A stretch of DNA of 57,519 bases, counting the filler, from Asterionella formosa (lineage: Eukaryota), in NCBI GenBank assembly GCA_002256025.1. It is 4 parts of 4 records of this genome, joined end to end, with 100 filler letters (N's around TTAATTAATTAA, not from the genome) between each part and the next. Parts side by side here need not be neighbours in the genome. Positions count along the whole stretch, not along the records: positions 28,824 to 43,125 come from NKIB01006077.1; 3 more parts are not named here. One strand, 5' to 3'. The notes below the pieces were generated by a model. The model saw nothing but the letters and a program-made list of their open reading frames with translations, was not told the DNA's origin and made no database searches. Positions 1 to 57,519 of this stretch are shown in pieces. The position numbers and the translations under genes were made by a program. Position 1 is the first letter of the stretch, and every line of letters starts with the position of its first letter.

Positions 1-109
1 CTGGCTGCCCTGCCAAAAACAGTTTGATTGTCTGTAGGAAAAGAAAAAGGTTTGCAGAATAAGTTCATGACTGACCACTGTTCCATTTCCACACAGCACA
101 AGCAAGACA

Positions 110-458
110 GGAGTTGTACCTGTGCCCGCCATTTCATTTCTTGTTGCTGTCGTTGTTCCGGTTTTGGCAGCACTTGGAGTTGTACCTGTGTACGCCTTTT
201 CATTCCTTGTTGCTGTCGTTGTTCCTGTTTCTGCATTGACTGGAGTTGTACCTGTGCACGCCTTTTCATTCTTTGTTGTTGTCATTGTTCCGGTTTTGGC
301 ATCGACTGGAGTTGTACCTGGTGTGCCTGCATTTTCATTCTTTGTTGTTGTCATTGCTCCCGTTTCTGCATCGACAGGAGTTGTACCTGTGCCCGCCTTT
401 TCATTCCTTGTTGCTGTTGTTGTTCCGGTTTTCTTGGCATCAACTGGAGTTGTGCCTG
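110..458. repeat. Minisatellite, about 5.3 copies of a 66-69 bp unit
   Basis: GGAGTTGT(A/G)CCTG recurs at 110, 176, 242, 308, 377 and 446 (periods 66, 66, 66, 69, 69). One minus-strand frame reads GTTPVDAKTGTTTATRNEKAGT repeats without stops. Confidence 0.9.
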
Positions 459-1453
459 ATGCCGTGTTTTCATTGAAAAACCAAAAGCTACAGCATTGAA
501 ATGCATGCGAAAGGATTCTTGTCTCATTTTCTGTGCACCACCAACACTGACAGTGGCATTGCCATGATCATTGGATGAAGATGTAGAAACGTATGAGAAT
601 TCACTCACCACATACTCTTCATTACTACTGTCTTCATTGCGATTCTTCTTCTTTGAAGAATTCATCTCAAATCAGAGGAGCTTTTCTGGTATACAATTAC
701 AAGATGAAGGGCTGCTGTGAGCAAACAATAGATTTAGTTGTGCATTTACTTCTATTGAAGATTCACTGCAAGTAGGTAGGTACACGTTGCTACAGGGAAG
801 CATTTGACAGGAGAGATTCCTATCACTCGCTCGTCCTGCTGCTATCTAAATAAATCTAAGTTTTGATAGAGAAAAGAGGTTTTGGGTGAAATAAAAATTA
901 CCCAAAAATTAGATAGGAGGAATCATGAGGCCTGCGTCAGAAATATATTTACTTAAAGCTAATTTATTTTAAAGAACAAAATTACTCACCAGATTTTGTG
1001 TGCTTATATCATTTCAGCTGCATGAAAAGATTCAGCTGAAATGACGTAACAGATCGATGGTTGTTTCACCAGTCAGTATGATACATTCATAGGAAATGGT
1101 GACGTAAACTTTGCCCCTGACTAGCGATGCAACCATGGCCACAACGTTGCGACACTCCGGGTTGGTGCAGAAAGAACGTGCTGACTAGGTATAGCTGCTA
1201 CATGTACCAGGTAGTACATTTATGTGATGCTCGCTGCTCTCGTTATCAAACGGGCGATACCCAAAGCCGACGTATGTTTACGGAGACTGTGGACGAGCCT
1301 ACGTTGATGTTTACCTTAAAAACGAAGTTATTTCTTTTTCTTTTTATATACCGGTGTTTTCCTTCCTTTTCACACCATACAAAGCCTTTGCATTTCTCAT
1401 TGAACTGATAACATTTATCGTAGACTACCTGATACCCTAACTTCGAATTCACC

Positions 1454-2006
1454 ATGAGATCCACTAGCCTTTGCCAAATACTTGCGCTTTCCTTCGCAAG
1501 CCCCTCCGACGCCTACTGCAACCTCCCGGCGTCGCATCGTACCAACACTGCGCTGAAGGCAGAATTGGGCGTCCCCCCTCACTTTGGCCGTCGCAAGGCC
1601 CTTCACTCTCTGCTGGGAGGAGCGTTCGGTATTATTACCGGTGTCCCTGCGGCGCGTGCTCTGGATATGGATGCATTTGCTAACAGTCAGGTACGTTACT
1701 TCTGTGACTGCGAAACTTGACAGTCAAATCACAATAACCATTCCTTCACCATCGGAACCACTGTCCGTCTTGTCTCACCCCACTACTACCATCCTGTTTC
1801 AGCTCGAAAGCGATTCAAAGAATTGCAACCCAAAGCTTGATCCAAAGTGTTTTCCAAAACTAACTCAAGATGAAGGATTGTGCAAGTATGGTCAGAGTGG
1901 CAGTACTGCCCGCGCTGAAGCATGCAAACGTGTCAAGGCACAAGGGGGTGACCTACCCAGTAACAAGCCTCAGGGAAAGAGCCTTGGCGGCGCTTACGCT
2001 ATGTAA
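1454..2006 (+). CDS. Small plastid-targeted protein, probably thylakoid lumen (2 exons, 146 aa)
   Basis: Exons 1454-1690 and 1803-2006 with a phase-0 GTACGT...CAG intron (1691-1802). Signal-like N-terminus, then twin-Arg RRKALHSLLGGAFGIITGVPAARA ending in an AxA site. Mature part has four Cys. Confidence 0.8.
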
Positions 2007-2128
2007 AATAAATCACTTGTTGTGTGACGAGTTTTCAAGAAAAAAAGATCTTAATGTATTGTAAGACACTTAGAAAAGCATTCCGGAGTGACCCTGGGCC
2101 ATTTCACGGCCACATACATGTACTGCGT

Positions 2129-4616
2129 TTATGATCCCTTTCGCGGATCCGATGGCCTTACTAGAGGAGGGGGTCGGCGGGACGGACTAGTGAACACCCC
2201 GTGGATTCCCGTTGCTTTCGAGAAAGCCTTTCGAATTCTTCGGAGAGGAACATTGCGGCGGTGCGGTGGATTACTTCCCTCAGATCTCGGAGGCCCTTTT
2301 ATTGGGGGCTGCGGTTTGTTGGCCACAATCGTGTCGTTGAAAGTAGGAGGCAGAATAGGTTCGGAATCAATGAATTCCTCAGGCGGCATCAGTGTGCTTT
2401 CCTTCTCCGTTTCGCAATTGACTGATTCGTTTTCGTCGTCAATGTTGACACAGTTGCCCGGCGATGCTAGCATGTCGAGTGCTTCCAAAACCGGAGGCAC
2501 GGTATATTCGTTGATGAATTCTACCGGTACTTCCATGCTCACTTCGACTGCATCTAGTGCTCCTACTTCTCTGGTCGTCTCGTGTTCAGATAAACGCTCG
2601 GCTTGCTTCTCAACATGAAAAATTTCTTGTGCTAGCCGGATCTGTTCCAAAGCCTCGTTTTCGAGACGTTCTCGTCCAGCTTCCTTCCAAGCATATTCGT
2701 CAAGATATTGACGTTGTTCGCTCACGGTGGATTCAAGTTCAGATGCCTTGTACTTCCATTCTTCAATGACATCATGCAGTCCACCAACGTCGTCTTCCAG
2801 AGAAACTATTTTTGACCGTAACATGTCGCTTTGAATAATCAAATTGTCTCTCTCGATTTGAAGTTGCGCTTTGTCGCTTTGTATGGCACTTCGTTCAGTG
2901 ACCAATTCCTCAAGCAGTTTCTTGAGTTCATCATGTTCAGCAGCATATTCAGCGGCCTGTTTTCGAAGAATTTCGCATTCGTTTTGCACTTCAACTGATT
3001 GCTGCTTGATTGAATTGCACATTTGTTCTCGGATTTCAATGTCCCGACGAGCAATAGCGAAGGACGCCAGGCGCTCTTCAAGCTTGTCAACATACGTTCC
3101 AATCATTGTGAGATTGGATTCGGTCTCATTAATGGCCAGTTGCTTTTTCGATATTACTTCCTTCAATAGCGAGACTTCCTTCTGGTGCGTTTTTATCAAC
3201 GAATTCACTTCATCCTTTAGTGCGTTGACGTGCTCACGAGCACTTCGTAAATCGTCAATCAATTTCTGCGTCTTTGGAGCTTCATCTGCCATTTCTTTCT
3301 GTAGCTGCCTTAATGCTGCCTTAAGAACCAATTTATCCTCCTCAAATACAGCCACACGATCATTGAGTTCATCTATGAGCTCATCTCGAGACTCTACCAT
3401 TTCCGATATAGCTGAGTTGTTCTGCTGCAGAATGGATAAAATGGCTTCGAGTTCATGGACATTATCTCGCTCCGTCTGCAAGGCCCTCAACAACGTGGAT
3501 CTCGCAAGTTCCTGTGACGCGTTGTTGATTTAGTTCAAAAATCTTTAGACCGTACAGTAGCCGTGCATAACATTCCAAATCCCTTCAACTTACCTGTAGG
3601 CGCTCTTCCTCGCCATCAACACCGTCACCAATTCCGAACAACCATGCAAAAAACCCACGTTGCTTCTTCTTTCTCATTCTTTCAGCCACATATCGATCTC
3701 GCTCATCGGCAAGTCGAGATTTCTCAACAATCGTGGCAAACTGCTCTACTTCAGCATTTCTGGCCTTTACTTGAGCCATCATTTCCGTGAGTTTTGCCTC
3801 ATCCGATAAATGCCTAGCAGTCAGATTTGCACATTTATTCTCCCACTCTTTTATTTCGTCTTGAAGTACAGCAAGTGCATGCCCCAACTCAGTGCAATTC
3901 GCTTGATACTCCAGTAAAGCATTTTGTTCCGACGCTGTTTGAGCTTCGACGTCCATGACTCGTTCAGTCAAGACGTCGAGCTGCCGTACGTGCAAATCCT
4001 CTCTTTGTTGAAAGGTGGCTATAGCTGACGTAAGATTTTGCACATGACCAAGGAGCTCGGATTCTCTGGTCAATGCCTCGTCTAATCCACGTTGTAAACG
4101 CTGAAAATCATCAATGTCCTCGCCCTCTTGGGGATAAAATGATTGTTGCTGATGCCAATCTTGTGGCGGTGGTGTCCATGCAGGGTCTGGTGGTGGCATC
4201 CAGCCAGGCCCGCCGTATGAGTACGGGTTGAAACCACCCCAGAACTGTGGTGGGGGAAGTTCATTCAATTGGTCTTGTCTATTTTCACCTTGTTCCGAAT
4301 GTTGCTGTGCGTCGGATTTGTCTGTTTTTAATTCAGGAAGCGGCGGAGGCGGCGGTGGTAGCTTTCTCTGTGCCTCTCGAGATGATGGCGTTGTTGATCT
4401 GTTCGATGGATCGTACCTTGGATCAGCTGGAGGTAGCCGATTCATAGGCGGCCGAACCATTCCACCAGGCGGCGGTGGTGGTCTATCGTCGTTCCGTTCG
4501 TCTTTGCCAAACCCAAATATTCCAGCCGTCAATGGTCTTGCCCGACCTTGACAACTGGATAAAAGGAGAGCCAACACGCCTGTTAGGACCACCAAAGTCT
4601 TTCCTGACTCCCTCAT
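2129..4616 (-). CDS. Signal-peptide, Pro-rich, long coiled-coil protein (2 exons)
   Basis: ORFs 3585-4616 and 2129-3493 join through a GTAAGT...CAG intron (3593-3512), giving EEERLQ|ELARSTLLRALQ. Hydrophobic N-terminus, polyPro tracts, heptad-rich middle. Confidence 0.85.
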
Positions 4617-5136
4617 TTTTCATGAATGGGTGCGAACTAGTTACTTTGCTTCCAATTGCCTACCGTATCTCTATCTCTTCTTTGGTCTCTCTACTCCCCT
4701 TGTCCAAAGGGTTTGTCATTTTTGCTACGTTCGCCTGTCCATCTCATGTACGTATTTAGCATTTCTGTACCGAGATATTTCTCCACCTTCCACGTGTTTC
4801 GATTTCCCGATCATGATTGCATTGGTGTTTTAAAACGGGAGATTCGATGAAACTACCGCCGGTACGAACTCTTGCATACCGGTAGTTCTTTGTCGATAAA
4901 TCAATTGTAACTTGACAGCTGCCCTTCTTCACCTCCAGTAGATCCGATACCAGTTCCGGTACTCAATATATCCTTTTGCAACGTTATGCAAGCCAATCAA
5001 ACAATCAAAACCAAGATTCTAGGTTAGTATGACCGAGTCAACTACCTCAATCCTTGTAATGTTGGTAACCTAATACTTAATAGTTATATATTCCAGATCA
5101 CAGAGCACTCTGATACACCTAGGCTTTCATCAAGAT

Positions 5137-5796
5137 TCAGTCCTCATTACTGGCATGGCATAAACTCTGGAGAGCAGAAAGAAAACTGCTTGCCCCCTGC
5201 AAAGCCTTCTCATCTTTTCGAGCTTGAACCATCTGCTCCTCTAGGTCCTGGCTCTCGTGCTCAAGTCTCCTGGTTTGCGTTCGCAGTACCAGTAGATCAT
5301 CTCGTAGCCCTTGAACGGATGACTGAGTTTGTCGAAGCTCAGTTGTCAGATTGACATTCTCCAGCACCAAACTGCTCTGACGGTAAATGTTTTTTTCTAC
5401 GGCAGCACTCCATGTGATCAATTGCCGCTGTTCTCCACATGAGAGCTTGTCATCCGCTGACTTCTTGTCGTCATGAAGATAGCTATGAACTTCATCAGCA
5501 AGTACATGCCCCACGGCAGTCAGTTCAGTCCATCGTTGTTTTGGATTAGATTCAAAAGGATAATGACTTAGTGGCCGTTTCTTCGAGGCTTGTTTTTCCT
5601 CCTTCAACATTCGCGGCTGGTTGTGATTTGGTTTGGCCCTTTGTTTTGGAGGTTGGAGTTCCGTTTCTGAATGGGCATTATCAGTAGCGACTTCCTTTTC
5701 CAACTTGGGATGGTGCTTCTTACTCTTTCTTTTTCTCGTCAATTCAAGGTGCTTCAATAGTGACATGGATTTCTTTGGTGGAGGGAACGACGACAT
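5137..5796 (-). CDS. Hypothetical protein with basic N-terminus and C-terminal coiled coil
   Basis: Open frame from ATG 5796 (MSSFPPPKK). NLS-like RKRKSKK and C-terminal heptads LTTELRQTQSSVQGLRDDLLVLRTQTRRLEHE. Confidence 0.65.
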   Translation of the reverse strand: MSSFPPPKKSMSLLKHLELTRKRKSKKHHPKLEKEVATDNAHSETELQPPKQRAKPNHNQPRMLKEEKQASKKRPLSHYPFESNPKQRWTELTAVGHVLADEVHSYLHDDKKSADDKLSCGEQRQLITWSAAVEKNIYRQSSLVLENVNLTTELRQTQSSVQGLRDDLLVLRTQTRRLEHESQDLEEQMVQARKDEKALQGASSFLSALQSLCHASNED

Positions 5797-7565
5797 GGTG
5801 GGACAAATACGCGAAACGAAGTCCGAGGAAATCAATGCACCAACACAGCTCAATTTCAAGGATTTGTCCGTTGTTGAAATTGTATAATAAGATGTTCGTC
5901 CGTCGTATGGAGAGCGACGATCAGATTGATAGAATGCTCGTCTCTTCTTGTATGCAGTCCTCGTCTATATCGCTATCGTCATGGTTCGTTTCTGTTTCCA
6001 CACCATCATTTCGTTTCAAGCTAAAACAATAAGTACATACGCAGCATTAGGGGTCTCTGTCCAGTATTGTTTTATCAAATTTCCCCAAAGAAAAATGTTG
6101 CTGGAATTGTGCCCCTCGCATGCTGCGTGGTGTCGTATCATGTGGTAAAGTACCAGGGTAGCGAGAGCAAAGAAGGATCGAGAGGGTTTACAACTTCTGG
6201 GGAGCTCGAAAGTAGGGAACTCAAAAAATTACAGAGGGCATGCATTATGAGTGGTGCAAACAAACCTAATGGGGTTGAGTGGTTCAGCAGGACTAGAAAC
6301 ATGCATGAGTCACAAGTAGACCATGACCACATGATTCAATGCCTAGAACAAATGGGCTTAACAGGATATAAGCGGACACTGGGAAACCATGATGAAACTT
6401 ACTAGGCTACTAGTACCACCACCAGCCAGTTAGCTACTGGATAAAGTGATCTTCTAAGAATCTAAAAGCTCTCATTACTGATTGCCTCTGAAGGTCAACC
6501 CTCTCGAAACTGTAAATTTTTGAACCTTGGTCTGCATTGTTGATAAGCAAGCACTTGATCAGGCTTGGCTAATTCAGTCTGTTTACATACAACAAGAGAA
6601 GAATGGCTGAGCTTTTCCCACCTGCCATGCTGACCCTTTTTGTGAAACCAGCAACTCCCTCTGGGTGAGAACACCAATTGCGTCAATTTGCAGTGACTCC
6701 AGTGCCAAGAATCTTATGAAGCTTATTTTTAGGACAGATTATTTAGAAAATATACCATTTTTCTACGTGAGGGTTGGCTTGCTTACTCGAAGAATTTAAA
6801 GTTATTTAGACATGAGTGTAAACTCGCAATCACTACTAGCTAATTAAGTTATTAACATCTAAATAAATTGTTGTTCTAGTACTGTTATATCCTACATTGT
6901 ATTATGTATGTAGGGATTAGATGGTCCGAAGAAAAATCCCTCCTCATGTATCTGCATTTTGCTCGAGATGGCTATAAGTGAATATCGAAAAAGCCCAAAA
7001 ACGTTTTTGAAATGTAGTTGCCGATTTCAAATTAACTAAAAATACATTATTTGGAAACAATGCAGTCAACGGGCCTACCAAGACAAAAGTGTTGGAAGTG
7101 GACATGATTACAAACTACGCAACTCCAATCGCAACACCATTTGATGCTGTGAGAATCCGAAAAAGATTCCACAACAACTCCTGCAATAATAGAAGGAGGC
7201 AAAGCAGGCCTTGTCATAACCGCCTGGTAAACTCAAGATCAGAGAATCAGCGAATAACTAACAAATCATTCAAAACAAACAATGACAAACTCTTGACGAC
7301 ACACACAGCACATTCTGTGCAATCAAGGCTCCATTAGCCACCATGACAACATAGACTACCTACGCTGGGTGCGGTATGGCTGCTGACTGAAATTTTCCAA
7401 GAAAGTTCAAAAAACACTTAACATGTTCGGCATGGTTATCCAAGAGGAAAACTGACAAAAATAATTTATCATCATGTTGCAACTGTGCAAATCACGAATG
7501 AAATCACTGGTTAGTAAGCACACCAAGAAATGAAGAGATTTGTATTAAAATGCCTTTCTCTTGAG

Positions 7566-7650
7566 TGGGGGGGGGGGGGGGGGGCGGCGGGGGCGGGGGG
7601 GGGGGTGCGGGGGGGGGGGGGGGGGGGGGGGGGGGGGCGGGGTGGGGGCA
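7566..7650. repeat. Poly-G low-complexity tract
   Basis: About 85 bp of almost pure G; may be a sequencing or assembly artefact. Confidence 0.8.
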
Positions 7651-8823
7651 GGAGTAGCATGAGAAATGATGTTATATTTTGCTTTCATGACATCTGGTGC
7701 CACGCACAGGAGTGTCAACTCGAATCTTGGTTTCATTTTATCTGGAAAGTAACAATTGTTTTGTTGTTTGCAAAGGTAGACCACCAACTAATGTTGTCAT
7801 TTTTTATTATTGCTTCTTTCTATTCAGCTGGAGGCATGCATGTTGGGGGCTCGGATTTGTAATGCTGGATCGAGCAGCAAGCAAGTTATTATTCAATGTA
7901 ACCCAAGCTTGATTGGCAACAGCCAGCTCTATGCTGTACGGCTTGTCGGCTTGTGGCGAATTGGGCAAGGGATTATTATCCTCATCCCATGCTTAAGACA
8001 TTTGATCAACAATATCATCCATGTCAAAAGAAAAACTGGCACAGCTCACTCTATTCCTTGCTGGTGAGAAGTTTCTCTCGAACAAGCCCATTTTGTTCAA
8101 GGCTGTCACTAACTTACCAGTATGATGTGCCAAACATCATCTCAATCCAGATACAACATTGGTTGCAGGTGCATCGATTTATTGGAGGAGCAGTAAGTCA
8201 ATCAAGGATAAGGAAGGACGGAACTCTGTCATTACAGTCCCAGGCTCCAATTCTATCAGCAGTTTTCAACATGTATACCAACATCTGTGGTGATGCTACC
8301 AGTTTTAGAAGGTACGCATTTGCTTGCCATTGAAGATGAAAGTTGATCTCATTGAATATTGTCTTCCCCTTCCAGTATGCTAGCTAATTCCAGAAATGTT
8401 CACACTGCAGTCTTTTGCTGTGAGGCCTCCAGTATTGTCCATTCAATGCGTTGTTGGAAGTCCGTGTCACTGCTTGGAACTGCCCTTTGGAAGTCCATAA
8501 TGGTTGGTATCATCATCATTGTTTGCATTTTTTACCTCCAGCAAAACGCAGTTGAAATGACATGTGGCCAGAGAAGAGACTATTTGCGCACGATACAACA
8601 GAATTTTGAGTTGACTTATCTAGCTATACCTTGAACAATCGTAAATCGCATTAGCCAGTGGTAGTCTACATTTACCATATACACATATACACTTTGTCGC
8701 CCAGATTGAAATAAAAACAATGATGATCTCTCACATCCAGTCGATTGCACCTTCCGTCCTTGTAACTGAGAATCCCTATTCCCATGCTGAACTTGTTCAC
8801 ATTACATTTATTTCGCCCCATAC

Positions 8824-10545
8824 CTAAACAGATGTCAAATCATTGCAGTACTTTTGCTTTTTGCTTCCCACAAGGTTACTTGCGTCGTCTGAATTAACAG
8901 CATCCAGTGGCCGCTTTGATGCTATGGTTCCATAACCATTCGACATCCTTGCATTCTTGTGGTTAGTATCTCCTGTGAGTCCCGCAGATAGGCCGATCAC
9001 TGTATCCCCCAAATCTGTATCTGATGGCTCACTATCCAATTCTATCCCACCTGTATATTCATTATCGGCACCTGTTGTTTCCGATTGTCCAACTGCTCCA
9101 CCGTGTGCAGCATAAATAACGTTTAGTCTCTGCAAGCTTTCTTCGGCCTCAATTTCCTCGATACGAGCGTCGTCCTCGGCTTGGAGCCTTCCAGCCAGCT
9201 CAGACTTCGCTGCGTCTGTTGCTTCCGTTTTGAGTCGCTCATCTTCGTTCTCAATCGCAATTATCGCAGCTTTTTCCTCGTCTTCAGCTCGAAGAGCTTC
9301 CTCATCTCGATATCTAATAAAAAGATTGAGTTGGTAACGGAAACAATTTTGCAAAATATTCCATTTGTTTGAGCCATCGAGACGATAGTACCTTCGCCCG
9401 TCGTCTTCCTCAACAAGCAGTGCCGGCCCCATTAACGACTCGTAAAATTTTTCCGCTCGTTCACTCTTTGGAGGGTGCACGGCTATTGCTTCGGCACCGT
9501 ATCGCATTGAAAGAAAGATGACGTGACAAAAAATCAAGGTGGCAACCCCATTATATTCCATTTCTTCAGTAGGTAAGTTGTCGAGGAGGTCCCGTCGCAT
9601 TTTGACTTCTCTGTTGATTTGAGGCACAATTCGAATACCGCGGATGAGTGTTACCCTCACTCTTCTATCCTCCCCAATAAAATGTCGGTCCAATAAGTTT
9701 CGCTCAATATAGACGACCCCCAGTTTCTTTCCGTCCAAATCACAGAGTTTGTGCATCTCACATCCCTGATCAAACGTGTGACACCTTCTCACCCACCACC
9801 CGGCCCACACTTCGTCGACGTACGACAAATATTTATCTCCAGAGTCGTACCACATGACAAGGCTCCCTCCATCTGTATTGCATATTCGCTCAACGGAACC
9901 GCAACTAACTTTATCCCGATGTTGCATAAAAAGGAGGTGTCCCTTGCTGATTAAACTTAGTAAGCGAGGAGCCTCAGTGAGGACGTCTTCGTCCATTGAA
10001 TTGTATTCTGCGATCACTGGTTCCAGCACATTCTTTCGCAGAGCTTCTCCACACGCATACTCCAGTGGTTGTCCGAATAGTGCGACACGCTCTACCTCCG
10101 TAATAATGGTGCTTGGATCACTTGATACCTTGTGGATGTCCTTCGACACGTCCTTTGTATCTATAGCATTCTCGGGGTCTGCGACCAAAGTCGAGTCTTC
10201 TGGTTCCATACCTAAAATGGATCCGTTTACATGCTGCTGCGCATGTCTAGCTTGTGCTGAGAAAAGCGATGAGCTGGAGTTGCATACCGTGTCCAGCTGA
10301 AGGTGTCGGTTTGTTTCGGAACGAGTCGCGGCTACATTGTTTGAATTTTCATCTAGAGAAGCAATAGCAGTATAAGACGAAGTCGACACCACACTCGGCA
10401 AGCTCAGGAGTGATTGCACGGCGAAGCGATCTTGAGCCTCATGGGCTGCACTAGGTAAAGGAAGCAACTGCACTTTTTCCCCTCGAGGAATCGGCACCGG
10501 GCCAAATGCAGCCCGACCTCTTCCTGGTCGATTCCCACCAAACAT
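8824..10545 (-). CDS. Hypothetical 573-aa protein with a probable GNAT acetyltransferase-like domain
   Basis: Single long ORF. Segment YNGVATLIFCHVIFLSMRYGAEAIAVHPPKSERAEKFYESLMG resembles GNAT motifs A/B. Acidic C-terminus with a bipartite NLS-like KR...KKQK. Confidence 0.75.
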   Translation of the reverse strand: MFGGNRPGRGRAAFGPVPIPRGEKVQLLPLPSAAHEAQDRFAVQSLLSLPSVVSTSSYTAIASLDENSNNVAATRSETNRHLQLDTVCNSSSSLFSAQARHAQQHVNGSILGMEPEDSTLVADPENAIDTKDVSKDIHKVSSDPSTIITEVERVALFGQPLEYACGEALRKNVLEPVIAEYNSMDEDVLTEAPRLLSLISKGHLLFMQHRDKVSCGSVERICNTDGGSLVMWYDSGDKYLSYVDEVWAGWWVRRCHTFDQGCEMHKLCDLDGKKLGVVYIERNLLDRHFIGEDRRVRVTLIRGIRIVPQINREVKMRRDLLDNLPTEEMEYNGVATLIFCHVIFLSMRYGAEAIAVHPPKSERAEKFYESLMGPALLVEEDDGRRYYRLDGSNKWNILQNCFRYQLNLFIRYRDEEALRAEDEEKAAIIAIENEDERLKTEATDAAKSELAGRLQAEDDARIEEIEAEESLQRLNVIYAAHGGAVGQSETTGADNEYTGGIELDSEPSDTDLGDTVIGLSAGLTGDTNHKNARMSNGYGTIASKRPLDAVNSDDASNLVGSKKQKYCNDLTSV

Positions 10546-12593
10546 GATTTACTATATACGATCTGAAGACAGCTGAATATACTGGGTGCTTTCACAAATC
10601 AAAGAATTCTGCACGATGTATCAAAATGTAAGGAGAAAAGGCTTCGTCGCAAACTAGTTTGTTGGCAGCATATGTAGATCGCAGCAAAGTGGCCTTTCAA
10701 ACAATATGTTTGGCAGCTGCATTACCTTGTCGCCGTGCTTAAACCCTCGAAGATCACACGAGTCGGGCCGACCCAAGGAAATTTTCTACCTGTGGTTTAG
10801 TACAAGTGTTCGTTGGAGCACTGGCTCGACGAACATGCGTTCCCTTCTCCTCATCAGGTTCACGACCATTCTGTCGACCTTCCTGCCAAGATTAAGCGCG
10901 GCCGGTGTCCTGGATGTAATAATAATAACATACAGCCTCAAAGAGCGGTATATACCGGTAACAGGTACTGCAATGCTGACGCGACCTGGCTTGTCCACCA
11001 GGAGGAGCATTGATGACTCGGAGTAGCCATGCCATATTCTCCGGAATGTCGCATCGTGCTGGGTAGGCAACTTGGACATGGTACCAGGTGCCAGGCACCG
11101 TTAAGTACCAGTTATCCCAGGTACTTGTTGCGTATAAGTGTGTTGCTGCATACATTTCACATGCCGGAATGTAGAGCATCATGCCAGGACACTTACAACA
11201 TGTTGTACCCTGCAGAGTAAAATATTGTATGCTTATCTCTATTTTCTCCTGATTTTGACTCCATCAAGGCAGAATTTGAGGGTACCAGGTATAGTCAAAT
11301 TGTAATTCTGCTTGTGCATTTGAAAAATATAGAATTCATGCTAAGCATTTCTTGAGCCCCTTCCCTGGCTGTAACTAACATTACAAGATTGATCCATGAA
11401 AATGCTTACCACTGAGTCAAAATTTTTGATGAAGTTGTATTCCAGAAATCATTTTGCATACTTCATGATTGGAGCATTGGGCAATAGTAAATTCCTACAT
11501 AAAATTAATAAATCCATGATAATATATTTCTTTATCCTGGGGAATAGCACTAGCTTAGGCCCTGTCTTATGGTGCCCCAATTACGAAGATTGAGTTGACT
11601 GGATAACCTGTTGGGTGTTTAATCTTCGTATTTTCGTCCCTCACGGACTAAAAAACTCGCAAATCCCCCCCGATTACAAAGATTAATCTTCGTTCGCCCG
11701 AATATTTCGAGAGTCATCCCTGATATTGACCCAATCTTCGTATTTTCTTGAACAATCTTTGTTTCCCAAAGATTAATATTCGGGCAAATGAAGATTGTCT
11801 CCACCAATCAGAATGGCGGAAACAATATATAATTGTCATCACATATACTGATGATATAGTATTCGATAGTCTGTTAAGCGAAAAAGAATGAAAAGACCTC
11901 TGAGTCGTCATTGTGATGGTAGGGAGATACTGGTGGTGGGAGAGGAGAAAGGATATAGGCCGATGTGAATGCCGATCACGACCTTACAACAACAGCAACG
12001 ACAACAATGGAGCATTGAGTGTTGACGATTTTCATTATAATTAATTACTATAATATTCCTACGGATGAGACTACCAATTTTCATGACAATTGTCGAGTTC
12101 TTTAACAATAGTGTACTATAAAATTTACTTAATAACTTTTTATTTCTTTATCCTCTTAAACAGCAGTCAATGATAAATGCAATGAAATACATGGCACATC
12201 GTTGTTTCTCTTGACATTGTCACTTCCATTTTCGTCATCATTTCTCTGCTGAAATTCTTTAAAGGTCATTGCAGATATGCCCAACATTGGCTACATGAGG
12301 TCTGACTCACATGAACCACAATTTCCAGGAACAGCTACCATTTATGTCATGTTTCAGAAATTAAAAATGTTGCAATTGGCCAGTACTGAGGGGTGATTTT
12401 CACTTAGCATGATGGAGTAGCAGAGAAAACATTTATTGAGCCATATTTAGTTATTTATGTCAACTTTTATGATGTTACTGCCCTGGCATCCAATCCTATC
12501 CATAATGGCAAGTGCCTTATGTGTGATGAGGAAAAATTATGGCAATGGAGTCTTGGGTGTATCTTGGGGGTTGGAGCGATTTGAGATTGCTTC

Positions 12594-12763
12594 ATGGGAA
12601 GGAGGTTGTTAGTTGCAGTTTGATACTCTTGGAAGAGAATGTGCCTGCTGTGGTCCTATTAGGTGTCCAGCCAGATACGCAATGGGAAGGAGGTTGTTAG
12701 TTGCAGTTTGATACTCTTGGAAGAGAATGTGCCTGCTGTGGTCCTATTGGGTGTCCAGCCAGA
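12594..12763. repeat. Near-perfect tandem duplication, 88 bp period, 2 copies
   Basis: ATGGGAAGGAGGTTGTTAGTTGCAG...GTCCAGCCAGA starts at 12594 and again at 12682. Confidence 0.9.
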
Positions 12764-13682
12764 GTATCCAAGAATCTTCCGATGTCACAATTTGTTAGGA
12801 CGAGGAGAAAATATTGAAGAAATTGAATTAACAAACATAGACTTTCTAGTGTTAATCAATGCATCTACTGCTCCTTGATTCACAACAGTAGCAGTATTGT
12901 TATCATTAGCAAGAGCAACCACCATGATGGACCTATCAAGTTGTGGCAACAAACTGGCTCACAAGTCACCATGATGGTACCACCGACTATAGAGGTTCTG
13001 TCATCAAGGGATGGGTTGTGAGAAGTTAAATTATTCGACTATAGAAGAAAGTGAAGAAATTGAATTTAAAAATTCCTTAAGTAACCATTGGCCTACATGA
13101 CGTTCCCGTAGACGAAATACTGGGGCAAATTTTCCATCTGTCACGAGAGGACTGCCTTGGCTGCACGTGTTTACCCATAGATACATATGTACTGGATACA
13201 AACTTTTCCCGACAGGACAGCCAGCCAGCACACATGGATGAGGATGCATGCACCACTATTTATAGTCTGTCCTTATGATCCACAGACAAAGCAATATCTT
13301 ATAGGGTACCTGGTACTTGGTACCAGATGCTCCCTTCTATTTACTTGAGGATATATTAGCTTAGGATTGATTACATGGTCTTTCAGATCATTTCTACGTT
13401 GGTAGTAGTAGATACCGATTTTGTTTTTTACTGCTGTACATATGCACCGGTGCGTAGTACTGACAAGAATCCTCCGTCAGCATTTTTCATTCAACGCGTG
13501 CAGAAAATGTTGCCCATCATCATCCTGCCTCTTTCGATCACCATCATACGTACATACCCGGTACACTGTACCGGTACTCGGATTGTGTATCAGTCGCCAC
13601 CATCACACCGTGATACCGGCGGTACCTGGTACTTCCATTCCATTATATCCACTCCCCTCAGCAAGAGAGTAAATATTATTTC

Positions 13683-14069
13683 ATGTGGGGAGCAGCTCAT
13701 TTGGGAAAGATCTCAGTCATGGCTTTCGTTTCCAGTAATCGGCAAGCGGCACGCACATTTACATCCTCCACAACTCTGGCGGCAACAAATTACCTGCTTC
13801 GTTATGAATACATTCCAGATGTACTTGAAAAGAGAGGTCCATTTCGTGAAGGCCACCTTGGCTTGGCCAAACAGTTGGCTGCGGAAGGAAAGTGTTTGAG
13901 TGGTGGACCGACTGGACCACCCAACATGCAAGTGCCAACTGGAGCACTCTTCATTTTTACCGACTTGGCAACTGCTGAAATGTTTGTGGAGAAGGATCCC
14001 TATGTGAGTGGAGGTATTGTGACTGGGCATAGTATCGAAGAGTGGAATGTTTTGATCCAGAAGGAATAG
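13683..14069 (+). CDS. YCII-related domain protein with N-terminal targeting peptide
   Basis: LEKRGPFREGHL, GGP, GALFIF, DPYVSGGIV and EEW match the YciI/YCII pattern. Ser/Thr/Arg-rich presequence. Confidence 0.9.
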   Translation: MWGAAHLGKISVMAFVSSNRQAARTFTSSTTLAATNYLLRYEYIPDVLEKRGPFREGHLGLAKQLAAEGKCLSGGPTGPPNMQVPTGALFIFTDLATAEMFVEKDPYVSGGIVTGHSIEEWNVLIQKE

Positions 14070-14312
14070 GTGATGATGCGGAAGCAATGAAATAACAGCC
14101 TCTTAGGCCAATAAATGACAAAATCAAATGTCGCAGCTGTGACTGCTGACCTCAACCATAATGTAGCTTCAATAATTCGCTGCAAAGATTTTCAAAAAAT
14201 AGGAAATGACATTGTGGTTCTTGAAGGAATACATGCAAGTGCCATACAAGAAAAGTAGAAAACCCCTACTAATTTAAGTAACAGGATGTGGCACTGAGAA
14301 TTGACAGAAATC

Positions 14313-14412
14313 NNNNNNNNNNNNNNNNNNNNNNNNNNNNNNNNNNNNNNNNNNNNTTAATTAATTAANNNNNNNNNNNNNNNNNNNNNNNNNNNNNNNN
14401 NNNNNNNNNNNN
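14313..14412. other. Artificial contig linker (N...TTAATTAATTAA...N)
   Basis: Spacer with stops in all six frames, flanked by Ns; the same linker occurs at about 28724-28823 and 43126-43225. Confidence 0.95.
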
Positions 14413-14895
14413 CACATCAAATGCTCAGCAACTATACAGTTATATCATGAACAAGAATGCATCGAAAGCATCAAATGCTCAGCAACTTAGTGCGCCACAC
14501 AGTCTTGCCTGGTGTGCAAGAAATAGTGGGTTCCCCTCCCCTCTGCAAATAAAAAATATTGTACTTATAATATCAGGGGTATCATACAATAACTGGCACA
14601 GAAGTTTTCTTTGCATGATACATATTTCGTTGTATGTATGATAAATGCATACTATGAAAGTGAACAGGCTAAGCTTACTCATAATAATCGAACCACCATA
14701 TAATTATCAAAACATTATCCTATGATGTATATTCTTTTATCAAATACCTATCCTGCCTTATATGATGGTAACTCTAATCAAAATAGCTGTTAGAAATAGG
14801 TTGAAATGGATTGTAATTTTACTCTTATATCACGAAATCATTTTTATGTTTCTACATTTTGTGTGGTCAAACAGCCAATGTTCCCCTTTTCTATT

Positions 14896-15075
14896 GTCTC
14901 AATGCTCTTGATGCATGCTTCCTACCTTGTCCCTTCAATGCTCGTGAGGATGCATGCCTCCCCCACTTCCCTTCAATGCTCTTGAGGATACATGCCTCCC
15001 GCTTCCCTTCAATTGTTCTTGAGGATGCATTGCTTCCTGCCTTCAAATCTCTTGATGCATGCCTCCCGCCTCCCT
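14896..15075. repeat. Degenerate minisatellite, roughly 33-37 bp unit, about 5 copies
   Basis: Repeated CTTCAATGCTCTTGA(GGA)TGCATGCCTCCC-like units. Confidence 0.8.
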
Positions 15076-16088
15076 TTCACTCAGATTCTGAAACTCATCT
15101 GACTTCATGCTGCAAATCACATTTCCTTTTAATCCGATTCTGTTTTATCTATTTTGATTTCCTAATCATAACAACAATGAGAAGGAATTAATCGCTCGTT
15201 AGCCATGTTTTGTTTATATCTCAACACTGCAGTCCCATTTTAGCATGCTCCACTTATCAGAAATCGATGAACTTTTCGCATAATGCAGTAAAATAATGTG
15301 TCAGTCAATGATGACATAAGTACAAATCAATAAACCGTTCCACCAATGTCATTTATAACTTACAACAAAACTCTTTGATTAAAATTATCCTGAAAGATTG
15401 AAAAACAAACATTTGTCAGCGATGTTCTAACAGTGGCTCATTGATCCAGCAAGAGCATTTACAAGTTTTTGGTCGACATTGGTGGTATCCCGCTGAATGC
15501 GAAATGTGCTTTTGAACTGCTAGGGAAGGAGGCAATCGTTTTGCTAGTCTTTGTGAACCCAACAATTGATCACCTTGGCATGTAATCTTGACATACCATA
15601 GCTAGATTCCATTCACTCTTCCATTTTCAATCCTTCTAAGCTGCAAGGTTTATCATCATTGTGTGCATTGAAGCGTCGTTCTTTCAGTTTTCCTTGCTTG
15701 TCACAGGGCAGAGATTATCTTTCATTTCAGGATCATGTGGGACCGGTAGGCATAACAAGGAACCTCTAAACATGATTTCAAATGCATATATAGGCTATGT
15801 ATAAATTTATAAAAATTTGAAAACGTATAAATATATGCACATAATGTTTATACTATCATCAATTAAGCTATACATAATTCAAATATATACAATGCATGAG
15901 GATATCATTGTTTTCCACTACCTGATGTACTGTCTTTGAATTTTTCCGCATCAATTCTTGTACCTAGCTACATGTAAGTAATTTAATTAAGCCCCTCAAT
16001 TTGCGTGAGTCAGCATACGAAATTTTTCATATGGTACAAGTCATAAAATATTTACCAGTAGATGAATCGCTCGAATCAATCTTTATGA

Positions 16089-16403
16089 TTTACAGATCAT
16101 ACCTCCTGCTGGTTAGAAATGATTGCCAATAAATAAGATCACAGATAACAATTTTTAGCTTTTTTAATCTTACTTTTAACATGAATATATCCTACTACTA
16201 AAAAATTACAGATTATACTTTGGTTAGATACGATTGCCAATAAGTAAGATCACAGATAACAATTTTTAGCTTTTTTGATCTTACTTTTAACATGAATATA
16301 TCTTTCTACTAAAAATTACAGATCATACTTTCTGGTTAGATATGATTGCCAATAAATAAGATCACAGATAACAACTTTTAGCTCGTTTGATCTTACTTTT
16401 AAC
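16089..16403. repeat. AT-rich tandem repeat, about 112 bp, about 2.8 copies
   Basis: GATTGCCAATAA(A/G)TAAGATCACAGATAACAA at 16121, 16232 and 16344. Confidence 0.9.
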
Positions 16404-16424
16404 CTAATTACGAGGTGACAAGAA

Positions 16425-16695
16425 TAGATATCAATGTCACCTTGTTTGTACGAGAACAACGTGTTATTGCGTCCCCTCCATCACCAATAGACGATACCAA
16501 TGTCATCACCTTTTCTGTACAAGAACGTGTTGTAGCCTGAGTACGAGATGACAATAGATACCAATGTCACCCTGTTTGTACGAGAAAGTGTTATTGCATT
16601 CCCTCCATCAACAGATACCAATGCCACATTGTTGTATGACTACGTGATATTGCGTACCCTCAATCACCTTTAGATACCGGTATACCAAAGTCACT
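16425..16695. repeat. Degenerate tandem repeat, about 60-65 bp unit
   Basis: GATA(C/T)CAATGTCAC...TGTACGAGAA...GTGTTATTGC recurs 4-5 times. Confidence 0.7.
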
Positions 16696-18129
16696 ACCTA
16701 GCCCTATCCCCATCATGAGCATGATTCAAATTCAAATCAATCGTACACGTAGTACGTTTACATACAAATATCTTTGCAACATACCGGTATGTAGGTGTCA
16801 CTATGATGGACATGATTTGAATTCAAATCAATCGTATGCATACTTGTACATACGTTTACATGCAAAAATATGTGTGCTTGTTGAGTTTTCAGCCAGTGAT
16901 GGTATACATACAAAAATACATGTATCGATGTGTATATACATACAATATTCTACAGCATGATGATAAATATTATTTATATTAGATGATGAATCGAATTTAT
17001 ATGATCATTAAATGATCGCCATTATAAGATGCATCACACAAATTAGATGTTTTCTATTTGCAGACGCCCCCACAAGCAGTTTGTGCCGCCTTCCTAGGCG
17101 GTCGGAGTTTCCCATAATGCTGCGGCTAAGACAATCACCTTTTGCAAAAGGTGGTCGGGGATCTCTAACTAACAAAACTAGTGAAGCACAGGTCTTGTTG
17201 GCAGGTAGCACAATGAATACTTTCCTAGAGATAGGAGAGTACAAATGGGCTATAGGACATACTAAATTTTATACTTGGCAACTGATGAGGGATTGACAGA
17301 TCTTACTAAAGATTTGATATTGCTGGCGAAGCAATATGGCGTTTTGCTTTGCAGCGGCACCAGCACCAGCACCCAGCAAGACAACTGTCTACAGTTTGAC
17401 ATGTATTTGTTCATGCATTACTATAATAACAACTCTAATAAGCTTGGGAAATATGGCACTGTGGATCCAAATGCCAGAGATTATCGAGTTCAGTCGCTTC
17501 ATAACAAAATAAAGAACAATTGCCTTGGTCAAGGAATTTTTAATCAATAGTCGAATTTTTAATTTTTTCCCCCACCGCTTCAACCAAATCCGAAAATAGT
17601 CAAATCTCGCGAACAAATTTTTAGCGAATAGGAATAGAACTAGTGTAGTTACGTGTGTATCGTAAAATGATGCTTTAACAGTATATACCAGTATCAATAC
17701 GTTGGGTATACTTCACATTTTCACATGATTATGAAGGAATGGGCAGCAATAGGGAGCCATTGAATGATGACCGCTTCAATCGCTTTGGTAAAAGCGGCAA
17801 GCAAACGAGAAGGCAAAGCAGATGAGACAAAGGGGAGGAGCATCGAAAGTGGGAAAGTCGACTTTTGTAGTTTTTAAAATATTAGCATCGCCTTTCCTGT
17901 AAATTCCTTATTCTTACGCAGCTAGTGCTACCCATCAAAAGTACTATGAATATGCATTTGTGTATTAGTATTCTAGAATTGGATAAACTCTCTTCCGTTT
18001 TCCTAATTTGGTACAGCTAGGGGGATAGCTTAATGATTACTCATGATTGCATGGACATGTTAACTTTATTATTTGCCTGCTTTTCAGAATCATATACTAC
18101 ATCAAAATGGTCAGTGCTTATGGATTGGT

Positions 18130-18526
18130 CCTGCATCAATCGAGTAGTACTCCATGACTGTGGCATTATGTCCATGAGCAGCAGCAGCAATAATCAACGC
18201 ATTGAAGCCAGTCTTGGAGAATGCATTGGCGAAGTACTTATGTGGTGTGCGTTGCTTCTTCTATTTGAACAGTTTGGCTTCCTTGCTGCGACTTTTGTAA
18301 GTCCCATGATGCCAGCTGCCATCAATGCAGTTATACCATCCTTGTCAGCTGTATTCTTGAAATTTGCCCTCTACTTTTGCAAAAGCTTGACAATTTCCAA
18401 GAAAACGCAAGACGCAGATGGAGCAAAGGCATTCAGTTCGTCCCAGCCTCTAATAATGACATCTAGTATTTACTTCTTTGAGAAGATCTTGAATCGCTTT
18501 CTTGCGTCTGTCACTTGCAGTTCCAA
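18130..18526 (-). pseudogene. Decayed ankyrin-repeat gene fragment
   Basis: Minus strand reads LDVIIRGWDELNAF...FLEIVKLLQK*RANFKNTADKDGITALMAAGIMGLTKV, then after a frameshift ANAFSKTGFNALIIAAAAHGHNATVMEY. Ankyrin-like, with stops and a frameshift. Confidence 0.7.
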
Positions 18527-19649
18527 TTAGCTAATCTGGCAGCAGGCAACAACATGGCATTACTAATATCGCAAACCGATGTAAACTGACTCTTCATCAC
18601 TGTCACATGGTGCTGACTCGGATCAAACAAGTATGACAATCAGCTGCAGTCAAGACGTAACCATGTTTGCTAACGCCAAAATATTCCAGTCCTTGGCGAC
18701 ACAGTGTGAGAACTTGCTTGGGAATGACAGTTGGCAAAGTCTCGTCCTTGTTGCAATCGTTGCACGACTTGCTTCTTAGCCAAGAAGCCACCTAGCAACC
18801 AATTTATGCCAAGAGAAGGTCAACCGTCAAGGACCTGAAGGACTGGCTGCACTAAACACACGGATTCAGCAAGAAATCTTATTTGATGTGATGATTGTAT
18901 ATTATAAAGCTGCTGGCATCATTCCAGGTTAGTTTATTATTTGTCTACATTAATGAGGTGTACGGTTTGTATGCACTCATTAAACCATAAATGTTAGGTT
19001 GCCGGTGCAAGCCACAATCTAAACCAATAGAAACAATGTTCCTTTTATTTGGCTACAGTTGGAGGCTAATCAACCAAATACCTGATATTTGGTCAATAAG
19101 GGGGATCCTTGACCAAGACCAAAGCATATTTGGTCTTGGTCGATGCGGTGGCTAAAATATTTTTGCTTTTTCGACCATCACAACGCATCATGACGTGTAA
19201 TGACCCGCAACTTCAATTAGCTTGGTATTTGGTCGATGCGGTGGCGATGCTCCAATAACATACCGGTAATACTCCATCATTCATAGCTATGCATGGCGTA
19301 TACCGATAATTTTATTACAAGACTACCAGTACCAGGGTACCAGGGTACCCATTCCTCGCTGACGGACGTGTTCGCTCAACAAGTACCAATACCTGTAAGT
19401 ACCTGGTACCGGTATAATTATAGCTAAATACGGTAGCTAACTTTTCTTCTGTCGCACTTCAAAATGCTGACTTATTCCCTCCAGAAATATTTTTCTAGAA
19501 CCTACCTGTACATAGACGAGGTTAATCCACGTCGTGCAGCTCACATCATGTATTACTTCCCACTGATGTATGAGCCATAAAATCCTAATTAGTCCTGCCT
19601 TCTTACACTTATTGCGGAAAATCAACTGTGACCTCGACCTAGCCACGCG

Positions 19650-21582
19650 ATGAAGTTGACCGTTGTCAACACCCTGCTTCTGTGCGACGGAGTATTTTCT
19701 TATGTGACGACGAAGTATATCCGATCCATGGGTCGCCTTCAAATGTCTGAAAGTGCCGACAACTCAAACTCAGCTGCGATGGATTGGGCTAATGAGCAAG
19801 CAAGCACCGTATACCAGCAATCTGAAGCGATGGCTAATATCAAGAAGAAGAAATTTGTTGTTATTGGTGGAGGCTGGGGTGGATGGGGTGCTGCTAAAGC
19901 TCTGTGTCAAAGTGGGGTCGATGCTGATATTACAATCATTGATTCTTTGCCAGATCCAACAGGGGTACGTAATAATATGTGAAGAAATGCGCTAAACATA
20001 TGAGCTACACTGCATGTTGCTCACTGTGTTCCTTGTACATCCGCAGGTTACTCCGTATCTCTCGAAAACGGGAAAGCCTGTGGAAGCAGGAACACGTGGG
20101 TTCTGGATGGATTATCCAAATATCAACAGCCTATGCTCAGAGCTTGGCCTAGATGAAAACGATATCTTCACTCCCTTTACCAATTCGTCGTTCTATTCTC
20201 CTGATGGGCTAGAGGCAACAGCCCCAGTATTTTCGCAGGCAAAACTTCCAAAGCTTCCCGATAATATTCCATTCCTGAGTCAATTCTCGGAGCGAACTTT
20301 TCCTAACCTGCCCTCCCCGTTAGGACAAGTAGTTTCCACAATATCACTTTTTGAGCGTATCCCATTGCAAGATCGCGCATCCATGGTAGGTCTCTTACTT
20401 GCCACCATTGATTGCCTAGGGGGAGACGAATCAGTGCAAGAAAAATATGATCGCATGACGGCTCATGAGTTGTTTATTCGATTTGGACTTTCCGATCGCC
20501 TAGTCTCTGATTTCATAACTCCAACCCTTCTTGTTGGGCTATTTAAGCCACCCGAGGAACTCAGTGCATTGGTTGTCATGGAGCTACTTTATTACTATGC
20601 GTTGGCACATCAAGATAGCTTTGACGTACGATGGATTAAGAATGGAACTGTGAGCGACTCGTTGATTGCCCCTTTGGCTACTATACTGCAGGACGAGTAT
20701 GGCTTACAGGTCATGGGAGGTTGCCGTGTTGGAAAAATATCATTGGAACAAAAGAACGGTAAGCTCCATGCAAAATCCCTGGAGTTCCAAACTAGTGATG
20801 GCACTGCTGGCGAAATAAAAGATATTGACGGGATTATCTTGGCATTGGGTTGCAAGGGAATGGAAAGCGTTGTGAAATCTAGCCCAGACCTTGCTCGACT
20901 TCCAACTTTCAGCAAAGCAGCTAGTCTGAAGGGAATCGATGTCATTTCTGTCCGAATTTGGCTGGACAAAGTTGTCCCTACTCGCACGCCTGCCAACGTA
21001 TTTTCACGATTCGACGCTTTGCGAGGTTCTGGTGGAACATTCTTCATGCTTGACCAATTCCAAGGAAACAATCGTCATCTTTGGGGTGGCGAGGAACCTC
21101 GAGGATCTGTAGTTGCTTGTGATTTTTACAATGCTGGCGCCTTGATGAGTCTTTCTGAGGATGACCTGGTCAGAATATTAATGGAGGACCTGCTTCCAAG
21201 TGCGGTTTCACAATTTGCTGATGCCAATGTTGTTGACTCATGGGTCGGGAAGTATCCTGGCACTGTGAGCTGGTTCTCTCCGGGAAGTTACAACAGTCGA
21301 CCTCCTCTGGAAGGTGCTGGTAGTAGGGTGCTGCCCAATGTGAAGTGTGCTGGTGACTGGGTTCGTATGGGAAACTTGGAGCACGGAGCCAAGGGACTCT
21401 GTCAAGAGCGTGCGTTTGTTTCTGGATTGCAAGCCGGAAACGCTCTTATGCGTGATGCTGTGGATGAACCTACCAAAAATGCCCAAGTGCTACAAGTTCG
21501 AGAGGACGAAGTGCAGTTTACTGCTGGAATTGCTGTGAATAAGCAAGTGATGAAGTTTTTGCCCAGATTTTGGGTCCGATAA
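19650..21582 (+). CDS. FAD-dependent oxidoreductase of the amine oxidase / carotenoid desaturase-like superfamily, probably plastid-targeted (2 exons)
   Basis: Exons 19650-19964 and 20047-21582, intron GTACGT...CAG. Rossmann motif VVIGGGWGGWGAA, EAGTRGFW.DYPNI, CAGDWV and QERAFVSGLQAGN. Signal peptide ending VFS-Y. Confidence 0.9.
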
Positions 21583-21662
21583 AGAGGCAAGCTGCCATTG
21601 CTAATAGAATTTTCATAATTCACGAATTAACATATGCATCATTTTATTGCTGTATCGGTATG

Positions 21663-22200
21663 CTAGACCCACGGAATGAAATGCAACGAAAACAACAAGC
21701 CAAGACTCTCCAAGCCCAGAATCAGGGGTGCGAAGAATCCCCAAACTGGCCAAGTAGACCTTACCAATAAAAACGCTGTGACAACGCCGACAAACGTCAT
21801 GGATGGCACCACTCTTGGACAATATACATCCCAAGCCGCTGAATCTGTGATATTCTTAACTTTGGGAAGGTAAACCGTCAGATAGATCAGCATGACGGTG
21901 TTGATTCCAAACCCCACAAACGCAAGGTGCAAAATAGGTCTGACAACACGTTCATCAGAAAAAATGACTTTGATGAAATGGGTCCATCTTCCTACCAACA
22001 GAGCTGCGAATACCCAGAGAACTGTGATGAGAACACGATAAAGCAAGTGAGTTCAGTGATGCATCAACAAAAGCGACGACACTGCTGAAAAGTGATTCAT
22101 GTTGTTACTCACGTGCGTAGAACTTGTCGGCAATGCGAGTTGCTCGTTCTGTTTGTGCTCCTTCGTCTGTCGAAACTCTTCGATATGAGGTAGCTGCCAT
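21663..22200 (-). CDS. TMEM128-like four-TM membrane protein (2 exons, 148 aa)
   Basis: ATG 22200 (MAATSYRRVST). Intron 22112-22022 (GTGAGT...CAG) restores DKFYALLWVFAA. Motifs YLTVYLP, WDVYCP and WPVWGFFAPLIL. Confidence 0.8.
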
Positions 22201-22260
22201 TGCGATAGAGATTGATTTTGATTCAGAATAGAACAAACCGTCGTTACCTGCTACTGTAAT

Positions 22261-22944
22261 NNNNNNNNNNNNNNNNNNNNNNNNNNNNNNNNNNNNNNNN
22301 NNNNNNNNNNNNNNNNNNNNNNNNNNNNNNNNNNNNNNNNNNNNNNNNNNNNNNNNNNNNNNNNNNNNNNNNNNNNNNNNNNNNNNNNNNNNNNNNNNNN
22401 NNNNNNNNNNNNNNNNNNNNNNNNNNNNNNNNNNNNNNNNNNNNNNNNNNNNNNNNNNNNNNNNNNNNNNNNNNNNNNNNNNNNNNNNNNNNNNNNNNNN
22501 NNNNNNNNNNNNNNNNNNNNNNNNNNNNNNNNNNNNNNNNNNNNNNNNNNNNNNNNNNNNNNNNNNNNNNNNNNNNNNNNNNNNNNNNNNNNNNNNNNNN
22601 NNNNNNNNNNNNNNNNNNNNNNNNNNNNNNNNNNNNNNNNNNNNNNNNNNNNNNNNNNNNNNNNNNNNNNNNNNNNNNNNNNNNNNNNNNNNNNNNNNNN
22701 NNNNNNNNNNNNNNNNNNNNNNNNNNNNNNNNNNNNNNNNNNNNNNNNNNNNNNNNNNNNNNNNNNNNNNNNNNNNNNNNNNNNNNNNNNNNNNNNNNNN
22801 NNNNNNNNNNNNNNNNNNNNNNNNNNNNNNNNNNNNNNNNNNNNNNNNNNNNNNNNNNNNNNNNNNNNNNNNNNNNNNNNNNNNNNNNNNNNNNNNNNNN
22901 NNNNNNNNNNNNNNNNNNNNNNNNNNNNNNNNNNNNNNNNNNNN
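22261..22944. other. Assembly gap
   Basis: Long run of N. Confidence 0.99.
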
Positions 22945-23004
22945 TGAAAGGAAAAAGATCTTTGCGTCGCCATCTTCAGAAGCACAAGAGTCAGGTAAGT
23001 CAAT

Positions 23005-24333
23005 TTAACTTTCAATTTTCATTGATAATTGAACGTCGGGGCAAACGAGACGCTCTAAGAACATTCGACGAGCTGCATCATTCAATATCTCATCCATGGC
23101 TAGACGTTCGCTCATTTCCTTAAATTGGATCGACGTGAGCTTATCCTTCGGGTCCCAACTGGCTTTGGCGATACCAGCAGCTCCCAGTTTGTTTATTTCC
23201 TGGCCGTCATTACGACGGGCCTGCCCAATATGAGGTCGGACTCGTTGCGTCAGAATAGAGGTGTCCTTAAAGCCGAGAATGCTTCTCACCTCATCATGAC
23301 TATATGCCAACCATTCCATAACCATAACTAGATGAAACTTTGCAACGTTGTCAAGAGACCGTCCAATGAGTTTCCCTCGATTTTCTCCGTCCTCGGTTGA
23401 ATTGCCTAGGTAGATACCAATTAAGTCAGGGCCAATAGGTGCGTTGCTGAATGTTCGCGTGTACACATTGAATAGATCCTTTCGCTTCGTGCGAAAGCGG
23501 TCCAAGTCCCAGCCCTTGCATCCTCTGTCTTCGACGCATTCGAAGCGATACTGAGAAAGCATTCGATCCAGCGGTTTTCGAAACGATGTTGCAAGAGCTG
23601 CCGATAAATTGAAAAAGCGTTCTTCAAAATTGTCCCATTCGTTGCCTTGGATCCGATGTCCATCATTTTTCAATTTTGATTCAATTTCGTGATTCGACCA
23701 ATGGCTTAGGCAACCAGCGCATCGCCGCTTGGGGTGCCAGTACATGTCAGACATGCAGAAGTATTCAGATATAGCAGAGCTGGGCAAATTGTGTTGCGCT
23801 AGTGTGCAAAAGTTCGTCCCACCTGCCTTTCGAAGATGTTGAAATAGTAGAAATGTGTCGCCCCCATTTCTAAATGCTTCTGCCTTGGCATAATCACGTT
23901 GATCCGGGAGGGTAAGGCGGTCCGCTGGACAAGGAAAGAGCTCTCGGACCTCCTCAATGCTCAGACTCCGTTGTTTTTCCGTTTCAGACTCCTTGAGCTT
24001 CCGCTCAAAGGTTCTCGTCCCGAATGGATCAGATTTGTCCAACTGCATCAGCGCTTGATCCGGTGTCATTACAGCTAAGTGCACCGCAAGTTTACGCCAA
24101 TCCCTGTAGGTCATTCCTGATTCGGAGGGAGTGGGAGGAAGACCTCTCGCTATCGGCAGTGAATGACTTGCATTTTCTTGTGGCGAATTAACAGACACTT
24201 GAAATTTGTAGGCGACAAACACGCTCAGACAGAAGAAGAATCCTGCAAACAAGCCAATGACCCTCCGCAGCACCAGGAGACCATTGCCAATCTTTCGATG
24301 AGCTTTCAGAGATGCTGCATTCATTCTTGTCAT
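23005..24333 (-). CDS. Type II membrane sulfotransferase-like protein
   Basis: N-terminal TM anchor. 5'-PAPS-loop-like FQHLRKAGGT and 3'-PB-like FRKPLDRMLSQY. First in-frame ATG at 24333. Confidence 0.8.
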   Translation of the reverse strand: MTRMNAASLKAHRKIGNGLLVLRRVIGLFAGFFFCLSVFVAYKFQVSVNSPQENASHSLPIARGLPPTPSESGMTYRDWRKLAVHLAVMTPDQALMQLDKSDPFGTRTFERKLKESETEKQRSLSIEEVRELFPCPADRLTLPDQRDYAKAEAFRNGGDTFLLFQHLRKAGGTNFCTLAQHNLPSSAISEYFCMSDMYWHPKRRCAGCLSHWSNHEIESKLKNDGHRIQGNEWDNFEERFFNLSAALATSFRKPLDRMLSQYRFECVEDRGCKGWDLDRFRTKRKDLFNVYTRTFSNAPIGPDLIGIYLGNSTEDGENRGKLIGRSLDNVAKFHLVMVMEWLAYSHDEVRSILGFKDTSILTQRVRPHIGQARRNDGQEINKLGAAGIAKASWDPKDKLTSIQFKEMSERLAMDEILNDAARRMFLERLVCPDVQLSMKIES

Positions 24334-24922
24334 ATTTTTATGCGCATGCACTTATTGCTTTGGCAGGAGTATTGTACAACGATTGCGATCGGAGCAAGGG
24401 CTGATATGAACAAGGATCGTCACCTGAACATTTATTGCTTGTCCATTGAATGTGCCGACGCAGTGATAGCTGTACTGTACATGCATACCGGTACCTGGTA
24501 CCGGTATACCGATACATGGTACCAGTACCAGCACAGGGATAGGCCGAGATATACATAGCCGTTATTTTCAGCTATGCACAGATATTTGTAGGACATACTA
24601 CGTGGTACCGGTATGCACGTCTACATTAGCCATTGTTTGAACAGAGCGCACGTAGCACTGGTGTACACAGCCATATGATTCGCTGTGGTGAAAAAATGTA
24701 TGTGGGACTAAAATTAAATTTAATGTATACATAAATACAAGCATAAAACGGTATACAAAAAATCATACACCAGGTACCGACATGGGATTGATACAAAGTT
24801 CCCGAGAGTGCGATGAAGCAAACGCAATCGTACACAGATAAAACTTTTAAGTGTACAGTAGAATGATGTTTGAGTTTTGATAATTTTACAGACCAAGCAA
24901 ATTGGTAAAGAGACATGGAAAA

Positions 24923-27900
24923 TTAATTCTTAACTTTCGTTTTCTTACTTCCAACGCCTTCATTCTTCGCCTTCTTATTATTAGCTCCACCTTTTCCTTT
25001 CCCCTTGAACATTGCTTGTAGTTTCTCTGTATCCACTTCTTCGCCTTCCTCCTCGTCGCTTTCAGACTCTAAAGCATCATCGTCAACAGCATCTAGGTCG
25101 GCTGGAGACTTCTCCTTCAGGTCCTTCTTCCTTGTTACCTTTCCAGTTCCTTGTTCTGTGACAAGAGCTTGACTTCTGTGGGAACCCTTGTTATATTCCC
25201 GAGTGAAGGCGGCCTTTTGTTTGCTGTCCAGACTTGCAAAGCTCTTGCTGCTCTGAAGCATCTTGAACTCTTCGAGAGTTTCGAAGACATCGTCGCGATC
25301 TAAGCCATACTCGTCCATAAGCTCGATTGCTTCGGTTGTCCTTGAGCCGTCCTCGTCAAACAGAAGAGTCACGAAACGATCCCGAAGCAGAGGCAGGTAA
25401 TTGAGACGGAGTTCTGTTATTCCGCCACTGATTTTGTAGTTCATGTGATAGGCAAGCTCTTGTAAGAGTCGATTCTTTCGTCCCCTCGACGAATTCTTTC
25501 CCATCCAGGCTGAAAACTCCGGAAAGCCAGGCAGGAAACCACCTTTCTCTCCACCAGCATGAAAACCTGTCTTCACAGCCAACATTCCGCTAAAGGGAAG
25601 GAGGCCCCAGTTCATATCACCACCTCGGATAGCCTGTTCGGCTACCGCATAGTCCGACATTGTTTCTGTGGCATCATGCATTCTCTCCAAAAATTTGAGA
25701 ACGTCATCGTCCCCGCCAAGCTTCGCCTCGTTGTGTTGGCTTATCATGACTTTGAGATAGTTCTGGTGAACATTGAGACCGATAAGGCTGTAGTCGACGA
25801 AAAATGCGTTGTTGCGTTTGTAAAAATTATCTAGGACAGTACTTGGATCTGCTCCTGCCAACCCGCGCGGTCCCTCAACAATCATCTTGGTTGCATCGAA
25901 AAGGGAAACTCGCAGGATTTCATCCTTATTAATTTGTGATCCTCGTTCCTTGACGTCTTTATAAGTCATTGTCAAGCCACCTCCAGACTGCTTCTTGTTG
26001 GACCACATTTGCATACAGTTGAGGACTTGACGAATATCGTTTCCACAAGATTCCGCGATAGCTTCAGCTGCATTTTGTTCAATTCTCATTCCCTCACTCT
26101 CTCCAACCTTTACAGCTCGGCGAGCAATCACTTGTTTCGTTGGCCGACGGTACCTCAAATCCATGCAATACGGCAGCAGAGACTTCATTTTCTGGGATTG
26201 TCGATCATTGCAAATACAAATAATGGGCACCATAGATTTCTTGATCATATGAATTAGTTCTGACATTCCACTTCGATCTCCTGCTCCCATTCCATCGACT
26301 TCGTCCATAATAATACAACGTAGTTTGATAGAAGCTTTCTTGTTTCCTTTGAGTTGGAAATTCAGCACTTGTGACCCTGTCACATCACCCATCGAGTCAG
26401 CCATAGCTTTCTTTGAACGAACATCGGACGCGTTGAATTCCAAAATATCACGACCCGCCTCCTTGGCAACGAGTGTGGCGGTGGTCGTCTTGCCTATGCC
26501 CGGAGGACCAGACAACAGTGCAGCCTTCCACGGACCACCAGGAGCGGAATATGTCTTGCCATGAGCGATTGGATTATTGAATGTATGCTCCCACTTATTC
26601 AGCCCTGTTAAGAAAGGAAACATACATCAGTGCCTCGACTCCGGGAATTGCAAAAAGGAAAAAGGAAACACTTACAAGTAGCAAGCTTCTTAACTGATTC
26701 TCCGTTTCCAAGAATTTCACGGGTATCTCGTGGAGCATACTTGTCAGCCCACAAACTCGAACAATCGATGGGACACCCCGAGGGCCCCGTAAGTGAAACA
26801 GCAGACGTACTGGAAGGCGCTGAATCTTTTGTATAGGAATTTTTCTTTTGCGTGTCAGCGGTGGCATATGGATTGCTAAGAACTTTCTTAGCATAAGGGT
26901 TTGACGGAGCTTTCTTGGCATAAGGGTTGGAAATAATCGCCTTCGATGTTGTTGATTGGCTGTCTTGGTGAGACGTGGAAGTGTCGACAGTTGCTTGGCT
27001 ATGCTCAATGGATGACGACTGGCTTTCGGTAGGTGCCTCGTTCGTTGCCATCGGCGGTAGACCCCCTTTCTCGCGGGCCTGGTCGTCATACAATTTGCAA
27101 AGCCCATAAAGTTCTTCGGCGCCTTTGACAATTGATATATTCTTAAGCTCCAACGCCTTTTGATATTTGGTCCCTTCTGCGTAAGGACGCCCATCTTCGA
27201 GTGTTTCACCGACGACCAAGTAATTTGTCTTCCCAGAGACTGCTCCAGTGACCCGTCCACCCAAGGTCTTGACCAAGTCTATCGACTCTTCGCGAGAGAG
27301 ATTCTCTAGGATTCCAGAGAACACAAATGTCCATCCAGCCATGCATTCAGAAACAGCCTTGCTGGTATCGAACGAATTTATTTTTAAGCTAGGAAGGATA
27401 GGCTGCTCCCTCTGGATAGGATCCTTTTTTACCGAGGACTTCGTGGTGGCTTGCTTCTTTACTGGGGGTGTCTTGGCAGCGGATGGCTTCGTCGCTTTCG
27501 ATAACTTTTTTTCTGGGGTGAAAATTTCATTTTCACGAATACGCTTCTTCGACGCCGATGTGGGAGTTGATGTCGTTGCCTTGGTGCTAGTTTTCGACAA
27601 AATGAAATCTTCATCACTTGCGTCCTCAGAGTCGTCAACGATGATTTTCTTAGCTTTTTTGGCAGGACGCTTAACTAGTTCCTCGGCGTGTTCTTCATCT
27701 TGACTGATAACGCTCCCTTTCGTATTTTTCTTTGCAGTGCTCTTTCTTGTTGTTTGGTTCTTTTTGGAGGACGACGGTGAGGAGGCGAAGAACGCCTCGG
27801 AGGATACTTTAATTCTGCCAGTTTCCTTCCTCTTTGGTTCGGCTTTCTTTGCTTTTGCTTTTACTGGGGGAGTCTTTGGCAGTACTGGCTCACTTCCCGT

Positions 27901-28053
27901 GGTCACATCAGTGTCATCGCCATCGTTGATGGTGATTAGAGATTCCTTGGTAGTCTTCTTGCTGGCCGTGCCCTTGGCATCATTGGCAATGGCAATGGCA
28001 ACAGGCTTTCCCGCAGGCTTCTTCTTTCCGCCGAAAAAGTTGCGAATGTCCAT
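24923..28053 (-). CDS. RFC1: Replication factor C subunit 1 (2 exons)
   Basis: BRCT domain (TFVFSGILENLSREE...GGRVTGAVSGKTNYLVVG), LWADKYAP, Walker A GPPGIGKT, EFNASDVRS, Walker B IIMDEVDGM, and C-terminal KAAFTREYNK. Intron 26675-26605 restores KKLATWLNKW. Confidence 0.97.
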
Positions 28054-28723
28054 CGGCCCTTGCTCTCGTTTTAATTAATTGACGTTACTTGTGTTCACTG
28101 TGGTATGCTTAAAGTAGAAGTACCTGCCACCGGCTACGGCAATGGGGGAGAATCTTGTAAAAAATGTATAATAGCAGAGCGTGAATAATAATTTCTTGTG
28201 TCCTGGAGGCAACAATATGATCCCTATTACCCACATATTCTATGTACTACATATGTACCAGGTATCAGGTAGACTAGTCTACCCTAATGGGTAAAAGGGA
28301 ATTGCAGCAACAAAATACCAGTATACAAATTTCGGGTATTGCTTTACCACTACACATTAAAAAAATACTCCAGCAACATTGATGATAGAATTAAATGTCA
28401 TCTCATTCAAAATACTCTACCGACAGAGTAGTCCGTCGTATTTGTGGTATGATGAGCAGGACCGGTACCAGGTACCCAGGTACCAGGTACCCTGGTGACA
28501 GACCATACCCTGTACCTTCCTGGTGGCAGGACTGCGAAAATGGCGCGCCCATCAATTCCAGTTTTGGTCGAATGAGTCAGGAGATAGGTGTAAGCAAGCA
28601 AAGACGAGCAGTGCTAATGTGGTGACCAAAAAATATGAACCGGTTATAGCCAGCAAAGCAATTCATATACTGGTAGCATGGTCTACCGTTATAGAACTCA
28701 ACCTGGTAGAGTACCAGGTACCA

Positions 28724-28823
28724 NNNNNNNNNNNNNNNNNNNNNNNNNNNNNNNNNNNNNNNNNNNNTTAATTAATTAANNNNNNNNNNNNNNNNNNNNN
28801 NNNNNNNNNNNNNNNNNNNNNNN
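28724..28823. other. Artificial contig linker
   Basis: N...TTAATTAATTAA...N. Confidence 0.95.
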
Positions 28824-30837
28824 GAAAATTCTAAATTCACCATGGAGCCAGTTTTGTTTTCTCTTGGGATTTTCCGTACAACTGTAAGGAACAAAGTCAT
28901 TGCTTGGCGCCCCCTTGGTCTAATACCAAAACTTGATGGTCAGAGTCTTGCATTGAACAAAAATATGACTGCCGACGATAAGTGCAAGGATTATCACACA
29001 ATTTTGGCAATTATATTGTCGGGAGTTCAAGAGACTCAGAAATCTGGTGGCTTCAAGTATAATTTCAATTTCCATGGCAAACAGCATAGCCTGGTTGTAA
29101 AGGTACCGGTCGGGTTGGTGCTTGGCGATGCGGAAGGATTGGACAATCAGTGTGGGAGGATTAAATATTACCTGAAAACTTTTCGTCTCTGTCGGGAATG
29201 TGATTGTTCATACGACAAATTAGATAAACCATCAATCAAATGCTCTCCAGTAGGGCAAGTGGGTTATGCTGCCCTATTAGGAATGAACGACAAAACACTA
29301 ATGGATGCCGTGTCACAACGTTTTATTACACCTTGCTGGTATGCGCTGGATTTTGGTGGAGATCCATTGGGAATCAATGGCCATTGCCCTCCTGAAAAGT
29401 TGCACTCAATACATGAGGGAATGATGCTTTATCTCATTCTTCTGTTCACGGTAAAGTTCGGCACTGTTACCTCTGCTCAGGGGTTGAAAAATAGAACCGC
29501 TTTTGATACATTATTCATAAAAGTGTCAAAGATGATGCAACATCAAAGCGATTGGGATATGCCAAGGTGCAATTTTCATGGTGGATTCCATGGATGTTGT
29601 CCAAAGATTACAGGAAATGAAACCGTTGGAGTAATGCTTGTTGCTTGTTTGGTAATGGCTACAGACGCCGGAATGAAGCTTTGCAAGGATGAGGTTGGAA
29701 TGTCAATGCAGGAAATAAAAGACATCCAAATGATTTTCGAGGGCATGGTTTGTTATAATTCCAGGTTCAGCCAAGAAAGTTATGACGTACATCGATTGAT
29801 GGAAATTGATTGTCGATCCATTGTCAAGTACTACACAAAATTAGTCAAGATTTTCCCAAGAGAAACGACAGAGCAAGGCTGGAAAATGACAAAGTTTCAT
29901 CAGCAGATGCATACTGTCCGAAATATCGAACGGTTTGGCAGTCCGCAAGTTTTCAATAGGGGACCAATGGAAAAGAATTTGAAATTCCTTTGCAAGCAAG
30001 CTACCAGCTAAAACATCTCAAAAACGAAATCACCTAATGGACCTTCAATCTGGACAACGAATTATCGAAAACATTGCCATAGGTGTTGCATGTCGGGAAT
30101 TTTTGGGAAGAGATCCTTTTGAACATGACGATACAGATTCGCTCGCTGATGATGGTACTACTAATGAAACACCAAGCACTGGGACTGACAGTATAAGCAC
30201 ATCTACAGGTGGTGCACGCTTTATCTTAAAGTTACAGGAAAATAATGGTGGATTCGCTATTGCCTCTGTCACTTCCAATTCGGCGACTATAAAGACATCA
30301 GGAGTTGACATTGATTTAATTCGATTTCTAGGAAAGGAAGTGCTTCCCTTCATAACCAAAAAGTCAATTGAGGTCCTGTGTGAACACAAACGAGATGGAA
30401 ATAATTTCCATGCCCATCCCAATTATTTGGGACAGGGGTCTTGGTATGATTGGGCCGACTTCAAATGTATAGATGAGGAAAGTGGTATACCTTACATAGT
30501 ATTGGGGAAAATCTTTGGTTTTGTATTGCTTGGGCCTGAATTTGATTTTACTTATCCACGATTGTGTGCATCACTCCGCAACGAAACAACTGGAATCTTT
30601 GCGATTGTGAACTCATGTGAGGATCCAAGTGAGAGTTTATTTAATAGCCGTCGTTCTAAAATGTTTGAGATCGCTCACCTGATGGGTTATGAATCAGGAA
30701 AGAGAAAACAGCTCATGTTTGTTACAGTCGATTGTATTTCTGCTCCTGCTGTTGTTGTCCCTAATATTGGAGGAATACCTGGGTCGGTATTACAAGTTAA
30801 ACCTCAGCATACTTGGCCATCTTTTTTCTCATTTTGA
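28824..30837 (+). mobile_element. Plavaka/CMC-like DDE transposase (5' end lost in the gap; one frameshift)
   Basis: Motifs WRPLGLIP, YHTILAIIL, LVLGDAEG..NQCGR, CRECDC, PEKLHSIHEG, KFHQQMH...IERFGSP..FNRGPME and FHAHPNY...SWYDWA. Removing a duplicated 4-mer at about 29993-30000 restores CKLPAKTSQKR. Confidence 0.8.
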
Positions 30838-30995
30838 GATTCGAGATATGCATGCACACAACACAGCAGTTCTAGTTATTTCTTTTAATATATATATTGG
30901 CTACCGGTAGCTATATGTATGAACGTCATAATGTCAATCCCCACATTGAATTTGTAGACAGTAATTTCTTCTTGATTCGTGCACCTTATTCAATC

Positions 30996-31412
30996 ATGAG
31001 TGCCTCCCGAACCCCCAACGCGTTGTCTGCTCGGAATGAAGATGAAGACCTTTCTCTGGAGACGAGTGATCTCGTTTCCGTATTGAAGGGTAATTATTAT
31101 GGTGAAATTGGCCAGTTTGTATGCTACACAAAGGCCAAAGTGTTGGTCAATGTGTACGACAGGGTCTCCAATAAATGAGTTCTCGACCATGCCCGGAAGC
31201 CTTCCGAAATCAAGAAAATCGTTCCTTGGGACAATACTTCTCCTTTACCTGAATACTTCGAATCCATTTTGGAGGATGAGGTCTGGATTGAGATCAAGAT
31301 TGATCAGATTGCTGCACAGTTTGTTGCTCGTGGTCTAAATCACGAATCGCCCATTCTCTCGATTATTTTCGTGATCGTCTGTATGCCGCACAACTTGAGT
31401 GTACAGAAGTAA
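30996..31412 (+). pseudogene. Small KOW-motif ORF with one internal stop (transposon passenger)
   Basis: SDLVSVLKGNYYGEIGQFVCYTKAKVLVNV resembles the KOW consensus. The frame continues past TGA 31176-31178 to 31412. Confidence 0.55.
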
Positions 31413-31743
31413 GCGACCGCGTGTTAGCCGCAACTCTTGCTTCAGAAGAGGCAGAATAGTATTAATAATTAGTTGTCCTACCGGTACTTCAAAATTGAAT
31501 ACCAATTCTTTGTTGTTTGTAGTCAAAGAATATATTATATCGGTAAGTATAAAATATAACTCAATGCATTGAGTTACCGGTAACACATTTGCCCCATTTT
31601 ACTGAATCCATTTCTTCTTGATTCCCATATGGTTATATTGCATGATCACTTAGTAGTACTAGTACCGTAATAGCAGTGATATCTGTTATGTTGTAAATTC
31701 TGTGACATATCATCATGCAAAATAATATAACCGACAAGCAACA

Positions 31744-33159
31744 ATGGTGATCTCGAACAGCCTACGTGCATCCCGAATTGGAAGAATGATCCCCATTCTT
31801 CCAGTTCCACTTCCTGAGAACACATTTCGGATTGGGGGGTTGTGGTTAAATAGAGACTTCGAGTACTGCTTGATAAGCATCGTGACCACACTCACCGTCT
31901 TTTACTTCGTCATTTCCTACAAGGTCATGTCGAAGATACCGTGAATGCGGATCTTGCTTGATAGTTTATTGGACGTCATGTTTAGGAGACTGGAGTCAGT
32001 GAATTCTTCAAATTTCATTAAAAAGAAGGGTGGAAAGAAGATTGGATGGCATGCACTTGTTATTGATCATAGCAATGTCAAGTTTGCTAGAAGCTTTGTT
32101 GATGAGGTTCGGCCTTCGAACCAATGTGACCGCATTAAACATCTCAACATTTTCTTACCAAAAGTTGCAGACACGATGAAAACTGTTCATTTGATTATTT
32201 ATGATGATTTCATGCTACAGATTGAAGGGACTCTATCTTCCAAGATATTTTTGTTGAATTTGTCTTTCCTCCCGGACCAATTTTTCGGAACAAAAGATTG
32301 TCCTTTTCTTGACCTGGGCTTTAAACAAATTTTGGGGCAACTCAGAAATGACGAGGCTACCAATTCACTCATCAAGAACACATTCGGTTCTAAAACTATA
32401 CTCTGTCGTGATTGCTATTGGCAAATGACAGGCAAGGTTATGTCATTGATTGCCTATGGAGCATTCAATGACAAGATGGTGATCTCGAATACATTACTTT
32501 CCAACAACATCGACATGTTTTGGAAAACTTTTTCTATGTTCATTCCCGGTTCTGTGCTGCAATCACTTGCAAGTGACGCAACATATGTCAGGAAGAGTAT
32601 GCCTCACACCTGTACATTGTTGCACACTGCTGTAAATCACTCTAATGTTCCTCAGGAGCCACATTTTGACTATCAGCATGCAGAACTGGTAGTCAATGAC
32701 TTCGAAAAGTGCCTTCCTTGGGGATTGGATATGTCCCTAGGTGCTGGTGGTTTCTCTATAAATGTCTGGGATGGCGAGTCATTTGAGTCTAACCTCATTT
32801 TAGATGGAAAAGTTAAATGTAAAGCAGAATTCAAGTAACATGCCATGGAACATGTAAACCAACATGCAATGCTTCTTCGCATTCCCTTCAAGTACATCTT
32901 CTTAATGCGAGGTGATACGGTTAATGCAGGTGCTATGGATAATCACCTAACCAATGGTGCATTGAGACTTCACATGTATTTGTCGCCTGGTTCCACTCCA
33001 GAGCAAAACTCAGTTGCTATTTGCAAAAGATTCGGAAATGCCATTAACACAAAAGCAAATGGTACGGAGTGTATCCCTCCATCACTAGTTTTGTTTTGCT
33101 TGATTCCTATGGGGAAAGATGGAAGTAAGAATTTTTATTTACTCATAAATAGTTACTAA
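31744..33159 (+). pseudogene. 2-oxoglutarate/Fe(II)-dependent dioxygenase-like ORF, interrupted
   Basis: Three ORF-track pieces share one frame (stops at 31942 and 32836). QEPHFD (HxD at 32662-32670), IFLMRGDTVNAG (distal His position is AAT, one base from CAT) and LRLHMYL. Confidence 0.7.
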
Positions 33160-33228
33160 CAAAATGGTTATTTGTTTTTAATCAAGTACAGCCATTTGCA
33201 AATAACCGCTGGTGTCGTTTCTTTGCTC

Positions 33229-33453
33229 CATCGACCAAGTCGGACAGAAGTGTCATGTTTTTGACAAGTCTCGTCGTTCCAACCACTCCTCATATTCGAA
33301 ACCGTTTGATTCGTCATTGTGGCAAGTTTTGTTGTGTTGCGCAGGAAGTCACAAATAGGCGGGAGACATCCATCGACCAAGTCGGACAGAAGTGTCAGGT
33401 CAGTTCTTGTCATGTCTCTTCGTTCCAACTCCTCTTATTCGAAACCGTTTGAT
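33229..33453. repeat. Imperfect tandem duplication, about 142 bp period
   Basis: CATCGACCAAGTCGGACAGAAGTGTCA at about 33229 and 33371; TATTCGAAACCGTTTGAT at about 33293 and 33436. Confidence 0.8.
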
Positions 33454-34001
33454 ACGGCGGGATACAACCTTCCTCGCTGATTCCCAAGTCCAATGGTACC
33501 ACCAGAATGCAGCAAAGTTTTCTTCCCATTCATGATCCTTGGGACTTCGTCATGTTGAGGCATTCTACCCCCTGCTCCATAACCACAGCCACCCTGTCGT
33601 GGGCCGTTGCAACGCACGATAATGGGTGATGCACCAAATTTTTACGGTATAATAGATTCCAGCGCTTTGACTTTCACAGCCTCTCTACAGAGCTGCGACA
33701 GAAAATAATAGGGAAAAACATATTACCACCATAACCGTAGGTGCTACTTAAAGGTGCTGAAAAAAGACGTAGACGTACTACCTGGTACCGGTAGTAACTC
33801 GTCAGCCTGGCTAGTAATTATCGCGCCAGTTAAATTCATAAAAGCAATATTATGATAACTAGCTACCGGGTAGGTATGCCGTGCATCAACACATCACGAG
33901 CATTGATTGTCTCCAATAGTACTTAGAAGTGCTGTCACTAGTAGCAGATCACAATGATTTTGTTGTTTTAACAAAGTAAGATATTTCGCCAAACCACCAC
34001 C

Positions 34002-35129
34002 ATGTGGGCTAATCAACACAATTCTGCATCGTTGTCTGAAACAGACTCCGTACCAGACAATCCTATATCGGATGGATACGACGATTATCAACTTGAGGAG
34101 TATAATGAATCGGAAGAGAGTGTCAAAGGAGATGGGAGGTTGACGGCTGAACAAGAAAGAGATAAACTCCAAATTCTATTGTCTGAGAGTACACAGGAAA
34201 TCAAGCGCCTTCGTGAATTAGCAGCTGAAAACAACCGTTTAACAATTGGAGTAGTAGGTGGAATTGGCCGGTGCAAACATTGGACAAACCTTCTGGCTAG
34301 CTGGGTCAGAGAGGAATTGTTTCCAAAAGTTAAATTCGTCACAGGTGATTATGATTTGGAAATTAGGGAACCCGACAGCATTGCTGGTGCTGTTTGTTAT
34401 CATTTCCCATCACTCAGAAATTGTACTGACGAAGAGTTTGAATCATTTTGGTTCACATAGTATAAGTGTGACAACAACAAAATTATGTCTGAAAAAATGA
34501 ATGCTGTTTCAACATCAATCAGAAAGGGTTTCAAAAGTAAGTGCAAAATGAGGTGTCGTGCTTGCTGTTGCCTTCCTTTTCCAAACAATACTTAATTATA
34601 AAAACAGGAATGGTTGAGAATGGAAAGTTACAGTTCCTTTCCCGGAATACGATTGTTCAGTCCAGGACAGAACCACCAGATGTTGGTAAAGTTGAAGAGC
34701 ATCCCATCATTTTTATTATTCTAGTGAATTACATTTTTTCTCGGGTAGTGAAGTATGGTGATTATGCTAGCCAAAAACACAAAAAATATGACCTCCATCA
34801 TGACTGTATCGGATGAAGCATATGCCTTACTTGTCTTAGAAAATAGTTGGGATGTATGGACCCAGAACTATACAACTGGGGATACTGGTAATGAAATTGC
34901 TGGCAGTGATGGTGGTTCAGGTGTTTTGGTGAAATGCCTCTATACAAACCATGGAGGAGTTGGCAAACGGTATGGAGGGTGAGAAACAAAGGGTTATGCA
35001 AGGTTCAATACAATTTATGATCAAGTCGAGCACCTACGTGAGTCTGCAAACAGCATTGCTTTGGAGTCTATGTTCATGAATATGCAAAAGAAGGATACAA
35101 ATGTTACCAAAATGGGAGGTAAGAAATGA
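34002..35129 (+). pseudogene. Transposon accessory ORF (TVSDEAYALLVLENSW type), spliced and interrupted
   Basis: VREELFPKVKF, stop at 34458, intron 34537-34607 (GTAAGT...CAG), poly-A frameshift near 34785, then TVSDEAYALLVLENSWDVW...LYT...YGG*ETKGYARFNTIYDQV. Confidence 0.65.
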
Positions 35130-35216
35130 ATTGTTATTATTAATATTAGTATTATTCTCATGTACTAGCTAGCACTAATGTAATCACAATTCCAATGTGG
35201 GTAAGTTCTTGCTTAT

Positions 35217-35995
35217 ATGCCACCTGTGATTAGGGTACGAAACGACCTGGGTAAGGCAAAAACTCCAAGTACCGCTAGTATCCCTTCCACAGCCTCTTCA
35301 ATTAGCGATCTTTCGGGCACTTCACCAGCAACTGAAAGAAGCAGCACCCCCTTACTAAGAAATCCAATTCGTGTTTATGGTTCTTTCCCACGGCCACCCA
35401 ATGTGGCCTCGCTTCCAACAATGGAAGGAAATGTGACACCATCAGAAAATGAACTTAATGGAATGTCAGGAAGTTCTATTAAAAGCTTATCGAATCGCTT
35501 AAAAAGTTCGACTAAAACAGCCACTACTTTGAACCAGGTGTAAGTTAACTGAAAATCATCGTTGGACAAGGATTTCATGAATTGTAAGCGCCAAGGAATG
35601 GCTATTCTGGTTATGGAAGCCATGACAAAATGTATGGAACGTCATTACCTGACAGTTCCCAAAGAACACCAAGAGATGTTAAAGGCAAACAACAACTATA
35701 AAGCATCCTACCAGATGACTATGGAGGATCTCCATGACAGTGACATTCCTGAGTATAGGCGACTCGAGAAAAAAAATTCAAGAAATATTTCATTGAGTGC
35801 TATGCTGAGACATCGGGCAATTTCTCTGCTTTCAATATAAGGGAACGAGCTTGCCATACTGAGGAGCTGAACAGAAAATATGCTGCTGCAAGAGAAGAAA
35901 ATGTTCATCTACCTTATGAACATTACCTTACTATGGGTAGTAGTGTTCGGAGAAATATGATGCAGTTTGAAGGAGAAATGGAAGAGATCTAACCG
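35217..35995 (+). pseudogene. Additional interrupted ORF with Ser/Thr/Pro-rich N-terminus
   Basis: ORFs 35217-35543 and 35562-35840 are in the same frame and continue past single-codon stops. Confidence 0.45.
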
Positions 35996-36964
35996 TGACA
36001 CATATACCTAGCTGTTAGTGAATGATAACTAATTTCGTATCTATGAAACAATGCATTTGCAGAGGATGTTATTTCTATATATCTCCAACGTCTGCGCGTC
36101 CTGCCAATATCTACTCATTACCTCAATCGTTTCGACTGGTGGTATCGAGTAAAACATTTGCGAGAATGAATGGATCGATGGGATATTGATCACAAACAGG
36201 AAGAAATATAATTTTTCGTGAGTGGTGGTACTAGCTAGTACTATACTAGTACATCTAGTAGTTGCTCGTTGCCTGTATTATTCTAGGCAAAAACTGATGA
36301 GCTTTCACCTTTTATCACTTAATTGCATCATTGAATGAAAATCAAGGAGTGTCTACTACTGTACTGATGTGGTACATATATATAAAATACGTATCATGAA
36401 AAGGCACAATGGCTGATAGTCAGCTAGTAGTAGGAGTAACAATATGCTATTCTATCAATTCACGCTTGTAGATACAGAATTTGGACCGGAAGAAACATTA
36501 CATTTAGCAAGACCGCGCCGGTGTTTTCTGGTAGAAAGTACGTTGTTGTGGTACAACGAGAGAATCCAGGCCGCGCCAGGAGTTTTGCCACACAGCAGGA
36601 GGGTCCACAAACACAAAAATTAGCATGGTGAAAAAGTAAGCAATCAATGCGGCCAACAGCCAATCACCCCCTACTGGCTCTTCAGCAGCTAGATTTACAT
36701 GTTTTTGTTGTGTATCTAAATGCTAGTATGGCTTGTCAGCTCACGCATTGTTGTTGATAACAGGCACGGACAATGAGGTCCGGAATGAAAGTTGTTCTGG
36801 TAAGATTACTGCGCTATTTTGACGACTATATGAGCAACGCTACTGATAACTCACACTGATCTTCCTCTACATTCAATTGACATTGCAGCAAAACCTTTCA
36901 GTGCAGGAGCATTCGCATGCCGTTCCGAATGAGCAGGCTTTATTTCATTAATGAAACTCTTTAA

Positions 36965-37405
36965 TTTAGTTGAATTACCTGCAGTAAAATAGTTGAACAA
37001 CCTTCAGAAAAATAGTGGAATTGCCTTCAGATAATTAGTTGAACAACCTTGTGATAATTAGTTGAATGAACTCCAGAAAATTACGTAAACAAATTTTACA
37101 TATTAAGTGAACTTTATTCTAGAATAATGTGAACGAAATTATAAGGCAATGTGAACTAAATTACAGAATTACGTGAAGTATTTCAAATAATTACTTGATG
37201 TATTTCAAATAATTACGTGAAGGTGATGACGTAATATAGTGATGATCAGGAATGCATGCATGATACTTTGATAAATATTTAACGTGATGTATTCAGATAA
37301 TATATAGATATATTCAACTACGTATTTGGATGTATTCAACTAATTCATGTGATGCATTCAACATCAACTAGGCTTATTTATGTGATGGTCACTTCACGTA
37401 ATACA
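36965..37405. repeat. Array of short (about 22 bp) degenerate repeats with a partly inverted right portion
   Basis: TAGTTGAA and TTACGTGAA units on the left; TTCAACTA and TTCACGTAA on the right. Confidence 0.7.
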
Positions 37406-37409
37406 TGGC

Positions 37410-37880
37410 TTAGATGGTCACTGCAAACAATACTCCTCAGAATCCGGGGATAGCCCATCCATCACCACGCTGACAAGTATATCGCTTGAAAAATCATTTC
37501 CGGAAATAGTCAGCAGCCCACCAGAGTCGCCTTGGCAGCTGTCTTTACCTTGATCAGTGGCAGCACATACTATACCGCTATGTATTTGGCCTTGGTACGA
37601 GTCAAAAGGAAACAGTGCACCTTTTTGAATTTGAACAAGCGTCATTCGAAATGACTTCTATTGAAAACTGGACACCAGTGGCACATGCCATATCGCTATA
37701 TATTTGGCCTTGGTACGAGTCAAGAGGAAACAGTGCACCTTTTTGAATTTGAACAAGCTTGGTCATTCGAAATGACTTCTATCGAAACCTGGAACAAATC
37801 AACTGCTCTGCGACTGCTGGTTGTTTCCATCTGTAAGTCCCCAATCCATTACTATCACTTCAATTCCTGTAGCTGATACA
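37410..37880 (-). pseudogene. Trypsin-like serine protease C-terminal fragment with an internal duplication of about 118 bp
   Basis: VIVMDWGLTD, IEVISND.CSNS, SYQGQI (twice), CAATDQGKDSCQGDSGGLL and PGF*GV, with frameshifts. Confidence 0.8.
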
Positions 37881-38323
37881 CTCAAATCAAAGTTCAATCG
37901 GACAGAAGGGCACAGTTCTTTGTCCAGCCAGCCATTGTATACTCATTTTGTCATGCCTTAAAGTGGACAATTCAACAATAGAAGGATGAAGGTATTCCTT
38001 TGAGTTATATGGTATTCCTTTGAGTTATATAGTGTTTTACCAAATTTGGTCAACACAAACACAAATTTTGCGGTTATGAGTACAGTAATTTATGTTAAAA
38101 TACACATGATGTAATTTTCTTTTTGACTTTGAAGCGCGCCAAGTACCGGCATTAGCATCTGAACCATTTCTTTTCTTTGATTTAGCAGGACACAAGGATT
38201 TGATTGCGAGGTTTAGAGGTCGAGTCCACGTTATTATCAGGGAACGGGATTAGCTTCGAGAAGTAGTCTGATCGCTTCGGATCGACATATATAGCAAGAA
38301 AGTCGGAGAATGGGACAGGACCA

Positions 38324-39824
38324 ATGAACATGAAACGGCAACCTCCAACGTCCAGACATCGACATGATGCTCGACAGAAAGGGGACTTCAAAATGATTCA
38401 TGGCAGCAACGAGGACAGAAAAATTCATGAACAATCAATTTATACTTCATGTAGAAGGATCGTCCTCCATCTCAAATCGAAGAACGCTATCATGGTGACC
38501 TCGATCGGACTCCTCGTGGTGTCTGCCTTCCTTTTGGGATCCGCTGCACACTCTGAGTGCGGCATGCACTCTCCTGTATCCGAACGCGCTCCGGTGAAGA
38601 CGTTCGCCTATCCACGATACCTTCGACATTTGATTAACGAATCAGAGCATGGAGTTGACGTTCGGGCACTTGATTTGAACATGGATATCTATCCTTCAAA
38701 ACGAACACTTCTTGTCGCGAGACATGATCGAGCGCGGCAAGAACATTTAAACAACTCCAAAGACTACAATCACAGGCGAGCTGAAGTATTTGAGACGTCA
38801 GGATGCAAAGCGCAGTATCCATGGCAGCTCATGCAGTTTCCTACGTGCAACTTTATCTTTGAATTTGATATGACTACTGTCTACTCAGAAGAACAGACTA
38901 CTATGCGATCCACTTTGATCGCTAATGGATTCTGGAGAGATGTTTGGATAGTCAAAGAATTCAATGGATCAGAACGAGTTTTGAAGACTCTTCGATACCA
39001 GCACGACTACACGGGCATTAACTACGAAAGGCACAGAAGAGATGCATTGGCAATGGAACGGATGACACAGTCACCTCACGTTGTTGACATTTATGGTTAC
39101 TGTGGCAACTCTGGATTGTTTCAATATGGCACAGGTGGAGACATTCTCGACAGGGTATGGCCTAGAGAACAAGAGCACAACAACATGTCTTTATTGGAGA
39201 AGCTTGAAATAGCTACACAAGTCGCCATGGCAGTGGCAGATTTACATAATTTCGACAAGGAGGGGCAAGCATCGATTGCTCACACTGACATAACGCCATC
39301 ACAATTCATTTTGGTCGACGGTGTGTACAAACTGAATGATTTCAACCGGGCAAGGTTCATAAGATGGTCTGCAAATCATAACAAGCCATGCGGCTATTAT
39401 ATTGGAAAGAATCCGGGCAAGAGTCGCTCACCTGAGGAATATCTTTATGATGAGCAATCAGAAAAGGTAAGTGTAATAATGGCCTTTGCAATCACACATT
39501 GCTCCAGAATTTCTCTAACATTCTATTCTGAATATCAAGGTTGATGTTTACTCCATGGGAAACATATTTTACACGCTGTTGACAGAGCTTTGGCCATTCG
39601 AAAATATCACAGAAAAAGCTGCCCAACAATTGGTTATGGAAGGAATGAGACCAGAAATTCCGATTGATTTACGGCTAGTGAACGACACCATATTTCACAT
39701 TTTGAAAGAAGCAATGAGACTTTGTCACAATCAAAATGCTACAGGACGAGCATCTGCTCGTCAAGTGGAGAAGCTCTTGAAGGACAAACTCTTGGAAGTA
39801 AACAGTAATGCATTGGCTGAATAG
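38324..39824 (+). CDS. Membrane-anchored atypical protein kinase, PKDCC/VLK-like architecture (2 exons)
   Basis: N-terminal TM, IANGFWRDVW, VLKT, RRDALAME, HTDITPSQFILVDG.YKLNDFN and RSPEEY. Intron 39467-39539 restores EKVDVYSMGN. Confidence 0.88.
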
Positions 39825-40549
39825 GGCTTTGGTAGGAAAAGGTGAGTATATCTTCTCGAATCTCGTGCAAGCTTTATTTACGTCACTATATGGAAAAGGA
39901 CTTCGACTTCTGCCCAAGTACTCGGTAGTGCAGTTCTACGCTCCATCCCACATATGTGTACAGCTTGAGTTTTACAGGCTTTACAAAACCGTTGACAGAC
40001 TAGACTACCAGTACTCCAAATAGTAAGTAGTGAGGGGGATGTAAGAGTCAGCAATGTTTACCACTTTGCCATACCGTGCACTTGCCAGTACAAGAATACA
40101 ACATTCTCCTTGCTATTCTTGGCTACATCATGAGGAGACACTACATTTGTCTCACTTTTTGAATTCTCGTAACAATAAGTTTACCACCATCCATCACAAT
40201 TTGATGACCTTTCAATCCTAGATGTATGCATGTATGCCGGTTTTCATTCCGGTACACCTTATTTCCAAATAATATTGCTTCATGTTGCATTCATACAATA
40301 ACCTGCTTCATACAGTAACCGTATATTGAAGATCTGATGCGCGTGCATGATTGAACTCAAAAATTCACAACTGCGTGCACGATCGAAACACGCGTATACA
40401 GTATGTCCGAAAAGCCTGTATCTGGTACTCGGAGTACCAGTACCTGGTTCCACCCTAAAAACCGAGAGTCATCCTTATTTTACTCAAATTATTTTAGTCC
40501 GATTGCATGGTAATGTTGAAGCAAGTACGATGATTATTGTAGCTCGTCC

Positions 40550-41610
40550 TCTCAGACACTTCTAGATCTAATTATAACTTGGGTGAAGTCAATATTTCTT
40601 GAGATATAAAAGTTTCTAATGTCATTGTTTTGCCTCACAGCACCTTCGACACTAGTGAAGGACACTCCATCATTCACAGGGCCAATTGTCTTAAGTAATT
40701 TTCGCGGGTCCTGCTTCCATTTGATCAATAAATTGTAAGCTCCTGTCAATTTTGTTGGTTAATTGTTTTGTCCTTGTAGGTAGTCATTCTCCAGATTCTC
40801 AATTAGTTGGCCAAAAAGCCTTGTGTTGGCACCAAGAATAAATGCCACAGCCAAGAACCTTCTTTGTGCTTCTTTTCTTTAATGTTAGCCTATCAATGTG
40901 GGTGGCCAGTTCAGGGTTGATGTCGAGCTCAGTCATAATCAGTTTTTCTAGTCCAGGTTCAAATACCACACCTGTTTGGTCTTCTATTTTCCTTGCATCA
41001 TGGAATAGAAGCATTTCATTGATTCATACATTGAATGTGGCAAGTATTTCTGGCTATGGAAGTTAAAAGCCATGTTCTTTATGGCCTTGAGAAGAGATGG
41101 ACCATCACCTTCATTTGACATCCCATTGAAGTCAAGTAGTGCCTCGTTATTTTGACGCGTTATGTCAGTAAATTGCCCCCATACCAATGAATAGAGGGTC
41201 TCTATCATGTTTTCATTGAGATAAGTAATCCGCTTGACATACTCATCTACTTGTTTCGCCCAGATGCGCTCTTGGATCCTGGTTGCGCCAGCTGGTGGGT
41301 CTGATGGCTCACTGATAGAGGGTAGCTCATACTCAGCAAGCAACCTCCTTGGTGGTCATCACAAACAGATCTGACTGTTGAGCATCTGAATAGTCTTTAA
41401 TGTGACCATTGATTTCGTCGCATTTTCCTTCAAAGTTTGTGTGCCTTGGCACAGTGATTTTCTGATATGTATTCCTAGTAGTAGGCCGGAAGGGTGGCTT
41501 CTTCTTCCTGCCCCCTTGTATTTCCTTGTATTCCTTTTGGGTTGCAGTTCCGCTTGCACCACCATCATTGGCAGTTGTGCAGGTGTGACTTGAATTAAGT
41601 TGTGTCAATA
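40550..41610 (-). mobile_element. Degenerate Ty1/copia gag fragment
   Basis: FEGKCDEINGHI..YSDAQQSDLF..TTKEVA, IWAKQVDEYVKR..YLNEN...LYSLVWGQ and LLKAIK..AFNF.SQKY resemble diatom copia Gag. Multiple frameshifts. Confidence 0.7.
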
Positions 41611-42767
41611 AGACAATAACGTCCAGAAGACAAAGGGAGGTTTAATCGATGTAAACCAGATAATTATAAAGAATGAGCACAGCTCATGTATTATATATAG
41701 CTACCTATTTTGACACCTTTGTTGGTGATGCTTCACTGACCAGCAACATGGACTTATTCTGTTTCTTTTTGGTCACACTAATCCATCCAGTATCTTCATT
41801 TTAGTCTGATGAGTCCGCTTCCGTATTTTCTAACAGCAGGCATGATGATAGCCTTTGTGATTTCATGTACTAGGTCAAAAGCTGAGCCTAGTACCACATG
41901 TACAGGTAGGCAACCCTATGTAAAGCTACATCTGTGCGGCCACATTCACAGGACTGGCTGGCAATGTATACTATTCACAATCATCAATTCGTAAATGCAT
42001 CTGTTCTATGTCATATATATAGCATGCTGATCCACTTATATTGTCATTTATGCAACAGACAGATATTGAAATATATCCATCTAAATAAAATTGCTTTGAA
42101 TTTTAAAGACACATACCATCCTACAGGTAGTAGCTATGCCAGCAGCATCAAGAGTAGTAAGTTTATGTCATGTGAACTAATTGGGCATTCTTGTGGTCAG
42201 GTCATACATCTTTATTGGCATCATTCTAGGAGATATAAACCGACCTGGAGATTATAACATAGCTATGGTTACATGACATTACTATTGGACAACAATGTTA
42301 AAAATGTATTCCGGTGTCTAACCCGATAATGTCAATGCACATTAGGGGTACGAAGACACAATAATTTCTTGAGAATCAAGTTAACGGTAAATAGACATTT
42401 TCGAACCCGGATATCACAAAAGAAATGCCTACGCACTTTTCAGTTAATTCGCGGGGTATTTTACATTATTGGGGGAGGAATTATGACTAAGCCTTTATGG
42501 TAATCCCAAAAAGCTCATTTGACGTAGGAAATTGTCCCATGAAGATCAAGCGCACCCCATGAGGTAAATATTGGTCCCTTGTGTTGGGCCCTACATGCAC
42601 GAGAGACGCATTATTTAGAACAGCGATGTCGAAGTCGCCCACTGCCAAATCACGTACCGGTAGTTCGTTCCTTCATATGACCCTTGTCCCAATTTACTCA
42701 ATTGAAGCCACAGAACAAGACGCTTCCGAACATAGCCCACGGATAGTTGCCCAGGGTTGACATTCCA

Positions 42768-43125
42768 ATGAGCACAATGAATATCGACAATGGACGCAGC
42801 GGGATATTTTCATATCCACCTGATTCGCATGAGCGACGGTTACAAGAACAGCAGAGGATGAGACTTCTCCGCATCTGCTTGGGTGTAACTTTGGTCGGAT
42901 TCCTGATCTTTGTCATTGTCGACTCAATGACGTCTCATAAAATCAAGGCAGAATCGGTTCATTTTTTGGAATGGGTAGAGGTTAACCCCTGGATGGGCGT
43001 TTTCGCCATCATCTTGGTTTATACAATTGCAACAAGTAAGCACAAGGGATGATAGAACGGTTTACCAATGCCCAACCAATCATGCTCACTTGCCTTGAAG
43101 TTCTTTTCATTCCAGGATCAATCCT
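42768..43125 (+). CDS. TVP38/TMEM64 (DedA/VTT) family membrane protein, 5' part, truncated by the gap
   Basis: FLEWVEVNPWMGVFAIILVYTIAT, intron 43036-43100, then ILFIPGSIL. Confidence 0.85.
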
Positions 43126-43225
43126 NNNNNNNNNNNNNNNNNNNNNNNNNNNNNNNNNNNNNNNNNNNNTTAATTAATTAANNNNNNNNNNNNNNNNNNN
43201 NNNNNNNNNNNNNNNNNNNNNNNNN
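43126..43225. other. Artificial contig linker
   Basis: N...TTAATTAATTAA...N. Confidence 0.95.
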
Positions 43226-45616
43226 AATAAACGGGAGTCATCACCAATTTTTCAAATGGTCGAAATCATACATTTATTTATATAGACATATCGACCAAAA
43301 TTCATATGGCCTACCGGTAGTACTGTATAATTGCTGGTAACTACTTCCATTATGGAAATACCACAATAGTGAAGCGGAAAACTGAATATGCTAATGTGTT
43401 TAGGATCATTTGATCATAGTTTTAAGATCAATTAATCCTGATTCTTGAGAATAAATGTTGATTGTTCATTTTCTCATCAACGACACCGTTCATCATATGA
43501 TCAATATGTTATGATCAAAGTTATAGGATAAACGAATCAAGAATCATTGATTAAAGATCATAGTTTATACCGTAGTAGTCGTTGCTCATGCATGCAACAA
43601 CCCCTTCTTCCCCTGTATACAGTCCGGAAGTGATAACTCCCAAGCTACCAAATTTTTGTGTATTGTAAGAATTATCGCAGTATGCATGCATACTACATGA
43701 CTCCTACTGGTATATACAATGCGGGAGTAATGACAACCAGACTACCAATCCTATAGGTCCTGTAGAATTATCGCAACATGGCTGCATATCTAATGAAAGG
43801 GCGGGAGGAATCATCCATGCACATGTATAGTATGAAATATGGAAATGATCAAATATAGCTAGTCTACACAAGGAGCAGTGCATCATATATGCCCTGCTGT
43901 TGTTATTTAATTCCTATGAAATCTCGCTCTTTATCTGTTCTGCGCTTTTTCGCCACAAATGTTTTCATTGGCTGTTTCACTGGACAGCATTCGATTTGAT
44001 TGTGCTTTGAACGAAGCAATGATCAAAGTCCACCCCATTGCAGAATGAAGAGTGTGAGTCTCACAACTAAGTATCAGCCAGTCGATTAAAATTGGACTGT
44101 CTTTTGTGCACCCTCGTTGTGTTTGTACTTGACTTGGCAGCTGTCAGCCAAGAGCAGCCAGCCATGGTATGCCACCATCTATAGTCTATACAAGTTTCGA
44201 ATGCGTTCAGCTATATAACTTTTGCTCCCCCCTGCCTCCTAAACACTATCTCACAACGCACCCTTGTCATAGATTTTTCTTTATCTTTTGGCTTCACAGG
44301 CCCAGGTTACTCAATGCCTTCATCTGCAAGGAGTTCAGCCAAGCAGGTCCACGTTGGCGTCAAGAAAACCTCACCCAGATTTTCCTCACATGCTCCACAC
44401 ATTGACTTCTTCATTGATGAAGTCGAGGTAGCTATATTATGATGGTTTTTTATTTGCAGATGTATCTACATCCCTGTTATCTTCCAGCATGCTCCAGTGT
44501 ATACAAAATCTGGTCATTGATGTCTCAAATACTGACTCTTCATCAAGTGAATCTGGCTGGTTTTTGGATAATTCGACTTCTCATATGATTCATATCGTTG
44601 CATCATGCTTGCTTCATCACAGTGGTGCCAAAATTTCGGTTCCCCTTTCTGTTGATTTCCGATAGCCTTTCCGGCCAAATAATTCTCTAGTAGATTTGAT
44701 ATGTTGTGATAAATAAAAAATGATTGTTCAAAAGCGACCTCAATGAGTCGTTGGGTATCAAAACTCGAAACGTTGTCATAGGTCAAAGTTAGGCTTCCAT
44801 CTTGTCATTGAACCAGTATTTTCGTCAGATATGATCAGCCGTTAAATGTTAACTATATTTTTGTAGTATGTTTTCTACGTGTTCTACACTATCTCAAATC
44901 AGATATAACAATGCAGGTCTAAATTGGGTTCAGCATTTTTTCTTCTTCTTCTTTCGGTCTTGGATTGTGTGGTGATGGAAAGTCAAGCAATGTTGCCTGT
45001 GTAAGTACCACAATGATTCACAATGCATGCGTCTCCATTGAAACTCCTATTTTTTACTTCATTTCTAACCCAAAACAATTTTTTCTATTTCTTATTTGAT
45101 GCAACTTATTACGTCGCATTTCATAGCTTGGTTGCTCCAAACGTCATGTTCAATTTTCATTCATGTTGCATGTTGTTACAATCATTCTCGTGTGTTTTAC
45201 GCTTGTTGTACCATCTCCATGCATATTTACCGTTATTCTGGTTGTCATGCTTAAAAATCGGCAATTTTAATGCCGAAAAATTCGATGTGCCCCTTATTGC
45301 CCCTAAATAAAAATTACTTAAGAAACTACTTAGAGCCTAAAAATTACTTAAAAAGTACCCGAATGGCAAGACGATAGCTATTAGGGTGGGGATTGCTGGT
45401 ATACTTCTTGTTACGTATTTCGTCTTAGGTACACCATTGTTCTTGTTCTGTCCTATGTACCGGGCGTGGGGGGGGAGGGGGTACCCTGGTACCGATATAC
45501 CGGACTTTAGGTCCGTCAGCCATCAGTCCATGTCAGTTGTTTGCCTTGACCCCATCACCATTCTTAGGAAAACACATTTTCGCCGTGAAGTACAAAGGAA
45601 TTGAATCGTTTTGACC

Positions 45617-46090
45617 ATGGCACCATCTCAATCTCTCAAGTCCCTTCAGCAATCCAAGTCTGCTATTCAAGATATTCATACGCAACTGAAACCATTTCTC
45701 TCTCGACTCAAGGAGGAAAACGATGGTCATTTGAAAGCTCAAGCACAAGCGGCAGTCGCCCTGTCAATCGGGACGCTTCGCTATATAGAAGCTCGATTGA
45801 AGGGAAAGGATGAAGGTAGGAAGGCGGAGGATCCTCTGCGACAAGAATTGAATCACATTCGTAAAATATTGGCGGACATTGAAAAAAAGGGCATGGCTGA
45901 CGCCGCAAAAGCACAGAAGGAAAGGTTGCAACAAAACAGCAAAGTTAGAGTACCCAAGACAGAACGTACCAAGGATTTAAGCGAGATGACCACAACAAAG
46001 ACTTTTTCAGGGGAGACTCTTGGAGGCGAAAAGAGATCGTCGCTGTCACAAACAGTTCCTGAAACACAGCAAAAGCGACGAAAGCTATGA
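45617..46090 (+). CDS. C1D/Rrp47 (Sas10/Utp3/C1D family) protein
   Basis: AQAQAAVALSIGTLRYIEARLKG...DPLRQELNHIRK pattern, with a basic C-terminal NLS KRRKL. Confidence 0.75.
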   Translation: MAPSQSLKSLQQSKSAIQDIHTQLKPFLSRLKEENDGHLKAQAQAAVALSIGTLRYIEARLKGKDEGRKAEDPLRQELNHIRKILADIEKKGMADAAKAQKERLQQNSKVRVPKTERTKDLSEMTTTKTFSGETLGGEKRSSLSQTVPETQQKRRKL

Positions 46091-47689
46091 ACTATTGTTT
46101 CTAAGATTTTTCTCCCACTTCTGATAGACTTTGACAGCCAGTGTTCAAAAAATGTCTCCACCTCGTTACTAAGTAAGTAACTCAGGTGGGCATTTATGCA
46201 TCAATCTACCACTCCTTGTTGGTCCGTCATGCTGAAATGGTCAATACTGGGGCGATTTCCGGTACTTAAATTTGTTCGTATCGTTGTGAAATTTACACTA
46301 TCAACAAGGAAGATTAATTTGTAAATAGGACAAATAAGAACTTGATACAACCACGGAAGAAGAAAATAATGGCTAGCTTGATTGCATCTGTACTGATTGT
46401 CACGTGGTAGGAAAAGCTACCTGCTGCAAGTAGGATAAACCAGTGCTTGTAGAGCAATTGTTGTTGCAAGCAGCACCTTGTAAAGTGACCATTGCATGTT
46501 GTGAAGAAATATTGCTTAACTGGAAAGTGCCTTTTTGCTGCATCACTGAATGTTGTGCTCTCTTTTGATATATATGCCGCTTCGTCATGTTTATTTTACA
46601 TTTGTAGCATTATCTGGGGAGGCAATGAAATTGGGCATGAGTTTCGTTAAAAGCTTCGTACTCCTTCCCATCTGACGGGTATCTCCTTACATAAAACTAA
46701 CTCGTTGCAGTTATAGTACTTATATACCTATCGTTGCTAGCCTTCTTGCTAGTTTTCGCAGTTGACCTTTCTCTGTCAATTCTCACTGTTTCTTTAACTA
46801 ATAAGCTTACTCTAAAAGCATAGTGTCAATCCCATTCATCGCACTTTGAGAACTTGTTCTTCGTGTTCCTGTTTCGTTTTTGCAAACCTTCTTCTGATTG
46901 ATCTGAAACATCAATCTCATTAACTAGTTTCTTGACATGGGACTCCATTTGATTCATCGGACTATAAGCGAGTCCAAAATTCTCGTGACTCCATAATATC
47001 CATTGATACTATATTCTTGACAGATTTTGTCCAGCCTGCAATTTGTTCTCCCTCAGTGGATGAGGCCAATCAGCTTCTGTTAATGAGCCCTCCCGTGTAA
47101 TACAAAGCATTACCATGCTTATTTACAGGTCGGTTCATGGATTCCACATGGCAGGAGATTTCTTTTCCCTGCATCCTTCACCCTGTCGCTTCATCGTCTA
47201 CTTTCTCCTAAGGATTGGATGCCAGCATTAGTGATTCTCAAAAGATCTCTGGATGCAAATGATAAATTCATCTCCCATCACTATTAGTCATACCAAGGAA
47301 TGTAATAGGATGATTGGACACAATCATTACATATTGCTGTAAAAAGGATCATTCCACTTCTTTATGTAACAATTGGAGAAATTCTATGAAACAGCATGGA
47401 CCCAGAAGGGAATCATATTTTCGATGCAATAGTACCTCATGGGACTACAAGAAGTGCAATTATTCTAGTGGGCTGATAGCAAAATGCCTTGATCATGGAT
47501 ATGGTCTGTTTCAACTTGATAAAGCTTATTCATGGTTTACTTTCTACTATCAATGAAGGAAATCAGGCTAGTATGGATCAAAATTATCATCAACTTGGCA
47601 TCCCAAAGAAGCCTTCTATTGCTTTCTGTATCCTTTAATGCCAGGGACCAAATAGGCTGTAGATATGGACAATGGTTGATTGTAATCAT

Positions 47690-48030
47690 TCCTAATAGAT
47701 TTTTTAGATTCATGATTTTTACTTGCGGTGTTGTTTGTTTTCGAATTCTGATCTTGGTATCCTTTTTGATTCATTTGAGTCAATGTGCTTGTGTGTATAT
47801 GTAGGGAAATTTCAATACTGGGATGGATGTCTCCTTAAATAATTTCTCCAACCAATCCCTGCTGGACAAGGATGCTCACCTTGATTTCATAATTTGTGTA
47901 CAAAAATGAATGTATTTCATACCAACCAATGGTTTTATCATCTAATCTTCAATCATTGCATCCGTTGGACCTTAATACTCAATCTGTAATTCCCTTCTTT
48001 CAAATAGATCAGTGATGTAAAGTATCTTAA
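47690..48030 (-). mobile_element. Inverted 3' fragment (RNase H end plus LTR start) of the same copia family as 48385-52345
   Basis: Minus strand YITDLFERRELQIEY..PTDAMI...KPLVG. GTGAGCATCC.TGTCCAGCAGG and CAGAATTCGAAAACAA.CAACA match 52171-52320. Confidence 0.8.
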
Positions 48031-48384
48031 AAATAGTTTAAGAGGGGCTATCAAGCTTTTAAAAATATCTACGATAATAGAACTGCACTTTCTCTCCAGA
48101 AATAAGGTCCTTACCATAGCTGAAGATAGAACATACCCCTAAGTCGACCAATGAATTATATTAAACCCCAAGAAGTTGTATTTTCCTGTAGGCCTCTGGT
48201 ATGTGTCTTATGGGTCATTTTAATACTGGCACGGTATTGATCTGAAAATACTAGTGGAAGCACCGTGTTACAACAGTATTTGCCAGTAGCAAAATTAAGC
48301 CCTTGTGTCCATCTATTTGGTGGGCCCAAGCGCAATTATTGGATAGCTTTAATGTACTGTAAAATTTCGTTGACATTCTTTTTA

Positions 48385-51300
48385 AGAGAGAGAACAAAAG
48401 GATGCCCGGAATGAAGATGAAGATGTTATCTTATCGTTTGCACAGTTAGAAGGAAAATGTTACTGCTGTGGAAGAGCTGGACATAAATCACCGTCATGTC
48501 GCAAAAAGAATAAACCCAAAGAGGAATGGGCAATCAACAAGGCCCAACAAAGCCATGCACAGGCTACTACATCGGAAATGAGTACGGTTACCTCTGTTAA
48601 TATCAACAACCCACCATCATCACAAGCTTCACAACAAGCGAATGTCAATCGAGTTGGATGGGCGGGAGCTCATATCAAACTACAATTTGATCAAGCATCT
48701 GAGATGCGAGACTGGATACTATTGGATAATCAATCAAGTGTCACAGTTTTTGGCAATTTAAAAATGGTTGAAAACATTCGAGTGCCGACTAACGGAAGCT
48801 TGCACCTGGCCACAAATGGTGGATCCATGGTCACTAATATGAAGGCTGATCTTCCACAATAGGGAGAAGTATTATTCAATGACAAGGCAATCAACAACAT
48901 CTTCAGTTGTGCCGAAATGACAGATAGATACAGGATTATCTTCAACTCTGAGAAAGAAGATGCATTATTGTTCATTTGCCTGACAAACCAGTTCGATTTG
49001 AAAGAATTGGAATGAATCTATACATTTTCAAGCCTCCCACAACTGTTAAGGCTGAGAATGCTCAAATGTTAAATACAGTTGAAGAAAAAAAACCTTCTAC
49101 ACTGAACGTCGATTTGAGAGAGCCAAGCGAGCTCGTGATCTATTTCATGCCTTGGGCACGCCATCAATTAACGATTTCAAGGCAATAACTTGTTTGAATA
49201 CAATCAACAACAATCCAGTGACTAAGGATGATGTCAAGATTGCCGAGAAAATTTTCGGACCTGACGTCGGAACACTAAAAGGCAAGACAACTCGTTGCAA
49301 GCTGCTGCCAGTCGTGAATGACTACATCGAGATTCCTAAGTATCTTATCAAAGCTCAATGTGAAGTGACTCTTTGCATGGATGGAATGAAATCGAATGCA
49401 CAATCATTTCATACAAAAATTTCTCGAAACATTATGTATAGGACAGCGCAATGGGTCAAGAATCAGACAGCTGATGTCTATCGAGATGCTTTGACTCAGG
49501 TATTCCGTGTTTACAACACCAGAGGATTTAGAATTACAACAATCCACTGTGACAACGAGTTTCGACCTTTGGTGGAACAACTTTCCAATGACCTTCAAGT
49601 GACTATGAATTATGCAAACGCACAAGATTACCTTTCAAAATTTTGCCATGACTGATGATTAAGATTCTAGTCACAGAATCGGCAAAGAAACTGAATTTCT
49701 TTCCGGCAAAGAACGGGATATTCCCTTATTACAGTCCTCGTATGATTCTACATCAACAAAAACTGGACTATGCTTGACATTGCCAGTATACATTTCGCAC
49801 TTATGTCCAAGCACATGACGAACCGGTGTTTTCAAATACTAATGCACCATGCAGCCTAGATCGCATTTATCTACGCTACAATGAGAATGTGCAAGGAGGT
49901 CATGAGTTACAAAACCTACCAACGAATCCATTGATCACTAGAGCAATAATAGAACAAGTACATGCCCTTGCTGTGCAGGAAAATATGCGAGATGTTCTCA
50001 AGATATCTAATCGAACGGGACAACTATTTAACAATAGTGCTTGGATTGCAGGAGTGGATTATGACAATGAAGCATTTGAAGATGCAAAAGATGAGGATTA
50101 TGAAGATCAACAAGCTAGTGATGGTGAAAGTCATGATGAACTGCTCAGATAAGACTATGATGAAATGACTCCGGATGAAATATATGAAGCAGAACAGTTT
50201 GAATTAAACCATATCCAAGAGGATGACCCTGAACCTGAGGGCAATAATGAAAATAATGTTGAAATGAATGCAGATGAAATCCAAGACGAGGATGAAGAAC
50301 CAGTAAATGAAAATGAAATGAAGACGCAATGTTAGAAGTCAATCCAAGCACTGAGGATGACACAGACACCAAATTTTAGAACTACAAGGTCTGGAAGAGT
50401 CTCAAGACCACCATCAAAACTATCTATGGTCCAAAATCATTTGCCAACCCAAGCACACTGTCAAGAAGAATACAAAACTGACCGAAAGTGATCGCAATGA
50501 AAATGTGTTATTTGAATGAGATGTCTAGCTATCGATTAAGAAGCATTTCACTTTGTTCAGTCATACAACTTATCAAAAGGCCTCAAGAAATTTGGCCAGA
50601 AAGGAAGGGATGCTGCATATGAGGTAATGAAACAACTACATGACATAGTTGTATTTGAACCGATTAGGATTGAAGACCTAACAGATCGAGAAGCGACGTG
50701 CAATGGAAAGTCTAATTGTTTTGGTTGAAAAGAGATACAAGAGTATTAAAGGCAGAGCTTGTGAAAATTGCAGTTCGCAACGTGAATATATGGAGAGAGA
50801 TGAAGCAGATAGTCCAACTACCATGACTGAATCTGTTATGACAATGGCAACAATTGATGCGAAGCAAAATCGCGATGTTATGATGGCAGATATACCCAAT
50901 GCATTTGTGCAAGTGGATAACGATGAGAAAGAAAAAGAAAAAGGGAACAAATCATTATGAAGATTAGAGGTTTACTTGTCAATATGTTGTCGGAACTCAG
51001 CCACGAGACTCATGAAAAATATGTTTGTTATGAAGGCAATAACAAGGTCCTATATGTAAGGATGATCAAGGCATTATATGGCATGTTACAGTCATCATTG
51101 TTCTATTACAAGAAACTTCGGAAGGATATTGAGTCAATTGGATTCAAGGTCAATCCATATGATCTATGCGTTGCAAATCGCATTGTTAATGGCAAACAGC
51201 ACACAGTTACTTGCCACATAGACCATTTGAAATCTAGTCAAGTGGACAGCAAAGTGAATGATCAATTTTTGGAATGGCTCAAAACGAAATACGCTTCTGA

Positions 51301-52345
51301 CGAAATTGGTGAAGTCAAGGTCATGCGTGGAAATAAGCATGATTATTTGGCAATGACACTAGATTACTATCTTCCAGGAGTGTTGAGGGTGGATATGACT
51401 AAATATGTGAAATCAATGATTGATGATTTTCCAGAAAAAAGACAACTTGAAGGTTTCGGAAAATTTCCATGGACAGATACATTGTTTATATTTGATACAA
51501 TAGCAATGAAGCTTGAATACGAAAAAGCAAAAATATTTCATACTTTTGTTATGAAAGGAATGTTCCTATGTAAGCAAGGAAGACAGGACATTCAACCAGG
51601 AAATGCATTTCTGGTAACCTGAACTACTGAGCCAAATGAAGACGATTGGGCGAAATTAGTCAAGATGAATGAGGTTGCATCCATGAGTGCTGATGACACT
51701 CATAATGTAAAATGGTACGTTGATGCGGCGTTTGCAGTACACAAAGATTTTAAAAGTCACACAGGAGGTACATTGTCACTTGGAAATGGAATTATTTGTT
51801 CTATGTCTATGACACAGAAAGTGAACAACACTAGAAGCTCGACTGAAGCAGAATTGGTTGGTGTCAACGACATTATACTTTCAAAGGTGTTGTGGACGAA
51901 ATTATTTATTGAAGCACAAGAACACAAGGTGACTACGAATGTCATTTACCGTGACAACATTAGCGCAATAAGGCTGCAAGAAAATGGAAAAGCATGTTCA
52001 GGAAAACGCATGCGACATTTCAACATCAATTTTTTAATTTACTGATCTTATTGAAAGAAAGGAAATACAAATTAAGTACTGTCCAACGGATGCAATGATT
52101 GCAGACTACATGACGAAACCACTGGTTGGAACGAATTTTATTCATTTTCGTGAGCAAATTATGAATTCAAAGTGAGCATCCGTGTCCAGCAGGATTGGGT
52201 TAGAGAAATTATTTTAGGAAAGAAAAATCCCGGTATGAATTACCTACCTTATGTTGAATCGAATGAATCAAAACGAATATGATACCAGAGAAAACTCAGA
52301 ATTCGAAAACAATCAACATCGCCAGTAAAACCCATAATTCCACTG
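48385..52345 (+). mobile_element. Degenerate Ty1/copia retrotransposon: zinc knuckle, protease, integrase, RT, RNase H and start of the 3' LTR
   Basis: CYCCGRAGHKSPSC, WILLDNQSS, IHCDNEF, ADIPNAFVQ, KALYGMLQS, HIDHLK (decayed RT DD), WYVDAAFAVH, SSTEAELVG, YRDN and ADYMTKPL. Many stops and frameshifts. Confidence 0.92.
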
Positions 52346-52409
52346 ATGCTCTTAGGAACGATTTCAATCGATTTCAGTCATATTGTTGATCATATCTACA
52401 GCCTACTTG

Positions 52410-53707
52410 GGGGTCCCTGACTTGTCCTTACAGGATACAAGAAGCAATAGAGGGCTTCGGGACGCAATTTCAAAACATTGGAACTCACAGCCTCCGCAAA
52501 TATTTGTTTTTCATGCATGAAGAAATGGATGCTCCAGCCAGGGATGATATTGACTTCTGCGGGCTCTGGAAAAGACAAACAAGGCAAGTGGATACATACA
52601 TAGATGTAAAGCTCTCCTAACCTGATGCCAAGGTGGCCGCAGCACTTTGCATTGGTGGAGCATGCAAATATGTCATAAAGGAATCAAACAGAGTGTCAGA
52701 CAGATGGCTTTTACAGTATGTGGTCTCAAATATTTGCACTGAGTAAGCACATGATGTTGCCCTCGTGCCTGGTACCTCCACTTTTGTGGGCAGTGTTTGA
52801 GCCTACACTGCAGGGTTACCTGCCTCATTCACTAACACATAGGATTAAAGCTGCTTATGAAATCATATGTCCTCCTCAGCAGAACATCGACAACAATAAT
52901 CCAGTTGAGCGGCGACTGATTGTTGTTAATGGTTCAGAGACGCAGATGTACATTGATGATGTCGGAGCTGATGTGGAGGCTGCAGTAGAAGATAGTGTGG
53001 CTGCTGGTGGAACAACAAAAACAACAACCACAGGTGAAGGAGGAGGAGGTGGGGGACAACAAGCTCGAGCTGCCGGGCATACTAGTAGTCGAAACGAGAT
53101 CCTTGGGCTGTACTCCCAGCAGAGGGAGACACAACATAGGATGATACAGTTGCAGACACAAGTGGGATACAGCCAGGTTACATTTATGAAGGAGAAAAAA
53201 ATACAAACTAGTACCCTTTCAAGAATGTCAAGGATGCCATCACAAAGATTAGCAGCAGGTAACCAAACTTGCCTTAGGCAGCTGCCAGCCCCGCAAATGT
53301 GGTATGCAATGCAAGCAATAATGAATAAGTTGACGCTACATCAAATCCAGACATGATGGATGTGGAGGATGGAGGTATTAATTATGTCAGTAGCCTTTCC
53401 AAGGAACCAAAGACACTATTAGGTGTTCTTTGGCAGGAATTCGAAGTTGGAATTGGGGGACAAAAGGCAGCTAGACTATTTACAAGGTAGGGTTGAGAGG
53501 GGAAGAGTCAAGGTGCAGTATTGTTGTCACCGCTTTGTGTGGGATACAGTGGCTGCCTTAGTTCGAGCTGGATTCCCTGCTCATACTGCAATAGACAAAA
53601 TATATGAGGTCTATGGTGGTCAAGATAAAACAGTAACACAGATTGTCAATCAAATGATGCAAGATCATTGCACTGGTTTAGTCATCCGCAGCTTCGCATT
53701 TAAATAA
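52410..53707 (+). mobile_element. Crypton-type tyrosine-recombinase transposon relic with GCR1_C-like C-terminus
   Basis: IGTHSLRK (GTHSLRK at 52480-52500), DDIDFCGLWKRQTRQVDTYID, PDAKVAAALCIGGACKY, then LSKEPKTL..LWQEFEVGIGGQKAARLF..ERGRVK..Y...VWDTVAALVRAG...AIDKIYEVYG. Disrupted. Confidence 0.78.
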
Positions 53708-54255
53708 TTACATTTATTAGCATGCATGATTTTTTACATTAGCTACATTCATTGCTTGTGTTCACTTCATTTCCGGCATGTTGACAGGATAGAATGGAAA
53801 AACCCATAAAATGCGAAAGAGTCGTTTTCACGGTACCTGGTATGTACCAGGGTACCTACCGTTTGCTTTATACATTATGCAGAAGAAAAATACACGGTGG
53901 AGCAAGCAGCAATGGTACGATCATTGTCGCTAGCTTGTGCACGGTACCAGGGTTCCCCGGTTCTACTGGTAGTTAAGTACTAGCGCTAGCTTCCACTACG
54001 GGTTCAATTTTTACGACTACTGTACGTGTCCGGTATGTACTGCTCAGATATAAAATAATTCGAGTATCAGAGCGCAATGACGAAATTATATAAACCGTTA
54101 TATCATTTATATCACCAAAGGATGTTTGTTTGTGATTAATTTTGGCACAAATTAATTTGGTATTTCGAAGGCTCGCACATTATTTTAGCGACAGTCGTCG
54201 ACTGATGATTATTGCATACAGTTCTAGCTTGTGGTTTCAACACTAGTCATCAAGA

Positions 54256-55392
54256 ATGATTATCACACCACTCACGCCCACCATGTCTCCCTCTGAAAAA
54301 ATTATCGTCGCCGCTGTCGAAGGAGGAGGAACTTCCTTCGTTGTCGCTATTGCCGACGTGACAGCAGCAGGAAAACCAATTATTTTGAAGACTATCGAAA
54401 TCGATTCCAGTCATGACAAGCCTTTTGAGACATTGAAGGAATGTGCAGACTTTCTACAAATGAACAAACCAAGTGGAGGATACCATGCGCTAGGTATTGC
54501 TTCCTTTGGACCCGTCGGTGTGAGTCCAGAACATGCCGAATCCTACGGCTGCATTCTAGCCACCACACCAAAGGCGTCTTGGAGAAATGTCAATCTGTTA
54601 GCACCTCTTAAGAAGGTTTGTCGAGGATCTCGACCTTTGGCAATTCGAGTCGAGACAGATGTCAACGCTCCTGCACTAGCAGACTTTTCTTTGGAAAAGG
54701 ATATTTCCTCGCTGGCTTATATTACGGTTGGCACTGGTGTTGGAGTTGGTTTGGTTATTCATGGACAGTGCGTCCACGGCCGCATGCACCCTGAAGGAGG
54801 TCATGTTCCAGTAAGGCCACTCGATGGGGATTCATTCATTGGTTACTCATGGGGTGGGATGTCGCCCTTTTATGGAAAGCAAACTGTTGAAGGAATTGCA
54901 AGTTCTGTGGCGCTCACGGAGCGACTGGAGCAAATCGAAGGGAAGAAACACGAGTCGAGGAAAGTCTTGGCAGATCTATCGGACGATCATGAAATTTGGG
55001 ATCATGCAGTAAATGCGATTGCTAATCTTTGTGTCACTTTAATTTTGACAACATCCATTGAAAAGATAGTGCTCGGAGGTGGGGTAATAAAGAGAAAAGG
55101 ATTATTGGAAAAGATTCGGAAGCAAACCGTGGTACTGATAAACGGATACTTGGAACTTCCTGAGGATATGTCAACATTTATCACAACGAGTCACTATGGA
55201 GAAGACGCAGGCTTGATAGGTGCAATTATCTTGGCGCAAAAAGCCTACGAAGAAAGCTCCCGTCATGATACCAAAAACACAGCAATGGGCACTAAAGAGG
55301 CTTTTTTTCATGGACTTTGGCACGGTACTATTTTTGGAGGTGCATTGGCTTTTGCTGGCATGGCACTTCTGACACATCTGAAGCGAAAATAA
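54256..55392 (+). CDS. ROK-family fructokinase with C-terminal transmembrane tail
   Basis: AVEGGGTSF, LGIASFGP, TTPK..W, ETDVNAPA, YITVGTGVGVG, GRMHPEGGH, EGIAS, IVLGGGV and AGLIGA. Confidence 0.92.
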   Translation: MIITPLTPTMSPSEKIIVAAVEGGGTSFVVAIADVTAAGKPIILKTIEIDSSHDKPFETLKECADFLQMNKPSGGYHALGIASFGPVGVSPEHAESYGCILATTPKASWRNVNLLAPLKKVCRGSRPLAIRVETDVNAPALADFSLEKDISSLAYITVGTGVGVGLVIHGQCVHGRMHPEGGHVPVRPLDGDSFIGYSWGGMSPFYGKQTVEGIASSVALTERLEQIEGKKHESRKVLADLSDDHEIWDHAVNAIANLCVTLILTTSIEKIVLGGGVIKRKGLLEKIRKQTVVLINGYLELPEDMSTFITTSHYGEDAGLIGAIILAQKAYEESSRHDTKNTAMGTKEAFFHGLWHGTIFGGALAFAGMALLTHLKRK

Positions 55393-55478
55393 TAATAATA
55401 ATAATAAGCAAATCAAGAAGTTTATAGTTTACAGTTAGTAACAATCAAGCGACATGTGGAAGAATTCGTCCCCTGAAA

Positions 55479-56252
55479 TCATCCAACACTAGGCAGCAAA
55501 ACTCTCCATGCGGACAACACTGCACATGCGCTCAAAATTAATGTTGCAACGATTCGTTTTGGTGACCACAACAATCGCCGATTTAGAGTCTCCATCCATC
55601 GCTTCAATGGAAAGGAAAGAAATCCAGCGGAAGCGAACTTCACAAAATGAATTCCCAACATGGACTTCTGCAGGTCGAAATTGTGCCTTTGTCGCCAGAT
55701 GATGCGTTTCAACGTCGTCACGGGGACGCGACGTGCTTTAGCCAACACCGTCGATCCTAGTACAGTCACACAGGTTCCAAGCATATCCATCAAAGTATAG
55801 GAAAGCACGAAATACGGTGCATATTTTCTGATGGTGTCGTAGATTTGTTTGAGCGTTAAGGGTTGTGTTTGGCTTTCGGGACACTCGTTTGTGCGCGATC
55901 CCAATAATTTTCCACTGTCACTTTGAAAGCCATTAGTCCATAGCCTAGGAGTAATCATCCAGTCGCCATGTGGTCTGTCAGTCATCAAAAATCTCGGACC
56001 GAATGCACCAAACTTCATTTTTGACATTTTTATCTTTTCTTCGTTCTTAATTGTTGCATACTCTTCTGGAGTCATCCCAGAAGGAACATACGATGAACCT
56101 ACGGCAGGGAAAAGGTCCGAACCTGAGTTGTCGATACCGATAGAAGTTCTCACATGAGCCAATATTCTCTCGGTCCTTGGAACAAAACCGGCTATTGTAG
56201 ACAATAATAGCGCAACATGTAGTGCCAGGGATGCCGTATCAAGAGATTTCAT
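55479..56252 (-). CDS. Hypothetical plastid-targeted membrane protein
   Basis: Signal peptide ending IAG-FVP (ASAFAP-like), YVPSGMTPEEY and FGAFGPRF, with hydrophobic C-terminal helices. Confidence 0.75.
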   Translation of the reverse strand: MKSLDTASLALHVALLLSTIAGFVPRTERILAHVRTSIGIDNSGSDLFPAVGSSYVPSGMTPEEYATIKNEEKIKMSKMKFGAFGPRFLMTDRPHGDWMITPRLWTNGFQSDSGKLLGSRTNECPESQTQPLTLKQIYDTIRKYAPYFVLSYTLMDMLGTCVTVLGSTVLAKARRVPVTTLKRIIWRQRHNFDLQKSMLGIHFVKFASAGFLSFPLKRWMETLNRRLLWSPKRIVATLILSACAVLSAWRVLLPSVG

Positions 56253-56383
56253 GATCGTTTGTGGCTAGCATCAAGCTTGACGGAAGTAAAAGCACAACTG
56301 CCGATCACCGTTAGTGCTATATACCGGTATTACTGGTAATATTAGTGAGGAGATGCTGCGTATTTTGACTGTGATGGCAGCAG

Positions 56384-56629
56384 TGATAAGATGCTATCTA
56401 AAGACGAATTGGCCTGTTAGTGCCCTGCTGTAATGGTAGGTCCAACAAGTTGTGACTTTAGGCCGTTCCAGCAGTACTTTTTACTAGGTTAGTATGTATC
56501 TACGTAGATGGTACAACCACGTTGTACCAGTACCCATCAATACTGTGGATATCTGATTCATCTGTTGCAGTAAGCAGTAAGTCACCAATTACCCGGAGAA
56601 CCCGAGCAATCTCGTTCCCGTATTTATCA
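56384..56629 (-). repeat. 3' LTR (246 bp) of a copia element
   Basis: On the minus strand a purine tract AAGAGGAG precedes TGATAA, and the LTR ends TTATCA (6-bp terminal inverted repeat, TG...CA). Confidence 0.8.
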
Positions 56630-56704
56630 CTCCTCTTGAATCAATAATCCAATAGTTTGATTGACCATAATAATACTTGCATAGAATATGCAAATCCCTA
56701 ATCC

Positions 56705-57519
56705 CTATCCATGCATCACCTCCCCAACTAACATGGCAAACACCTTGTTAGTCTGGGCCTTGGTGAGCACATCTGCAAAATTATACCTTCCATCAATCTT
56801 GACTGGATGTACAATTCCGCATGCCGCCGCCTCCCTCACCTTGTGGTATGAGATGGCAACATGTTTCTTCTTCAACAAACTATCCTTGATAGTAACATTC
56901 TGAACTACTCCAAGATTGTCACCGAACAGGTATGAGGCATGAGCCACCCGCACTCCCATTGAGCGTAGCATATAACGAATAGCTATGGTTTCTTCAACTG
57001 CAATGCGCATAGCACAAAACTCAGCGCCGTATGTTGATGTCTCCACTGCTCCTTGTCGCCTACTCATAGAGAATACTGGTGTTCTTCCAACGAATATAAT
57101 CAAACCGGTCACTGACCTGCGTGTGATCTTGTCATGTGCATGATCTGAGTCAACAAACACAGTTATGTCCAACTCATTGACCAATGGCTTTGGTAGGTTG
57201 CAGTCAACCTCCTCAGATGCTTCAGGGTAGTCTTCACCAAGAATACTTGCGTAGTCTTTAGAAAAATCTTCCTCAAATCCTGAGAAGTCAGGCGACCTAG
57301 AATCCACGACAATTCGCCTATTTGGCCTCCTCTTAAGGTAGCCAAATACTTTCAATACCCGCTCAAGGTGTCCTTTTCTTGGACATGCAGAGAATCTTGA
57401 CAATGACATTGTGGCGTGTGCGACATCAAATCTCCCAATTGTTACTACCCAATTCAACATGCCAATTAACATCTGAAACTTTCGATGTTCGTCATCACTA
57501 AGTAGTGTGGTGTCATCGA
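56705..57519 (-). mobile_element. Ty1/copia pol 3' end (RT C-terminus plus RNase H), uninterrupted, runs off the window
   Basis: FQMLIGMLNW...GRFDV, FVDSDHAHD..TRRSVTG, VETSTYGAEF, FGDN, LKKKHVAISYHKVRE and NFADVLTK. No stops. Confidence 0.93.

Follow-up and report, generated by a model that had tools for sequence, protein, structure and literature searches.

The window, a stretch of 57,519 nucleotides (filler included) of Asterionella formosa DNA joined from four parts, includes at positions 28824-43125 a contig that holds a copy of a five-ORF repeat unit (ORF1, ORF2 and ORF3-5); a second contig carries an intact copy with which it is colinear. ORF1 of this unit is a Plavaka transposase, and ORF2 is its second gene; on the metagenome contig L001, ORF2 is intact (3817-5190) and 96% identical to the window copy, in which all five ORFs are damaged. 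The intact L001 ORF1 matches the Pfam Plavaka profile PF18759 with an E-value of 1.2e-10 (41.6 bits, cut-off 26.3, covering 34-320 of 325 profile positions), while the remnant in the window reaches only E 0.049. This remnant (28824-30837, plus strand) is truncated at the contig start and corresponds to residues ~332-1000 of the intact 1000-residue protein, with one frameshift near 29990: by tblastn, L001 ORF1 residues 332-722 align to 28824-29996 in frame 1 and residues 719-1000 to 29989-30834 in frame 2, at 97-98% identity. No homologs of the remnant were found within the 213-681 aa band, a range that the intact protein of 1000 aa falls outside.

At the nucleotide level, L001 1423-3535 aligns by blastn to 28824-30940 (98.5%) and 3815-8277 to 31742-36209 (96.2%); the colinearity stops at 36209, and the 5' end of the element is lost at the contig start, 28824. 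Upstream of ORF2, a copy-specific segment at 31228-31742, delimited by the blastn breaks at 31228 and 31742, stands in place of ~105 bp of the intact element, and the window has another 109 additional bases at 30940-31049, again between blastn breaks. Loose contig ends at 31742 in the DNA run X1 and in the RNA libraries X22 and X20 resemble the L001 upstream sequence. Directly downstream of ORF2 are two tandem units of ~143 bp (33227-33456; repeat families D4 and D6), a pair also present in L001, where cross-matches are found at 5294-5384 and 5437-5524. The plus-strand remnants of ORF3 (34002-34592, 1 stop), ORF4 (34553-35126, one stop plus a frameshift) and ORF5 (35217-35989, two stops plus a frameshift) follow; no family could be assigned to ORF3-ORF5, whose intact L001 forms have no Pfam match. 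Arrays of 22-23-nt short repeats at 36944-37362 have 10-12-nt words in common with the first 250 nt of L001 and might be subterminal repeats. A Plavaka element is expected to have termini of the 5'-CA..TG-3' type and a 2-3-bp target-site duplication. Blastn-short between the two L001 ends, and of the L001 5' end against window positions 36200-38300, returned only 8-12-nt words, and neither clear inverted termini nor a target-site duplication could be recognized. Elsewhere in the window there is a ROK-family protein that has no relative in the scanned genome contigs.

The ORF2 copy lies on the plus strand at 31744-33128 (96% DNA identity to L001 3815-5190); its intact form has 457 residues. An earlier note on this DNA had described three ORFs in one frame here and had read them together, through two stops, as a cryptic dioxygenase. 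The ORFs (31744-31944, 31945-32838 and 32845-33159) do have a common frame, with TGA at 31942-31944 and TAA at 32836-32838 as separators; the protein proposed from them is contradicted by comparison with L001 and with contigs from the RNA libraries X22, X13 and X20. An 8-bp insertion at 31829-31836, which is a gap in L001 and missing from all three RNA contigs, shifts the frame, and a 4-bp insertion at 31953-31956, placed by alignment to L001 and the RNA contigs, restores it. The first two ORFs have a common frame because the two insertions total 12 bp; between them the frame that had been read is wrong, and the TGA at 31942 is therefore no mutated codon. The true frame is instead interrupted by a TAG at 31851-31853, where intact copies have TGG (Trp), the A of the window being a G at position 31852 in 409,777 of 410,305 X1 depth units and in all three RNA contigs. 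The TAA at 32836-32838 is CAA (Gln) in L001, and P0002, another intact relative, also has Q there.

Further downstream, AAT (Asn) at 32923-32925 replaces a distal His that is invariant among the relatives (CAT in L001; alignments of L001 and A4, described below), and at 32923 the C allele, which encodes His, makes up 589,112 of 589,140 X1 depth units. One T is absent at 33093-33094; it is present in L001 and, behind 33093, in X22, X13 and X20, and the last ~13 residues of the third ORF are therefore out of frame. The real stop of ORF2, by alignment with L001, is at 33126-33128 and not at 33157-33159. Altogether, the lesions of ORF2 are the 8-bp and 4-bp insertions, the 1-bp deletion, two nonsense codons and a His-to-Asn change at an invariant position. 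When the window copy is compared with L001, dN/dS is 0.55, calculated from 12 synonymous and 24 non-synonymous changes, which are too few to tell decay from constraint. Judged from these lesions, the flagged stretch is certainly a pseudogene, derived from an accessory gene of the transposon, that could not itself make the protein: what had been called a cryptic gene is a dead copy, and its value lies in leading to the intact members (L001 ORF2, P0002, P0007 and P0039).

The motifs on which the dioxygenase proposal was based are all found on the plus strand of the window. PHFD, the HxD motif, is unbroken at 32659-32670; RGDTVNAG, the distal-His motif carrying the Asn, is at 32908-32931; and the RLHMY strand, with the candidate 2-oxoglutarate-binding Arg, is at 32965-32979 (the first and last also located in the A4 alignment). 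MVISN likewise occurs twice, at 31744 and 32476, on an exact 14-nt repeat, with no third site within the window; the second site is not retained in the relatives (P0004 has DKMKISD there), and the repeat has no evident function.

Intact copies of ORF2 are far more common than the window type in X1. From this run, 32,835 contigs of ~100 nt map to the stretch, nearly all with intact-type letters, and the family is extremely repetitive there. Window-type letters persist at low depth (~28 at 32923 and ~528 at 31852); X1 is possibly the source sample, and these letters therefore give no independent support. Single contigs spanning an intact ORF2 are present in RNA libraries from three studies, with lengths of 1415 nt (X22, with polyA), 1325 nt (X13) and 1833 nt (X20, with polyA), although RNA-library contigs are no proof of transcription.

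Fe(II)/2-oxoglutarate (2OG) dioxygenases have a double-stranded beta-helix, in which an HxD/E motif and a distal His are followed by a basic residue that binds the C5 carboxylate of 2OG. Conservation of these residues was assessed in an alignment (A4) of 11 sequences from six lineages, with identities down to ~30%. No exception occurs at either residue of HxD (His and Asp) or at the distal His (11/11). The intact relatives all carry His at the position of the window's Asn, and the family as a whole retains the 2-His-1-carboxylate set, of which the window copy has lost the distal His. Of the 10 sequences covering the Arg of GALRLH, 9 have it and P0040 has His instead; P0045 likewise has His, and the His after the Arg position is found in 10/10. 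The HxD...H...R set is thus conserved among the homologs. HxD is followed after ~77-86 residues by the distal His, and this after 14 residues (18 in P0007) by the Arg, within the ~10-20 residues over which the basic residue is expected. The 457-residue protein appears to consist of an N-terminal domain of ~225 and a C-terminal domain of ~230 residues, the latter having 23 invariant columns at ~30% identity, including the His and Asp of HxD, the distal His, the Arg of MRGD and the Lys of IPxK. Constraint is also suggested by the dN/dS between L001 and L002, 0.42 over 352 codons (dS 0.71).

The ORF2 family is small. Viral contigs gave 39 pattern matches and genome contigs 4, none of them relatives; 50,697 phage records searched by tblastn with P0002 returned no match at E up to 10, and an HMM built from A4 found nothing in three megaplasmids and two cyanophages at the same cut-off.

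A profile search, suggested as a check in the earlier note, yielded no sequence match for the ORF2 family in Pfam, PHROGs, NCBIfam or the PDB. Neither the three window ORFs nor the intact relatives match Pfam. With E-values up to 10 allowed, none of the 11 family members matches any 2OG family, PF12851 (Tet_JBP) and PF05721 (PhyH) included, and PHROGs and NCBIfam return nothing relevant; what does appear are chance-level rows, such as SLIDE (0.038), SPACA9 and urease (0.15). The PDB sequence search, using a 17-row profile and E up to 10, retrieved 0 chains. AlphaFold2 gave no informative fold: its models reached a mean pLDDT of 37.0 for the full 457 residues (17 rows) and 31.5 for 229 residues (33 rows), with no residue above 70.

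Alignments were also compared with hhalign, for which negative controls scored 13.4-15.6 and reversed decoys 10.2-14.2, and the PhyH and PF13640-type sets recognized each other (P 1.2e-5). The PF13640-type set comprised all 24 loci found in 3 cyanophages and E. coli K-12; the PhyH set consisted of 2 proteins plus the 5 most divergent among 30 of 160 records, taken from stop to stop and some of them with untranslated N-terminal tails. The C-terminal alignment scored 18.7 (P 0.1) against the 7 PhyH proteins, which is not above the controls, and 12.0 (P 0.34) against the 24 PF13640-type proteins, at noise level; the score against PhyH dropped to 11.6 when the query had 29 rows. The N-terminal alignment against 4 ParB_N proteins scored 13.4 (P 0.56), also at noise level. 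Searches for PhyH found nothing in E. coli K-12 and the control genomes and only sub-threshold matches in the cyanophages, a PhyH protein used as query found nothing in the viral contigs, and PF12851 had no match in 3 cyanophage records and 14 control genomes.

Protein-language-model comparison (Atlas) points to 2OG/PhyH oxygenases. The nearest clusters of P0002 are named '2OG-Fe(II) oxygenase family protein' (0.93), and 6 of its 30 matches fall in PhyH (PF05721) clusters (0.91); for P0007, the named neighbors are solely Fe2OG and 2OG-FeII_Oxy_3 clusters (0.83-0.84). The recognition values of 2163 and 2256 are below the 2300 mark and the 125-132 common features are few, and we treat these matches as leads only.

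Taken together, the window locus is a decayed ORF2, an accessory gene of a multi-gene, Plavaka-type (CACTA/EnSpm-related) algal DNA transposon, and we believe that the C-terminal domain of the intact protein is probably a very divergent Fe(II)/2OG dioxygenase. We favor this reading because of the motif, the language-model neighbors and the precedent in other Plavaka elements, and ORF2 would then probably come from an undescribed Fe/2OG-dioxygenase-like family. The motif set proposed in the earlier note is conserved in the relatives, no significant profile similarity to known 2OG families was found, and the double-stranded beta-helix is a putative fold. The candidate ligands of the iron site (2-His-1-carboxylate) are the His and Asp of QxPHxDY and the His of RGDxVH, and 2OG might be held by the Arg of GALRLH or by the invariant Arg/Lys just upstream. 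By analogy with fungal TET/JBP and red-algal PAG3, the intact enzyme might oxidize a mark on the element's DNA or chromatin and in this way oppose silencing by the host.

The strongest competitor is that ORF2 is a non-enzymatic accessory protein, for example a repeat-binding factor like TnpA, in which the conserved His, Asp and Arg would have a structural role or support metal-dependent folding. None of the profile methods above returns an enzyme family and hhalign stays at noise; moreover, the gene adjoins the transposase, the element has short repeat arrays, the ~143-bp tandem pair after ORF2 is conserved, and 2 of the 11 members have a faint Pfam match to SLIDE, a DNA-binding domain (E 0.038). 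Against this, the invariant polar residues match the order and spacing of a 2-His-1-carboxylate set plus Arg, and two members that are only ~29% identical have 2OG/PhyH oxygenases as their sole named language-model neighbors. The comparison of the N-terminal part with the 4 ParB proteins, likewise at noise level (P 0.56), also speaks against it. We regard a non-enzymatic ORF2 as unlikely on balance, though far from implausible.

Less probable still, and in our view rather doubtful, is that the family consists of DNA base oxygenases of the TET/JBP type, acting on 5mC or 6mA of the element as in fungal Plavaka/KDZ transposons. HxD, H and R are present in the family, and fungal Plavaka elements, carriers of the same kind as the one described here, encode TET/JBP enzymes that include very divergent forms recognizable by structure only (PMC12730594). 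Yet PF12851 is matched by none of the 11 members even at E up to 10, and the language-model neighbors are PhyH and generic 2OG clusters rather than TET/JBP.

Two further explanations concern the window copy itself. Its lesions could be errors of the assembly or of the consensus, made in a repeat of very high copy number, the locus really being intact; the extreme repetitiveness in X1 lends this some weight, as such regions assemble poorly, but six independent lesions in ORF2 and four other damaged ORFs exceed the usual collapse errors, and the window-type letters do occur in X1 at small non-zero depth, even if this run is perhaps the source sample and not independent. We consider such errors very improbable as an explanation. 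That a functional dioxygenase is made from the window locus by readthrough of the two stops, through recoding or an unusual code, can be set aside almost entirely: the common frame of the three ORFs, its one point of support, is an effect of the 8-bp and 4-bp insertions, the true frame contains a TAG, the 1-bp deletion shifts the C-terminus, the putative iron-ligand His has become Asn, intact copies have ordinary sense codons at both stops, and ORF1 and ORF3-5 of this copy are broken as well.

Few transposons bring along an enzyme that modifies DNA or chromatin, and those that do illustrate the conflict between mobile DNA and host silencing. So far, fungi have provided described cases (TET/JBP), and a preprint adds red algae (PAG3; bioRxiv 10.1101/2025.02.11.637652). 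An abundant algal Plavaka element with an unannotated oxygenase-like gene, also seen in RNA libraries, would extend this pattern to another major lineage, and would provide a new enzyme family to assay on 5mC, 6mA or histone marks. More tentatively, and with somewhat less than even confidence, we speculate that ORF2 founds a deeply divergent, undescribed Fe(II)/2OG dioxygenase clade that is a regular, transcribed cargo of Plavaka in diatom-like algae and oxidizes a mark on the DNA or chromatin of the element itself to escape silencing. If true, Plavaka would have been paired with a 2OG oxygenase a third time, independently of the fungal (TET/JBP) and red-algal (PAG3) cases, which would point to the capture of oxygenases as a strategy used generally by the Plavaka lineage across eukaryotic supergroups. 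Literature searches on Plavaka with JBP, on Plavaka with diatom (title/abstract level) and on diatom with EnSpm and dioxygenase found no description of such an element.

Among known systems, TnpA of CACTA/En-Spm elements is a DNA-binding factor for element repeats. Like ORF2, TnpA is encoded next to the transposase as the second gene in an element of the CACTA superfamily, with short repeat arrays present; TnpA proteins are not known to have the HxD...H...R set. The PhyH family (PF05721), which includes 2OPW_A, has the same motif order, HxD ... H-x(5-6)-N ... R, and the greedy hhalign path pairs HxD with HxD, H with H, N with N and R with R, although the score itself (18.7, P 0.1) is not above controls; 6 of 30 Atlas matches are PhyH, but the ORF2 family differs in having no PF05721 match.

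TET/JBP dioxygenases on fungal DNA transposons were reportedly described by Iyer et al. in 2014. Plavaka families of Agaricus bisporus and Gymnopus confluens (PlavakaB) encode TET/JBP, some forms of which were found by structure comparison alone (PMC12730594, Kojima 2025). ORF2 resembles the enzymes described there in being an accessory gene beside a Plavaka transposase, in the His-x-Asp/Glu ... His set and in the proposed escape from silencing, and it resembles the PE-type forms in that sequence searches miss them (PMC12730594). It differs from the fungal TET/JBP genes in its algal host, the absence of a PF12851 match, its large N-terminal domain and the three further ORFs of the unit.

Another parallel might be PAG3 of the giant Plavaka elements of red algae in the Bostrychia moritziana preprint, a protein that has no InterPro domain and a putative 2OG oxygenase domain (best HHpred match 2OPW_A, E 0.016), with repeats beside the gene (bioRxiv 10.1101/2025.02.11.637652). 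The red-algal element differs from ours in several respects: the N-terminal part of ORF2 compares with ParB at noise level, a ParB-like N-terminal domain being expected of a PAG3 relative; the ORF1-5 unit contains no PAG2-like methylase/SET gene by Pfam; and the repeat consists of 2 units rather than an array. Both systems combine several accessory genes in a Plavaka element, one of them for a putative 2OG oxygenase (bioRxiv 10.1101/2025.02.11.637652), and ORF2, with its PhyH-type language-model neighbors and the tandem pair after the gene, is like PAG3 as described there in these features too.

The three open reading frames described in the earlier note do lie in one frame, at 31744-31944, 31945-32838 and 32845-33159, separated by a TGA (31942-31944) and a TAA (32836-32838), and they carry the motifs reported there: PHFD at 32659-32670, RGDTVNAG at 32908-32931, with AAT at 32923-32925, and RLHMY at 32965-32979. 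MVISN is indeed present twice, carried by an exact 14-nt repeat and found within the window only at 31744 and 32476. The view that a protein is recovered by reading through two stops is contradicted by insertions, a frameshift and an in-frame TAG relative to L001, a metagenome contig with an intact copy of the gene, which we call ORF2. Compared to L001, the window ORF2 has six lesions: an 8-bp insertion (31829-31836), TGG to TAG in the true frame (31851-31853), a 4-bp insertion (31953-31956), CAA to TAA (32836-32838, judged from L001 and protein relatives), CAT to AAT (32923-32925), and one T absent after 33093. Contigs from the RNA libraries X22, X13 and X20 lack both insertions and contain the T. 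Because the 8 and 4 inserted bases add up to 12 and restore the frame, the first open reading frame appears in frame with the second; judged from the alignment, the earlier frame is wrong between the two insertions, and the TGA at 31942 is no mutated codon. The final ~13 residues of the third open reading frame are spurious as a result of the 1-bp deletion, the real stop being at 33126-33128. The segment immediately before the ATG (31228-31742) occurs in the window copy but not in L001, and the window contains a single ORF2-like stretch. The observation was real, but misread, the locus being a defunct copy of a transposon's accessory gene.

L001 (8,552 nt), one of four loci from a scan of metagenome contigs, contains the complete unit in intact form: ORF1 (430-3432, 1000 aa), ORF2 (3817-5190, 457 aa), and ORF3, ORF4 and ORF5 within 6079-8060 (196, 190 and 257 aa). 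ORF1 matches the Plavaka transposase (Pfam PF18759; E 1.2e-10, 41.6 bits, cut-off 26.3 bits), and the L001 forms of ORF3, ORF4 and ORF5 have no Pfam match. Window and L001 are colinear over 28824-30940 (L001 1423-3535, 98.5%), 31049-31228 (3534-3710, 95.0%) and 31742-36209 (3815-8277, 96.2%); together with the ORF1 match, this identifies the finding as ORF2 of a Plavaka-type repeat unit. In the window, ORF1 is truncated by the contig edge and frameshifted, and the remnants of ORF3-5 (34002-35989) are all broken, by one stop in ORF3, one stop and a frameshift in ORF4, and a frameshift and two stops in ORF5. Two ~143-bp tandem units directly follow ORF2 in window and L001 alike. Arrays of 22-23-nt repeats at 36944-37362 (TAGTTGAA..., ...GTGAAGTATTTCAAAT) have 10-12-nt words in common with the first 250 nt of L001 and may be the element's subterminal repeats, in which case the 3' end of the element would lie near 37400. 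L001 itself diverges from the window past 8277, and its 3' end (8456-8552) repeats the final ~95 nt of ORF2 (window 33071-33164, 92%), which points to rearrangement, nesting or chimerism in this part.

The window consists of separate contigs strung together by spacers (44 N, TTAATTAATTAA, 44 N) at 14313-14412, 28724-28823 and 43126-43225, and a further N run at 22261-22944. As the spacers are artificial and the finding is on the contig at 28824-43125, genes beyond them are not its genomic neighbours. The window is eukaryotic, encoding RFC1, a BRCT protein, a kinase-like ORF and a Copia-type reverse transcriptase fragment (RVT_2, E 2e-5; 50957-51622), the last on a different contig than the finding; no tRNA or Rfam match was found in it.

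X1, a DNA run that may be the source sample and is hence not independent, contained 0.72 of the sampled words, and parts were present in twenty-three other runs (17 studies in all), labelled as algal, freshwater and marine metagenomes. Contigs from X1 (32,835 on this stretch), X22, X13 and X20 were placed on window 31200-33500. The distal His that the earlier note expected at 32923-32925 is encoded by CAT in L001, and the intact-type C is found in the RNA contigs and in nearly all X1 depth; in X1, this C accounts for 589,112 of 589,140 in depth at 32923, and the intact-type G at 31852 for 409,777 of 410,305. ORF2 is spanned by single contigs in RNA libraries of three studies: X22 (1415 nt; polyA, same sample as X1), X13 (1325 nt) and X20 (1833 nt; polyA), each with the intact-type letters at 31852 (G) and 32923 (C). 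These contigs are consistent with intact ORF2 copies being transcribed; presence in an RNA library is no proof of this, and contig depth does not equal copy number or expression level. Right after ORF2 (33125-33500), over the two ~143-bp units, contig depth jumps from 42 to 979-13,333 in X22 and from 64-88 to 1,322-4,637 in X13, and rises about 2-3-fold in X1; this region seems to be a repeat or a transcript more abundant than ORF2.

With the read-through translation (X at the TAA) as query, 2,878 candidates yielded six relatives, led by P0002 (457 aa, 93% identity, from a cluster with 116 members). When the middle ORF was run exhaustively with phmmer against 1.84 billion representatives, only 31 proteins came up at E <= 0.001, mostly fragments, and P0038, P0039 and P0040 were gained from a profile search; all of the relatives found are unnamed and without a Pfam domain. 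In another copy (L003, protein P0003), the ORF2 frame is already open ~175 residues before the usual ATG and is interrupted at the HxD motif (PHFGSQ); where the protein truly begins may differ from copy to copy or depend on an exon further upstream.

The homologs do keep the HxD...H...R set. In an alignment of 11 sequences from six lineages, with identity down to about 30%, the C-terminal ~230 residues contain 23 invariant columns, including Q, P, H, D and Y of QxPHxDY, PWG, GG, IPxK, FLMRG and the distal His of RGDxVH; among the 10 sequences covering the Arg of GALRLH, the candidate 2OG-binding residue, 9 keep it, and all 10 keep the His that follows. In the relatives P0040 (GALHLH) and P0045 (GAPHLH) this Arg is replaced by His, which would fit CpG decay (CGN to CAN) in dead, methylated copies. 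Fe(II)/2OG oxygenases usually have HxD, then His, then Arg at characteristic spacing, and the family fits this layout, with HxD and His about 77-86 residues apart and Arg 14-18 residues further on. In a protein-language-model atlas, P0002 lies near a '2OG-Fe(II) oxygenase family protein' cluster (0.93) and has six PhyH-cluster matches (0.91), and the sole named neighbours of P0007, another relative, are Fe2OG and 2OG-FeII_Oxy_3 clusters (0.83-0.84); low recognition values and low shared-feature counts make these leads only.

Against these indications, two AlphaFold2 runs gave pLDDT values of just 37.0 and 31.5, and permissive searches of Pfam, PHROG, NCBIfam and PDB sequences returned zero relevant matches. 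Using hhalign, with 24 PF13640-type, 7 PhyH and 4 ParB_N proteins as comparators, we found no profile-profile signal to any set: the C-terminal domain scored 18.7 with PhyH (P 0.1), 12.0 with PF13640-type (P 0.34) and 13.9 with ParB (P 0.47), while either C-terminal query scored 10.2-14.2 with reversed decoys of the three sets, and PhyH with PF13640-type reached 41.4 (P 1.2e-5, 81% probability). The N-terminal part scored 15.6 with PhyH (P 0.31) and 15.2 with PF13640-type (P 0.13), and showed no similarity to the four ParB proteins (P 0.56). A greedy path to PhyH pairs HxD with HxD, His with His, Asn with Asn and Arg with Arg, but is statistically worthless, and when the query had 29 rows the PhyH score dropped to 11.6. 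The motif set and atlas leads thus speak for the dioxygenase proposed earlier, whereas profile matches, hhalign signal and a confident fold are all missing; on balance, we think that the intact ORF2 protein probably is one.

This is a small, conserved family that lacks annotation and occurs in RNA libraries. It plausibly represents a new, very divergent kind of Fe/2OG-oxygenase-like cargo, carried by a Plavaka element of an alga; a full-text literature search found no published description of such cargo beyond fungi and red algae. According to the available text of PMC12730594, fungal Plavaka families in Agaricus bisporus and Gymnopus confluens carry genes for TET/JBP dioxygenases, including a very divergent 'PE type' recognised only via HHpred and structure comparison, with escape from methylation-based silencing as the proposed role. 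By analogy with these and with the red-algal elements described below, intact ORF2 protein would most likely bind the element via its N-terminal half and, once bound, oxidise a DNA or chromatin mark, which would most likely keep the element active; each of these steps is inferred.

Giant Plavaka elements of red algae contain three accessory genes, of which PAG3 is described, in the available text of bioRxiv 10.1101/2025.02.11.637652, as having no InterPro domain; HHpred matches its N-terminal part to ParB (E 0.29) and another part to a 2OG oxygenase (2OPW_A, E 0.016), and tandem arrays of inverted repeats adjoin the gene. As far as these accounts go, the unit studied here resembles both fungal and red-algal Plavaka elements in combining a transposase with accessory ORFs, one of them with an oxygenase-type motif, the likeness to PAG3 being one of description only; where PAG3 is adjoined by tandem arrays of inverted repeats, ORF2 is adjoined by the two ~143-bp tandem units.
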